Source: a virus | Taxonomy: Duplodnaviria; Heunggongvirae; Uroviricota; Caudoviricetes | IMG/VR virus record: IMGVR_UViG_2563366949_000003 | Reading direction: 5' to 3' (one strand) | Length of the DNA stretch: 24,564 nt | In this document: positions 1 to 24,564 of the stretch, piece after piece | Layout of the letters: every line of letters starts with the position of its first letter | Numbering within the stretch: position 1 is the first letter of the stretch | Program-made: the position numbers and the translations under genes | The notes under the pieces: model-generated | Told to the model about the DNA's origin: nothing | Databases searched by the model: none | What the model saw: only the letters and a program-made list of their open reading frames with translations

Positions 1-102
1 GCCCATCCGGGGTGTACTTCCGGAGACATTGCAGATGCTTTTGCAGGTTACTCACGGCAGCGCGTTCTGCAGTCAGCAAGCAAGTTACGTCAGAGTGGGC
101 GT

Positions 103-453
103 GTGGCTCACCGTTGTGAAGGAGATACACGCAGACATTTCCCGCGCCTGACTGAGAGAGCGCAGGAGCCGGAACCACAACCAGTTCGTGAAACCAGACC
201 TGTGCGCAATTTCTATGTCGGCACTAACGATCCCCGGGTAATTTTGTGCCTGACCCGCCAGGCTGAAGAACTGGAGTCCAGGGGCTTATACCGTCGTGCT
301 GCAACCGTGTGGATGGCGGCATTCCGTGAAAGCCACTCCCAGTCAGAACGAAACAATTTTCTGGCGCGCCGTGAGCGGTGCTTACGGAAAAGCAGCAAGC
401 GCGCTGTATCGGGTGATGAGTGGTATCTGTCAGGGAATTACGTGGGGGCTTAA
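103..453 (+). CDS. PerC/ANR-like (Pch-like) small regulator; start uncertain
   Basis: The frame is open from base 1 to stop TAA 451-453, so the gene may begin upstream of the window. No in-frame ATG precedes the conserved core; GTG 103, GTG 202 or TTG 244 are possible starts. The core LESRGLYRRAATVW resembles the LExxGxYRRAAxxW signature of PerC/ANR regulators, recalled from memory. Confidence 0.4.
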   Translation: MAHRCEGDTRRHFPRLTERAQEPEPQPVRETRPVRNFYVGTNDPRVILCLTRQAEELESRGLYRRAATVWMAAFRESHSQSERNNFLARRERCLRKSSKRAVSGDEWYLSGNYVGA

Positions 454-1106
454 TGAGTAATAAATATTGCCAGGCGCTGGTGGAACTGCGGAACAAACCA
501 GCCCATGAACTGAAGGAAGTGGGCGATCAGTGGCGCACGCCGGACAACATTTTCTGGGGAATTAACACCCTGTTTGGCCCGTTTGTTCTGGATCTGTTCA
601 CCGACGGTGATAACGCCAAATGTGCCGCGTATTACACGGCGGAAGACAATGCGCTGGCGCATGACTGGTCAGAACGTCTTGCGGAGCTTAAAGGTGCTGC
701 CTTTGGTAATCCCCCATACAGCCGCGCCAGTCAGCATGAGGGGCAATACATCACCGGCATGCGTTACATCATGAAGCATGCCAGTGCCATGCGTGATAAG
801 GGCGGACGCTATGTTTTCCTGATCAAAGCTGCCACCAGCGAAGTGTGGTGGCCGGAAGATGCAGATCATATTGCTTTTATTCGCGGGCGTATTGGTTTTG
901 AAGTGCCTGCCTGGTTTATCCCGAAAGACGAGAAGCAGGTGCCGACAGGCGCTTTCTTCGCTGGTGCTATTGCTGTTTTCGATAAGACCTGGAAGGGACC
1001 GGCAATCAGCTACATCGGGCGCGATGAACTTGAGGCATGTGGTGAGGCGTTTCTGGCGCAGGTTCGCCAGCAGGCAGAACGGCTGGTCAGGGAGATAGTG
1101 GCATGA
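453..1106 (+). CDS. Phage DNA N6-adenine methyltransferase (Dam family)
   Basis: ATG 453 overlaps the upstream stop (TAATG). The 217-aa product carries the NPPY catalytic motif (GNPPYS) of amino-methyltransferases and resembles lambdoid nin-region Dam proteins. Confidence 0.75.
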   Translation: MSNKYCQALVELRNKPAHELKEVGDQWRTPDNIFWGINTLFGPFVLDLFTDGDNAKCAAYYTAEDNALAHDWSERLAELKGAAFGNPPYSRASQHEGQYITGMRYIMKHASAMRDKGGRYVFLIKAATSEVWWPEDADHIAFIRGRIGFEVPAWFIPKDEKQVPTGAFFAGAIAVFDKTWKGPAISYIGRDELEACGEAFLAQVRQQAERLVREIVA

Positions 1107-1492
1107 AGCTGATCCTGCCTTTTCCGCCCAGCGTGAACACGTACTGGCGACACCCCAACAAAGGGGCGTTTGCAGGTAAGAGCCTGATAAGCGCGGCGGG
1201 GCGCAAATTCCAGAGCGCGGCGTGTGCAGCAATAGTTGAGCAGTTACGTCGTCTGCCGAAACCAACGTCGGCACCTGCTTCAGTGGAGATCGTGTTGTTT
1301 CCTCCGGATAACCGGATCCGCGATCTGGACAACTATAACAAGGCGCTGTTTGACGCCCTGACCCACGCGGGTGTGTGGGAAGACGACAGTCAGGTGAAAA
1401 GAATGCTGGTGGAGTGGGGACCGGTTATCCCGGAAGGGAAGGTCGAGATCACTATCAGTAAGTACGAGAAAACGGCGGGTGCAGCCGCCTGA
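1103..1492 (+). CDS. rusA: Holliday-junction resolvase RusA
   Basis: ATGA start/stop overlap with the methyltransferase. The 129-aa product has the RusA-like acidic motif DLDNYNKALFDAL and sits at the nin-region position upstream of Q. Confidence 0.8.
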   Translation: MKLILPFPPSVNTYWRHPNKGAFAGKSLISAAGRKFQSAACAAIVEQLRRLPKPTSAPASVEIVLFPPDNRIRDLDNYNKALFDALTHAGVWEDDSQVKRMLVEWGPVIPEGKVEITISKYEKTAGAAA

Positions 1493-1511
1493 TCAAGAGG
1501 AGAAACGAAGT

Positions 1512-2354
1512 ATGAATAATCTGATGGTCATTGATGGTATTGAAGTTCGTCGTGATGCTTATGGGCGTTACAGCCTGAACGATCTGCATCGGGCTGCTGT
1601 TGCATCTGGTGCAAATGCCAGAACTAAGGAGCCGGGAAAGTTTCTTTCCAGCCAACAGATTACTGAGCTGGTTCAGGAATTGATCGATACCCAAAATTTG
1701 GGTGTCGGTTCATTCAATGAAACTACCCAAAATTTGGGTAGTAAACCAGTAAGTAAAATAGAAGGGCGGAATGGAGGAACGTATGTCTGCAAGGAACTGG
1801 TGTATGCCTATGCAATGTGGATCAGCCCGTCATTCCATCTGAAGGTGATCCGTACTTTCGATATGGTAACCAGCACACCGGAAAAATTATCCGGGCAGGC
1901 TGCTGACAAGATGCAGGCTGGCGTGATCCTGCTGGACTTTATGCGCCGGGAATTAAACCTGTCTAACTCATCAGTGCTTGGAGCCTGTCAGAAGCTTCAG
2001 GAGGCTGTTGGCTTACCGAATCTGGCACCGCGCTATGCCATTGATGCTCCTGCTGACGCGCCTGATGGCTCAAGTCGCCCCACGCTGTCGCTGAGTGCAC
2101 TGCTGAAACAGTATGGTATCCGCCTGACGGCTAATCAGGCATATCACCAGATGGTGAAGCTGGGGATCGTTGAACAACGCGAACGATACAGCCGTACCGC
2201 GATTAACAACATCAAAAAATTCTGGTCGCTGACCGCGAAAGGCTGCATGTTCGGCAAGAACATCACCAGTCCTGCAAATCCGCGCGAGACGCAGCCGCAT
2301 TTCTTCGAATCCCGATTCCCTGAGCTGTTAAAGCTGCTCGATACCGTTCATTGA
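1512..2354 (+). CDS. KilA-N domain protein (Roi-like DNA-binding / antirepressor-like)
   Basis: AGGAG RBS at 1497-1501, then ATG 1512. The N-terminus MNNLMVIDGIEVRRDAYGRYSLNDLHRA is typical of the KilA-N domain. The ORF track starts it at 1479, but 1512 is better supported. Confidence 0.7.
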   Translation: MNNLMVIDGIEVRRDAYGRYSLNDLHRAAVASGANARTKEPGKFLSSQQITELVQELIDTQNLGVGSFNETTQNLGSKPVSKIEGRNGGTYVCKELVYAYAMWISPSFHLKVIRTFDMVTSTPEKLSGQAADKMQAGVILLDFMRRELNLSNSSVLGACQKLQEAVGLPNLAPRYAIDAPADAPDGSSRPTLSLSALLKQYGIRLTANQAYHQMVKLGIVEQRERYSRTAINNIKKFWSLTAKGCMFGKNITSPANPRETQPHFFESRFPELLKLLDTVH

Positions 2355-2355
2355 G

Positions 2356-3351
2356 GTGACCGTGAGAGCACTACTGACCCCTGAAATTGCCCCGCGTATG
2401 GGGATCGTATTGTTCAGGCCAGGTTCAGAGCTGATGCCCCTGTTTATGCAGGGGCGTGTCCTGCTGGAGCCTGAGCCGGAACGTTATTCATCTTTCGCCA
2501 GTGGTGCCGTTCCGGCGGCATCACAACCGCTGGCGGATGATCCTGCCGTTCGGGCCGTGTTCCGCAATGAGGCAGTGATCCGTCGTGCTGGTGGCGTGGA
2601 ATGTCTTGAAAGCTGGTTACTTCGTGAAAAGGGCTGTCAGTGGCCTCATTCCGGATGGCACAGCGAGAACATGACCACAATGCGACACGCGCCGGGCGCA
2701 ATCCGTCTGTGTTGGCACTGCGATAACCAGTTGCGTGATCAGTTCACGGAACGGCTGGAATCAATGGCAACGGATAACTGTGCCCACTGGGTGTTATCTG
2801 TCGTGCGTCGGGATCTCGGTTTTGATGACAGTCACGTAGTGACAATGCCGGAACTGTGCTGGTGGCTGGTTCGTAATGACCTGGCGGATGCCTTACCGGA
2901 AAGTGCAGCCCGTAAGGCACTGAGATTACCGAAGCCTGTTGTGCCGTCTGTCACCCGGGAAAGTGACCTTGTGCCTTCGGTTCCTGCCACCAGCATCATC
3001 CAGGATAAAGCGAAAAAGGTGCTGGCGCTGAAAGTGGATCCGGAGTCGCCGGAGTCTTTTATGTTACGCCCAAAACGTCGCCGCTGGGTTAATGAAAAGT
3101 ACACGCGCTGGGTTAAGACACAGCCGTGTGCATGTTGTGGAAAGCCCGCTGATGATCCCCACCACCTGATAGGCCACGGTCAGGGTGGAATGGGTACAAA
3201 AGCGCATGACCTTTTTGTGTTGCCTTTGTGCAGAAAGCATCACGACGAGCTGCATGCGAATACCGTGGCATTTGAAGAGAATTATGGCTCCCAGCTGGAG
3301 CTGATATTTCGTTTTATCGATCGTGCGCTGGCAATAGGCGTACTGGCGTAA
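2356..3351 (+). CDS. ydfU: DUF968 family protein (YdfU-like) with C-terminal HNH-like Cys/His motif
   Basis: GTG start one base after the upstream stop. The C-terminus CACCGKPADDPHHLIGHG...CRKHHDELH looks like a zinc-binding HNH-like motif. Its position just upstream of Q matches Qin ydfU-quuQ. Confidence 0.65.
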   Translation: MTVRALLTPEIAPRMGIVLFRPGSELMPLFMQGRVLLEPEPERYSSFASGAVPAASQPLADDPAVRAVFRNEAVIRRAGGVECLESWLLREKGCQWPHSGWHSENMTTMRHAPGAIRLCWHCDNQLRDQFTERLESMATDNCAHWVLSVVRRDLGFDDSHVVTMPELCWWLVRNDLADALPESAARKALRLPKPVVPSVTRESDLVPSVPATSIIQDKAKKVLALKVDPESPESFMLRPKRRRWVNEKYTRWVKTQPCACCGKPADDPHHLIGHGQGGMGTKAHDLFVLPLCRKHHDELHANTVAFEENYGSQLELIFRFIDRALAIGVLA

Positions 3352-3364
3352 GTGGAGAACGAGC

Positions 3365-4117
3365 ATGAACCTTGAAGCTTTACCAAAATATTACTCCCCA
3401 AAATCGCCAAAATTGAGTGATGACGCACCGGCGACAGGCTCGGGTGGTTTAACAATAACAGATGTGATGGCTGCGCAGGGGATGGTGCAGTCGAAAGCTC
3501 CGCTTGGTTTTGCCTTATTCCTGGCAAAAGTTGGTGTTCAGGATCCTCAGTTTGCGATTGAAGGTCTGCTCAATTACGCGATGGCAATGGATAATCCGAC
3601 ATTGAACAAATTGAGTGAAGAAATCCGGTTACAGATCATCCCTTACCTTGTGAATTTTGCCTTTGCTGATTATTCCAGGTCTGCGGCAAGTAAGGCTCGC
3701 TGTGAGTATTGTGCTGGTACTGGATTTCATAATGTATTGCGCGAAGTGGTGAAACACTCCAGAAGTGGGGAATCTGTTATCAAGGAAGAGTGGGTGAAGG
3801 AACTATGTCAGCATTGCCATGGTAAGGGAGAAGTCAGCACAGCGTGCAGAGGGTGTAAGGGGAAAGGTATTGTCCTGGATGAAAAAAGAACCCGGCTTCA
3901 TAGCACGCCTGTTTATAAGGTTTGTGGGCGTTGCAATGGAAACCGGTTTAGTCGTTTACCAACGACACTGGCGCGGTGTCATGTCCAGAAGCTGGTACCA
4001 GACCTGACGGATTATCAGTGGTACAAAGGATATGCAGATGTCATTGATAAACTGGTTACAAAGTGCTGGCAGGAAGAAGCATATGCTGAGGTGCAATTAA
4101 GAAAAGTGACGAGATAA
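3365..4117 (+). CDS. quuQ: Late antiterminator Q (QuuQ type, 250 aa, multiple CxxC zinc motifs)
   Basis: The 250-aa product has three CxxC pairs (CEYCAGTG, CQHCHGKGE, CRGCKGKG) and matches the Qin-type Q antiterminator by length and position upstream of the lysis genes. Confidence 0.75.
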   Translation: MNLEALPKYYSPKSPKLSDDAPATGSGGLTITDVMAAQGMVQSKAPLGFALFLAKVGVQDPQFAIEGLLNYAMAMDNPTLNKLSEEIRLQIIPYLVNFAFADYSRSAASKARCEYCAGTGFHNVLREVVKHSRSGESVIKEEWVKELCQHCHGKGEVSTACRGCKGKGIVLDEKRTRLHSTPVYKVCGRCNGNRFSRLPTTLARCHVQKLVPDLTDYQWYKGYADVIDKLVTKCWQEEAYAEVQLRKVTR

Positions 4118-4367
4118 ATGATTTTCACCGAACGATGGCGACATAACGATTGTATTTTCTAAGGAAACGTGCAAAGAGTTTTCCAATGATGAGCCTTATA
4201 TGCATACCGGTGGAAAATATCAATAAGCCGCGCAGAGTGGTTTTTTTGTGGACATAAACTTTGTGCAGAACGGTAACCATTATGGTTGCCGTGAATGCAG
4301 TTTTTTTACATTGCTGGCTTTTTTAGATTTGTGTTAGTTCTTGATATTAACAAGAAGGGGAAAAGAC

Positions 4368-4469
4368 ATGCTAAAACGGCAGGATATGAAGGAAACGGTT
4401 ATGCGTGAATGTTCCAGTGTGATTAACCATATCATCTGGAGAAGCCATCCTGATGCAGGGAAGAGGTAA
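4368..4469 (+). CDS. Small ORF (33 aa), unknown
   Basis: A GGGGA RBS lies 8-9 nt upstream of ATG 4368; product MLKRQDMKETVMRECSSVINHIIWRSHPDAGKR. It is below the ORF-track length cutoff and has no recognised family. Confidence 0.2.
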   Translation: MLKRQDMKETVMRECSSVINHIIWRSHPDAGKR

Positions 4470-4832
4470 CAGTAACGCGCATCAATCAGGCTGCAAATAA
4501 ATGGCTTACGCCGGAAATCTGGCTATCGATGTATTACCGGTTTGTTACCCATGAAGAAAATTAAGGTGATAACGAAACTGATTTTATAGGTGTCTTGTCA
4601 GAGTGTTGCGATGAAACTTGTGTTGGCAGTGCAGGGAAAACAGTAGGATGAAAATTATAAATTGCTTTAAATTAGCTTGATTTTCCTCATGTTATGAGAT
4701 ATTTGTCTTATATTGCTGGTTAATTATGAAAATTTTTGTAAATCTACAGCAATAAAATCCATATTAATTAAAGCACTAGATGCGTTTCTGATTTGTGCAT
4801 GAAACATACATATCATAATGATTAATTGCATC

Positions 4833-4838
4833 TATAAT
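4833..4838 (+). promoter_or_regulatory. Candidate -10 hexamer TATAAT upstream of small-ORF pair
   Basis: A perfect TATAAT sits 40 nt upstream of ATG 4879 in a very AT-rich stretch. No convincing -35 was found. Confidence 0.2.
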
Positions 4839-4878
4839 TACAGATACAGCATTGTGCTGTTAAAAAACTGGAGTCCCC

Positions 4879-4986
4879 ATGAATACATTATATGTAAGTG
4901 ATTCAAATGAAAAATCTCATGACAGGAATAAAAACAATGAGGATAGTAAGGGTAAGGATAATAAAAAAGACAACCGGAAAGAGTAA
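4879..4986 (+). CDS. Small highly charged ORF (35 aa), unknown
   Basis: GGAG lies 8 nt upstream of ATG 4879; product MNTLYVSDSNEKSHDRNKNNEDSKGKDNKKDNRKE is Lys/Asp/Asn-rich and hydrophilic. Confidence 0.25.
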   Translation: MNTLYVSDSNEKSHDRNKNNEDSKGKDNKKDNRKE

Positions 4987-5021
4987 ATAATCTTTCCTGC
5001 ATAAAAATACTAGGGTGGAAT

Positions 5022-5141
5022 ATGTCAGAACATCCAGATTTTGATGACCGTAAGCCTGATGATGAGCCCGTTGAGCGTCCTGATGAGGGGCAACCATTGA
5101 ACCCTTTTTCACCGGATGATAAAAGAGATCCTATTATTTAG
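5022..5141 (+). CDS. Small acidic proline-rich ORF (39 aa), unknown
   Basis: GGTGG lies 5 nt upstream of ATG 5022; product MSEHPDFDDRKPDDEPVERPDEGQPLNPFSPDDKRDPII. A strong intrinsic terminator follows about 50 nt downstream. Confidence 0.3.
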   Translation: MSEHPDFDDRKPDDEPVERPDEGQPLNPFSPDDKRDPII

Positions 5142-5192
5142 ATATAGCAGAATATAGCCGTTTAAAGTAGGTTGTGTTTTGTTGCTATCCTT

Positions 5193-5221
5193 AAACCACC
5201 TCCACAGGAGGTGGTTTTTTA
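5193..5221 (+). terminator. Rho-independent terminator (11-bp stem AAACCACCTCC / GGAGGTGGTTT, U-tract)
   Basis: Perfect inverted repeat with a 4-nt loop, followed by TTTTTT. It lies between the plus-strand small ORFs and the convergent minus-strand ORF at 5278-5463. Confidence 0.6.
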
Positions 5222-5277
5222 CTAATGGAACATTAATTGGCAGATGTGATTGTGTACGACTTATGGGAGGCTTAAGA

Positions 5278-5463
5278 TTATTTTCTGCCAATAATAAAAC
5301 CAAGCGTTAACCCTATGCTTAGAGCAACCACCACGCTAGTCAGTGGATAATTTCTAAATTTATCTTTAACGTTTTCTTTGCCTCCCTGCAAAGCATCGTC
5401 AGCACATGATGCATATTTTTTGACAGTATTAACTATTTCGTTTTCAGATTGATTTGAAGTCAT
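5278..5463 (-). CDS. DUF883 (ElaB/YqjD/YgaM-like) C-tail-anchored small membrane protein
   Basis: The C-terminus NYPLTSVVVALSIGLTLGFIIGRK matches the ElaB-family tail anchor (hydrophobic helix ending GRK/GRR). The ATG at 5461-5463 gives 61 aa; a TTG at 5562 would give 94 aa, closer to typical family length. Confidence 0.45.
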   Translation of the reverse strand: MTSNQSENEIVNTVKKYASCADDALQGGKENVKDKFRNYPLTSVVVALSIGLTLGFIIGRK

Positions 5464-5916
5464 GTTTGAAGTCCTGATGTTAAGTGGCTTTTTAATTATA
5501 GCAGATATGCTTTCAATGATAGGGCGGAGAGTTGTTATTGAGGTGATACTATGGCCACTCAATCAACATTACATAAAATGACGTTTACTCCTGTTTGGCA
5601 CAGTAGCAGAATTTTGCTTCTGCTACTGAAGTCGCTTTAGCACTAGAATATGCAGATGGATAAAGCAGTTCAGCGTATGTACTGCGTCATGCATATCGGT
5701 CTTGCAGATATGACGAGAAGGGGAGACAAGGTGTGTGTAATGTAGAAGTCTTTAAAGTGCTGTCTGGGATAACTCTATACTGAAGTGCAATTGATAAAAG
5801 TAACACGATAAAGGTTTTTCAATGAAGATGGTAACGTGATGCTTGCATTTTTCAAAAAATATGGATAAAATTTTTTCAACGATGGGCTTTGTATACCCGA
5901 CGTTAAGAAAAAGTAG

Positions 5917-5941
5917 AAAACCCGCTGATGAGCGGGTTTTG
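5917..5941. terminator. Bidirectional hairpin terminator (AAAACCCGCT-GATG-AGCGGGTTTT)
   Basis: The stem is flanked by an A-run on one side and a T-run on the other, so it could terminate either strand. It lies about 290 nt downstream of cspF on the minus strand. Confidence 0.45.
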
Positions 5942-6232
5942 TGCTTTAAATGGGGCAATGGTAATGTTGAATCTCATCCCGGGACTCATGTCTGTTAACT
6001 TATTATTTAGCTGGTGACTTGGTTATTTGCCTGATGTTTAAAATGTTTTCTTCCAGTACAATGTCCCTAAACACAATGAGTCTGCTTATTATATTATTAG
6101 CAGAGCTATTACGGCCAAAGTACAGCATAAGCTTTTAAAGCCAGTCAACCAGTCATCAAGACAGACGGGGTTATTCATAAAAACTCTCCATGTGTGATCC
6201 GATGGGGCCTGAAATTAAAGCTTTAATATAGC

Positions 6233-6445
6233 TCATGAAAGGTAAACATTGGCAGCTGAAGGGCCACGCAGAGCATTTATCCGGCAAAATTCCACGCGTA
6301 ATCCGGTGGTAATTTCTTCTGCATCGCGGAGATTGAGCGCTGAAACATGAAGCTGGACATCGATACGACCATCGGATGGGGTGATAAGACCCTTGCCGCT
6401 TTTGCCGTCAAAGGTTTTGACAATTCCTGTCATTTTACGGGACAA
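6233..6445 (-). CDS. cspF: Cold-shock protein CspF-type paralog
   Basis: The 70-aa product [26 protein letters not shown]... is a cold-shock-domain protein of the CspF/CspH subtype, divergent from cspB as in Qin. Confidence 0.85.
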
Positions 6446-6745
6446 AAAAATTCCTTAATACTGATAACTTGGCGCACTATACACACTTTCCTGAAGAAAG
6501 CTATAGTTTTTTGATGGGGTTGAAGATGGCTGGATGTCTAAAATAAACATTGCTTCATATGTTCAACTATGCGTTAATGATTGCGTCGGTTTGAAGAACA
6601 GACGATATACGAAGTAGTTTACTAAAGCAGTTCTCATTTCAGGTGTTATTCACTTATTCCTTCTTTGAGTCTCTCCAATTAAGTACGAAGTCGTTTCTGT
6701 TATACAAGCCATTTATGCCGAAAGGCTCAAGTTAAGGAATGTAGA

Positions 6746-6961
6746 ATGTCAAATAAAATGACTGGTTTAGTAAAATGGTTTAACGCTGATAAAGGTTTTG
6801 GCTTTATTTCTCCTGTTGATGGTAGTAAAGATGTGTTTGTGCATTTTTCTGCGATTCAGAATGATAATTTTCGAACCTTATTTGAAGGTCAAAAGGTTAC
6901 CTTCTCTGTAGAGAGTGGTGCTAAAGGTCCTGCAGCAGCAAATGTCATAATTACTGATTAA
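6746..6961 (+). CDS. cspB: Cold-shock protein CspB
   Basis: The 71-aa product [51 protein letters not shown]... carries the RNP1/RNP2 motifs and is near-identical to E. coli CspB. A long upstream leader is typical of csp genes. Confidence 0.9.
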
Positions 6962-7242
6962 AATTAATAGTTTGTCTGTATACGATAACGAAGAAGGCTG
7001 ATGCCTGAGTGGAGATACAGACAGAGTGGTGAATATTGGATCTCTTTAATAAATAGTAAGGAGATCCAATACATGAAACAATGGCCAGCATATTTGGCAA
7101 TAACTTAATCAGGAAAAGTATGCTAACCATTGTGGTGAAGTGCAGGTTTGCTGCATGAATAGTTTTACAGCAGAAGCTAACTGCTAGCATAGCAAAACAA
7201 AGTGCGTAAGTGGATGACTCCCACAAAAAGCACCACAATATT

Positions 7243-7267
7243 AAACCCGCTCAGGCGGGTTTTTTAT
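7243..7267. terminator. Hairpin terminator (AAACCCGC-TCAG-GCGGGTTTTTT)
   Basis: GC stem followed by TTTTTTATT on the plus strand. It sits between convergent cspB (+) and the minus-strand zinc-ribbon ORF. Confidence 0.55.
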
Positions 7268-7324
7268 TATCTGCTTTAAATATGTTATTAAAATATAAAA
7301 AATACTTGTTACGAATAAAATCAA

Positions 7325-7495
7325 TCAAGCTACAGCTTTAAGATTTGTCTGGAATACTTTGTTGCAATGAGGGCAGATCAAAAGAGCACCTTTTTGTACT
7401 CTTGAAAAACTGTGTTCTGACTCTTGGGTGCAGTTTGGGCAGGAACATTTAACGAGATAATTACGGCGTGATTTTGAGTCTTTACGTTCTGACAT
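7325..7495 (-). CDS. Small zinc-ribbon protein (CxCPxC...CPHC), unknown function
   Basis: AGGAAA lies upstream of the ATG at 7493-7495. The 56-aa product MSERKDSKSRRNYLVKCSCPNCTQESEHSFSRVQKGALLICPHCNKVFQTNLKAVA has two Cys pairs about 20 residues apart. The track's longer form (to 7546) lacks an RBS. Confidence 0.4.
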   Translation of the reverse strand: MSERKDSKSRRNYLVKCSCPNCTQESEHSFSRVQKGALLICPHCNKVFQTNLKAVA

Positions 7496-7713
7496 AGGCT
7501 TTTCCTGTATAAATGGCCGTATACAGTACACTAAATGTGAAAACATATCTCGTATTATTATTTAATATATGATTTTCTTTTAAAATAATTACCCACATTT
7601 TTAATGTGTCTGTTTTTTAGCGCCGTTGAGAACAACGTTTGCTATAAAAACTAACCCATAGACTCCGATCTTTTCAAACATATTGCACCATCTGTGTACA
7701 TCGGGGTGAGGAT

Positions 7714-7929
7714 ATGAAATCAATGGATAAGTTAACAACAGGTATCGCCTATGGCACATCGGCGGGTAATGCTGGTTTCTGGGCATTGCAGTTACTCGAT
7801 AAAGTAACTCCGTCACAGTGGGCTGCAATCGGTGTGCTGGGTAGTCTGGTTTTTGGCCTGCTGACATATCTGACAAACCTTTATTTCAAGATTAAAGAAG
7901 ACAGGCGTAAGGTTGCGAGAAGAGAGTAA
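7714..7929 (+). CDS. essQ: Holin, phage 21 S-type (class II)
   Basis: The 71-aa product [31 protein letters not shown]... has two transmembrane segments and a charged C-terminus, matching S21/EssQ-type holins. Confidence 0.85.
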
Positions 7930-7933
7930 TCCA

Positions 7934-8485
7934 ATGACTCAAGACTATGAACTGGTTGTGAAAGGAGTTCGCAATTTTGAGAATAAAGTGGCGGTAACTG
8001 TAGCCTTACGGGACAAAAAACACTTTGACGGTGAAATTTTTGACCTGGACATCTCGCTGGACCGTGTTGAAGGTGCCGCGCTGGAGTTTTATGAGGCAGC
8101 AGCCAGAAGGAGCATCAGACAGGTCTTCCTGGATGTTGCTGCCGGGTTATGTGAAGGGGATGAGCAGTCGCCGGAAAAGCGCCCCATAATTTTAGAGGCG
8201 CAGAATGTGTGGATAACCTACAAAGGAAAGCTACCGGGAAGAATTACTGGTTCTCTGAAGACGCCACCGACGGCATTGCGGTCAGAAAAAGATGATATTG
8301 AATCGCCCATTGAAAAACTGGAGGGCAGCGTCGCTGATCTGAATAAAAAATTGTCGGTGCTGATTCCTTCTGAAGATGAAAAAAAACGCCGCGATGAGCA
8401 GTTTGCGGCGTTTTACGATTATTGCATTGAAGTTACTCGCAGGAATTTTGTGAAGATTTTTGAGGAGGGTAAATCTCTTCAGTAA
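7934..8485 (+). CDS. DUF1327 (YdfR-like) protein with C-terminal extension
   Basis: ATG 7934 follows the holin stop. The N-terminus MTQDYELVVKGVRNFENK... resembles Qin YdfR, but this ORF is 183 aa versus about 100 aa recalled for YdfR. Its 3' end overlaps the convergent ORF by 53 nt and contains a hairpin. Confidence 0.5.
   Translation: MTQDYELVVKGVRNFENKVAVTVALRDKKHFDGEIFDLDISLDRVEGAALEFYEAAARRSIRQVFLDVAAGLCEGDEQSPEKRPIILEAQNVWITYKGKLPGRITGSLKTPPTALRSEKDDIESPIEKLEGSVADLNKKLSVLIPSEDEKKRRDEQFAAFYDYCIEVTRRNFVKIFEEGKSLQ
8379..8414 (-). terminator. Intrinsic terminator for minus-strand ORF 8433-8693 (GC stem CGCCGC/GCGGCG, then U8 on the minus strand)
   Basis: The inverted repeat 8387-8392 / 8405-8410 is followed on the minus strand by the complement of an 8-A run. 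It lies about 20 nt past the minus-strand stop. Confidence 0.5.
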
Positions 8486-8693
8486 GCTTATTGGCGGACG
8501 CTGCAATTAATTCAGGAAGGTCCGCAAGGTCATCTGTCAGTGGATATGATGAAAAATCGGCGGCAGTTCTGTTAAGAAGCGCTTTAACTAATTCCTTTTC
8601 CTTCTCCGGCAACAAGTTGATTAGAGCTACGACTGCTTGCCTGAGTGCGATTAAATCAGCAAAAGTTTGTTTTGGTAGATTTGTGTAATCCAT
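8433..8693 (-). CDS. Hypothetical acidic protein (86 aa), convergent to the late operon inside the lysis cassette
   Basis: AGAGG lies 6 nt upstream of the ATG at 8691-8693, and a strong terminator follows the stop. The product MDYTNLPKQTFADLIALRQAVVALINLLPEKEKELVKALLNRTAADFSSYPLTDDLADLPELIAASANKLTEEIYPPQKSSQNSCE has no recognised family. Confidence 0.4.
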   Translation of the reverse strand: MDYTNLPKQTFADLIALRQAVVALINLLPEKEKELVKALLNRTAADFSSYPLTDDLADLPELIAASANKLTEEIYPPQKSSQNSCE

Positions 8694-8806
8694 AGTCGCC
8701 TCTGTGTTTATCAGACTGACATCCTCCTCCCGCCAGTGCCCATCACTGGTGAGGTAAGATTTAACATATCCGGGGATTTGAAGCCGATAAATCCTGATAA
8801 ATATCC

Positions 8807-9834
<1,028 letters not shown>

Positions 9835-10085
9835 ATTAATATTAAATCGGATTATTTTTAGCGCTGAATGTGAAATTTAAATAAAAAGGACTCTTCCATG
9901 AGTCAAAATCCTTGAAATCTTAAGGGTAAGATAAAAGGTCATTAGACAGAATGACACGTTTTATTAATAAATAAAGCTATTGTTTCATTCGTGTGTTTTT
10001 CTTTACAAAAGTAATCCTTGCTATGGTTGGTTAATCATGCGTTAATGGTGTTCTGGTTTGTTACAAAATTATCTGAAGCAGTCAT

Positions 10086-10094
10086 TGTTATAAT
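10086..10094 (+). promoter_or_regulatory. Candidate extended -10 promoter element (TGTTATAAT) for cspI
   Basis: A perfect TGnTATAAT lies about 105 nt upstream of the cspI ATG, consistent with the long leaders of csp genes. It has not been tested. Confidence 0.3.
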
Positions 10095-10197
10095 TTTATT
10101 ATTTGTACCTCTTGAGATTTCCTTGTTGGTTTTTCTCTCTGATATTTTTTTTCGGACCATTCTGCCCAAGGGCTAACTTCTTCAAAAGGTAATAATG

Positions 10198-10410
10198 ATG
10201 TCTAACAAAATGACTGGTTTAGTGAAATGGTTTAACCCTGAAAAAGGTTTTGGTTTCATCACGCCGAAAGATGGTAGCAAAGATGTGTTTGTCCATTTCT
10301 CAGCTATTCAGAGCAACGATTTCAAAACGTTAACTGAGAATCAGGAAGTCGAATTTGGTATTGAGAACGGACCTAAAGGCCCCGCGGCTGTTCATGTTGT
10401 GGCACTTTGA
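10198..10410 (+). CDS. cspI: Cold-shock protein CspI
   Basis: The 70-aa product [70 protein letters not shown] matches CspI as recalled. Confidence 0.9.
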
Positions 10411-10609
10411 GGTAGAAAATATTACAAACCATATTCACTTTAGATGCCCGTGTTGCCATGGTTCTCAGTATAGAACATCATCTTTTGATGTTTCTGACAG
10501 GAATCCTTTCGGGGCAAAATGTATCTTTTGTAAATCAATGATGATTACATTTGATAATATTTCACAATACTTAAATGTTAGCCGTCTGTCGTTAGATTTA
10601 AGAAAGTGA
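10394..10609 (+). CDS. Candidate small zinc-ribbon ORF (CPCCHG...CIFC) downstream of cspI
   Basis: An in-frame ATG at 10394 overlaps the cspI 3' end, and the stop lies 6 nt before the terminator at 10615. The RBS is weak and the start uncertain; the track's TTG start is at 10355. Confidence 0.3.
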
Positions 10610-10614
10610 AAATG

Positions 10615-10638
10615 AAGGCTCCTTCGGGAGCTTTTTTG
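10615..10638 (+). terminator. Rho-independent terminator (GGCTCC-TTCG-GGAGC then TTTTTTG)
   Basis: GC stem with a UUCG tetraloop followed by a U-tract, about 200 nt downstream of cspI. Confidence 0.6.
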
Positions 10639-10681
10639 CTTAGTGTCTAGTCGATGGATACTCACATATTACGGTAACATT

Positions 10682-10912
10682 ATGAAAAAAATAATAGTTT
10701 TTTTTAACTCTGAACCAGCAATGGTAGTGCCAGTGATGACCGGAGTTAACACCATCATGCGTGAATATCCAAATGGCGAAACAACACACCTCACTGTAAT
10801 GGCTGCAGGGTTTCCATCTCTGACCGGAGATCATAAAGTCATTTATGTAGCAGCGGATCGACATGTAACTTCAGAAGAAATTCTGGAAGCAGCAATGAGA
10901 CTCTTGAATTGA
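10682..10912 (+). CDS. Hypothetical protein (76 aa)
   Basis: ATG 10682 is the first ATG of the ORF and has no clear RBS. The stop TGA 10910-10912 lies 4 bp before the IS2 left end and is native, not created by the insertion. No family recognised. Confidence 0.3.
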   Translation: MKKIIVFFNSEPAMVVPVMTGVNTIMREYPNGETTHLTVMAAGFPSLTGDHKVIYVAADRHVTSEEILEAAMRLLN

Positions 10913-11007
10913 TTTGTAGACTGGCCCCCTGAATCTCCAGACAACCAATATCACTTATTTAAGTGATAGTCTTAATACTAGTTTTTAGACTAGTCATTGG
11001 AGAGCAG

Positions 11008-11373
11008 ATGATTGATGTCTTAGGACCGGAGAAACGCAGACGGCGTACCACACAGGAAAAGATCGCAATTGTTCAGCAGAGCTTTGAACCAGGGATGACG
11101 GTCTCCCTCGTTGCCCGGCAACACGGTGTGGCAGCCAGCCAGTTATTTCTCTGGCGTAAGCAATACCAGGAAGGAAGTCTTACTGCTGTCGCCGCCGGAG
11201 AACAGGTTGTTCCTGCCTCTGAACTTGCTGCCGCCATGAAGCAGATTAAAGAACTCCAGCGCCTGCTCGGCAAGAAAACGATGGAAAATGAACTCCTCAA
11301 AGAAGCCGTTGAATATGGACGGGCAAAAAAGTGGATAGCGCACGCGCCCTTATTGCCCGGGGATGGGGAGTAA
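11008..11373 (+). CDS. insC: IS2 transposase OrfA (InsC)
   Basis: The 121-aa product [41 protein letters not shown]... contains a helix-turn-helix. The slippery A6G at 11325-11331 is at its 3' end. Confidence 0.9.
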
Positions 11374-12236
11374 GCTTAGTCAGCCGTTGTCTCCGGGTGT
11401 CGCGTGCGCAGTTGCACGTCATTCTCAGACGAACCGATGACTGGATGGATGGCCGCCGCAGTCGTCACACTGATGATACGGATGTGCTTCTCCGTATACA
11501 CCATGTTATCGGAGAGCTGCCCACGTATGGTTATCGTCGGGTATGGGCGCTGCTTCGCAGACAGGCAGAACTTGATGGTATGCCTGCGATCAATGCCAAA
11601 CGTGTTTACCGGATCATGCGCCAGAATGCGCTGTTGCTTGAGCGAAAACCTGCTGTACCGCCATCGAAACGGGCACATACAGGCAGAGTGGCTGTGAAAG
11701 AAAGTAATCAGCGATGGTGCTCTGACGGGTTCGAGTTCCGCTGTGATAACGGAGAAAAACTGCGAGTCACGTTCGCGCTGGACTGCTGTGACCGTGAGGC
11801 ACTGCACTGGGCGGTCACTACGGGCGGCTTCAACAGTGAAACAGTACAGGACGTCATGCTGGGAGCGGTGGAACGCCGCTTCGGCAACGAGCTTCCGGCG
11901 TCTCCAGTAGAGTGGCTGACGGATAATGGTTCATGCTACCGGGCTAATGAAACACGGCAGTTTGCCCGGATGTTGGGGCTTGAACCGAAGAGCACGGCGG
12001 TGCGGAGTCCGGAGAGTAACGGCATAGCAGAGAGCTTCGTGAAAACGATAAAGCGTGACTACATCAGTGTCATGCCCAAACCAGACGGGTTAACGGCAGC
12101 AAAGAACCTTGCAGAGGCGTTCGAGCATTATAACGAATGGCATCCGCATAGTGCACTGGGTTATCGCTCGCCACGGGAATATCTGCGGCAGCAAGCCAGT
12201 AATGGGTTAAGTGATAACAGGTGTCTGGAAATATAG
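11331..12236 (+). CDS. insD: IS2 transposase OrfB (InsD; DDE catalytic domain, made as InsCD fusion by -1 frameshift)
   Basis: The 301-aa ORF is in the -1 frame relative to insC and overlaps it. It carries an IS3-family DDE integrase core. Confidence 0.9.
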
Positions 12237-12420
12237 GGGCAAATCCAATTTGATTCTAATGCATTGATAATAAATGATAATCATCTTTATCTGTTTGTGT
12301 GAAATTTAGACCGTCGTATGTTGATTATTGCGATGTTTCATCTTATCTTTTATACGTTTGCTCCATATAATTGACACTACTGTGTACCAGGAAAGTCATA
12401 ACAGACTAAAAGAGGAAATG

Positions 12421-12594
12421 ATGAACATTGAAGAGTTAAAAACAAAAACAGAAGCAGATATTTCTGAATATATAACAAAAAAAATCATTGAGCTTAAGAA
12501 AAAGACCGGGAAAGAAGTTACCAGTATCCAGTTTACTGCACGGGAAAAAATGACTGGTCTTGAAAGCTATGATATCAAGATTGATTTAATCTAG
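12421..12594 (+). CDS. gnsB: GnsA/GnsB family protein
   Basis: AGAGGA RBS precedes the ATG. The 57-aa product MNIEELKTKTEADISEYITKKIIELKKKTGKEVTSIQFTAREKMTGLESYDIKIDLI matches the GnsA/GnsB family. Confidence 0.8.
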   Translation: MNIEELKTKTEADISEYITKKIIELKKKTGKEVTSIQFTAREKMTGLESYDIKIDLI

Positions 12595-12650
12595 TCTGTT
12601 TATAGTATTAGCATCAATTTCTTGTCAGATGCTATTCAACAATACAATTT

Positions 12651-12682
12651 ACCCATAAACCTCGTTTTTACGGGGTTTTGTT
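12651..12682 (+). terminator. Putative terminator downstream of gnsB (AAACCTCG-loop-CGGGGTTTTGTT)
   Basis: Imperfect stem with one G-U pair, followed by a T-rich tract. Confidence 0.35.
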
Positions 12683-12889
12683 ATATTTAAACATTACCGA
12701 ATAGATATAAATCTCGATAGTCGGTGGTATTGGTTGTGTGACAATACCTAGTCTTTTCGGTATGCCTGGAGAGAATACAAACGACAGATTATGTAAGGGA
12801 AACGCGCTGAAACTTTCACACTTTCATGCTGAGTGATTTGACGTTATATTTTTAGCCGCAAGTGAAGAGCAAACGCATGGAGCGACAAA

Positions 12890-13096
12890 ATGCATAAAGA
12901 TCAATACACTGATGACTCATCCCTGGATCAGGTCCGTGTAAAAACTATGCTCACTAGCACCATTTCTATGAGTTATCCGGATGTTGTAATTGCATGTATA
13001 GAACATCAAGTGTCTCTGGAAGCATTCAGGGCAATTGAGGCAGCGTTGGTGAAGCACGATAAGAATTCGAAGGATTATTCCCTGGTGGTTGACTGA
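12890..13096 (+). CDS. Hypothetical small protein (68 aa), possibly YbcW/YnfO-like
   Basis: The [71 protein letters not shown] sits where DLP12 and Qin carry small uncharacterised genes. The family assignment is from memory only. Confidence 0.35.
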
Positions 13097-13346
13097 TCAC
13101 CATAACTGCTAACCATTCAAACTATTTCACCTGTGACAGAGTCAATATCGCATTCTGTCACTGTCAGGCTAATACAGAACTACAATTCAACTACTGCAAT
13201 GCCTCGTAATTAGGTGAATTTACAATATCGTCCTGTTCGGATGCCAACTGCATTTCTGAGGATAAGGCGTTTATGACTCACATATTTGTCCCACACGCTC
13301 GCCAGTCCTGTGCGGGGTGGGAGGGGAGGTAAAGAAACCGGGATGT

Positions 13347-13541
13347 TCATCCATCATCACTTTGGATTGATGTATATGCTCTCTTTTCTGACGTTAGTCT
13401 CCGACGGCAGGCTTCAATGACCCAGGCTGAGAAATTCCCAGACCCTTTTTGCTCAAGAGCGATGTTAATTTGTTCAATCATTTGGTTAGGAAAGCGGATG
13501 TTGCGGGTTGTTGTTCTGCGGGTTCTGTTCTTCGTTGACAT
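13347..13541 (-). CDS. DUF3950 (YlcI-like) small protein
   Basis: The 64-aa product MSTKNRTRRTTTRNIRFPNQMIEQINIALEQKGSGNFSAWVIEACRRRLTSEK... resembles YlcI, which lies just upstream of the terminase region in DLP12. Confidence 0.55.
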   Translation of the reverse strand: MSTKNRTRRTTTRNIRFPNQMIEQINIALEQKGSGNFSAWVIEACRRRLTSEKRAYTSIQSDDG

Positions 13542-13740
13542 GAGGTTGCCCCGTATTCAGTGTCGCTGATTTGTATTGTCTGAAGTTGTTTTTACGTTAA
13601 GTTGATGCAGATCAATTAATACGATACCTGCGTCATAATTGATTATTTGACGTGGTTTGATGGCGTAGATGCACGTTGTGACATGTAGATGATAATTATT
13701 ATCATTTTGCGGGTCCTTTCCGGCGATCCGACAGGTTACG

Positions 13741-13752
13741 GGGCGGCGACCT
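13741..13752 (+). other. cosN cohesive-end site (lambda 12-nt overhang GGGCGGCGACCT), within the cos region ~13700-13905
   Basis: CGATCCGACAGGTTACG|GGGCGGCGACCTCGCGGGTTTTCGCTATTTATGAAAATTTTCC matches the junction of the lambda right and left ends. The nu1 start lies 189 bp downstream, as in lambda. Confidence 0.85.
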
Positions 13753-13929
13753 CGCGGGTTTTCGCTATTTATGAAAATTTTCCGGCTTAAGGCGTTTCCG
13801 TTCTTCTTCGTCGTAACTTAATGTTTTTATTTAAAATACCCCCTGAAAAGAAAGGAAACGACAGGTGCTGAAAACGAACTTTTGGGCCTCTGTCGTTTCC
13901 TTTCTCTGTTTTGGGCCGTGGAATGAACA

Positions 13930-14449
13930 ATGGAAGTCAACAAAAAGCAGCTGGCTGACATTTTCGGTGCGAGTATCCGTACCATTCAGAACTGGCAGGA
14001 ACAGGGAATGCCCGTTCTGCGAGGCGGTGGCAAGGGTAATGAGGTGCTTTATGACTCTGCCGCCGTTATAAAATGGTATGCCGAAAGGGATGCTGAAATT
14101 GAGAACGAAAAGCTGCGCCGGGAGGTTGAAGAACTGCTGCAGGCCAGCGAGACAGATCTCCAGCCAGGGACTATTGAGTACGAACGCCATCGACTTACGC
14201 GTGCGCAGGCCGATGCACAGGAGCTGAAAAATGCCAGAGACTCCGCTGAAGTGGTGGAAACCGCATTCTGTACTTTCGTGCTGTCGCGTATCGCAGGTGA
14301 AATTGCCAGTATTCTCGACGGGATCCCCCTGTCGGTGCAGCGGCGTTTTCCGGAACTGGAAAACCGACATGTTGATTTCCTGAAACGGGATATCATCAAA
14401 GCCATGAACAAAGCAGCCGCGCTGGATGAACTGATACCGGGGTTGCTGA

Positions 14450-14475
<26 letters not shown>
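13930..14475 (+). CDS. nu1: Terminase small subunit Nu1
   Basis: The 181-aa product MEVNKKQLADIFGASIRTIQNWQEQGMPVLRGGGKGNEVLYD... is essentially identical to lambda gpNu1. Confidence 0.95.
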
Positions 14476-18156
<3,681 letters not shown>

Positions 18157-18176
<20 letters not shown>

Positions 18177-19476
18177 TCTCCCGCATATTACCAGTATGGC
18201 CTTTAATGAGCCGCTGATGCTTGAACCCGCCTATGCGCGGGTTTTCTTTTGTGCGCTTGCAGGCCAGCTTGGGATCAGCCGCCTGACGGATGCGGTATCC
18301 GGCGACAGCCTGACTGCCGGAGAGGCACCCGCGGCGCTGGCGTTATCCGTTGATGATGACGGACCACGGCAGGCCCGCAGTTATCAGGTCATGAACGGCA
18401 TCGCCGTGCTGCCGGTGTCCGGCACGCTGGTCAGTCGGACGCGAGCGCTGCAGCCGTATTCGGGGATGACCGGTTACAACGGCATTATCGCCCGTCTGCA
18501 ACAGGCTGCCAGCGACCCGATGGTGGACGGCATTCTGCTCGATATGGATACGCCAGGCGGGATGGTGGCAGGGGCATTTGACTGCGCTGACATCATCGCC
18601 CGTGTGCGTGACATAAAGCCGGTATGGGCGCTGGCCAATGACATGAACTGCAGCGCAGGTCAGCTGCTTGCCAGTGCCGCCTCCCGGCGTCTGGTCACGC
18701 AGACCGCCCGGACAGGCTCCATCGGCGTCATGATGGCTCACAGTAATTACGGTGCTGCGCTGGAGAAACAGGGCGTGGAAATCACGCTGATTTACAGCGG
18801 CAGCCATAAGGTGGATGGCAACCCCTACAGCCATCTACCGGATGATGTCCGGGAAACACTGCAGTCCCGGATGGATGCAACCCGCCGGATGTTTGCACAG
18901 AAGGTGTCGGCATATACCGGCCTGTCCGTGCAGGCTGTGCTGGATACCGAGGCTGCAGTGTACAGCGGTCAGGAGGCCATTGATGCCGGACTGGCTGATG
19001 AACTTGTTAACAGTACCGATGCGATCACCATCATGCGTGATGCACTGGATGCACGTAAATCCCGTCTCTCAGGAGGGCGAATGACCAAAGAGACTCAATC
19101 AACAACTGTTTCAGCCACTGCTTCGCAGGCTGACGTTACTGGCGTGGTGCAAGCGACGGAGGGCGAGAACGCCAGCGCTGCGCAGCCGGACGTGAACGCG
19201 CAGATCACCGCAGCTGTTGCGGCAGAAAACAGTCGCATTATGGGGATCCTCAACTGTGAGGAGGCTCACGGACGCGAAGAACAGGCACGCGTGCTGGCCG
19301 AAACCCCCGGTATGACCGTGGAAACGGCCCGCCGCATTCTGGCAGTTGCACCACAGAGTGCACAGGCGCGCAGTGACACTGCGCTGGATCGTCTGATGCA
19401 GGGGGCACCGGCACCGCTGGCTGCAGGTAACCCGGCATCTGATGCCGTTAACGATTTGCTGAACACACCAGTGTAA
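18157..19476 (+). CDS. C: Head protease / minor capsid protein C
   Basis: GTG start at 18157 (VTAELRNLPHI...) gives the 439-aa lambda-like gpC. The track's 18022 start is an in-frame read-through of the B 3' end. Confidence 0.9.
18871..19476 (+). CDS. nu3: Scaffolding protein Nu3 (in-frame internal start within C)
   Basis: An internal ATG at 18871 in the C frame (MDATRRMFAQ...) matches the lambda nu3 arrangement. Confidence 0.75.
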   Translation: MDATRRMFAQKVSAYTGLSVQAVLDTEAAVYSGQEAIDAGLADELVNSTDAITIMRDALDARKSRLSGGRMTKETQSTTVSATASQADVTGVVQATEGENASAAQPDVNAQITAAVAAENSRIMGILNCEEAHGREEQARVLAETPGMTVETARRILAVAPQSAQARSDTALDRLMQGAPAPLAAGNPASDAVNDLLNTPV

Positions 19477-19485
19477 GGGATGTTT

Positions 19486-19818
19486 ATGACGAGCAAAGAA
19501 ACCTTTACCCATTACCAGCCGCTGGGCAACAGTGACCCGGCACATACGGCAACCGCGCCCGGCGGATTGAGTGCGAAAGCGCCTGCAATGACCCCGCTGA
19601 TGCTGGATACCTCCACCCGTAAGCTGGTTGCGTGGGATGGCACCACCGACGGTGCTGCCGTTGGCATTCTGGCGGTTGATGCTGACCAGACCAGCACCAC
19701 GCTGACGTTCTACAAGTCCGGCACGTTCCGTTATGAGGATGTGCTCTGGCCGGAGGCTGCCAGCGACGAGACGAAGAAACGGACCGCGTTTGCCGGAACG
19801 GCAATCAGCATCGTTTAA
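19486..19818 (+). CDS. D: Head decoration protein D
   Basis: The 110-aa product [27 protein letters not shown]... matches lambda gpD. Confidence 0.95.
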
Positions 19819-19837
19819 CCTTACCCTTCATCACTAA

Positions 19838-19861
19838 AGGCCGCCTGTGCGGCTTTTTTTA
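19838..19861 (+). terminator. Hairpin with U-tract between D and E (GGCCGC-CTGT-GCGGCTTTTTTT)
   Basis: Inverted repeat followed by seven T. It probably modulates the D/E expression ratio within the late operon. Confidence 0.5.
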
Positions 19862-19872
19862 CGGGATTTTTT

Positions 19873-20898
19873 ATGTCGATGTACACAACCGCCCAGCTGC
19901 TGGCGGCAAATGAGAAGAAATTTAAGTTTGATCCGCTGTTTCTGCGTCTCTTTTTCCGTGAGAGCTATCCCTTCACCACGGAGAAAGTCTATCTCTCACA
20001 AATTCCGGGACTGGTAAACATGGCGCTGTACGTTTCGCCGATTGTTTCCGGTGAGGTTATCCGCTCCCGTGGCGGCTCCACCTCTGAATTTACACCGGGA
20101 TATGTCAAGCCGAAGCATGAGGTGAATCCGCAGATGACCCTGCGTCGCCTGCCGGATGAAGATCCGCAGAATCTGGCGGACCCGGCTTACCGCCGCCGTC
20201 GCATCATCATGCAGAACATGCGAGACGAAGAGCTGGCCATTGCTCAGGTCGAAGAGATGCAGGCCGTTTCTGCCGTGCTTAAGGGCAAATACACCATGAC
20301 CGGTGAAGCCTTCGATCCGGTTGAAGTGGATATGGGCCGCAGTGCGGCGAACAACATCACACAGTCCGGTGGTACGGAGTGGAGCAAGCGTGACAAGTCC
20401 ACGTATGACCCGACCGACGATATCGAAGCCTATGCGCTGAACGCCAGCGGCGTGGTGAATATCATCGTGTTTGATCCGAAAGGCTGGGCGCTGTTCCGTT
20501 CCTTCAAAGCCGTCAAGGAGAAGCTGGATACCCGTCGCGGCTCTCATTCCGAGCTGGAGACAGCGGTAAAAGACCTGGGCGAAGCGGTGTCCTATAAGGG
20601 GATGTATGGCGATACGGCGATCGTCGTGTATTCCGGACAGTACGTGGAAAACGACGTCAAAAAGAACTTCCTTCCGGACAACACGATGGTGCTGGGGAAC
20701 ACTCAGGCACGCGGTCTGCGCACCTATGGCTGCATTCAGGATGCGGACGCACAGCGCGAAGGCATTAACGCCTCTGCCCGCTACCCGAAAAACTGGGTGA
20801 CCACCGGCGATCCGGCGCGTGAGTTCACCATGATTCAGTCAGCACCGCTGATGCTGCTGGCTGACCCTGATGCGTTCGTGTCCGTACAACTGGCGTAA
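19873..20898 (+). CDS. E: Major capsid protein E
   Basis: The 341-aa product is near-identical to lambda gpE. Confidence 0.95.
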   Translation: MSMYTTAQLLAANEKKFKFDPLFLRLFFRESYPFTTEKVYLSQIPGLVNMALYVSPIVSGEVIRSRGGSTSEFTPGYVKPKHEVNPQMTLRRLPDEDPQNLADPAYRRRRIIMQNMRDEELAIAQVEEMQAVSAVLKGKYTMTGEAFDPVEVDMGRSAANNITQSGGTEWSKRDKSTYDPTDDIEAYALNASGVVNIIVFDPKGWALFRSFKAVKEKLDTRRGSHSELETAVKDLGEAVSYKGMYGDTAIVVYSGQYVENDVKKNFLPDNTMVLGNTQARGLRTYGCIQDADAQREGINASARYPKNWVTTGDPAREFTMIQSAPLMLLADPDAFVSVQLA

Positions 20899-20900
20899 TC

Positions 20901-20927
20901 ATGGCCCTTCGGGGCCATTTTCTCTTT
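20901..20927 (+). terminator. Hairpin between E and FI (ATGGCCC-TTCG-GGGCCAT then T-rich)
   Basis: Perfect 7-bp stem with a UUCG loop followed by TTTCTCTTT. Confidence 0.45.
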
Positions 20928-20939
20928 GTGGAGGAGTCC

Positions 20940-21335
20940 ATGACGAAAGATGAACTGATTGCCCGTCTTCAGGTGCTGGGTGAGCAACTGAACCGTGATG
21001 TCAGCCTGACGGGGACGAAAGAAGAACTGGTGCTCCGTGTGGCAGAGCTGGAAGAGGAGCTTGATGACACGGATGACGCTGCCGGTCAGGACACATCTGT
21101 CAGCCCGGAAAATGCGCTGACCGGACATGAAAATGAGGTTGTATCAGCGCAGCCGGATACCGTGACTGATACGGCTGATCTGGTCACGGTTGTGGCACTG
21201 GTGACGCTGCATACTGATGCACTTCACGCCACGCGGGATGAGGCTGTGGCATTTGTGCTGCCGGGAACGGCGTTCCGTGTCTCTGCCGGTGTGGCAGCTG
21301 AAATGACAGAACGTGGCCTGGCCAGAATGCAATAA
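20940..21335 (+). CDS. FI: DNA-packaging protein FI
   Basis: GGAGGAG RBS precedes ATG 20940 (MTKDELIARLQVLGEQLNRDV...). It matches lambda gpFI and is more divergent than the neighbouring genes. Confidence 0.9.
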   Translation: MTKDELIARLQVLGEQLNRDVSLTGTKEELVLRVAELEEELDDTDDAAGQDTSVSPENALTGHENEVVSAQPDTVTDTADLVTVVALVTLHTDALHATRDEAVAFVLPGTAFRVSAGVAAEMTERGLARMQ

Positions 21336-21346
21336 CGGGAGGCGCT

Positions 21347-21700
21347 GTGGCTGATTTCGATAACCTGTTCGATGCTGCCATTGCCCGCGCCGATGAAACG
21401 ATACGCGGGTACATGGGAACGTCAGCCACCATGACATCCGGTGAGCAGTCCGGCGCTGTGATACGTGGTGTTTTTGATGACCCTGAAAATATCAGCTATG
21501 CCGGACAGGGCGTGCGCGTTGAAGGCTCCAGCCCGTCCCTGTTTGTCCGGACTGATGATGTGCGGCAACTGCGGCGTGGAGACACGCTGACCATCGGTGA
21601 GGAAAACTTCTGGATAGACCGGGTATCGCCGGATGATGGCGGAAGCTGTCATCTCTGGCTTGGGCGTGGCGTTCCGCCTGCCGTTAACCGTCGCCGTTGA
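21347..21700 (+). CDS. FII: Head completion protein FII
   Basis: GTG start; the 117-aa product MADFDNLFDAAIARADETIRGYMG... matches lambda gpFII. Confidence 0.95.
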   Translation: MADFDNLFDAAIARADETIRGYMGTSATMTSGEQSGAVIRGVFDDPENISYAGQGVRVEGSSPSLFVRTDDVRQLRRGDTLTIGEENFWIDRVSPDDGGSCHLWLGRGVPPAVNRRR

Positions 21701-21821
21701 AAGGGGGATGTATGGCCATAAAAGGTCTTGAGCAGGCCGTTGAAAGGGGGATGTATGGCCATACAGGGTCTTGAGCAGGCCGTTGAAAGGGGGATGTATG
21801 GCCATACAGGGTCTTGAGCAG
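21693..21821 (+). repeat. Tandem direct repeat, 3 x 43 bp (GCCGTTGAAAGGGGGATGTATGGCCATA[A/C]A[A/G]GGTCTTGAGCAG), spanning the FII stop and the Z start
   Basis: Units occupy 21693-21735, 21736-21778 and 21779-21821. Units 2 and 3 are identical and differ from unit 1 at two bases. Each unit contains AAGGGGGA followed by ATGGCC; lambda has one copy as recalled. Confidence 0.9.
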
Positions 21822-22376
21822 GCCGTTGAAAACCTCAGCCGTATCAGCAAAACGGCGGTTCCCGGTGCCGCCGCAATGGCCATTAACCGCGTTGCTTCAT
21901 CCGCGATATCGCAGTCGGCGTCACAGGTTGCCCGTGAGACAAAGGTACGCCGGAAACTGGTAAAGGAAAGGGCCAGGCTGAAAAGGGCCACGGTCAAAAA
22001 TCCGCAGGCCAGAATCAAAGTTAACCGGGGGGATTTGCCCGTAATCAGGCTGGGTAACGCGCGGGTTGTCCTGTCCCGACGCAGGCGTCGTAAAAAGGGG
22101 CAGCGTTCATCCCTGAAAGGTGGCGGCAGCGTGCTTGTGGTGGGAAACCGTCGTATTCCCGGCGCGTTTATTCAGCAACTGAAAAATGGCCGGTGGCATG
22201 TCATGCAGCGTGTGGCCGGGAAAAACCGTTACCCCATTGATGTGGTGAAAATCCCGATGGCGGTGCCGCTGACCACGGCGTTTAAACAGAATATTGAGCG
22301 GATACGGCGTGAACGTCTTCCGAAAGAGCTGGGCTATGCGCTGCAGCATCAACTGAGAATGGTAATAAAGCGATGA
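21798..22376 (+). CDS. Z: Tail completion protein Z
   Basis: The ATG at 21798 in the third repeat unit gives a 192-aa product (MAIQGLEQAVENLSRISKTAVPG...) matching lambda gpZ. The track's 21771 start is a TTG read-through. Confidence 0.9.
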   Translation: MAIQGLEQAVENLSRISKTAVPGAAAMAINRVASSAISQSASQVARETKVRRKLVKERARLKRATVKNPQARIKVNRGDLPVIRLGNARVVLSRRRRRKKGQRSSLKGGGSVLVVGNRRIPGAFIQQLKNGRWHVMQRVAGKNRYPIDVVKIPMAVPLTTAFKQNIERIRRERLPKELGYALQHQLRMVIKR

Positions 22377-22768
22377 AACATACTGAACTCCGTGCAGCCG
22401 TACTGGATGCACTGGAGAAGCATGACACCGGGGCGACGCTTTTTGATGGTCGCCCCGCTGTTTTTGATGAGGAAGATTTTCCGGCAATTGCCGTTTATCT
22501 CACCGGCGCTGAATACACGGGCGAAGAGCTGGACAGCGATACCTGGCAGGCGGAGCTGCATATTGAAGTTTTCCTGCCTGCTCAGGTGCCGGATTCAGAG
22601 CTGGATTCGTGGATGGAGTCCCGGATTTATCCGGTGATGAGCGATATCCCGGCACTGTCAGATTTGATCACCAGTATGGTGGCCAGTGGCTATGACTACC
22701 GGCGCGACGATGATGCGGGCCTGTGGAGTTCAGCCGATCTGACTTATGTCATTACCTATGAAATGTGA
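22373..22768 (+). CDS. U: Tail terminator protein U
   Basis: The 131-aa product matches lambda gpU; ATGA overlap with the Z stop. Confidence 0.95.
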
Positions 22769-22775
22769 GGACGCT

Positions 22776-23516
22776 ATGCCTGTACCAAATCCTGTAATGC
22801 CGGTGAAAGGTGCCGGGACCACCCTGTGGGTTTATAAGGGGAGCGGTGACCCTTATGCGAACCCGCTTTCAGACGTTGACTGGTCGCGTCTGGCAAAAGT
22901 TAAAGACCTGACGCCCGGCGAACTGACCGCTGAGTCCTATGACGACAGCTATCTCGATGATGAAGATGCGGACTGGACTGCGACCGGGCAGGGGCAGAAA
23001 TCAGCCGGAGATACCAGCTTCACGCTGGCGTGGATGCCCGGAGAGCAGGGGCAGCAGGCGCTGCTGGCGTGGTTTAATGAAGGTGATACCCGTGCCTATA
23101 AAATCCGCTTCCCGAACGGCACGGTCGATGTGTTCCGTGGCTGGGTCAGCAGCATCGGTAAGGCGGTGACGGCAAAGGAAGTGATCACCCGTACGGTGAA
23201 GGTCACCAATGTGGGTCGTCCGTCAATGGCAGAAGAACACAGTACGGTGACGGCGGCAACCGGTATGACCGTGACGCCAGCCAGCGCTTCCGTAGTGAAA
23301 GGGCAGAGCACCACGCTGACCGTGGCATTCCAGCCGGAAGGCGTAACCGACAAGAGCTTCCGTGCGGTGTCAGCGGATAAAACAAAAGCTACCGTGTCGG
23401 TCAGTGGTATGACCATCACCGTGAATGGCGTTGCTGCAGGTAAGGTCAACATTCCGGTCGTATCCGGTAATGGTGAGTTTGCTGCGGTTGCAGAAATTAC
23501 CGTCACCGCCAGTTAA
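22776..23516 (+). CDS. V: Major tail tube protein V
   Basis: GAGGA RBS precedes ATG 22776; the 246-aa product [22 protein letters not shown]... matches lambda gpV. Confidence 0.95.
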
Positions 23517-23531
23517 TCCGGAGAGTCAGCG

Positions 23532-23954
23532 ATGTTCCTGAAAACCGAATCATTTGAACATAACGGTGTGACCGTCACGCTTTCTGAACTGTCAGCCCTG
23601 CAGCGCATTGAGCATCTCGCCCTGATGAAACGGCAGGCAGAACAGGCGGAGTCAGACAGCAACCGGAAGTTTACTGTGGAAGACGCCATCAGAACCGGCG
23701 CGTTTCTGGTGGCGATGTCCCTGTGGCATAACCATCCGCAGAAGACGCAGATGCCGTCCATGAATGAAGCCGTTAAACAGATTGAGCAGGAAGTGCTTAC
23801 CACCTGGCCCACGGAGGCAATTTCTCATGCTGAAAACGTGGTGTACCGGCTGTCTGGTATGTATGAGTTTGTGGTGAATAATGCCCCTGAACAGACAGAG
23901 GACGCCGGGCCCGCAGAGCCTGTTTCTGCGGGAAAGTGTTCGACGGTGAGCTGA
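23532..23954 (+). CDS. G: Tail assembly chaperone G
   Basis: The 140-aa product matches lambda gpG, with the slippery heptamer GGGAAAG at 23930-23936 near its 3' end. Confidence 0.95.
   Translation: MFLKTESFEHNGVTVTLSELSALQRIEHLALMKRQAEQAESDSNRKFTVEDAIRTGAFLVAMSLWHNHPQKTQMPSMNEAVKQIEQEVLTTWPTEAISHAENVVYRLSGMYEFVVNNAPEQTEDAGPAEPVSAGKCSTVS
23930..23936 (+). other. Programmed -1 ribosomal frameshift site (G GGA AAG) producing the G-T fusion
   Basis: The heptamer is in the G zero frame exactly where lambda frameshifts; the T frame opens at 23936. Confidence 0.85.
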
Positions 23955-24370
23955 GTTTTGCCCTGAAACTGGCGCGTGAGATGGGGCGACCCGACTGGCG
24001 TGCCATGCTTGCCGGGATGTCATCCACGGAGTATGCCGACTGGCACCGCTTTTACAGTACCCATTATTTTCATGATGTTCTGCTGGATATGCACTTTTCC
24101 GGGCTGACGTACACCGTGCTCAGCCTGTTTTTCAGCGATCCGGATATGCATCCGCTGGATTTCAGTCTGCTGAACCGGCGCGAGGCTGACGAAGAGCCTG
24201 AAGATGATGTGCTGATGCAGAAAGCGGCAGGGCTTGCCGGAGGTGTCCGCTTTGGCCCGGACGGGAATGAAGTTATCCCCGCTTCCCCGGATGTGGCGGA
24301 CATGACGGAGGATGACGTAATGCTGATGACAGTATCAGAAGGGATCGCAGGAGGAGTCCGGTATGGCTGA
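23936..24370 (+). CDS. T: Tail assembly protein T (expressed as G-T fusion via -1 frameshift)
   Basis: The 144-aa ORF in the -1 frame relative to G matches the lambda gpT portion. Confidence 0.9.
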   Translation: MFDGELSFALKLAREMGRPDWRAMLAGMSSTEYADWHRFYSTHYFHDVLLDMHFSGLTYTVLSLFFSDPDMHPLDFSLLNRREADEEPEDDVLMQKAAGLAGGVRFGPDGNEVIPASPDVADMTEDDVMLMTVSEGIAGGVRYG

Positions 24371-24564
24371 ACCGGTAGGCGATCTGGTCGTTGATTTGAG
24401 TCTGGATGCGGCCAGATTTGACGAGCAGATGGCCAGAGTCAGGCGTCATTTTTCCGGTACGGAAAGTGATGCGAAAAAAACAGCGGCAGTCGTTGAACAG
24501 TCGCTGAGCCGACAGGCGCTGGCTGCACAGAAAGCGGGGATTTCCGTCGGGCAGTATAAAGCCG
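24364..24564 (+). CDS. H: Tail tape-measure protein H, 5' end only (continues past window)
   Basis: ATG 24364 begins MAEPVGDLVVDLSLDAARFDEQMARVRRHFSG..., matching the lambda gpH N-terminus. The ORF is still open at base 24564. Confidence 0.9.

Follow-up and report, generated by a model that had tools for sequence, protein, structure and literature searches.

A mosaic Q-to-holin interval in a Qin-like lambdoid prophage, with a duplicated pR'-like unit and a candidate moron cassette

Morons are autonomous promoter-gene-terminator cassettes of lambdoid phages, a concept of the Hendrix group. In lambda, the 6S RNA is 194 nt long, and among bacterial proteins that are relevant to the locus described here, ElaB, YqjD and YgaM (DUF883) are sigma-S regulated. 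The lambda promoter pR' has the layout TTGACT-17-TAAATT-6-AACGATGGG (PMC4005639). The segment from quuQ (ydfT) to essQ in the cryptic Qin prophage of Escherichia coli K-12 is among the closest known systems: K-12 aligns at 96% to positions 5754-8139 of the window, that is, the entire stretch of 24,564 nucleotides of a caudoviral record (IMGVR_UViG_2563366949_000003).

On its left, the interval under study (4118-7713) is bordered by a lambda-family Q gene (3365-4117, + strand), and on its right by an essQ-type holin gene. These boundaries, as given in the preliminary description, are right: the 250-aa Q ORF stops at 4117, and the gene for the class II holin, the first lysis gene (7714-7929, + strand; 69 of 72 codons identical to K-12 EssQ, stop included), begins at 7714. 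Several other features reported there are borne out as well: the interval is AT-rich (GC 0.30-0.43 over 4000-7800 vs 0.47-0.58 upstream), it contains cspF and cspB along with small ORFs in either orientation, there is no toxin-like or stx ORF among its ORFs (ORF list and family profiles), and according to ARAGORN the whole window is free of tRNA genes. The view of the interval as cargo at the classical Q-to-lysis hotspot is likewise supported. RefSeq annotates five CDS for the interval in a 100% identical genome. Terminator-like hairpins are enriched in the interval (7 vs 2.3 +/- 1.5 in shuffled sequence), in a scan that overlooked the hairpin at 5193-5220 because its stem takes up part of the T run; the convincing ones lie at 4225-4247, 5193-5220, 5917-5947 and 7243-7266 (-8.5, -17.3, -23.6 and -15.5 kcal/mol, respectively). 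The interval is a mosaic of two halves, a Qin-type right half and a left half that is absent from K-12.

The interval is mostly ordinary, the right half (5843-7713) being an already known segment of K-12 Qin (ynfS, cspF, cspB, ynfU), to which it is ~96% identical. On the - strand, ynfS (6089-6178) and cspF (6233-6445) share with K-12, respectively, 29 of 30 and 70 of 71 codons, stops included, and one residue differs in CspF. On the + strand, cspB (CDS 6746-6961) belongs to a unit (6585-7266) that begins with a cspA-type thermoregulator leader (Rfam RF01766 match at 6585-7024, 159 bits vs a gathering score of 78) and ends in the terminator at 7243-7266; 70 of the 72 cspB codons, stop included, are as in K-12 CspB, with two residues differing. 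The remaining gene, ynfU (7325-7495, - strand), encodes a small zinc-ribbon protein (Pfam PF23499, E 5e-31; NCBIfam NF038384). The possibility, raised in the preliminary description, that the interval is simply annotated Qin sequence holds for this half, which is essentially Qin and in which both YnfS and YnfU correspond to proteins detected in K-12 (bioRxiv 10.1101/511675), and fails for the left half, which is not in K-12.

The comparison with K-12 Qin proposed there gives ~1.7 kb of extra sequence, at ~4120-5842: K-12 is devoid of ~4146-5842, and its distance from Q to essQ is only 1,903 bp. This left half is a rare patchwork insertion with a small, uncharacterised three-gene cassette. It is carried by 40 of the 5,426 complete E. 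coli genomes and, in the same arrangement, by two isolated phages, PhiR63_1 and HannyBb; because these are isolated phages, the arrangement is compatible with lytic growth. The identity of the module is at least 99.5% among the 40 E. coli genomes and ~98.5% in the most divergent viral-contig lineage, and its spread appears to be very recent.

The left half is flanked by two pR'-like units, each consisting of a Q 3' end, a promoter, a AACGATGGG pause element, intact or altered, and a short terminator. These tandem copies lie 1,694 nt apart, downstream of a Q gene of the lambda family (Pfam PF03589, Antiterm, E 4e-50; match to PDB 7UBM, lambda Q, E 2.5e-35) that contains an inserted DnaJ-type zinc finger and is 97% identical to SfV Q and 93% to K-12 QuuQ. 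The duplication was detected independently by a repeat search and by alignment, and includes the direct repeat D1 (4060-4132 with 5754-5826, 75% identity). Copy 2 (5843-5947, + strand) is canonical, with the -35 element TTGCAT (5843-5848), the -10 element TAAAAT (5866-5871), a predicted start at 5878, the pause element AACGAT+GGG (5878-5886) and a tR' hairpin (5917-5940, extended stem 5910-5947). Across the compared core of 52 positions, from the -35 element to +17 (5843-5894), copy 2 is identical to K-12 Qin in 52/52 and to SfV in 50/52; agreement among the three references, SfV, Ayreon and K-12, is 49-51/52, and over the 22 nt that follow the core, conservation between the SfV type and K-12 is only 50%. 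At least 120 viral contigs have the canonical 44-nt pattern in identical form; it lies exactly 31 nt past the Q stop in 110 of the 122 contigs in which the Q end was found, the other 12 being module carriers, with the pattern 1,693-1,725 nt past the Q stop. By manual count, the canonical promoter matches the sigma-70 hexamers at only 8 of 12 positions.

Copy 1 (4150-4247, + strand), delineated by alignments, is degenerate: it has the -35 element TTGTAT (4150-4155), AAAGAG at the -10 position (4173-4178), the pause-like AATGATGAG (4185-4193) and a weak hairpin with a T run (4225-4247; -8.5 kcal/mol vs -23.6 in copy 2). Its core matches those of SfV, Ayreon and K-12 in only 34-36 of 52 positions, is confined, in exact form, to the 16 contigs in which the 61-aa gene of the cassette is present too, and has no intermediate relatives in the 5,426 E. 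coli genomes; it is invariant among the 19 carriers compared, as is most of the module, which makes the invariance uninformative on selection. For the Q 3' end, the match to SfV is 57/58 in copy 1 vs 43/58 in copy 2. The latter is what is left of the final 58 nt of a second Q gene (5754-5811, + strand, within D1), with an in-frame TAA read by eye and matches to reference Q 3' ends of 41-43/58 vs 51-57/58 for the real Q. The copies have decayed reciprocally: the Q-adjacent one keeps the Q coding end, without conserved promoter and pause features, and in the distal one, the promoter, pause element and terminator are perfect and the Q end is reduced to a decayed stub.

Judging from these sequence features, late transcription most likely starts near 5878, not directly after 4117, so that only the right-hand 1.84 kb, the Qin-type half, would need read-through; the insertion probably pushed the working late promoter 1.7 kb from Q. 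The preliminary description had expected the Q-dependent promoter just after 4117, without a confident identification, and hence late transcription across the whole island. This proposal is probably wrong: what follows Q is the degenerate copy, and the canonical element lies at 5843-5894. Because the distal copy keeps the perfect promoter and pause that the proximal one has lost, we infer that Q loads RNA polymerase there, with a start at ~5878 and a pause at ~5893-5894. The Q-modified polymerase would then pass tR' (5917-5947), ynfS and cspF in antisense, cspB and its terminator in sense, and ynfU in antisense, to reach the holin gene at 7714, the same read-through that Qin-type phages of K-12 would have to perform, and the 1.7 kb between the copies would lie upstream of the predicted late promoter.

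It is quite unlikely that the late promoter is instead the copy right after Q (4150-4193), so that the entire 3.6 kb is transcribed and the cassette belongs to the late operon. A position directly after Q, at 31 nt, is the rule in 110/122 contigs, and copy 1 retains a TTG-type -35 element, 17-nt spacing, a TGn motif ahead of the -10 position, a correctly spaced AATGAT that resembles a -10 element, and a hairpin with a run of seven T behind it; in a divergent lineage (L021, L022, L024), AATGAT is part of an otherwise canonical copy 2, and therefore that single change is not disabling. However, AAAGAG is missing the key T at position 6, GGG is replaced by GAG, and the spacer, which by analogy with lambda would be the site of the Q-binding element, differs at 9 of 17 positions from the sequence that at least 120 contigs share without change. 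Moreover, the divergence of the copy 1 core (~31%) equals that of neighbouring non-functional sequence (~25-28%), which suggests no constraint, and the Q protein is 97% identical to that of SfV, which pairs with a promoter of the canonical type. The same defects of copy 1 (the -10 position, the spacer, GAG and the level of divergence) apply equally to the proposition that both copies are active, as tandem Q-responsive promoters that yield nested late transcripts, the distal one serving as a booster after 1.7 kb of cargo. The overall architecture is indeed present in each copy, and two copies are kept in 40/40 genomes and in both isolated phages, but the very recent spread of the module would account for their retention, and this arrangement is very unlikely.

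The DNA between the two units combines debris with an intact cassette. The first late genes of the SfV type are represented by a remnant (4251-4469, + strand; ~75% DNA identity to SfV, Ayreon and Stx2c phages) in which a conserved leader is followed by a fusion ORF (4368-4469) that, according to tblastn, joins residues 1-11 of orf47 to residues 90-105 of the methylase-like orf48. Close to copy 2, there is a pseudogene fragment, the 5' end of an rha gene (5551-5733, + strand; 79% DNA identity to PhiR26_1 rha), with stops and frameshifts in its translation and a perfect 11-bp hairpin inside (5601-5628). Both the orf47/orf48 fusion and the rha fragment are dead remnants. The AT-rich non-coding spacer (4470-4830) has no recognised feature, with no conserved ORF in the ORF list and no Rfam match of note; the highest SNP density of the module is found at 4470-4878 (15 variable sites in 409 nt).

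In the intact cassette, two small ORFs with a strong terminator converge on the gene for a 61-aa protein. The small-ORF operon (4831-5220, + strand) includes a -10 element, TCTATAATTAC (4831-4841), a 5' palindrome, ACAGCAttgTGCTGT (4846-4860), sORF35 (4879-4986; 35 aa; Shine-Dalgarno sequence GGAG at 4870-4873), sORF39 (5022-5141; 39 aa) and the intrinsic terminator (5193-5220; z -4.75); the products of both ORFs are extremely hydrophilic. The convergent gene (5278-5502, - strand; CDS 5278-5463) encodes a tail-anchored membrane protein (RefSeq WP_000203370.1; phrog_11629 match, E 1.8e-46) with a transmembrane segment at residues 41-59 (mean hydropathy 2.19) and homologues at 34-57% identity in Enterobacter, Leclercia, Atlantibacter and Silvania. 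Its sigma-S-like -10 element is GCTATAATTAA (5492-5502), the CTATrmT motif upstream of the gene is conserved, and across four orthologous regions that have diverged, the -10 motifs of the family agree with the sigma-S consensus TCTATACTTAA (PMC3367168) in 8-10 of 11 positions. Enterobacter wuhouensis and six metagenome contigs have all three genes, likewise convergent and in this order, at 34-55% amino acid identity (42-48% for sORF35 and 55% for sORF39). The Shine-Dalgarno sequence, the -10 element and the 5' palindrome are conserved there as well, and the cassette occupies another moron slot, with Rz on one side and the small terminase subunit on the other.

It is highly improbable that none of the small ORFs in the left half is a gene and that the 1.7 kb is recombinational debris only. 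Much of the left half is debris, in particular, what remains of orf47/orf48, rha and the second Q gene, and sORF35 and sORF39 have no match in the family libraries (Pfam, NCBIfam, PHROG), but the frames, Shine-Dalgarno sites and gene order are kept, at the identity level given above, in Enterobacter prophages, in which the DNA is diverged and the cassette differently located, and sORF39 of that type differs by an 18-nt indel that is in frame. Furthermore, SNP density is lower in the cassette ORFs than in the adjacent spacer (6/414 nt vs 15/409 nt, Fisher p = 0.048), with very low diversity within E. coli and 5 of the 6 SNPs in the small ORFs non-synonymous. The best reading of the cassette is a new moron whose promoters are sigma-S-like, an autonomous element that would be expressed in the lysogen from its own promoters. 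Its conserved CTATAAT/CTATACT-type -10 elements, although the motif is short and the DNA AT-rich, point to control by sigma-S in stationary phase or under stress. Such control would suit the remaining Qin cargo, with its links to cold shock and stress. It is unlikely that the cassette, instead of being such a stress module, serves in a toxin-antitoxin system, abortive infection or superinfection exclusion, where the 61-aa membrane protein would be the effector and either the convergent transcript or the small proteins would be the antidote. The convergent genes share one bidirectional hairpin, the product is a small membrane protein, the cassette is located in a prophage and, in Enterobacter and Silvania, it is linked to a gene of the GnsA/GnsB family (Pfam name: toxin); against this, the Pfam, NCBIfam or PHROG matches assign no function, the coding regions do not overlap, being separated by a 136 nt gap, the tail anchor resembles ElaB-type proteins rather than type I toxins, and the promoters are sigma-S-like.

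Taken together, the sequence data make it fairly probable that the best explanation of the whole is mosaic cargo with a distal Q-loading copy and a self-contained moron cassette; the interval would then be a moron region of a Qin-like lambdoid prophage that arose by recombination of at least three sources. Like morons, the cassette deviates in base composition, is present in some close relatives and absent from others, has promoter-like elements and a terminator of its own, lies between conserved genes of the late region and occupies a second slot in other prophages. Unlike them, it lies upstream of the probable late promoter, not within the late transcript, and its expression in the lysogen is predicted from its promoters. 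With ElaB, YqjD and YgaM, the 61-aa protein shares a C-terminal glycine-zipper anchor with a basic end, a hydrophilic N-terminus and a sigma-S-type promoter motif. The similarity covers only the 28 C-terminal residues (hhalign probability 60%), a match to Pfam DUF883_C is far below the threshold (E 0.14), and in a protein of only 61 aa the N-domain of DUF883 is not detectable.

Compared with lambda, copy 2 has the layout TTGnnn-17-TAAAnT-6-AACGATGGG, with an identical pause element at +1 to +9 followed by a terminator, but the predicted terminated leader is ~65 nt vs 194 nt for the 6S RNA, the spacer, the would-be site of the Q-binding element, is another sequence, and the unit is duplicated, with the intact copy remote from Q. 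The Q protein belongs to the same Pfam and structural family as lambda Q (PMC9388147), from which it differs by the extra DnaJ-type zinc finger. SfV, Ayreon and Stx2c phages have a Q that is 92-97% identical and a canonical pR' with tR'. The SfV-type leader and first orf47 codons are recognisable at 4251-4400, whereas orf47/orf48 has shrunk here to a 102-nt fusion remnant and the other cargo differs; Ayreon and the Stx2c phages have, instead, a ~680-bp insert between duplicated tR' hairpins. K-12 Qin has the same gene order, cspB thermoregulator leader and terminators, five proteins that are 1-3 residues apart and a pR' core identical in 52/52 positions. In K-12, the promoter follows Q by 31 nt and the interval is 1,903 bp long, whereas here ~1.7 kb of extra DNA, which includes a second, degenerate promoter copy, lies between Q and the canonical promoter.

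The window represents a Qin-like lambdoid prophage. The AT-rich interval between its Q and holin genes is a genuine feature with the boundaries given, but most of it is ordinary. Its GC content is 0.30-0.43, compared with 0.47-0.58 upstream, and it is flanked on one side by Q, a 250-aa ORF (3365-4117), and on the other by an essQ-type class II holin gene (7714-7929). The Q protein belongs to the lambda-Q family, which is defined by PF03589 (PMC9388147), as indicated by the matches to this Pfam family (E 4e-50) and to the lambda Q structure (PDB 7UBM, E 2.5e-35), and also contains a DnaJ-type CXXCXGXG finger. The gene content is as given in the preliminary description, with cspF, cspB and several small ORFs on both strands and neither toxin nor tRNA genes (no tRNA was detected by ARAGORN, and no toxin-like ORF or family match was found in the interval); terminator-like hairpins are enriched, with 7 observed vs 2.3 +/- 1.5 expected. 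The tRNAs and the AB5 toxin operon that make up the Stx-type cargo between pR' and the holin were not found here. In Rfam, under both the gathering and the E-value thresholds, the cspA thermoregulator is the sole match and no known sRNA was detected in the island, whereas Pfam, NCBIfam and PHROGs yielded no match for the 35-aa and 39-aa ORFs discussed below (sORF35 and sORF39), the ORFs at 4368-4469 and 5843-5998, ynfS, or the 51-aa ORF at 4125-4280. A match of the ORF at 6951-7238 to APD1-4_N (E 6e-4) is below the cut-off and was taken as chance.

The earlier suggestion to compare the interval with K-12 Qin splits it into two parts: the right half (5843-7713) is annotated Qin sequence, whereas the left ~1.7 kb is absent from K-12. 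The right-hand half is already known biology. The K-12 Qin sequence aligns at 96% with positions 5754-8139, and the K-12 proteins YnfS, CspF, CspB, YnfU and EssQ differ from those encoded here by 1-3 residues; for cspB, 70 of the 72 codons, stop included, are identical. The cspB gene is equipped with a cspA thermoregulator leader that overlaps the CDS (RF01766, 6585-7024, 159.4 bits vs a gathering score of 78), and both YnfS and YnfU have been seen as proteins in K-12 (bioRxiv 10.1101/511675). The long 3' region of cspB, upstream of the terminator at 7243, contains an 18-nt inverted repeat (7034-7071, TATTGGATCTCTTTAATA / TAGTAAGGAGATCCAATA, 89% complementary) that is also present in K-12. Next to the holin gene, whose end is overlapped by its TTG start codon, lies a YdfR-family (DUF1327) ORF (7913-8485) of 190 aa, compared with 103 aa in K-12; the RefSeq entry for the identical genome has a shorter version, an incomplete pseudogene, and the entry for phage PhiR63_1 has a 552-nt CDS.

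Alignment of the region downstream of Q with SfV, Ayreon, K-12 Qin and lambda reveals one unit present in two copies, 1,694 nt apart, which was also picked up independently, as repeat D1, by a repeat search. In order, the unit comprises the final ~58 nt of Q, a linker of 31 nt, a promoter, a pause element and, lastly, a short terminator hairpin. Copy 2 (5843-5947), located 1,725 nt after Q, reads TTGCAT-17 nt-TAAAAT-TTTTTC-AACGATGGG, to be compared with TTGACT-17 nt-TAAATT-TGACTC-AACGATGGG in lambda pR' (NC_001416), so that its pause element (5878-5886) is the same as that of lambda. The sigma-70-dependent pause element of lambda, which Q loading requires, is made up of AACGAT (+1 to +6) and the GGG that comes next; the pause occurs at +16 (PMC4005639). 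The copy 2 terminator (5917-5947, a hairpin at 5917-5940 followed by a T run; -23.6 kcal/mol, z -8.7) has the position of the promoter-proximal intrinsic terminator of a lambda-type Q cassette, as a predicted structure. Thus, copy 2 appears to possess all the sequence features of a lambda-type Q-loading site, with the predicted start at 5878.

Copy 1 (4150-4247), which begins 32 nt after Q, has the form TTGTAT-17-AAAGAG with the pause-like sequence AATGATGAG, and its defects include the -10 element itself (AAAGAG), the replacement of GGG by GAG and a weak hairpin (-8.5 kcal/mol). The two copies show opposite patterns of conservation. At the 3' end of the Q coding sequence, copy 1 matches SfV in 57 of 58 positions and copy 2 in 43 of 58, with an in-frame TAA in the latter (read from the sequence by eye, not computed). 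In the 52-nt core (-35 to +17), copy 2 is identical to K-12 (52/52) and nearly so to SfV (50/52), whereas copy 1 matches in only 34-36 positions; the three reference phages match one another in 49-51 of the 52 positions, and the next 22 nt are 50% identical between the SfV type and K-12. The 17-nt spacer, which by analogy with lambda would be the site of the putative Q-binding element, is invariant in the pattern matching at least 120 viral contigs, and copy 1 departs from it in 9 of 17 positions. The Q protein encoded here is 97% identical to that of SfV, whose own promoter is canonical.

The canonical 44-nt pattern was found in at least 120 IMG/VR contigs and, among the 122 contigs in which the end of Q was located, starts exactly 31 nt beyond the stop codon of Q in 110; the remaining 12 are carriers of the module bracketed by the two copies, with the pattern 1,693-1,725 nt after the Q stop. 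The copy 1 core is confined to 16 contigs, all of which also contain the gene for a 61-aa protein located within the module, and no intermediate relatives of this core were found among 5,426 E. coli genomes. We infer that, through reciprocal decay, one Q gene (that of copy 1) and one promoter (that of copy 2) have been retained, such that late transcription would start near 5878 and copy 1 would be a vestige. With the start placed there, the claim that late transcription must read through the whole island probably fails in the left 1.7 kb and holds over the 1.84 kb between 5878 and the holin gene. A late transcript extending from 5878 to the holin would cross tR', ynfS, cspF and ynfU in antisense, and the cspB terminator (7243-7266).

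The left half (~4120-5842) is represented in 40 of 5,426 complete E. coli genomes, at >=99.5% identity, and in the isolated phages PhiR63_1 and HannyBb (2 of 50,697 phage records), so that this arrangement is compatible with a working phage; no paper on either phage was found. Much of the sequence between the copies is recombinational debris: an SfV-type orf47 leader with the first codons (4251-4400, ~75% identity), a fusion ORF (4368-4469) in which orf47 residues 1-11 are followed by residues 90-105 of orf48 (methylase-like), the 5' end of rha with stops and frameshifts (5551-5733), and the stub of a second Q gene (5754-5811). The decayed rha fragment includes an 11-bp perfect hairpin (CAGTAGCAGAA/TTCTGCTACTG, 5601-5628, -16.9 kcal/mol, z -3.6). 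In four viral contigs (L021-L024), the Q allele differs by ~6% from the one analyzed here (3365-4119) whereas the module is almost identical from 4120 on, with a sharp mosaic breakpoint at 4119, the Q stop codon; this combination of a diverged Q with a near-identical module indicates that recombination transfers the module from one Q background to another. Deletion between the two repeats is a possible origin of the K-12 arrangement, but as the general history this derivation was rejected because a spacing of 31 nt is usual for many different Q alleles and cargos. Ayreon (L007, 1802-2519) and an Stx2c phage (L006, same coordinates) carry a ~680-bp insert with two ORFs flanked by near-identical tR' hairpins (AACCCGCCACTGAGCGGGTTTTTT), which suggests that tR' may be a recurrent recombination site for cargo insertion.

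Within this debris, an intact cassette of three genes spans ~4831-5502. On the plus strand, a -10 element (TCTATAATTAC, 4831-4841) and a 5' palindrome (4846-4860) precede sORF35 (4879-4986, Shine-Dalgarno sequence GGAG 5 nt upstream), which is followed by sORF39 (5022-5141, Shine-Dalgarno sequence GGGTGGA) and a strong terminator (5193-5220, -17.3 kcal/mol); the 61-aa gene (5278-5463, minus strand; WP_000203370.1, phrog_11629) converges on this terminator. A LexA box at the palindrome (ACAG-N7-CTGT) was considered and rejected, the half-sites being in the wrong order. The sORF35 product is extremely hydrophilic (GRAVY -2.5) and rich in Lys, Asn and Asp, that of sORF39 is acidic (pI 4.1) and proline-rich, and neither gene is annotated by RefSeq. 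The 61-aa protein combines a hydrophilic N-terminus with a single hydrophobic 19-mer (residues 41-59) followed by RK, a C-terminal arrangement that implies a tail anchor.

The detection of homologs of the 61-aa protein depended on the search method. A word-indexed protein search returned only the E. coli copies and a genome scan with the single protein sequence found nothing, whereas an exhaustive HMMER search recovered homologs at 34-50% identity (its top matches, to giant repetitive proteins P0003 and P0006, were judged to be low-complexity), and alignment-based scans of genomes and metagenomes found homologs in Enterobacter, Leclercia, Atlantibacter and Silvania. Enterobacter wuhouensis and six metagenome contigs have all three genes in the same convergent order, with amino acid identities of 42-48% (sORF35), 55% (sORF39) and 34% (61-aa protein), an 18-nt in-frame indel in sORF39, and conserved Shine-Dalgarno sequences, -10 element and 5' palindrome. 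In these, a lambdoid prophage has the cassette in the slot flanked by the Rz and small terminase subunit genes, beside a GnsA/GnsB-family gene; here, the Rz-terminase slot is a second AT-rich cargo cluster (9800-12650) with cspI, ynfQ, ynfN and gnsB. The cspI gene has its own cspA thermoregulator leader (10040-10456, Rfam 110 bits). Occupying two slots and having both a terminator of its own and promoter-like elements that are conserved, the cassette bears the signature of a moron, and its presence/absence pattern, with the few carriers listed above and none in K-12 Qin, SfV or Ayreon, is also that of a phage moron. The cassette region has a GC content of 0.30-0.40 and a clear terminator; its promoters are read only from -10 motifs conserved across genera. 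Within E. coli, the three ORFs contain 6 SNPs in 414 nt vs 15 in 409 nt of the adjacent spacer (p = 0.048), but five of the six are non-synonymous, so that this test is weak, and there are too few for dN/dS. Another small ORF, with the motif QEEW..S(L/I)NEWEDEGGA, is linked to the 61-aa family in Enterobacter and Leclercia/Atlantibacter loci (L047 1325-1522 and L042 3591-3779, both on the minus strand; L166 1837-2076); tblastn detected no homolog in the window, and Pfam gave no meaningful family (EF-hand_like, E 0.024, below the cut-off and at chance level).

In four diverged upstream regions of the 61-aa family, a -10 of the CTATAAT/CTATACT type, with a TTAA-like extension and a C at -13, is located 30-35 nt ahead of the start codon, at equivalent positions (GCTATAATTAA in the window, ACTATACTTAA in Leclercia, ACTATACTGAA in Silvania, GCTATGATTAA in Enterobacter). 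These regions match the sigma-S extended -10 consensus TCTATACTTAA (PMC3367168) in 8-10 of 11 positions. The 61-aa protein ends in 28 residues similar to the ElaB glycine-zipper anchor (hhalign probability 60%, covering these residues only). DUF883_C matches are below the 27-bit cut-off (E 0.14 for the window protein, 0.0048 for the best of four homologs) and the N-domain is absent, with no Pfam match at E <= 0.1 in either the 94-aa or the 61-aa forms; membership in DUF883 (ElaB-YqjD-YgaM) was not assigned. Our best guess, to which we give somewhat less than an even chance, is that the cassette is a module of small proteins induced in stationary phase or under stress, which would suit the cold-shock and stress genes found in the rest of the Qin cargo; the main alternative, a toxin-antidote or exclusion system, seems improbable. 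Rather doubtful is the broader proposal that the three genes are an undescribed prophage-borne unit, conserved across genera and expressed in the lysogen independently of the late program; such a unit could, for example, be a stress module (stationary-phase membrane or ribosome-associated) or an exclusion system based on small proteins. On this proposal, the phage lineage would tolerate the cassette solely thanks to the duplication of the late promoter and the decay of the copy next to Q.

The interval, then, is made up of annotated Qin sequence in one half and a rare mosaic insertion in the other. The points of note are the promoter duplication with reciprocal decay, which would displace the probable pR' by 1.7 kb from Q, and an uncharacterized cross-genus small-protein moron; the functional statements on both derive from sequence and comparison. 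No major concept is changed, but the probable late start in this phage lineage is corrected, and a viable phage can probably have 1.7 kb of inserted cargo between Q and a Q-dependent promoter. The annotation of Qin-like and Stx-like prophages, in which cargo expression depends on the position relative to pR', can benefit from this. The two copies are a clean natural case of duplication of a regulatory cassette followed by reciprocal decay, which could help define the Q-binding element of a large Q subfamily, and the three conserved small-protein genes are candidates for the E. coli small-protein catalog. Among the known systems, K-12 Qin, SfV and Ayreon are all organized without the left-half module, and in K-12 MG1655 the spacing between Q (ydfT/quuQ) and essQ is just 1,903 bp.

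Follow-up and report, generated by a model that had tools for sequence, protein, structure and literature searches.

The 24,564-nucleotide stretch of viral DNA analysed here (IMG/VR record IMGVR_UViG_2563366949_000003, Caudoviricetes; hereafter the window) contains a compact unit of two small open reading frames in a lambda-like (Qin-like) E. coli prophage, where it lies downstream of the Q antiterminator gene and ahead of a K-12-like late promoter. We tentatively interpret this unit as a self-contained cassette of the moron type, with two genes for small proteins, carried inside a horizontally exchanged 1.7-kb island. Observed directly are the sequence anatomy of the unit, a statistical excess of coding and Shine-Dalgarno (SD) signals, the structure of the island and its narrow distribution.

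Two tandem ORFs of 35 and 39 codons, each preceded by an SD sequence, had been predicted for the unit and are present on the + strand at 4879-4986 and 5022-5141. ORF1 starts with an ATG 5 nt downstream of a GGAG motif (4870-4873; anti-SD duplex energy -5.9 kcal/mol) and encodes a 35-aa, Lys/Asn/Asp-rich peptide (MNTLYVSDSNEKSHDRNKNNEDSKGKDNKKDNRKE; pI 8.1) containing 9 K+R, 8 D+E and 7 N residues. ORF2 also starts with an ATG, follows the SD-like sequence GGGTGGA (5013-5019; -6.7 kcal/mol) and encodes a 39-aa acidic peptide (MSEHPDFDDRKPDDEPVERPDEGQPLNPFSPDDKRDPII; pI 4.1, net charge about -8) that has 13 D+E and 8 Pro residues, carries the P-D-D/E repeat four times, contains a DFDD motif and ends in an acidic tail whose last residues are hydrophobic. 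Both products had been described as extremely hydrophilic, in agreement with their GRAVY values of -2.51 (ORF1) and -1.73 (ORF2). Single-sequence AF2 models predict coil over the full length of ORF1 (pTM 0.16) and nearly all coil with one 3-residue helical turn for ORF2 (pTM 0.13), which is compatible with disorder and weak evidence on its own. In the 35-nt spacer region before ORF2, a 7-bp hairpin whose loop contains the stop codon of ORF1 is predicted at 4976-4997 on the + strand; the total fold of the fragment bearing it (4970-5030) is -11.6 kcal/mol (z -1.7). ORF2 is followed by a 3' untranslated stretch at 5142-5192, which contains the U-rich tract GUUGUGUUUUGUUGCU immediately upstream of the predicted terminator.

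The consensus -10 hexamer TATAAT lies on the + strand at exactly the position originally given for it (4833-4838), 41 nt upstream of ORF1, and is the top-ranked + strand promoter candidate between 4150 and 4880. This candidate promoter element is preceded, with a spacer of 17 nt, by a weak candidate -35 (ATATCA, 4810-4815, + strand) that matches the consensus at three of six positions. The hexamer alone occurs at chance rate, with 8 copies in the window versus 9.0 expected. A T-to-C SNP at 4813, inside the candidate -35, is seen in divergent haplotypes. From the position of the -10, transcription is predicted to start at about 4845-4846, and the 5' end of the resulting transcript would bear a predicted 6-bp hairpin (ACAGCA/UGCUGU, 4846-4860, + strand); the total fold of the fragment 4845-4885, which contains this hairpin, is -7.5 kcal/mol (z -1.2) and not significant against shuffles. 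On the - strand, the same AT-rich hexamer is read as part of a promoter-like site (4863-4834) of the form TTAACA-18-AATTAT with a TG extension.

At its 3' end the unit contains a predicted intrinsic terminator (5193-5221, + strand), with arms at 5193-5203 and 5207-5217 and the loop ACA, in which all 11 of the 11 bp claimed for its perfect stem are paired. Its fold (-17.3 kcal/mol, z = -4.7) was equalled in stability by none of 200 shuffles. A six-T run follows at 5215-5220, three T of which lie inside the stem, and an automated terminator scan did not list this hairpin because it counts T only beyond the longest stem; with the 8-bp G+C core CCACCTCC/GGAGGTGG taken as the stem, six T follow directly. 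The terminator is better oriented for the + strand, where it offers six U versus UUU alone on the - strand. It nevertheless appears also placed to end a convergent 61-aa gene, with a - strand tail of only UUU. Near-identical hairpins also occur on plasmids and in an ICE-like region, where they follow unrelated genes. Matches to the terminator in other genomes were considered as a diverged homologue of the unit and rejected, as an unrelated DNA methylase gene precedes them.

The coding signals within the sequence speak for real translation units rather than for the incidental ORFs that the original prediction had allowed for. An open frame, an ATG, a spaced SD and frame-specific codon usage are all present in both ORF1 and ORF2. 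A pair of ATG-initiated ORFs, each 35 codons or longer, arose in 2.1% of 3000 dinucleotide shuffles of 4839-5192, and none of the 3000 contained two such ORFs that both showed anti-SD pairing at -5.5 kcal/mol or better; the anti-SD duplexes of ORF1 and ORF2 are two of the four strongest among the 22 ORFs of the island. In a codon model trained on just 15 long ORFs of this window, whose scores are raised by purine-rich composition, ORF1 (0.479) and ORF2 (0.258) rank first and second among the same 22 ORFs. Each scores higher in frame than in its other five frames, and higher than 99.6% (ORF1) and 98.5% (ORF2) of its self-shuffles. The + strand at the unit is itself purine-rich, with an AT skew of +0.26 to +0.29. 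ORF1 and ORF2 were both predicted by gene callers in two phage records and in a subset of assemblies. In the complete genomes examined, RefSeq leaves them unannotated, with no feature overlapping the 411-nt unit among the matches listed and none in two annotation tables.

The unit lies within an AT-rich island of 1694 bp (4118-5811), which is missing from the Qin prophage of K-12. There, the Q stop directly abuts a pR'-like sequence, and the window has 1694 extra bases at that joint. A 73-nt direct repeat, made up of the Q 3' end and pR'-like sequence, lies at 4060-4132 and again at 5754-5826. The GC content of the island is 0.275-0.42, compared with 0.44-0.55 over the DUF968 and Q genes (3000-4099), and across 4600-5300 it is 0.275-0.40, distinct from neighbouring phage genes. 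Divergence amounts to 0.3-2.6% in the island versus 7-8% in its flanks, which points to exchange as a block. The island is partly a collection of gene fragments, including a ren fragment (4518-4630), an antirepressor gene fragment (5539-5733) and a duplicated, decayed Q 3' end. Modules of the pR'/tR' type can be recognised at about 4118-4243 (decayed copy) and at 5812-5940 (97% K-12-like). Insertion between genes that are adjacent in relatives holds for the island as a whole, and the unit was never seen apart from it. The convergent 61-aa gene (phrog_11629; 5278-5463, - strand) encodes a product with a weak DUF883 match at a C-terminal glycine zipper and a tail-anchor-like C-terminus, and an extended -10 of its own (TGCTATAAT, 5503 to 5495) can be read straight from the sequence as a putative promoter element. 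Both the mosaic-island setting and this convergent gene with its common terminator had been missed previously.

Within E. coli, the island is present in just 40 of 5426 complete genomes. The phage records PhiR63_1 and HannyBb contain it as well, and it has also entered E. marmotae, whose copies are 99.6% identical; carriers include prophages of O121, O103 and O84 Shiga-toxin-type strains. No diverged relatives of ORF1 or ORF2 were found in any collection searched. Both peptides gave no match in Pfam, NCBIfam, PHROGs, PADLOC or a PDB sequence search. Word-index searches of 5.8 billion proteins, with queries lengthened by 3-5 in-frame residues from upstream because of a 40-aa minimum, returned near-identical copies only; the result was the same when ORF2 was compared by full HMMER scan with 1.84 billion representatives. 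In 50,697 phage genomes, tblastn found the peptides in the two carrier phages only, and blastn at 65-70% sensitivity against E. coli genomes, phages and plasmids yielded the 40 carrier genomes, the two phages and matches to the terminator hairpin only. Both scans of GTDB species representatives returned nothing, a metagenome scan anchored on the 61-aa neighbour recovered four loci at about 99.5-99.9% identity, and a full-text literature search for the peptide sequences and carrier phages gave nothing relevant. That the unit might derive from some larger known gene, as its neighbours do, was rejected, as no DNA or protein match was obtained in any frame or collection searched.

Sequence variation was compared among 28 copies, which represent 16 haplotypes. 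Three SNPs lie within the ORFs and all are non-synonymous (S13T, S23G and D36E). There is no sign of purifying selection on the peptides in this set, in which variation is too low for a selection test. SNP density is 1.3% in the unit versus 2.9% in non-coding flanks, a difference that is not significant (p = 0.09), and the whole island is as invariant as the unit. Non-conservative variants such as P28H are present in many contigs. Disruption of the ORFs in close homologues, which had been named as an observation that would speak against the unit, gives a mixed picture. It occurs as rare frameshifts, namely a 2-nt deletion in ORF1 of one complete genome and homopolymer frameshifts in two database variants, all of which may be assembly errors; the peptides are intact in more than 1000 contigs.

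From these sequence features we infer promoter activity, translation and any function of the unit as follows. A sigma-70 promoter with the perfect -10 and the weak -35 would initiate transcription near 4845 and yield an RNA of about 375 nt, on which ribosomes would load separately at the two SD sites to produce the Lys/Asn/Asp-rich and the acidic, proline-rich peptide. The 11-bp hairpin and its U-run would end this RNA and shield it from the convergent 61-aa gene. In lytic growth, expression could be raised further by transcription reading through from pR or from the pR'-like copy that immediately follows Q. Most characterised bacterial small proteins act through binding a larger partner, and by analogy the two peptides, which are predicted to be unfolded and lack relatives, would, if functional, most likely bind a larger host or phage partner, with ORF2 serving as a polyanionic ligand of a basic surface. 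A more ambitious version, which we consider a long shot, holds that ORF1 and ORF2 are expressed micro-proteins, disordered, restricted to their lineage and possibly born de novo, whose benefit to the phage or lysogen drives a sweep of the island. ORF2 could then occupy a basic surface on a host protein that handles nucleic acids or takes part in defence, and the benefit would explain the recent spread of the island through Qin-like backbones that differ by 7-8% and into E. marmotae.

Lambdoid morons are independent transcription units between conserved phage genes, such as bor and lom of lambda and the morons of HK97. Judged by its sequence, the unit is most likely an ordinary phage moron. Like these, it is compact, has a candidate -10 and a predicted intrinsic terminator of its own, is lower in G+C than its neighbours, sits at a module joint directly behind Q, is absent from the otherwise homologous K-12 Qin and has been exchanged in a block among diverged phages. 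Unlike them, it would encode two orphan peptides of at most 39 aa in place of a single ordinary protein whose lysogen phenotype is known, and what resembles a moron may be the entire 1.7-kb island with its convergent 61-aa gene and not just the unit. ORF1 and ORF2 also share the prophage type, size class and neighbourhood of the Qin small proteins YnfU, YnfS and YnfQ/YmcF, known from ribosome profiling and tagging. They differ from these in showing no sequence similarity to them (NCBIfam, Pfam) and in being absent from K-12. The small proteins YnfU and YnfS, encoded in the K-12 Qin region, have been detected experimentally (bioRxiv 10.1101/511675). A YnfS counterpart was assigned in the window at 6089-6178 on the - strand by position and length from the relative locus L027. 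YnfS and YnfU, near the unit, show that small ORFs of this region can be truly translated.

The most serious alternative, which we regard as less likely, is that the ORFs are non-functional relics in a decaying island built by recombination and that only the hairpin works, ending the 61-aa gene and stopping stray rightward transcription ahead of the late promoter. The fragments of ren and of the antirepressor gene and the decayed Q 3' end in the same island are consistent with this reading, as are the exclusively non-synonymous in-ORF SNPs (three of three), the frameshift variants, the orphan status of both ORFs among the 1.84 and 5.8 billion proteins searched and their absence from the RefSeq annotation of the complete genomes examined; the hairpin, moreover, is a generic module that recurs behind unrelated genes. 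Relics would, however, have to account for two neighbouring ORFs with ATG starts, well-spaced SD sequences and the top codon scores of the island, an arrangement whose paired SD signals were matched in 0 of 3000 shuffles. The U-run of the hairpin favours termination on the + strand, whereas the - strand stem is followed by UUU only, and no E. coli gene aligns with the unit at a DNA identity of 65-70% or more, in contrast to the neighbouring fragments.

Alternatively, the unit could be a regulatory RNA to which the ORFs are secondary, with the transcript, or a 3' fragment that carries the U-rich tract and the terminator, serving as a trans-acting Hfq-type sRNA or a dual-function RNA. We consider this improbable, and the original suggestion of a structured non-coding RNA gained no positive support. 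In pathogenic E. coli, several sRNAs (such as StxS and the anti-sRNAs AsxR and AgvB) come from prophage DNA located behind Q, and the short, discrete unit with its strong predicted terminator and its U6 tail would suit such a role. The U-rich single-stranded tract within 5142-5192, directly 5' of the hairpin, is the sole feature that could favour a 3'UTR-derived Hfq-type sRNA. The fold of the whole unit has a z-score of -3.2, which was computed with the terminator hairpin included and may owe much to it, and the 5' and inter-ORF hairpins are not significant. No Rfam 15 family matched significantly, the best hits inside the unit (E = 1.4 to 4.6) and within 4100-6000 (best E-value 0.15) being far below the gathering scores. 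With only 5 SNP sites, diversity is too low for a covariation test, and a regulatory RNA would leave the frame-specific coding signals unexplained. The pR'-tR' leaders lambda 6S RNA and StxS resemble the unit in lying downstream of Q on the late-gene strand with a candidate promoter soon followed by a terminator; the unit, by contrast, shares no sequence with the phage's pR'/tR' modules, contains SD-led ORFs and is five to six times longer than these leaders of roughly 70 nt. Its assignment as a pR'-6S/tR' late leader was rejected, since these modules align to 4118-4243 and 5812-5940. Barely conceivable is a true gene on the opposite strand, where a 69-aa ORF (5112 to 4903, - strand) would encode a small peptide of membrane or toxin-like type and the + strand RNA would be its antisense partner. 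The C-terminal half of this ORF (about residues 31-69, ...TLVFLCRKDYLLFPVVFFIILTLTILIVFIPVMRFFI) is strongly hydrophobic, and a promoter-like - strand site overlaps the TATAAT. That hydrophobicity is, however, the expected mirror of the Lys/Asn/Asp-rich sense strand. The ORF begins with GTG, lacks an SD strong enough to be usable (-3.6 kcal/mol) and scores only -0.03 for codon usage. Read along the - strand, it comes after the hairpin and has no promoter of its own, the site at 4863-4834 pointing away from it. A toxin-like - strand gene or Type I toxin-antitoxin pair was rejected on these features.

If translated, ORF1 and ORF2 would add two further phage-borne micro-proteins without detectable relatives, on a cassette spreading among E. 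coli prophages. Orphan small proteins form a poorly charted layer of prophages, with relevance to lysogenic conversion, anti-defence and control of host factors, and the ORF pair is a compact test case with a candidate promoter, SD sites and a predicted terminator. If unexpressed, the ORFs would exemplify a convincing-looking small-ORF cassette within a recombination scar. Either outcome would alter little of what is known about lambdoid phages.

Two further comparisons concern the products of the unit. Ocr, ArdA and Arn are acidic, phage-encoded protein mimics of nucleic acid, and ORF2 resembles them in being phage-borne and strongly acidic, with one-third of its 39 residues D or E. In contrast to these proteins, it is far shorter, is one-fifth proline and is predicted to be disordered, with no folded DNA-shaped surface, and it showed no similarity to solved structures or defence-related models. 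Hydrophilins are defined by a Gly content above 6% and high hydrophilicity. ORF1 and ORF2 are, like hydrophilins and the small hydrophilic stress proteins YciG, RMF and Sra, tiny, hydrophilic, charged and predicted to be unstructured; their Gly contents of 2.9% (1/35) and 2.6% (1/39) are under the hydrophilin threshold, and they lack similarity to any family. The proposal that the unit encodes small stress proteins found no direct support from family, structure or homologue matches or from glycine content. Its only hint is the setting of the unit in a neighbourhood rich in cold-shock genes and also containing the DUF883-like gene. The only gathering-level Rfam hits in the window are two cspA thermoregulators, both outside the unit.

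The 4833-5221 unit on the + strand is genuine and well formed at the sequence level, and most likely represents an ordinary phage moron with two orphan mini-ORFs. As originally predicted, it contains a TATAAT (4833-4838), a 35-aa ORF (ORF1, 4879-4986) with a GGAG five bases 5' of its ATG, a 39-aa ORF (ORF2, 5022-5141) with a GGGTGGA upstream, and a perfect 11-bp hairpin (arms 5193-5203 and 5207-5217, loop ACA) that continues into six T and folds with -17.3 kcal/mol (z = -4.7). The extreme hydrophilicity ascribed to both peptides was borne out by GRAVY values of -2.51 (ORF1) and -1.73 (ORF2); their pI values are 8.1 and 4.1, respectively, and ORF2 contains 13 acidic residues and eight prolines. 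The suggested label of small stress proteins found no support, with one Gly per peptide falling short of the hydrophilin glycine criterion. Within ORF2 (5034-5119), CCNGATGA (Pro-Asp-Asp/Glu) occurs four times and is encoded with three different proline codons, and thus looks like a peptide-level rather than a DNA-level repeat. An A6G run within ORF1 (4961-4967) is an indel hot spot, and P0001, a 73-aa NCBI protein, derives from an A6-to-A5 change that joins an out-of-frame ORF to ORF2. Read in the +2 frame, this run gives the slippery heptamer A-AAA-AAG, with a hairpin 9 nt further 3', which is probably a coincidence.

The window represents a lambdoid E. coli prophage of the Qin-like type. 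Its + strand carries a DUF968 gene along with an antiterminator gene of the Q type (ydfT/quuQ type; 3365-4117, +), whose protein is 93% identical to K-12 QuuQ. In the island-free K-12 prophage Qin, the Q stop codon leads straight into a promoter-like TTGCAT-N17-TAAAAT followed by a strong hairpin, which we infer to represent pR', the late promoter, and its terminator tR'. The window contains two copies of this module, 1694 bp apart. The copy behind the intact Q (4118-4243) has diverged, its -10 being degenerate and its hairpin weak (-8.5 kcal/mol). The downstream copy B (approximately 5812-5940) is 97% identical to K-12, with TTGCAT-N17-TAAAAT and a hairpin of -23.9 kcal/mol, and is preceded by the last 58 bases of a Q gene in decayed form. 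The duplicated segment as a whole, comprising the Q 3' end, pR'-like promoter and tR'-like hairpin, spans 4060-4250 and 5754-5950. As the module copies flank it, the unit sits in a 1.7-kb AT-rich island (GC 0.275-0.42) between Q and the K-12-like late promoter, and it is distinct from the pR'-tR' leader rather than part of it. The 3' side of the island is followed by cspF (-), cspB (+), ynfU, holin and lysis genes and cspI, and next by packaging and head genes. A 29-aa ORF between copy B and cspF (6089-6178, -) was taken as the YnfS counterpart (PF23697), the Pfam match itself being that of the corresponding 29-aa gene at L027, a related locus. The sole Rfam matches in the window are two cspA-type thermoregulators (6585-7024 and 10040-10456), both full-length (159 and 110 bits) and extending over the 5' leaders and the coding sequences of cspB and cspI in the prophage.

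The island itself is a patchwork, containing a fragment similar to the intergenic and 5' region beside a DNA methyltransferase gene of other E. coli (4231-4396, ~75% identity), a 3' fragment of ren (4518-4630, ~74% identity) and the 5' end of a gene for a P22AR C-terminal-domain antirepressor (5539-5733, ~79% identity). Three IMG/VR copies (L017-L019) show a 32-nt deletion polymorphism at 4489-4520, which points to a non-coding nature of this stretch. The island was identified in 40 of 5426 complete E. coli genomes, in a single copy each and with 99.3-100% identity, as well as in phages PhiR63_1 and HannyBb, on 16 IMG/VR contigs and four metagenome contigs, and in E. marmotae (99.6% identity), and its flanks are the same at every occurrence. 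In the most divergent carriers, L017 and L020, the block at approximately 4120-5868 differs by 0.3-2.6%, compared with 7-8% for Q, cspF and the 3' portion of copy B, which indicates that the island was recently exchanged as a cassette among diverged Qin-like phages. Its near-invariance is uninformative on ORF-specific constraint.

Judged by sequence searches, the ORF1 and ORF2 peptides are orphans with relatives limited to near-identical copies. Neither matched any family in Pfam, NCBIfam, PHROG or PADLOC or any PDB sequence, and only near-identical copies were recovered from 5.8 billion clustered proteins and, in a full HMMER pass with ORF2, from 1.84 billion representatives. Six-frame translations of 50,697 phage genomes yielded no relatives beyond such copies, and 185,579 species-representative genomes yielded no relatives of either peptide. 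Similarity is also absent to YnfU and YnfS, Qin small proteins that have been experimentally detected in K-12 (bioRxiv 10.1101/511675). Single-sequence AlphaFold predicted essentially all coil for both peptides (pTM 0.16 for ORF1 and 0.13 for ORF2), which is compatible with intrinsic disorder.

The TATAAT alone does not exceed chance expectation, with eight copies observed in the window versus 9.0 expected, and the candidate -35 of the unit matches the consensus at only three of six positions. Read on the opposite strand, the same AT-rich hexamer likewise scores as a promoter. The ORF pair exceeds chance: two ATG-initiated ORFs of 35 codons or more arose in 2.1% of 3000 dinucleotide shuffles of 4839-5192, and two such ORFs each with an upstream anti-SD pairing energy of -5.5 kcal/mol or lower in none of the 3000. 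In a codon log-odds model trained on the window's 15 long ORFs, ORF1 scored 0.479 and ORF2 0.258, compared with 0.28 ± 0.15 for true-frame chunks and -0.21 ± 0.15 for off-frame small ORFs. Each outscores its own five alternative frames. Their scores lie above those of 99.6% and 98.5% of their self-shuffles, respectively, and rank first and second among the 22 island ORFs of at least 25 codons; ATG is the start codon of both, and their anti-SD duplexes rank within the top four of these 22. The + strand at the unit is strongly A-rich. These comparisons are limited by the small training set, the purine-rich sequence and the post hoc choice of the unit.

The best-supported reading, which we put forward tentatively and at somewhat less than an even chance, sees the unit as a moron-type cassette of two small-protein genes. 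It would consist of a candidate promoter, a 5' hairpin, ORF1 and ORF2, each with a Shine-Dalgarno and separated by a spacer, a 3' UTR and the terminator, and is proposed to be expressed autonomously, possibly with additional read-through during lytic growth. Its products would be two charged, predicted disordered orphan peptides, acting, if at all, via binding to larger partners. A non-functional relic, with the shared terminator as its only working part, is a rather unlikely alternative. Among 16 haplotypes, the unit has five SNP sites in 389 bases (1.3%) versus 2.9% in non-coding flanks (p = 0.09), and all three in-ORF SNPs are non-synonymous (S13T, S23G and D36E). Protein clusters contain scattered single-residue variants, some of them non-conservative and well supported (e.g. 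P28H, 92 contigs). The original prediction named ORF disruption in close homologues as counterevidence, and here the outcome was not clean because three disrupted variants exist: a 2-nt deletion in ORF1 of strain 04-00955, with two homopolymer deletions nearby in the same assembly, the A6-to-A5 variant close to the ORF1 end, and an A-run frameshift close to the ORF2 end. All three are uncommon and could reflect assembly errors. The terminator hairpin with its immediate flanks (5177-5223) has copies elsewhere (84-92% identity over ~38-47 nt). These lie on plasmids of E. coli, Salmonella and E. marmotae, and in 15 E. coli chromosomes, where the hairpin follows a DNA methylase gene within an ICE-like region. 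Outside the island copies, DNA-level recurrence involves this hairpin only, after unrelated genes, which fits a generic, shared terminator module.

That the unit functions as a regulatory RNA appears improbable. The U-rich tract right before the terminator and the U6 tail would be consistent with a 3'UTR-derived Hfq-type sRNA. Rfam contained no family near significance for the unit, and neither the 5' hairpin nor the one spanning the ORF1 stop showed significant folding. The whole-unit fold has a z of -3.2, which includes the terminator hairpin (z -4.7 alone) and may owe much to it. A spurious snoRNA C/D-box match (sR41, 5034-5085) from a permissive Rfam scan lies inside ORF2, probably because of the CUGAUGA strings there. 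A minus-strand gene is highly improbable.

The sole RefSeq-annotated gene in the island encodes a 61-aa protein (5278-5463, -; phrog_11629) with a weak match to the DUF883 C-terminal glycine zipper. Its expression signals are an extended -10 with the sequence TGCTATAAT (5503 to 5495) and a Shine-Dalgarno of AGGA, and the gene converges with the two-ORF unit upon one hairpin. The C-terminus of the 61-aa protein is hydrophobic and tail-anchor-like.

Follow-up and report, generated by a model that had tools for sequence, protein, structure and literature searches.

A small prophage gene, probably a moron, that encodes a predicted tail-anchored membrane protein with a DUF883-like anchor

A short minus-strand gene in the tailed-phage DNA analysed here (the window, that is, the whole 24,564-nucleotide stretch of IMG/VR record IMGVR_UViG_2563366949_000003) is, in the reading that we favour with reasonable rather than high confidence, a prophage moron that has a promoter and a terminator of its own and would encode a 61-residue C-tail-anchored inner-membrane protein whose anchor, either host-derived or convergent, is put to a membrane-proximal role. 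The definition of a moron followed here, and the precedent of HK97 gp15 and the host protein YebO, are taken from PMC3594210.

The minus-strand ORF extends over positions 5278–5562 and its product ends in NYPLTSVVVALSIGLTLGFIIGRK; it can be read as 94 amino acids from TTG 5562 or as 61 from the internal ATG 5463. The 61-aa form is annotated by NCBI PGAP on an identical E. coli chromosome as hypothetical protein WP_000203370.1, at least 1000 contigs encode exactly this protein, and diverged relatives at 36–57% identity occur in other genera. In these relatives the length is kept, as are the motifs K-x-Y-A, D-A and P-x-T and an L-G-F-x-x-G-R-R/K ending; the DNA on either side is unalignable. The dN/dS ratio is 0.22–0.44, with dS saturated, and two close alleles show two synonymous and no non-synonymous differences. 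It might still be argued that the ORF arose by chance in AT-rich intergenic sequence and is no functional gene: it is short, NCBI calls it merely hypothetical, and within E. coli it is barely less polymorphic than the remaining island (3 variable sites in 186 nt as against 34 in 1437 nt), variation that is too scant to be informative. However, such an ORF would hardly keep its length and motifs in distant relatives, a dN/dS below 0.5 and a conserved Shine–Dalgarno sequence and −10 element, nor be found intact on so many contigs, and we strongly disfavour this view as the least credible of those considered. We conclude that the ORF, as the initial annotation had proposed, contains a gene, and that this gene is genuine and under purifying selection.

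The same annotation had left the start ambiguous, and sequence features now place it at ATG 5463. This codon is preceded by AGGA, where the relatives have GGAGG or AGGAG; the starts of the relatives align with it, with in-frame stops 5–10 codons upstream; and the conserved −10 element (5500–5495) lies downstream of TTG 5562, inside the 94-aa extension. We rejected the 94-aa form on these grounds and because the extension is unconserved and no Shine–Dalgarno sequence was found for TTG 5562. The positions of the gene and its surroundings are collected in Table 1.

Table 1. Coordinates of the gene, its putative signals and the flanking late-promoter modules.
Feature	Position	Strand	Remarks
Left module copy [Q 3' end, pR'-like, tR'-like]	4060..4255	+	Joined to intact Q gene 3365-4117
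AT-rich island carrying the gene	4256..5753		~1.5 kb, ~37% GC; absent from K-12 Qin
Palindromic hairpin AAACCACCTCC-aca-GGAGGTGGTTT	5193..5220	both	-18 kcal/mol each; z -4.5 and -3.4
CDS of the 61-aa protein (predicted tail-anchored)	5278..5463	-	ATG 5463-5461, stop TAA 5280-5278; PGAP CDS
Shine–Dalgarno AGGA	5472..5475	-	8 nt upstream of ATG 5463; read from sequence
Probable promoter: extended -10 TGCTATAAT (5503-5495), then TAA	5492..5503	-	Conserved block; putative function
Right module copy	5754..5950	+	58-nt Q 3'-end remnant (stop 5809-5811), then intact lambda-type pR'

The only upstream block that is invariant in the three diverged subgroups of the family is CTAT[AG][AG]TTAA, 29–31 nt before the ATG. 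It is probably an extended −10 element, a pattern that occurs only twice in the window, and would place the transcription start at about 5488, with a 5' UTR of about 25 nt; no good −35 was found upstream of it. The block matches the sigma-S −10 consensus KCTAYRCTTAA, as quoted in PMC5650638, at 10 of 11 positions, and it is on this motif match only that we read the promoter as a putative one for sigma-S. A consensus promoter scan missed both this element and pR', because it demanded 4/6 matches in the −35. Downstream of the gene, the hairpin at 5193–5220 is a strong intrinsic terminator on the plus strand, where six T follow, and a weaker one (three U) on the minus strand, about 60 nt past the ORF stop codon. 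A comparable A-tract, hairpin and U-tract follow the gene in an Enterobacter relative; no clear terminator was seen downstream of the Leclercia-type relative.

The island stands out by its base composition, with 35% GC in the ORF and 46–50% elsewhere (46–47% in Q and the lysis genes). Of 5426 complete E. coli genomes, 40 contain the whole island, as do two deposited phage genomes. It sits between two copies of a module composed of the Q 3' end, pR' and tR'. The left copy reads TTGTAT (4150–4155), 17 nt, AAAGAG (a degenerate −10) and then AATGATGAG, and has a tR'-like hairpin at 4225–4243 followed by eight T. The right copy, assigned by alignment with lambda pR' and K-12 Qin, has a pR' (5843–5886) that reads TTGCAT (5843–5848), 17 nt, TAAAAT (5866–5871) and a pause element, AACGATGGG (5878–5886), followed by a tR' hairpin (5917–5940; −24 kcal/mol, z −5.8) and TTTTGTGCTTT. 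Because the gene lies upstream of this intact lambda-type pR', late transcription probably does not run against it. The initial annotation had it transcribed against the late operon; this is correct as to strand, and is found in the Enterobacter and Leclercia prophage relatives, but does not apply at the present locus.

The 61-aa protein matches phrog_11629 (PHROGs v4) over its full length (E 4.8e-47; residues 1–61 on profile positions 1–61 of 61), and the profile is matched by all 11 family members. The family has no functional annotation in PHROGs, so that membership says nothing about mechanism. Outside lambdoid prophages of Enterobacteriaceae no member of its three subgroups was found, and at every locus with a detected late gene the member is on the strand opposite Q, holin, lysozyme, Rz, Nu1 and tail genes. 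The insertion points fall into four kinds of accessory-gene position; some relatives adjoin tail-fibre genes, and frequent neighbours are the cold-shock and stress morons cspB, cspF and gnsAB. Variable presence and deviant base composition, as seen in the absence from K-12 Qin, the small share of E. coli genomes that carry the AT-rich island and the differing positions in other prophages, are traits of a moron. The gene appears to behave as an independently transcribed prophage accessory gene.

Further searches with the 61-aa protein gave nothing useful in NCBIfam, in the PDB by sequence (best E 0.72) or in BFVD by fold (best E 2.9). The name 'CsbD family', which NCBI gives to 82-aa Enterobacter relatives, was set aside since these have no Pfam CsbD match. 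The long repetitive proteins P0003, P0006 and P0008, at the top of an exhaustive HMMER search, owe their rank to summed short-repeat matches; they are likely to be assembly artefacts or unrelated repeat proteins and were not used. A literature search on WP_000203370.1, phrog_11629 and the names of the two carrier phages found no paper in the library covered, and one pairing 'DUF883' with 'prophage' returned only an unrelated Chryseobacterium genome report in which each word appears once.

The tail-anchored membrane layout of the initial annotation agrees with our predictions. Hydropathy gives a single hydrophobic segment, residues 43–59 (mean Kyte–Doolittle 2.27), which is followed, as in ElaB, by only two residues, here RK. 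The predicted product is a C-tail-anchored inner-membrane protein, in which residues 1–39 form a cytoplasmic helix, Pro40 a kink and residues 43–59 a membrane helix with a glycine zipper (G51, G55, G59). AlphaFold2 gives helices at 4–38 and 40–60 with a break at residue 39–40, at low to moderate confidence (pLDDT 66). Pro40 is invariant in 11/11 family sequences and aligned with P80 of YqjD and ElaB. The three glycines follow an i, i+4, i+8 spacing, and two of them, G55 and G59, do not vary within the family. The C-terminal pair is RK in the 61-aa protein and RR in the relatives. Ahead of the anchor, ∼39 residues make up a single amphipathic helix for which no relative could be detected.

This layout has much in common with that of the DUF883 proteins YqjD, ElaB and YgaM, whose hallmarks are a proline, transmembrane glycines and a terminal RR or RK, the transmembrane helix serving dimerization (bioRxiv 10.1101/2024.08.16.608256). 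Both have a helical cytoplasmic part, a helix-breaking proline directly ahead of a single C-terminal hydrophobic helix, and two basic residues after it; the GxxxGxxxG zipper of ElaB is in register with that of the 61-aa protein, G91 and G95 being the alignment partners of G51 and G55; and the promoter motif of the phage gene may, like theirs, be compatible with sigma-S. DUF883_C (PF19029) was the sole Pfam family matched by the 61-aa protein and all five relatives tested. In hhalign the anchor aligned with the three K-12 paralogues at 90% probability (E 1.6e-6) and with a 12-sequence non-redundant DUF883 profile at 94% (E 1.2e-7), over 28–29 columns only in each case. Singly, YqjD reached 90% and ElaB 78%, whereas 16 unrelated membrane proteins reached at most 3%, and column-shuffle controls gave at most 17 against 36 for the real alignment. 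The proposed resemblance of the C-terminal anchor to that of ElaB and YqjD is borne out.

Nevertheless, the proposal that the gene is a prophage copy of this family was not upheld. The DUF883 profile search, chosen beforehand as the test of that proposal, gave no match above threshold: the 61-aa protein scores 12.3 bits with PF19029 (E 0.14) and the relatives 11.8–16.1 bits (best E 0.0023), against a gathering cutoff of 27 bits and scores of 62.5, 57 and 52.3 bits for chromosomal ElaB, YqjD and YgaM. The NCBIfam ElaB model matched one relative only, at E 0.084. PF05957, the DUF883 N-terminal domain, found no match at E ≤ 10 in the 61-aa protein or the five relatives, neither HMM nor hhalign alignments gave anything significant outside the last ∼29 residues, and a single-sequence HMMER search of 1.84 billion proteins returned no true DUF883 protein at E ≤ 0.001. 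The phage protein is also much shorter (61 residues as against 101–109), the Trp that follows the proline in the three E. coli DUF883 subfamilies is replaced by Leu41 here and by Thr, Ala or Arg in the relatives, and genes of the phage family occur in prophages alone and are never neighbours of yqjE or yqjK. We conclude that the likeness to the DUF883_C anchor, in the predicted kink proline, glycine zipper and RK, is specific but limited to the last ∼29 residues. Since it spans one membrane helix and a few flanking residues, with sub-threshold scores and no DUF883 match in HMMER, convergence on a short glycine-zipper anchor may account for it, and a stretch of this length does not separate homology from convergence.

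A bona fide paralogue of ElaB, YqjD and YgaM that tethers ribosomes to the membrane and inactivates them there would explain the specific anchor likeness, the matching kink proline, transmembrane glycines and terminal RK, and the sigma-S-like −10 element, and it is what the database names imply ('DUF883 domain-containing protein' in UniRef; 'ElaB/YqjD/DUF883 family membrane-anchored ribosome-binding protein' at JGI). Against it stand the profile scores just given and the lack of likeness beyond the anchor. Moreover, ribosome binding and inactivation by YqjD require the N-terminal region, and inactivation, which is abolished when N-terminal residues are removed, requires a transmembrane-mediated dimer and both N-termini (Njenga et al., bioRxiv 10.1101/2024.08.16.608256). 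The cytoplasmic part of the 61-aa protein amounts to only 39 residues and is unrelated to that region of YqjD, so that ribosome binding through the same interface appears unlikely and, as far as the sequence goes, ribosome association cannot be transferred to it from the DUF883 family. We therefore consider a true paralogue improbable; with the ribosome-binding half absent, an uncharacterized moron is the better description.

Somewhat less improbable, though still unlikely, is an inner-membrane protein for superinfection exclusion or another anti-phage role, on the model of HK97 gp15, a moron derived from host YebO. Exclusion factors are known to include a class of small single-pass inner-membrane proteins that repressed lambdoid prophages express (PMC3594210), and the gene behaves as a moron, is found only in prophages and in some relatives adjoins tail-fibre genes. 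Yet the PADLOC defence models found no match in the 61-aa protein, its usual neighbours are cspB, cspF and gnsAB rather than known exclusion genes, and its sequence contains nothing that bears on phage entry. Far less probable is a membrane-damaging small toxin of type I kind, or an auxiliary lysis or holin regulator. The protein is small with a hydrophobic tail, related elements carry hok-type genes, a lysis cassette is nearby at the present locus, and a terminator-like hairpin (5393–5412) lies inside the ORF on the antisense (plus) strand. However, this hairpin and its T-run stem from AAAAAA Lys–Lys codons and are not kept in relatives, for which reason we rejected an antisense RNA, and no antisense promoter was found. 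The placement of the gene relative to lysis genes is unconserved, its orientation is always against them, and hhalign gives 0.1% with HokD and 0.3% with a holin; to our knowledge, the long hydrophilic N-terminal helix is also unlike known type I toxins.

Like the 61-aa protein, whose independent transcription is predicted, HK97 gp15 is a small single-pass inner-membrane protein from an independently transcribed lambdoid moron, and part of it resembles a host small membrane protein, YebO, while the remainder has diverged (PMC3594210). The two have no sequence relationship, however; gp15 resembles YebO in its N-terminal part, whereas the likeness here is at the C-terminal anchor, and gp15 acts in superinfection exclusion, which for the 61-aa protein would be a candidate role. 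With lambda bor and lom and the Qin cold-shock morons (cspB, cspF, cspI, gnsB and ynfN) the gene has in common that they are late-region accessory genes with expression signals of their own, putative ones in the present case, several of them oriented against late transcription, and phrog_11629 members repeatedly adjoin csp and gns morons. In contrast, the products are unrelated, and the present gene is outside the late transcript, with Q on one side of it and the intact pR' on the other.

If the gene is such a moron, the conserved extended −10 element TGCTATAATTAA would drive its expression in the lysogen; the resemblance of this element to a sigma-S/sigma-70 promoter makes that expression probably stationary-phase or stress-linked. 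The transcript would end at the shared bidirectional hairpin. The protein would be inserted post-translationally into the membrane with its N-terminal helix on the cytoplasmic face, and may dimerize through the glycine zipper in the manner of YqjD. Because the DUF883 N-terminal domain is missing, a complete ribosome-hibernation factor is unlikely. Most likely the anchor, whether host-derived or convergent, would be put to a membrane-proximal role that benefits the lysogen; candidate benefits are in stress physiology or in the modulation of host DUF883 proteins, with HK97 gp15 and YebO as precedent. In one specific form, to which we give little credence, the stripped-down anchor pairs through its glycine-zipper helix with host YqjD, ElaB or YgaM and is a dominant-negative 'anti-hibernation' factor or a new adaptor. 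As YqjD needs both N-termini, a partner without the ribosome-binding N-terminus would act dominant-negatively.

DUF883-like labels are already in databases; 'DUF883-like tail anchor only' would be an accurate label, and 'ribosome-binding protein' is not; the annotation also gains the predicted start at ATG 5463 and a mapped position relative to pR'. If the anchor is convergent, the gene is one more small membrane moron and correct annotation is the main value of the analysis. If pairing with host proteins does occur, it could let the prophage adjust how far ribosomes are silenced in lysogens that are stressed or in stationary phase. If the likeness reflects shared ancestry or partners, the protein would be the first phage-borne relative of membrane-tethered ribosome-hibernation factors, a natural 'anchor-only' version through which the model of YqjD as a transmembrane-mediated dimer becomes directly testable, and lysogenic conversion by Qin-like prophages, already carriers of cold-shock genes, would gain a stress or translation axis.

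A minus-strand ORF at 5278–5562, ending in NYPLTSVVVALSIGLTLGFIIGRK and containing an internal ATG at 5463, is present as the initial annotation described. The choice left between ATG 5463 and TTG 5562 as its start can be settled in favour of the ATG, because a Shine–Dalgarno sequence lies 8 nt 5′ of it, the starts of relatives align with this residue, and in those relatives in-frame stops occur 5–10 codons upstream with no other start between. TTG 5562 lacks a Shine–Dalgarno sequence and is positioned 5′ of the putative promoter. The 61-aa form is PGAP hypothetical protein WP_000203370.1, annotated on the identical chromosome of E. coli strain 144. Nei–Gojobori dN/dS is 0.22–0.44 between subgroups of relatives, with dS saturated; two close Leclercia-type alleles show two synonymous and no non-synonymous differences; and ORF-flanking DNA cannot be aligned between subgroups, except for the Shine–Dalgarno sequence and one upstream block. 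We therefore take the frame to be coding, and disfavour the alternative of a spurious ORF.

Coordinates of features in and around the island
Feature	Position	Strand	Remarks
Alignment to K-12 Qin	3034–4158		89%
Q (late antiterminator)	3365–4117		Pfam Antiterm, E 4e-50
Left repeat copy	4060–4255		
Terminator	4225–4243	+	
35-aa ORF	4879–4986	+	hydrophilic, rich in K, N, D; Shine–Dalgarno
39-aa ORF	5022–5141	+	hydrophilic, acidic, proline-rich; Shine–Dalgarno
Palindromic hairpin (terminator on +)	5193–5220	both	palindrome 5193–5217; 60 nt 3′ of the 61-aa gene's stop codon; –18 kcal/mol each strand
61-aa gene	5278–5463	–	
Shine–Dalgarno AGGA	5475–5472	–	
Putative extended –10, TGCTATAATTAA	5503–5492	–	
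Mosaic fragment or chance match (possible)	5539–5600		62 nt, just 5′ of the putative promoter
Right repeat copy	5754–5950		
Alignment to K-12 Qin	5782–8000		97%
Rfam cspA thermoregulator match	6585–7024	+	159 bits; cspB
86-aa ORF	8433–8693	–	WP_001557934.1 (PGAP, hypothetical)
Rfam cspA thermoregulator match	10040–10456	+	110 bits; cspI
Second TGNTATAAT site	10086–10094		beginning of the cspI thermoregulator element

A word-indexed protein search returned only near-identical E. coli sequences. The diverged small relatives emerged when 1.84 billion representative proteins were searched exhaustively with HMMER; a profile search, together with scanning of species genomes and of viral contigs in IMG/VR, added further ones. 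They form three subgroups, of 61 aa in Escherichia (E. marmotae included), 64 aa in Leclercia, Silvania and Atlantibacter, and 82 aa in Enterobacter. Relatives are 36–57% identical to the window protein, and M1, E7, K15, Y17, A18, D23, K33, K35, P40, T42, L54, G55, F56, G59 and R60 are invariant in the family alignment. The protein matches phrog_11629 (function unknown) over its full length (E 4.8e-47). Of 5426 complete E. coli genomes, 40 carry the whole island, each at ≥99% identity. Two phage genomes on deposit, HannyBb and PhiR63_1, have it as well, as do 16 IMG/VR contigs.

The protein has a single hydrophobic segment (residues 43–59, mean Kyte–Doolittle 2.27) followed by RK alone, the same layout of one C-terminal hydrophobic segment as in ElaB and YqjD. 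AlphaFold2, run with an 11-sequence alignment and giving low to moderate confidence (mean pLDDT 66), predicts a helix at 4–38, a break at Pro40 and a helix at 40–60. The N-terminal one of these helices is amphipathic, its hydrophobic moment reaching 0.50; G51, G55 and G59 form a GxxxGxxxG zipper.

The earlier suggestion that this is an ElaB/DUF883-like protein stands for the anchor, and fails at curated thresholds. The sole Pfam match is to PF19029 (DUF883_C), at 12.3 bits (E 0.14), below the gathering score of 27. All five relatives tested likewise match below threshold (best E 0.0023; 16.1 bits for relative P0012), whereas ElaB, YqjD and YgaM score 62.5, 57 and 52.3 bits. These three also score 38–53 bits on the N-terminal domain PF05957, for which the Pfam search gave no match in the prophage family. 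One relative matched the NCBIfam ElaB model (E 0.084). In profile–profile comparison, however, the family matched the three K-12 paralogues with 90% probability (E 1.6e-6, 28 columns) and a 12-sequence non-redundant DUF883 profile with 94% (E 1.2e-7, 29 columns). Against the real score of 36, the maximum was 16.4 in 100 whole-column shuffles and 17 in 200 tail-only shuffles, and reversed sequence gave 15.7. Individually, YqjD reached 90%, ElaB 78% and YgaM 10.5%, and 16 unrelated E. coli or prophage membrane proteins ≤3%. Forcing a longer alignment revealed no significant N-terminal similarity to DUF883. Among the hallmarks that Njenga et al. (bioRxiv 10.1101/2024.08.16.608256) give for the family are a kink proline, transmembrane glycines, a terminal RR/RK and a Trp after the proline; the prophage family shares the first three, but lacks the Trp and the entire N-terminal domain. 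By curated criteria the window protein is thus not a DUF883 member, and its anchor is, as judged by profile comparison, specifically YqjD/ElaB-like.

Database labels vary: UniRef names the exact protein 'DUF883 domain-containing protein', JGI names relatives 'ElaB/YqjD/DUF883 family...', and NCBI names them 'hypothetical' or 'CsbD family', the last without Pfam support. In the literature searched we found no mention of WP_000203370.1, the PHROG number, HannyBb or PhiR63_1, and 'DUF883' with 'prophage' retrieved one unrelated paper only. The DUF883 label is already in databases; the protein is best described as an anchor-only, phage-borne version.

The gene's surroundings are those of a Qin-like lambdoid prophage, with the order DUF968 gene, Q, cspF, cspB, ynfU, holin, lysozyme, Rz, cspI, then terminase and head genes. 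We mapped late-gene markers (Q, holin, lysozyme, Rz, Nu1 and tail genes) onto the 38 loci (L014–L051) that scanning of genomes and IMG/VR had yielded. The family gene is opposite in strand to the late genes wherever one was detected, and likewise at L006–L010, from called genes. Its position differs: in Escherichia it sits between Q and cspF, in Enterobacter between Rz and gnsAB/Nu1, and in Silvania it adjoins gnsAB and Nu1; at L014–L016 it adjoins a cspB/cspF pair; and the Leclercia-type gene lies at the end of the prophage, past the tail-fibre genes, where the phage flank is constant and the host flank differs from locus to locus. Changing insertion points and a GC content of 35–37%, against 46–50% elsewhere, are textbook behaviour for a moron (defined in PMC3594210). 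At L014–L016 and L042–L051, in Leclercia, Atlantibacter and Enterobacter prophages, the gene repeatedly lies ≤1–2 kb from cspB/cspF-like or gnsAB-like genes, which suggests a recurring cold-shock/stress moron cluster in lambdoid prophages across genera.

Other small ORFs accompany it. The 35- and 39-aa ORFs, both annotated hypothetical in PhiR63_1, converge with the 61-aa gene on the bidirectional hairpin; they have no Pfam match and a lone, insignificant PHROG match (E 0.36), and may form a second small transcription unit. The 86-aa ORF runs antisense to the lysis cassette, with a truncated ydfR pseudogene on one side and the lysozyme gene on the other; it has no above-threshold Pfam match and may be another moron-like insertion. 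For the prophage cspB and cspI, the Rfam matches take in the coding region as well as the 5′ UTR.

The two Qin alignments overlap by 70 K-12 bases, comprising the final 30 nt of Q and another 40 nt; these bases are therefore present twice. Direct alignment reveals a diverged direct repeat of ∼195 nt, each copy carrying a Q 3′ end, a pR′-like promoter and a tR′-like terminator hairpin; it looks like what recombination between a pair of Qin-like phages would leave behind. The right copy retains only a 58-nt Q remnant; its promoter and pause elements are identical to those of K-12 Qin, and its layout is exactly that of lambda pR′: –35 TTGCAT (lambda TTGACT), a 17-nt spacer in both, –10 TAAAAT (TAAATT), gap tttttc (tgactc) and pause element AACGATGGG in both, followed by a strong hairpin (–24 kcal/mol). 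In the left copy, which is continuous with the intact Q, the –10 is degenerate (AAAGAG) and the pause element is altered, reading AATGATGAG. Judged by sequence, the right copy is the likelier to be active. The 61-aa gene lies in the ∼1.5 kb island between the copies, and thus upstream of the likeliest promoter for late transcription; the two plus-strand terminators would shield it from rightward read-through. Transcription against the late operon, as first proposed, is therefore probably wrong here, but holds for relatives in other genera. With the module duplicated, Q has two candidate promoters to act on.

The sole conserved upstream block, CTAT[AG][AG]TTAA, lies 29–31 nt 5′ of the ATG in all three subgroups. 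The window version is a perfect extended –10, and the TGNTATAAT pattern occurs just twice in the 24.5 kb window. Compared with the sigma-S –10 consensus KCTAYRCTTAA (Weber et al., 2005, as quoted in PMC5650638), the block agrees in 10 of 11 positions in the window and in Enterobacter, and in 9 of 11 in the Leclercia type. A good –35 is missing from this putative promoter, which is compatible with extended –10 and sigma-S promoters; by motif match it appears sigma-S-like. Just upstream, the 62-nt segment shares 82% identity with a portion of a gene that 124 other E. coli genomes carry, annotated 'P22AR C-terminal domain-containing protein'. The downstream hairpin is followed by six T on the plus strand and just three U on the minus strand. 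A comparable A-tract/hairpin/U-tract follows the Enterobacter relative, and no obvious terminator was found downstream of the Leclercia-type relative.

The gene is conserved and mobile, is carried by prophages, and encodes a tail-anchored protein whose glycine-zipper anchor is YqjD/ElaB-like. In lysogens it would be expressed from a sigma-S/sigma-70-type extended –10 promoter, and its product would insert in the inner membrane, with the 39-residue amphipathic helix in the cytoplasm, and dimerise through the zipper; dimerisation is the role given to the YqjD transmembrane segment (bioRxiv 10.1101/2024.08.16.608256). The main functional rival is gp15-like superinfection exclusion, for which PADLOC gave no match, although such proteins are rarely modelled there. 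We disfavour a full ribosome-hibernation function: truncation of the YqjD N-terminus abolished ribosome inactivation (bioRxiv 10.1101/2024.08.16.608256), and ribosome binding cannot be inferred for the window protein. A type I toxin or lysis role is also disfavoured. We consider a stress- or hibernation-related membrane role, including possible interaction with host DUF883 proteins, to be most likely; it fits the frequent csp and gns moron neighbours. If the protein does pair with host YqjD, ElaB or YgaM, it would be of substantially greater interest.

Follow-up and report, generated by a model that had tools for sequence, protein, structure and literature searches.

The stretch of DNA analysed here, hereafter the window, comprises 24,564 nucleotides of a Caudoviricetes virus (IMG/VR record IMGVR_UViG_2563366949_000003), and the gene under study occupies positions 7325..7495 on its minus strand, where the sequence reads an ATG at 7495-7493 and a TGA at 7327-7325. 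Its product of 56 residues (MSERKDSKSRRNYLVKCSCPNCTQESEHSFSRVQKGALLICPHCNKVFQTNLKAVA) is the putative zinc-binding protein YnfU, an assignment drawn from the ORF read, RefSeq, Pfam, NCBIfam and dN/dS. The protein is small (6.4-kDa) and basic (pI 9.4, 10 K+R against 4 D+E, net charge about +6), and its cysteines follow the pattern C17-x-C19-P-x-C22, an 18-residue spacer and C41-P-H-C44. Two plus-strand genes, both identified from their ORFs and RefSeq labels, lie on either side: cspB (6746..6961), which encodes a cold shock-like protein and is convergent with ynfU, and essQ (7714..7929), which encodes a class II holin, is divergent from ynfU across a 218-bp intergenic gap and is treated here as context outside the ynfU unit. 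A GC-rich hairpin separates ynfU from cspB, and a Shine-Dalgarno (SD) motif and a conserved block precede the ynfU start codon.

The initial annotation, made from the sequence alone, had described this frame as a small ORF with a zinc-ribbon cysteine pattern and suggested a profile search of the product, which bore the description out with full-length matches to a curated family, YnfU, far above the cut-offs (Pfam PF23499: 107.7 bits vs a cut-off of 27, E=2.5e-31, positions 1-49 of 49; NCBIfam NF038384: 79.8 bits vs 36, positions 1-51 of 52). A 521-bp stretch around the ORF was found at an identity of at least 90% in 1653 of 5426 complete E. coli genomes, and at those loci RefSeq labels the gene “ynfU: putative zinc-binding protein YnfU”, adjoining essQ. 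The K-12 MG1655 copy is b4776 (1640805-1640975), located in the cryptic prophage Qin in the gene order essQ / ynfU / cspB / cspF / ynfS / ydfT(Q). The number of ORFs carrying such a motif also exceeds chance, with two ORFs of 50-90 aa with CxxC-10..30-CxxC in the window vs a mean of 0.15 in 200 random first-order Markov sequences that were generated with the transition frequencies of the window.

Translation of the gene, for which Ribo-seq had been proposed as a check, is already documented. ynfU was discovered by Ribo-RET, i.e., profiling of stalled initiation complexes, and confirmed by a chromosomal SPA tag and western blot at 37 C in LB, where YnfU exceeded the other newly found small proteins in abundance and alone among them had a recognisable motif, described as a “pair of zinc knuckles” (two CPXC); modelling matched it moderately well to PA0128 (Weaver et al., bioRxiv 10.1101/511675). 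Its translation was seen again by PIRT-seq (PMC12350097). The literature that we searched for YnfU function or cold induction offered detection and the motif and nothing further, and no metal analysis of the protein was found in it; in a silver-nanoparticle paper, the sole ynfU-related report was one low-frequency intergenic polymorphism, ynfU-cspB. The 56-codon frame is thus a catalogued, experimentally confirmed E. coli gene that was already known and is not new, and both its identity and its translation are essentially settled. As a discovery it carries little weight, since ynfU is annotated, has curated models and has had its translation confirmed twice experimentally; what it still offers is a set of leads to the role of YnfU, namely the csp linkage, the mostly chromosomal distribution and the conserved upstream block.

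Conservation was assessed with 80 species-level ynfU loci fetched from genome collections, in 78 of which the ORF is intact. Pairwise comparison of 72 distinct sequences from >15 genera gave a median dN/dS of 0.12, with dS at a median of 1.5. Over 72 distinct nucleotide sequences, entropy averaged 0.65 at the first codon position, 0.36 at the second and 1.23 at the third, and the other five frames over the gene are closed almost always. These substitution patterns show strong purifying selection on the ynfU frame throughout Enterobacteriaceae; the initial annotation had made the gene's standing depend on conservation of the frame in homologous regions, and that conservation was found. The start is equally well maintained, with the ATG of the 56-aa form kept in 79/80 loci and an SD-like motif at -17..-3, also in 79/80. 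In the window this motif is AGGA (7503..7506, minus strand), 7 nt 5' of the ATG and within a conserved CAGGA block, which agrees with the good ribosome-binding site claimed for the gene. A mechanical ORF list had proposed a 73-aa form starting at an ATG at 7546; that ATG occurs in only nine of the 80 loci, and the 56-aa start is therefore the correct one. A chance open frame with accidental cysteines, a reading that has the small size of the gene and nothing else in its favour, is refuted by the matches to curated families, the detected translation, the purifying selection and the conserved start and SD motif, and we regard it as practically impossible.

Relatives of YnfU were sought in 5.8 billion proteins with a word-indexed search, which returned 49 clusters, nearly all labelled Enterobacteriaceae, and in 1.84 billion representatives with a full HMMER search, which returned 41 matches to the YnfU profile. 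Genuine domain fusions were absent from these 41 matches, where the long ones were read-through or chimeric gene calls or unrelated Cys-repeat proteins. Within the reach of these searches, the family is very small and confined to Enterobacteriaceae and a few distant, taxonomically unidentified relatives. Across 28 members, K5, L14, P20, C22, S26-E27-H28-S29-F30, K35, P42 and C44 are invariant, and C17, C19, C41, R4, R11, N12, R32, Q34 and G36 are near-invariant, so that conservation covers two CPxC knuckles (C19-P-N-C22 and C41-P-H-C44) as well as the inter-knuckle SEHSF..R.QKG. The distant members (53-63 aa) have lost C17 and kept CPxC..SxHS..R[VI]xK..LICPxC..LF. This loss indicates that the zinc site of YnfU is an ordinary four-Cys one and makes the inter-knuckle loop the best candidate for a functional surface. 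We strongly infer from the alignment that C19/C22 and C41/C44 coordinate one zinc in a predicted four-strand zinc ribbon. The structure search that had been suggested for the product gave a divided result: an AF2 model built from the 28-sequence alignment has strands at 13-16, 27-30, 38-40 and 47-49 in a zinc-ribbon arrangement, but with a mean pLDDT of 62, and Foldseek with this low-confidence model found no PDB match under E = 1 (best about 1.2). The YnfU profile likewise had no match under 0.01 to PDB sequences in hmmsearch (best E 0.014), and the Foldseek list was generic, comprising PA0128, LysW, eL42-type ribosomal proteins and HVO_2753.

These residues also bear on whether YnfU mainly handles metal, as a zinc buffer, metallochaperone or thiol/redox sensor, instead of docking on a macromolecule. 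Five cysteines that are invariant or near-invariant in close relatives, together with the invariant His28, would suit such a role, the database name says just “putative zinc-binding protein”, and a preprint groups ynfU with iron-metabolism genes that were upregulated in hypomagnetic cultures, a state likened to lag phase, although as an assertion without mechanism. The loss of C17 in distant members, however, leaves one ordinary four-Cys site, and a single structural site in a basic protein of this size is typical of zinc ribbons and not of buffers. Moreover, the most conserved residues are those of the non-ligand loop, suggesting a binding surface, and the neighbourhoods of ynfU contain no recurrent metal-homeostasis genes. 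On balance, a primary role in metal handling seems improbable to us.

The region upstream of ynfU is conserved beyond the SD motif. Among 75 distinct upstream sequences from many genera the consensus is rAGCwAT..TGTAtgGT..CCaTT..CAGGA, and the elements are spaced as rAGCwAT, about 17 nt, (G)TG-TAnnGT, 5-7 nt, CCaTT, 3-5 nt, CAGGA, 6-8 nt and ATG. The corresponding block in the window (7511..7551, minus strand) consists of GAGATAT at 7545-7551, 16-17 nt, TACTGT at 7523-7528 and GGCCATTT at 7511-7518, and its conservation makes it a probable promoter or operator of ynfU. RNAalifold predicted 0 conserved pairs across 32 genera-spanning sequences, a result that speaks against a structured or thermosensing leader, and for that reason the block is read as the likely ynfU promoter, with TAnnGT as a -10-like element preceding a leader of some 25 nt; an operator may possibly overlie it. 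The -35 region fits TTGACA poorly, and only chance-level matches were obtained from a generic promoter scan and from a search for the upstream motif elsewhere in the window. An inverted repeat, CTGTATA-N8-TATACAG (7505..7526), overlaps the SD motif and the -10-like element and resembles LexA half-sites; it is perfect only in Escherichia-type sequences and is not conserved in other genera. LexA boxes have the spacing CTG-N10-CAG, whereas the repeat is spaced as CTG-N16-CAG and is therefore not a canonical SOS box. With respect to the cold-shock regulon, Rfam matches to the cspA thermoregulator within the window were restricted to cspB (5'UTR at 6585-7024, RF01766, 159 bits) and cspI, and a cspA-type structured 5'UTR is absent from ynfU, which has neither an Rfam match nor a conserved leader structure.

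Downstream of ynfU, the terminator scan and folding placed the GC-rich hairpin at 7243..7268, with a stem at 7243-7262 (8 pairs, 5 of them G-C, and a loop of 4) and a T-run on the plus strand. The extended hairpin folds at -21 kcal/mol on both strands (z = -5.6 and -4.7 vs shuffles). On the plus strand the stem is followed by TTTTTTATTAT in the terminator scan, giving a canonical U-tract (UUUUUUAUUAU), and on the ynfU (minus) strand by UUUAAUAUU, a weak U-tract. The hairpin lies about 60 nt past the ynfU stop and 281 nt past the cspB stop, and is thus not tightly between the two genes; the 281-nt spacer on the cspB side had no Rfam match near threshold to a known sRNA. Escherichia, Citrobacter, Klebsiella/Raoultella and Superficieibacter all have a palindromic hairpin, AAAACCCGC..GCGGGTTTT, at a distance of 60-110 nt behind ynfU, and in Klebsiella/Raoultella it is symmetric, in the form AAAA-stem-UUUU. 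By its features the hairpin of the window is a canonical terminator only in the cspB direction and possibly a weaker terminator or pause site for ynfU. That the two convergent genes share it, as the initial annotation proposed, is accordingly only partly upheld: a strong hairpin does lie between them with a canonical U-tract on the cspB strand, but the U-tract on the ynfU strand is weak. Shared or bidirectional termination is nevertheless plausible, as it fits the finding that bidirectional terminators driven by RNAP collision are prevalent between convergent E. coli genes, in a paper that mentions neither cspB nor ynfU (bioRxiv 10.1101/2022.10.23.513370).

Such an arrangement raises the alternative that transcription of ynfU matters and its protein does not, in that collision-type bidirectional termination at the hairpin would insulate the lysis cassette from cspB read-through. 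The cspB promoter is strongly cold-inducible, and the plus-strand terminator may well shield the lysis cassette from cold-induced cspB transcription. The layout of the locus is compatible with insulation, as cspB and the lysis genes are on the plus strand with ynfU antisense in between and a strong hairpin at the point of convergence, and collision-driven terminators of this type have been described in E. coli by the same study. Yet the protein sequence of YnfU is under strong purifying selection, the gene is kept at chromosomal sites that have no lysis genes and often no convergent csp, and the plus-strand terminator is canonical by itself, so that any benefit to the phage would be secondary at best. 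We therefore consider it doubtful that insulation explains the gene.

To place ynfU in its genomic context, the genes within 3 kb were counted at 79 species-level loci. A csp gene was near ynfU at 55 loci, most often convergent and downstream, while 24 had no csp nearby; YnfN-like proteins were encoded at 26 loci, YmcF-like proteins at 10, a related lysozyme at 10 and an EssQ-type holin at seven. With roughly nine csp paralogues per 4.6-Mb genome, about 1% of randomly placed 6-kb segments would be expected, by rough reasoning, to include one, which makes a linkage of 70% striking, although the figure is inflated by the shared ancestry of the loci, and the linkage may stem partly from that common ancestry rather than from function. 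When the longest ORF on each side of ynfU was scanned in 20 genus representatives, 18 had housekeeping flanks, including ArsB, PurB, PhoQ, NhaC-type antiporters, a GH1 glycosidase, malic enzyme, PdxA, aldehyde dehydrogenases, an MCP, an EAL/GGDEF protein and similar; a phage-type flank (DUF1367) was seen at one locus and an SRAP peptidase at one more. In Klebsiella/Raoultella, ynfU is flanked by an SDR gene and, on the opposite side, by a LysR regulator with acetolactate decarboxylase/synthase genes, and distant homologues adjoin DinI, Usp, ABM and YdhR genes, or TetR and MFS genes.

Carriage by phages is rare. Only eight of 50,697 phage records contain ynfU, six of them from Qin-like Escherichia phages whose copies are identical or nearly so. 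In Klebsiella phage ST13-OXA48phi12.4, ynfU is divergent from a different holin and has no csp gene beside it, and in phage PHB10 a ynfU-csp-cspF group adjoins an SRAP gene and an integrase, far from any annotated lysis gene. The initial annotation had found the adjacency to the holin notable and had suggested that small proteins of this type are often phage regulators or inhibitors of host machinery. A YnfU that acts as such a phage-encoded factor, or as a lysis modulator whose role is reflected in its position, would be in keeping with its divergence from a holin in the window, in K-12 Qin and in ST13-OXA48phi12.4, where the two holins differ, with identical copies in active temperate phages and with expression from the K-12 prophage. 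Against it, the holin and lysozyme counts above are low next to those of csp, the flanks are mostly housekeeping genes and the distant homologues are chromosomal, the PHB10 copy sits beside an integrase with two csp genes, and YnfU had no PHROG family match. The gap between Q and the holin is, besides, the usual cargo (moron) slot of lambdoid phages. Judged from these loci and phage records, the distribution of ynfU is not phage-centred, which argues against placing it among phage-specific inhibitors; neither part of the suggestion was supported, and a dedicated phage or lysis function strikes us as a poor candidate.

The explanation that we prefer for the whole of these observations, with a probability of roughly 55%, is that YnfU is a stand-alone basic zinc ribbon, encoded by a unit that travels with csp genes and was taken up as prophage cargo, and that, more speculatively, it docks on RNA or an RNA machine. 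The comparative context supports ynfU as a self-contained unit, equipped with a promoter-like block, an SD motif and a downstream hairpin of its own; its usual companions are csp genes, and ynfN or ymcF-like genes are often nearby. The ordinary chromosome is its place in most genera, while the Qin-like lambdoid phages of E. coli carry it as moron cargo in the Q-to-holin slot, where its orientation antisense to late transcription means that a lysogen would express it independently of lysis. The working surface most probably consists of the loop S26-E27-H28-S29-F30..R32..Q34-K35-G36 and a basic N-terminal tail (R4 K5 R11 N12). With this surface YnfU, like other small basic zinc ribbons, might dock on RNA or on a machine that handles RNA, such as the ribosome or RNA polymerase, and it might work alongside the linked Csp RNA chaperones in stress or at low temperature.

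The functional end of this explanation is its least certain part. That YnfU uses the tail and the SEHSF..R.QKG loop to dock on RNA or RNA machinery, and that it helps in cold or translational stress with Csp, is speculative, argued by analogy and, in our estimate, clearly more apt to be wrong than right. Against the preferred explanation count the low pLDDT, the non-significant PDB matches, the detection of the gene at 37 C in LB, the poor -35 match of the putative promoter, the loci without csp and the distant homologues beside DinI/Usp/YdhR or TetR/MFS genes. A mostly chromosomal, csp-linked gene with a conserved upstream block nonetheless makes cold or translational stress a better lead than lysis control or anti-host activity. 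A broader and still more tentative version, which we think has only a minor chance of being correct, holds that csp together with ynfU, ynfN and ymcF-like genes forms a small mobile cold-shock cassette that hops between chromosomal sites and lambdoid phages, that YnfU is an RNA- or ribosome-binding partner of the Csp chaperones under low-temperature or other translational stress, and that rAGCwAT..TAnnGT is the operator/promoter of a shared, undescribed regulator.

Among known systems, the closest is K-12 YnfU itself (b4776 in Qin; PF23499, NF038384), a protein of equal length and 96% identity that differs by two substitutions (D6 for N and K53 for N) and shares the order essQ / ynfU / cspB / cspF / Q. 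The prophage described here is a fuller lambdoid one, with terminase, portal and capsid genes, compared with the cryptic Qin remnant in K-12. The N-terminal zinc ribbon of PhnA/YjdM (PF08274; PA0128, PDB 2akl) has two CxxC knuckles at a spacing near that of YnfU, and PA0128 was recovered at Foldseek rank 2 and also by hmmsearch, the same weak likeness that Weaver et al. noted. Membership of that family was rejected, as PF08274 scored 22.4 bits, below its gathering threshold of 30.8, and the Foldseek (E 1.5) and hmmsearch (E 0.53) values were equally poor; YnfU is also without the C-terminal domain of PhnA, and what the two share is a general property of the fold. The YmcF-like cold-shock small proteins (PF23641), with a member encoded at 10421-10609 of the window, are likewise small, four-Cys, zinc-ribbon-like and csp-adjacent, and the two families occur in the same csp islets. 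They differ from YnfU in their Cys pattern (CPCC..CIFC) and conserved loop, and homology between the two was rejected at an hhalign probability of 2% over 7 aligned columns. Small ribosome-bound zinc ribbons (eL42/L44e; HVO_2753-like) resemble YnfU in size, basic character and knuckle spacing, and ribosome-type ribbons are among its weak PDB matches, all with non-significant E values (0.03 or worse) that make them a lead only. Finally, ynfU fits a lambdoid prophage moron in its position, its hairpin and its putative promoter-like block, with expression from Qin known from the literature. Like the morons of the Q-to-S gap, it lies between antiterminator Q and the holin, is expressed from the prophage and forms an independent unit flanked by a promoter-like block, as inferred here, and a terminator. 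Unlike a phage invention, ynfU is mostly chromosomal outside Escherichia, which suggests that the phage copy is captured cargo.

The 76-aa ynfN (window 10682-10912, plus strand), which has no Pfam family, was the second most frequent neighbour of the zinc-ribbon gene ynfU, being found in 26 of the 79 species-level loci, including loci outside phages. Taken with the csp genes, this pattern points to a recurring small islet. In phage PHB10 (L083, 3600-5900), we observed a compact cassette that comprises a 75-aa ORF, ynfU, a 41-aa ORF, a csp gene, a cspF-like gene and a gene for an SRAP peptidase, and that adjoins the integrase. The Enterobacter hormaechei locus (L044) likewise has an SRAP gene beside ynfU, and this shared neighbour hints that the ynfU/csp/SRAP cassette is mobile as one block.

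Two csp genes of the window, with their 5'UTRs, gave full-length matches on the plus strand to the Rfam cspA thermoregulator (RF01766), at 6585-7024 for cspB (159 bits) and at 10040-10456 for cspI (110 bits). Directly 3' of cspI lies a second small four-Cys zinc-ribbon ORF (10421-10609, plus strand), which was assigned via its homologue to the YmcF-like family (PF23641) and whose product is named "cold shock small protein YmcF" in RefSeq. This ORF has no detectable homology to YnfU, yet the YmcF-like family and ynfU were found together in 10 species loci. The plus-strand spacer from the cspB stop to the terminator hairpin (6962-7242) is unusually long at 281 nt and contains a 9-bp stem, TGTCTGTAT/ATACAGACA, at about 6973-7023, as well as a small hairpin, AGCAGAAGCTAACTGCT, at 7169-7185, a counterpart of which was seen in the Enterobacter, Kluyvera and Citrobacter amalonaticus loci. 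The spacer had no Rfam match, and it could represent a structured cspB 3'UTR or a 3'UTR-derived RNA.

Comparison with the otherwise matching prophage of strain 144 (L001) revealed a difference directly after ynfN, where the window carries two overlapping plus-strand ORFs of 136 and 301 aa (10963-12236) and the strain 144 prophage carries gnsB. The pair resembles orfA/orfB of an IS2-like element of the IS3 family and is probably an IS insertion particular to the strain of the window. In this identical prophage, RefSeq marks the ydfR-like gene that follows the holin gene essQ as an incomplete pseudogene (L001 12735-13494, against window 8209-8693), with an unnamed 86-aa ORF placed on the opposite strand. 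Given this pseudogene call, the lysis cassette of the window may be partly decayed even though the structural genes are intact.

Four ynfU loci (L003, L025, L039 and L041) are recorded under Veillonella, Vagococcus, Kocuria and a Bacillota MAG. Because their sequences and neighbours look Enterobacteriaceae-like, these attributions most likely reflect binning or assembly contamination of the public records. The record names of three YnfU homologues (P0002, P0007 and P0009), which include "aspartate carbamoyltransferase regulatory subunit" (JGI) and "permease, cytosine/purine..." (NCBI), are evidently automatic mis-annotations of a zinc-ribbon protein of 56-78 aa.

A cis-block whose conservation extends across genera precedes ynfU (window 7511-7551, minus strand). 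It reads rAGCwAT, ~17 nt, TG-TAnnGT, CCaTT, CAGGA and ATG, and it recurs in the related loci (L002-L081) in the stretch of about 75 nt upstream of the gene. No consensus RNA structure was found for the block, which probably serves as a promoter or operator whose -35 element is poor. A perfect inverted repeat, CTGTATA-N8-TATACAG (7505-7526), overlaps the ynfU SD and a -10-like element and is limited in its perfect form to Escherichia-type sequences. The repeat is similar to LexA half-sites, yet its spacing is CTG-N16-CAG, as against the N10 of LexA.

Follow-up and report, generated by a model that had tools for sequence, protein, structure and literature searches.

The window, by which we mean the whole stretch of viral DNA analysed here (24,564 nucleotides of the IMG/VR virus record IMGVR_UViG_2563366949_000003), carries the late genes of a tailed-phage prophage and, among them, one copy of the insertion sequence IS2 (Table 1). 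The gene for the Q-type antiterminator, the lysis cassette, IS2 and the terminase genes all lie on the + strand, with IS2 downstream of Q and the lysis genes and upstream of the terminase genes. By this annotation, IS2 is situated in an accessory island, rich in AT, that separates the lysis genes from the terminase genes, and none of the genes around it is broken. The element stands out in base composition, with 53-59 % GC against 26-44 % in the surrounding island. On its right-hand side, gnsB starts 173 bp past the end of IS2 and has kept these 173 upstream base pairs attached.

Table 1. Features of the late region around IS2 (coordinates in the window)
Feature	Coordinates	Strand	Remarks
ydfT/Q, Q-type antiterminator	3365-4117	+	
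Accessory stretch with cspF and cspB	between Q and holin	+	from the annotation of the CEA212U prophage and of PhiR63_1
Holin	before lysozyme	+	
Lysozyme	8807-9340	+	
rzpQ	9337-9834	+	
cspI	10195-10410	+	followed by ynfQ
Intrinsic terminator hairpin after cspI-ynfQ	10617-10637	+	GGCUCC-UUCG-GGAGCU followed by U6; 280 bp upstream of IS2
ynfN, accessory ('moron') gene, intact	10682-10912	+	named ynfN in the CEA212U prophage and in PhiR63_1
Target-site duplication ATTTG, left copy	10912-10916		shares its first base with the ynfN stop TGA
IS2 (IS3 family), complete, 1331 bp	10917-12247	+	starts TAGACTGGCCCCC, ends GGGGCAAATCCA
IRL, left inverted repeat, 42 bp	10917-10958	+	begins TAGACTGGCCCCC; length from PMC3299598
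orfA (insC), 121 aa, helix-turn-helix DNA-binding protein/repressor	11008-11373	+	Pfam HTH_Tnp_1, E = 1.8e-19; NCBIfam IS2 repressor TnpA
A6G slippery heptamer A AAA AAG, predicted -1 frameshift site	11325-11331	+	codon phase checked
orfB (insD), catalytic part of the transposase	11331-12236 (open)	+	Pfam rve, rve_3 and HTH_21; NCBIfam IS2 TnpB
IRR, right inverted repeat, 41 bp	12207-12247	+	ends GGGGCAAATCCA; length from PMC3299598
Target-site duplication ATTTG, right copy	12248-12252		
gnsB, intact	12421-12594	+	Pfam GnsAB_toxin, E = 2e-33
Intrinsic terminator after gnsB	12657-12686	+	
Small ORF, then ylcI/ynfO	after gnsB		ylcI/ynfO on the - strand
Nu1-like small terminase	13930-14475	+	
Terminase large subunit	14450-16375	+	followed by portal, head and tail genes

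Among non-coding features, a search of the whole window against Rfam returned two matches only, both to the cspA thermoregulator, and nothing at IS2. The two matches are full-length (6585-7024 and 10040-10456, with 159 and 110 bits) and sit in the 5′ leaders of the prophage cold-shock genes cspB and cspI. No tRNA genes were found in the window, and folding of the IS2 junctions gave RNA structure that is not above chance (z about 0).

A first-pass annotation, made from the letters of the window, had described the element as a complete IS2 of 1331 bp with both of its ends, with intact insC and insD and with a slippery A6G sequence. Each of these statements is upheld. The 12-nt ends, TAGACTGGCCCC and GGGGCAAATCCA, are those of the 14 other IS2 copies with which we compared them, and repeat detection picked up the inverted-repeat arms at 10926-10957 and 12208-12239. 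Published work gives the lengths of the IS2 ends as 42 and 41 bp, identifies IRL as the recipient end and describes the A6G window (PMC3299598). Both reading frames are open and in the right phase: orfA reads the codons GCA AAA AAG in frame 0 at the heptamer, and orfA and orfB overlap in 0/-1 phase. A -1 shift at the heptamer is predicted to yield an OrfAB fusion of 409 aa without interruption. This fusion passes the curated cut-offs of the NCBIfam profiles for IS2 TnpB (709.4 bits, cut-off 597), for the IS3-family transposase transpos_IS3 (281.9 bits, cut-off 160) and for IS2 TnpA (238.8 bits, cut-off 229), and the catalytic triad D240, D306 and E342, read from the sequence, has the DD(35)E spacing with a lysine at E+7.

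Transposition of IS2 follows a two-step pathway by way of a figure-of-eight and a minicircle, in which the junction promoter Pjunc uses a -35 element in IRR and requires a 17-bp spacer (PMC3299598). The present copy has an outward-facing -35 sequence TGGAAA within IRR (12226-12231) and a TAGACT in IRL, predicted to stand 17 bp apart if the two ends were joined with a 1-bp spacer. These features identify the element as a genuine IS2 with its structure intact. Its subtype is a common one other than that of K-12, and the element is presumably still mobile.

The position of the element with respect to its neighbours was also correctly given in the first-pass annotation: IS2 starts 4 bp after the stop codon of the ORF at 10682-10912 (ynfN, whose TGA occupies 10910-10912), it lies upstream of gnsB, and its transposase genes are co-directional with late transcription. 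The duplication begins with the A of the stop codon and so leaves both the reading frame of ynfN and its stop untouched. The same annotation had read the ATTTG on either side of IS2 as a 5-bp target duplication and the insertion as clean and probably recent, and had suggested looking for homologous prophages without IS2 that carry a single ATTTG. Such prophages exist. A 1000-bp empty site rebuilt from the two flanks and one ATTTG has matches of 100 % identity along its whole length in at least 16 complete E. coli genomes, and PhiR63_1, a temperate phage that has been isolated, matches it just as perfectly. The closest case is E. coli CEA212U, which holds the same prophage free of IS2. Window positions 1-10916 are 99.97 % identical and positions 12248-21788 are 100 % identical to this sister prophage, where the left and right arms abut and overlap by exactly 5 bp, ATTTG. 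Because ATTTG is single at the empty site, its repetition around IS2 is no chance match.

The junction itself is private to the window. Among 5,426 complete E. coli genomes none contains it as one aligned piece, and an exact 33-mer over the left junction has no match in species-representative genomes or metagenome contigs. Since IS2 is identical to copies elsewhere, the arms are nearly identical to those of an IS-free sister prophage and the junction is private, the event is dated as recent. We therefore regard the insertion as real, clean and recent.

Comparison with other copies of the element places it in a defined subtype. Copies in eight E. coli records are 100 % identical to the window IS2 along all 1331 bp. 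Among these records is CEA212U, which bears its identical IS2 at another chromosomal locus; a copy elsewhere of the type found in CEA212U is a plausible kind of donor. As a reference we used the IS2 of K-12 (insC/insD; named by PGAP 'IS3-like element IS2 family transposase', WP_088895425.1), from which the window copy differs by 30 nucleotide mismatches (2.3 %) and 8 amino acid changes in OrfAB. The two share the length of 1331 bp, the 12-nt termini, the IRL/IRR architecture, the 0/-1 arrangement of orfA and orfB, the A6G heptamer, the DD(35)E triad and the 5-bp target duplication; unlike the K-12 element, the window subtype is named by PGAP just 'IS3 family transposase'. The distance to a third subtype (WP_085959875.1) amounts to another 30 mismatches. 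The window subtype also occurs in Escherichia phage PhiR11_1 (PV340547.1, 49,016 bp), an isolated lambdoid temperate phage. Its IS2 differs from that of the window by 4 mismatches, with an identical OrfAB and, unlike the window copy, lies near the end of the record in another region, outside the interval between lysis and terminase genes. PhiR11_1 thus demonstrates that lambdoid phages can bear IS2 and still propagate.

An insertion in this position adds to the distance that late transcription has to cover. From Q to the terminase genes, a scan for + strand terminator-like sites gave 4225 (the site after Q, spanning 4225-4243), 5393, 7140, 7243, 7624 and 12657. The scan had put the hairpin at 10617-10637 on the - strand; on folding, it behaves as a + strand terminator (-13 kcal/mol, z = -2.35). 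Within IS2 itself (10917-12247) the scan found no + strand terminator-like site, Rho-dependent termination being of a kind that cannot be scored from sequence. The same layout of terminators and genes, with no IS2, is found in isolated phages. Because intrinsic terminators are already present in the IS-free phage, the packaging genes must be reached by Q antitermination, and polymerase modified by Q should be resistant to terminators. From this dependence on Q and from the lack of a + strand terminator in IS2, late transcription is expected to proceed across the element with at most a partial loss. Read-through of IS2 is more likely than the polarity that the first-pass annotation had considered. 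In the literature searched, nothing of use was found on polarity of IS2 or on antitermination.

Genome size leads to a similar expectation. PhiR63_1 measures 47,976 bp, and the addition of 1,336 bp would bring it to about 49.3 kb, still within the packaging range of lambda. The prophage probably stays largely functional, and in the lysogen the insertion is probably close to neutral.

The possibility that IS2 drives transcription outward into gnsB was considered separately. IS2 is known to supply the -35 element of fusion promoters at ampC, acrEF and neoR (PMC9330008). At the 17-bp spacing from the TGGAAA of IRR, the flank of the window offers TTTGAT as a -10 element, which agrees at 4 of 6 positions, the conserved A at position 2 being absent. 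This hybrid promoter (TGGAAA-17-TTTGAT) is weak on inspection by hand, and a promoter scan of the junction between IS2 and gnsB found none on the + strand. We rejected it as a candidate; a strong fusion promoter toward gnsB is unlikely.

We then asked how often IS2 occurs at this place in other genomes. Within joining distance of the ATTTG site, IS2 is present in the + orientation in 19 other genomes and in the - orientation in 26, a total of 45, these being counts of phylogenetically non-independent genomes that overstate the number of events. A first search had returned the + orientation only. This apparent orientation bias was a search artefact: aligned pieces join on one strand only, and the 26 - strand cases emerged with a chimeric query in which IS2 was reversed. 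As a control, the same chimeric queries were placed at a position within the portal gene of this prophage family. This portal region occurs in even more genomes than the IS2 target region; the queries gave 0 and 1 genomes.

Part of this recurrence concerns the very same 5 bp. In the strains H8, YZMc17-1, EC17CM12, B7A and TW10573, single-piece matches place IS2 at the same ATTTG in the - orientation. The copies at ATTTG belong to three subtypes, 30-58 mismatches apart, represented by the window (+), by H8 (-) and by B7A and TW10573 (-). Three subtypes at one ATTTG imply at least three independent insertions. Across the island, 24 insertions that we fetched resolve into 18 distinct sites, from -972 to +954 relative to the stop of ynfN, and at four of the 5-bp targets (AGTGA, AATGG, ATTTG and ATCAT) IS2 occurs in either orientation. 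All but one of these 24 other mapped insertions have 5-bp duplications, the exception being accompanied by an adjacent deletion. No usable target consensus could be derived from the 18 sites; the centre of the 5-bp target is A or T in 15 of them, a mild preference against a background of 63 % A+T. None of the phage records that carry the region has an IS in this island, their number being small (n = 7).

Clustering of this sort has been described for IS2 before. Its target choice is non-random and tied to intrinsically curved DNA (Lewis et al. 2012, PMC3299598), and that paper cites an IS2 'hot target' in phage P1 (Sengstag, Shepherd & Arber 1983) and non-random insertion into hemB (Lewis et al. 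1994). IS2 clustering has also been seen during a long-term culture experiment (PMC7858067). The evidence from the island comes from natural genomes and from the lysis-to-terminase region of lambdoid prophages, whereas the P1 and hemB cases reportedly come from selection experiments. The insertions in P1 reportedly form a cluster within a short segment of phage DNA and show no clear consensus, and those in the island do likewise. Re-use of a site in both orientations was seen in the present data set only.

It is possible, at slightly worse than even odds in our judgement, that the island in prophages of the Qin and PhiR63_1 type, some 2 kb flanked by rzpQ and the gene of the small terminase, is a true hot target of IS2, in which particular 5-bp positions are hit repeatedly, in both orientations and by different subtypes. 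Weaker selection against insertions in the island, and not target choice, could explain part of its excess over the portal gene.

Several individual insertions in and near the island deserve mention for their own sake. In strain E94, IS2 (segment 101-1431) interrupts the stem of the hairpin that terminates cspI-ynfQ, at the target GCTCC and reference position -294; lying within the stem, it should destroy the terminator. In strain SEV4, an IS2 in the - orientation (segment 204-1534) at AGTGA lacks a duplication, and about 13 bp of adjacent ynfN sequence are gone, a gap that suggests an IS2-adjacent deletion. Unlike SEV4, another strain has a + strand IS2 at AGTGA with a normal duplication. In Qin-like prophages of other E. 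coli, IS1, IS3 and the IS66-family elements ISEc22 and ISEc43 are annotated within a few kb of gnsB, so the island gathers more than IS2.

Our reading of the locus, to which we give a probability of roughly 0.9, is that a resident IS2 of a common non-K-12 subtype recently transposed into a lambda-like prophage, in its AT-rich accessory island, with a probably near-neutral effect and with the genes left intact. In the course of events that we propose, a resident copy would have moved by the copy-out/paste-in route, via a minicircle, into a prophage of the PhiR63_1/mEp460 type. Its target would have been the ATTTG that shares its first base with the end of the ynfN stop codon. The duplication of this ATTTG, together with the element itself, would have lengthened by 1,336 bp the path of Q-modified RNA polymerase to the packaging, head and tail genes. 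The site would have been chosen by a preference of IS2 for the region and not by selection for a function.

One alternative is selection for a function. The insertion might have been favoured as a block of late transcription that uncouples lysis from virion production, a form of domestication, or as a change of gnsB expression by outward or read-out transcription. Such a reading would account for the recurrence of IS2 in the island (45 genomes, a count that overstates the number of events, against 1 at the portal control), and it can draw on the precedent of the fusion promoters at ampC, acrEF and neoR and on the IRR -35 sequence that points to gnsB. What makes it improbable is the pattern of the insertions, which occupy 18 sites in both orientations and fall also inside ynfN and gnsB; sites and orientations so scattered mean that no single regulatory geometry is favoured. 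At the window junction, moreover, the -10 candidate lacks its A at position 2, the scan gave no + strand promoter and the 173 bp upstream of gnsB are intact, while a block of late transcription is at odds with the terminator resistance expected of Q-modified polymerase from established lambda biology.

Two further alternatives concern the history of the sequence. Copies of IS2 in prophages can last long, and many Qin-like remnants bear IS elements, so that the window copy could be an old one inherited within the prophage lineage; we hold this to be very improbable, given a junction found in no other of the 5,426 genomes nor in the remaining collections, flanks that match an IS-free sister prophage and an IS2 of which 100 % identical copies exist at other loci. 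IS elements are also the commonest source of misjoins, and an assembly could have placed a repeat element at the wrong locus. To this we attach hardly any credence: both ends of IS2 are exact, the ATTTG site is occupied by IS2 in five other complete genomes, and the single-copy ATTTG is perfectly duplicated, which a misjoin would not bring about. Recent transposition of a resident IS2 is the reading that we retain. Nothing was found against the identification, and the soft spots are the functional inferences.

The element is a known one and the event an ordinary one. What is new is the proof by the empty site, the subtype, and the recurrence of IS2 in the island and at the same 5-bp site; to the first-pass annotation, the analysis adds that the IS2 is of a non-K-12 subtype diverged by 2.3 % and that its site is a recurrent target. 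For annotation, the locus can be entered as a real, intact and recently moved IS2 with undamaged prophage genes on both sides. It provides one more IS in a possibly functional temperate phage that could take it to new hosts, a point of little weight alone. The recurrent island and 5-bp site are a small but usable lead on target choice in the IS3 family. If the hot target is true and is due to DNA structure or nucleoid proteins and not to selection, the natural insertions would form a data set on how IS2 chooses its targets, and if it is true, IS2 would preferentially load onto temperate phages at places where the harm is small.

The sister prophage and the right-hand part of the window offered some further observations. 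The IS2-free prophage of CEA212U (NZ_CP166707.1, 4982077-5025000) lies beside yjjG, at the yjjG-prfC locus. It appears complete, from integrase to tail fibre genes, with the exception of a truncated ydfR-family gene after the holin. The window has a 43-bp tandem repeat at 21693-21831 (3.2 copies, 97 % match), which covers the last part of the gene for the FII-like head-tail joining protein as well as the ribosome-binding site and initial codons of the gene for the Z-like tail protein. Two short decoy ORFs, both of which start with MAI(K/Q)GLEQAVE, arise from the copies of the repeat that lie upstream. The CEA212U prophage has one copy of the repeat fewer, which makes the window 43 bp longer.

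Follow-up and report, generated by a model that had tools for sequence, protein, structure and literature searches.

Here we report that the junction between the head-tail joining gene FII and the tail completion gene Z of a lambdoid E. coli prophage carries three head-to-tail copies of a 43-bp unit, each holding the Z ribosome-binding site and start codon. The array lies in a stretch of 24,564 nucleotides (hereafter the window) taken from IMG/VR record IMGVR_UViG_2563366949_000003, and the triplication described in the original prediction was recovered by Tandem Repeats Finder, by direct reading and by a regex parse. We consider it probable that this is a real FII-Z copy-number variant built in two steps, an old duplication that placed a Q-type unit behind a K-type unit and a recent expansion by one unit that turned K-Q into K-Q-Q.

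The array and the genes around it

The window combines a Qin-like early/lysis region with a head-tail module in lambda order, as expected of a lambdoid prophage. The head-tail ORFs A, W, B, C, D, E, FI, FII, Z, U, V, G and T are intact and all of lambda length, and FII and Z form a pair of the lambda type, with a Phage_attach domain followed by Minor_tail_Z (Pfam) within the gene order E-FI-FII-Z-U-V-G-T.

Tandem Repeats Finder places 3.2 head-to-tail copies of the unit at 21693-21831 (period 43, 97% matches, no indels, score 264). The whole array is 139 bp long; it is the sole strong tandem repeat that the program reports in the 24.5-kb window and lies far above chance. Every unit contains AAGGGGGA plus ATGGCC. 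Units 2 and 3 are the same sequence, and two bases set them apart from unit 1 (21764/21766 against 21721/23), as had been noticed from the letters of the window and as direct reading and the regex parse agree. We refer to units with ATAAAAGG (unit 1) as K type and to units with ATACAGGG (units 2 and 3) as Q type, which gives the unit order K-Q-Q. Each junction of the array holds one GCCGTTGAAA, and the Q-to-Q unit junction reads GGTCTTGAGCAGGCCGTTGAAAGGGGGATGTATGGCCATACAGGG with ATACAG before it. The features at the junction are as follows.

21347-21700, + strand: FII, head-tail joining protein, 117 aa (ORF list; Pfam Phage_attach, E 1e-19)
21693-21735, + strand: unit 1, K type, full sequence GCCGTTGAAAGGGGGATGTATGGCCATAAAAGGTCTTGAGCAG (direct reading, regex parse, Tandem Repeats Finder)
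Parts of unit 1, + strand: GCCGTTGAAA, then SD AAGGGGGA at 21701-08, then ATG at 21712 and ATAAAAGG
21736-21778, + strand: unit 2, Q type, with SD at 21744-51, ATG at 21755 and ATACAGGG
21779-21821, + strand: unit 3, Q type, with SD at 21787-94 and ATG at 21798 (the working start of Z); none of the relatives has this unit
21822-21831, + strand: closing 10-mer GCCGTTGAAA, Z codons 9-11 plus one base, the short direct repeat bounding the unit
21712-21774, + strand: short ORF 1, 20 aa MAIKGLEQAVERGMYGHTGS, stop at 21772-74, out of frame with Z
21755-21817, + strand: short ORF 2, 20 aa MAIQGLEQAVERGMYGHTGS, stop at 21815-17, out of frame with Z
21798-22376, + strand: Z, tail completion protein, 192 aa, MAIQG allele (Pfam Minor_tail_Z, E 6e-81)

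The TGA stop of FII (21698-21700) falls within the first copy of the 10-mer, and the repeat leaves the FII protein unchanged, the same as FII of strain CEA212U. The Z protein of the window differs from lambda Z at K4Q and K84R only. The ORF list agrees with the original prediction that the third ATG (21798) alone is in frame with Z and that the first two lead to 20-aa peptides, for which no Pfam match was found. Short ORF 1 stops 23 nt 5' of the Z ATG, and short ORF 2 crosses the SD and ATG of Z and ends 17 nt within the gene. In the one-, two- and three-copy forms alike, the ATG of the final unit is in frame with the full 192-aa Z, and the Z frame survives any change of copy number because each unit supplies an SD and an ATG while the last unit alone is contiguous with the body of Z. 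In annotation, the Z gene must begin at the third ATG, with no genes called from the two ATGs before it.

A frameshift fusion of the short ORFs to Z was considered and rejected, since inspection by eye showed no X_XXY_YYZ slippery site in the right frame. No promoter or terminator created by the repeat was found, and an Rfam search of the window returned no family at the repeat, its sole matches being cspA elements elsewhere in the window.

Lambda and the flanking 10-mer

The FII-Z stretch is about 97% identical in nucleotide sequence to lambda, 434 and many other phages, and lambda (NC_001416) and phage 434 each have one copy of the unit. The lambda alignment also bears out the earlier statements that lambda is single-copy and that everything downstream is shifted by 86 bp. 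Lambda FII and Z (NC_001416 7612-7965 and 7977-8555) share with the window the genes, their order, the SD, the start context, the protein lengths (FII 117 aa, Z 192 aa) and the 11-nt spacing from the FII stop to the first ATG. The window differs in having three initiation cassettes where lambda has one, a gap of 97 nt rather than 11 between the FII stop and the Z ATG, and an upstream 10-mer that is perfect (T) where that of lambda is imperfect (C).

The original prediction held that the lambda unit is bounded by a 10-bp direct repeat at the FII stop and at Z codons 8-11. The location at the FII stop was right, but the match in lambda is not perfect, the upstream 10-mer of lambda and 434 being GCCGCTGAAA, which agrees with GCCGTTGAAA at 9/10 positions, and the downstream copy begins at codon 9 rather than codon 8. 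Single-copy units are accordingly flanked by a direct repeat of 9/10 (lambda, 434) or 10/10 (strain A36). Where the upstream 10-mer has T, the last Arg codon of FII is changed synonymously and the direct repeat becomes perfect. Only 8 complete-genome records show this T form; six are two-copy arrays and one is a single-copy K allele (A36). The C form is found in three arrays, those of SCU-172, L007 and L008. Judged from these sequences, the perfect 10-mer is nearly limited to array-bearing prophages, and repeat and array appear to travel together. Phages like A36 may represent the substrate for the duplication, or the product of its contraction.

Copy number across sequence collections

A search with the FII-Z region found 5,327 places in 3,645 of 5,426 complete E. 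coli genomes, where a match span of 665 bp corresponds to one copy, 708 bp to two and 751 bp to three. One copy is present in more than 99% of the E. coli prophages with this module, and no 751-bp span was seen among the complete E. coli genomes. The original prediction had named a triplication common and invariant among lambda-like prophages as an outcome that would speak against a recent event. This outcome was not seen: the triplication was found only in the window, and even the two-copy form occupies about 0.15% of FII-Z sites.

Arrays were also sought with a junction 41-mer (or 39-mer) that has no 28-mer in common with single-copy sequence, such that megablast seeds on arrays only. Among complete E. 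coli sequences the 41-mer matched 7 of 20,395 records at 8 places, representing 6 distinct genomes (one deposit is a duplicate). All of these matches begin at query base 3, which marks a K-to-Q junction, and the 41-mer search gave no Q-to-Q junction in complete E. coli genomes. Within the 50,697 phage records of INPHARED only PhiR49_1 and PhiR49_1_star matched, which are one phage under two records. IMG/VR yielded 3 contigs with a single junction in each and the JGI metagenomes 2 contigs; the GTDB species representatives and the PLSDB plasmids gave no match. Looking up the exact Z protein brought in two draft genomes with an FII-Z gap of 54 nt, which corresponds to two copies, along with many others with the 11-nt gap. 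Every fetched array was parsed as a K unit followed by a Q unit, the window alone being K-Q-Q, and no second three-copy array was present in complete E. coli, INPHARED, IMG/VR, the GTDB representatives, the JGI metagenomes or PLSDB. Copy number is therefore polymorphic (1, 2, 3) among close relatives with shared flanks.

The solitary standing of the three-copy form invites the explanation that its third unit arose as an error of assembly or of consensus calling, or from a mixed population merged into one consensus, and that the true prophage has a two-copy K-Q array. The lack of a further three-copy array in any searched collection is in keeping with such an error, as are the identity of units 2 and 3, which a mis-resolved loop in the assembly graph would produce, and the two copies of CEA212U, the closest relative. 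We nevertheless regard an artefact as improbable. The array is merely 139 bp long, and its periodic Q-Q stretch of about 108 bp, without a repeated k-mer above about 65, should be resolved by modern assemblers; errors of this type would be expected mostly to collapse copies and seldom to add them. The complete 1,331-bp IS element in the window suggests long reads or a finished assembly, and the occurrence of the two-copy form in many independent assemblies indicates that the locus is truly variable.

Evidence for an old duplication and a recent third unit

K-Q arrays are found on FII/head backgrounds that differ by up to about 2.4%: PhiR49_1 has 43 mismatches in 1.8 kb and L007 has 43 mismatches in 2.7 kb, the array of L008 follows yet another FII 3' end, and the upstream 10-mer of array-bearing prophages may carry either C or T. 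The genome of MSB1_4I carries K-Q arrays in two different prophages. The differing backgrounds, together with the two MSB1_4I prophages, argue that the duplication is old enough to have been transferred by recombination.

The nearest relative of the window is found in strain CEA212U and has a K-Q array. It shows 3 mismatches to the window over 1-10916 and none over 12248-21788 (9,541 bp, 100% identity), and the window has in addition the 1,331-bp IS insertion and the extra unit. The third unit appears to be recent, since CEA212U is K-Q and yet matches the window perfectly over the upstream 9.5 kb. The recent event is consequently not a direct jump from a lambda-like single copy to three units and is better described as a step of one unit from an older and widely dispersed K-Q duplication. 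The earlier suggestion of slippage, or else unequal recombination, is supported by the series of one, two and three copies, by the flanking repeat of 9-10 bp with a single copy of it between units, and by the presence of exactly the first two units in CEA212U.

Directly 3' of the array the window and CEA212U part company over a short distance.

21896-23003, + strand: patch of 9 SNPs versus CEA212U, of which Z holds 7 and V 2; both flanks identical

The upstream 9.5 kb and the following 1.56 kb are free of SNPs between the two, and SNP density is 8.1 per kb in the patch versus 0.14 per kb elsewhere (clustering P ~5e-9 after correction). The patch looks like a recombination tract whose start is at most 75 bp past the array. 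The two-copy prophages L011 and L014 are the same as the window over the comparable 2.7 kb upstream and carry differing SNP patchworks in the 21896-23003 stretch. On this comparison, the start of the tail module just 3' of the array has repeatedly exchanged sequence with other lambdoid prophages. If the nine SNPs record an exchange with another prophage, simple intramolecular slippage is not the sole route by which the third unit could have arisen.

The patch raises the question of whether one event made both, namely an out-of-register crossover with a co-resident lambdoid prophage that left the SNPs and the third unit together. Several observations are compatible with this: the tight bunching of the SNPs immediately beyond the array, the patchworks of L011 and L014 in that same stretch, the presence of several copies of the module in many E. 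coli genomes, and the arrays in two prophages of MSB1_4I. We regard this as possible but rather unlikely, because no donor with the Z-V haplotype of the window was found (the best match is 99.3%), because the alleles of the relatives are kept at 21860/21863, which moves the start of the tract from a lambda-like donor to 30-75 bp past the array, and because L011 and L014 have similar patches yet two copies only.

MAIQG as an allele of Z

The MAIQG N-terminus of Z had been ascribed to the repeat. Its presence was read correctly, but it is not a consequence of the repeat, as single-copy prophages carry MAIQG too. The exact MAIQG Z protein is present in 415 blocks of the protein collection, and in 8 of the 10 places shown it has the ordinary single-copy spacing after FII. 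A Q-specific 32-mer occurs at 261 places in 239 complete genomes, about 5% of FII-Z sites, only 8 of these places being within arrays. The K and Q unit types both occur as single-copy alleles, and from its distribution MAIQG is to be seen as a natural Z allele rather than as a by-product of the repeat. A K-Q array could have come from an out-of-register exchange between K-type and Q-type phages or, equally, from a duplication followed by exchange.

A proposed two-step origin

Based on these observations, we propose the following course for the two-step origin favored above. In the older step, recombination between the GCCG(C/T)TGAAA repeats at the FII stop and at Z codons 9-11 would have duplicated the 43-bp Z initiation region, and the resulting array of a K unit and a Q unit would then have spread by recombination onto several lambdoid prophage backgrounds. 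In the recent step, within the lineage of the window, the units would have mispaired by one register, through either replication slippage or unequal exchange, with unit 2 of one strand or chromatid presumably paired with unit 1 of the other. If the switch point fell in the 22 nt that follow the K/Q sites, a second Q unit and the order K-Q-Q would result, and a switch 5' of these sites should yield K-K-Q instead. A DNA hairpin was rejected as a significant driver of slippage; the centroid fold of the DNA does show the stem between units 2 and 3, but with z = -1.1 the fold of the array is no better than that of shuffled sequences.

The consequences for Z would be small in this scheme. The 20-aa peptides are probably by-products. 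The 14-bp hairpin between units 2 and 3 would make initiation at Z lean more on ribosomes that terminate at FII and reach Z by way of short ORF 1, and short ORF 2 would compete with Z. The net effect would be a modest change of Z output, probably downward, which the phage would tolerate given the low copy number of Z in the virion. gpZ, a minor component of the virion, is not resolved in lambda cryo-EM structures (PMC10721106, PMC12617516). The two-copy form is present in the deposited genome of phage PhiR49_1, and we infer from the host field of that record, which gives a laboratory host, that a two-copy phage is viable. The best reading is that the variant is tolerated, being near-neutral or mildly Z-lowering and probably harmless. 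The three-copy allele, which is known from one assembly, could also be a transient, mildly deleterious state or an error.

Predicted RNA structure and Z translation

RNA folding predicts two elements that involve the start codons of the array.

21752-21808, + strand: predicted inter-unit hairpin of 14 bp, in which TGTATGGCCATACA of unit 2 (21752-65) pairs with unit 3 (21795-808)
21876-21883, + strand: fourth ATGGCCAT palindrome, within Z (RNA folding)

The start codon of the Q unit lies within the 14-nt palindrome TGTATGGCCATACA, with which the K unit is compatible over 12 nt. The hairpin of units 2 and 3 is predicted at -29.2 kcal/mol (z = -4.5) and would bury both ATG2 and the Z ATG; in the two-copy mRNA, units 1 and 2 are predicted to pair over 12 bp. 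The single-copy mRNA already has its start mostly paired according to the folding (P unpaired 0.08), the predicted partner being the ATGGCCAT at 21876-83, which is also the predicted partner of ATG1 in the three-copy mRNA. The predicted costs of opening the Z ribosome-binding site are given below; like all RNA folds here, they refer to equilibrium folding of 300-400 nt excerpts of a long and heavily translated late transcript, with co-transcriptional folding and ribosome traffic ignored, and we attach little weight to them.

One copy: 13.8 kcal/mol
Two copies: 11.6 kcal/mol
Three copies: 17.8 kcal/mol
Three copies, ribosome at the FII stop: 20.7 kcal/mol
Three copies, ribosome at the short ORF 1 stop: 11.8 kcal/mol

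These predictions make a relay of ribosomes from FII through short ORF 1 to Z plausible, and on the same model short ORF 2 should interfere with initiation at Z.

The array might be taken further, as an adaptive translational device in which a relay over the short ORFs operates and copy number serves as a heritable dial for the dosage of Z. Ribosomes that finish FII would start short ORF 1, melt the hairpin of units 2 and 3 and arrive 23 nt 5' of the Z start, so that translation upstream would determine how much Z is made. Such a device would account for the same SD and ATG in every unit, for the stability of the predicted hairpin (-29.2 kcal/mol, z = -4.5), and for the cheaper opening predicted for the Z site once a ribosome occupies the short ORF 1 stop, 11.8 as against 17.8-20.7 kcal/mol. 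The geometry of that stop relative to the Z start resembles the natural arrangement of FII stop and Z start; the two-copy allele, moreover, has lasted and dispersed over backgrounds. We consider this very unlikely all the same. One copy suffices in more than 99.8% of the prophages with the module, the three-copy form is unique, and no covariation or conservation backs the structure, since the units are recent copies of one another. Short ORF 2 would occlude the Z start, and the palindrome is mostly an accident of ATG-GCC-AT.

Highly doubtful, to our minds, is the broader proposal that the FII-Z junction of lambdoid phages is a naturally copy-number-variable initiation cassette in which added units, each bringing a short ORF and a hairpin over the start codon, gate Z progressively via ribosomes relayed from FII. 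Were it true, the rare perfect 10-mer and the palindromes between units would make copy number mutable, and the junction would provide a heritable, frame-safe dial for the dosage of a tail-completion protein; it might also be a spot where prophages sharing a host exchange sequence unusually often.

Relation to known systems

Tandem duplications at short homologies are classically known in E. coli, and the array is most likely a fresh instance of a known event, microhomology-bounded tandem amplification, rather than a new kind of element. It shares with such amplifications the head-to-tail copies, the flanking direct repeat of 9-10 bp, the single copy of that repeat between units and a copy number that differs among close relatives. 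Segmental amplifications of T4 (dmd-tifA) are bounded by microhomologies of 6-10 bp and leave one copy between the repeats (PMC9391042). The FII-Z unit departs from the T4 type in being tiny, 43 bp versus 0.5 kb or more, and in lacking a whole gene, since it comprises a ribosome-binding site, a start codon and 8 codons only; the array is also low-copy, resides in a prophage with no known selective agent, and does not come from laboratory selection.

The arrangement of the short ORFs also bears a superficial likeness to a second kind of system. In leader-peptide or upstream-ORF coupling, known from erm-type leaders and from coupled gene pairs of phages, a hairpin masks a downstream start until a short ORF is translated. 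The array has upstream short ORFs with their own SD (AAGGGGGA before ATG 21712 and ATG 21755) and a predicted hairpin that buries the downstream SD and ATG, with its 5' arm within a short ORF whose stop lies just upstream. It is unlike such leaders in that the arrangement is accidental, the outcome of duplication, with no sensing function and with an overlapping second short ORF. Nor is it conserved as a leader peptide would be, with one copy at more than 99.8% of sites, two at about 0.15% and three only in the window.

Like phase-variable contingency repeats, the array is prone to slippage, sits where a gene begins and has a period that is not a multiple of three. Here, by contrast, Z cannot be switched off, the unit is 43 bp as against 1-7 bp, and the only copy numbers seen are 1, 2 and 3; we rejected phase variation, as the final unit always gives an in-frame Z start. 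An iteron or operator array was likewise rejected, given that nearly all relatives are without the repeat, that the site is a coding junction of a late operon and that it shows no promoter-like site or Rfam family.

The current understanding of lambda biology is unchanged by the array, which will not surprise a specialist. It illustrates that a duplication at microhomologies can be maintained at the boundary of the head and tail modules, pass from one prophage to another and grow there. The natural series of one, two and three copies of the same SD/ATG cassette offers a system for testing how translational coupling, reinitiation and competition between start sites work in a phage late operon, and the copy number of the 43-bp unit can serve as a typing and assembly marker that separates otherwise identical prophages.

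Probable exchange between prophages

Two observations bear on probable exchange between lambdoid prophages:

NZ_LR898874.1 (strain MSB1_4I), about 2642689 and 3787820-3787875 (locus L022): K-Q arrays
Window 21896-23003: cluster of 9 SNPs, in the comparison with the nearest-relative prophage, that of CEA212U

In MSB1_4I, a single E. coli genome, a K-Q two-copy array is present in each of two different lambdoid prophages, which suggests that the K-Q allele has been copied between co-resident prophages.

The SNPs of the cluster fall in Z (7) and V (2), and both of its flanks are 100% identical to CEA212U. SNP density against this relative is 8.1 per kb within 21896-23003 versus 0.14 per kb elsewhere, and the near-identical two-copy prophages L011 and L014 carry different SNP patchworks across the same stretch. 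Taken together, the cluster and the differing patchworks indicate, on comparison of sequences, that the start of the tail module has undergone short exchanges with other prophages, and more than once.

Sequence elements in and around the array

Window, last codon of FII, 21695-21697; strain A36 (locus L020), 405-414: perfect upstream 10-mer GCCGTTGAAA
Window 21876-21883, within Z; lambda (L004), about 547-554: further ATGGCCAT palindrome

The perfect form of the upstream 10-mer, which arises from a synonymous CGC to CGT change in the last codon of FII, is nearly limited to prophages with the array: among complete-genome records it has eight carriers, A36 being the sole single-copy case. Three arrays have the common C form instead.

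The 8-mer ATGGCCAT occurs five times in the window (0.69 expected), and its copy at 21876-21883 codes for M-A-I, as at the Z start. In single-copy mRNA, lambda included, this internal palindrome is the predicted partner of the Z start codon, and it may natively attenuate Z initiation. Also inside Z is a small 15-bp tandem repeat (21967-21999; 2.2 copies, 83% match), located in the lysine/arginine-rich stretch KERARLKRATVK.

Other features of the window

6585-7024 and 10040-10456: two matches over the full length of Rfam RF01766 (cspA thermoregulator 5'UTR), at 159 and 110 bits
10917-12247: IS3-family element, 1,331 bp, with two ORFs (HTH_Tnp_1 and rve)

The IS3-family element is IS2-like, judged by size, by the sequence of the ends (TAGACTGGCCCC...GGGGCAAATCCA) and by this pair of ORFs. 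It sits at the end of a ynfN-like gene, with a target duplication of 5 bp (ATTTG); the otherwise near-identical prophage of CEA212U lacks it. The RF01766 matches precede cold-shock genes carried by the prophage (cspB-like and cspI-like), as in Qin-type prophages.
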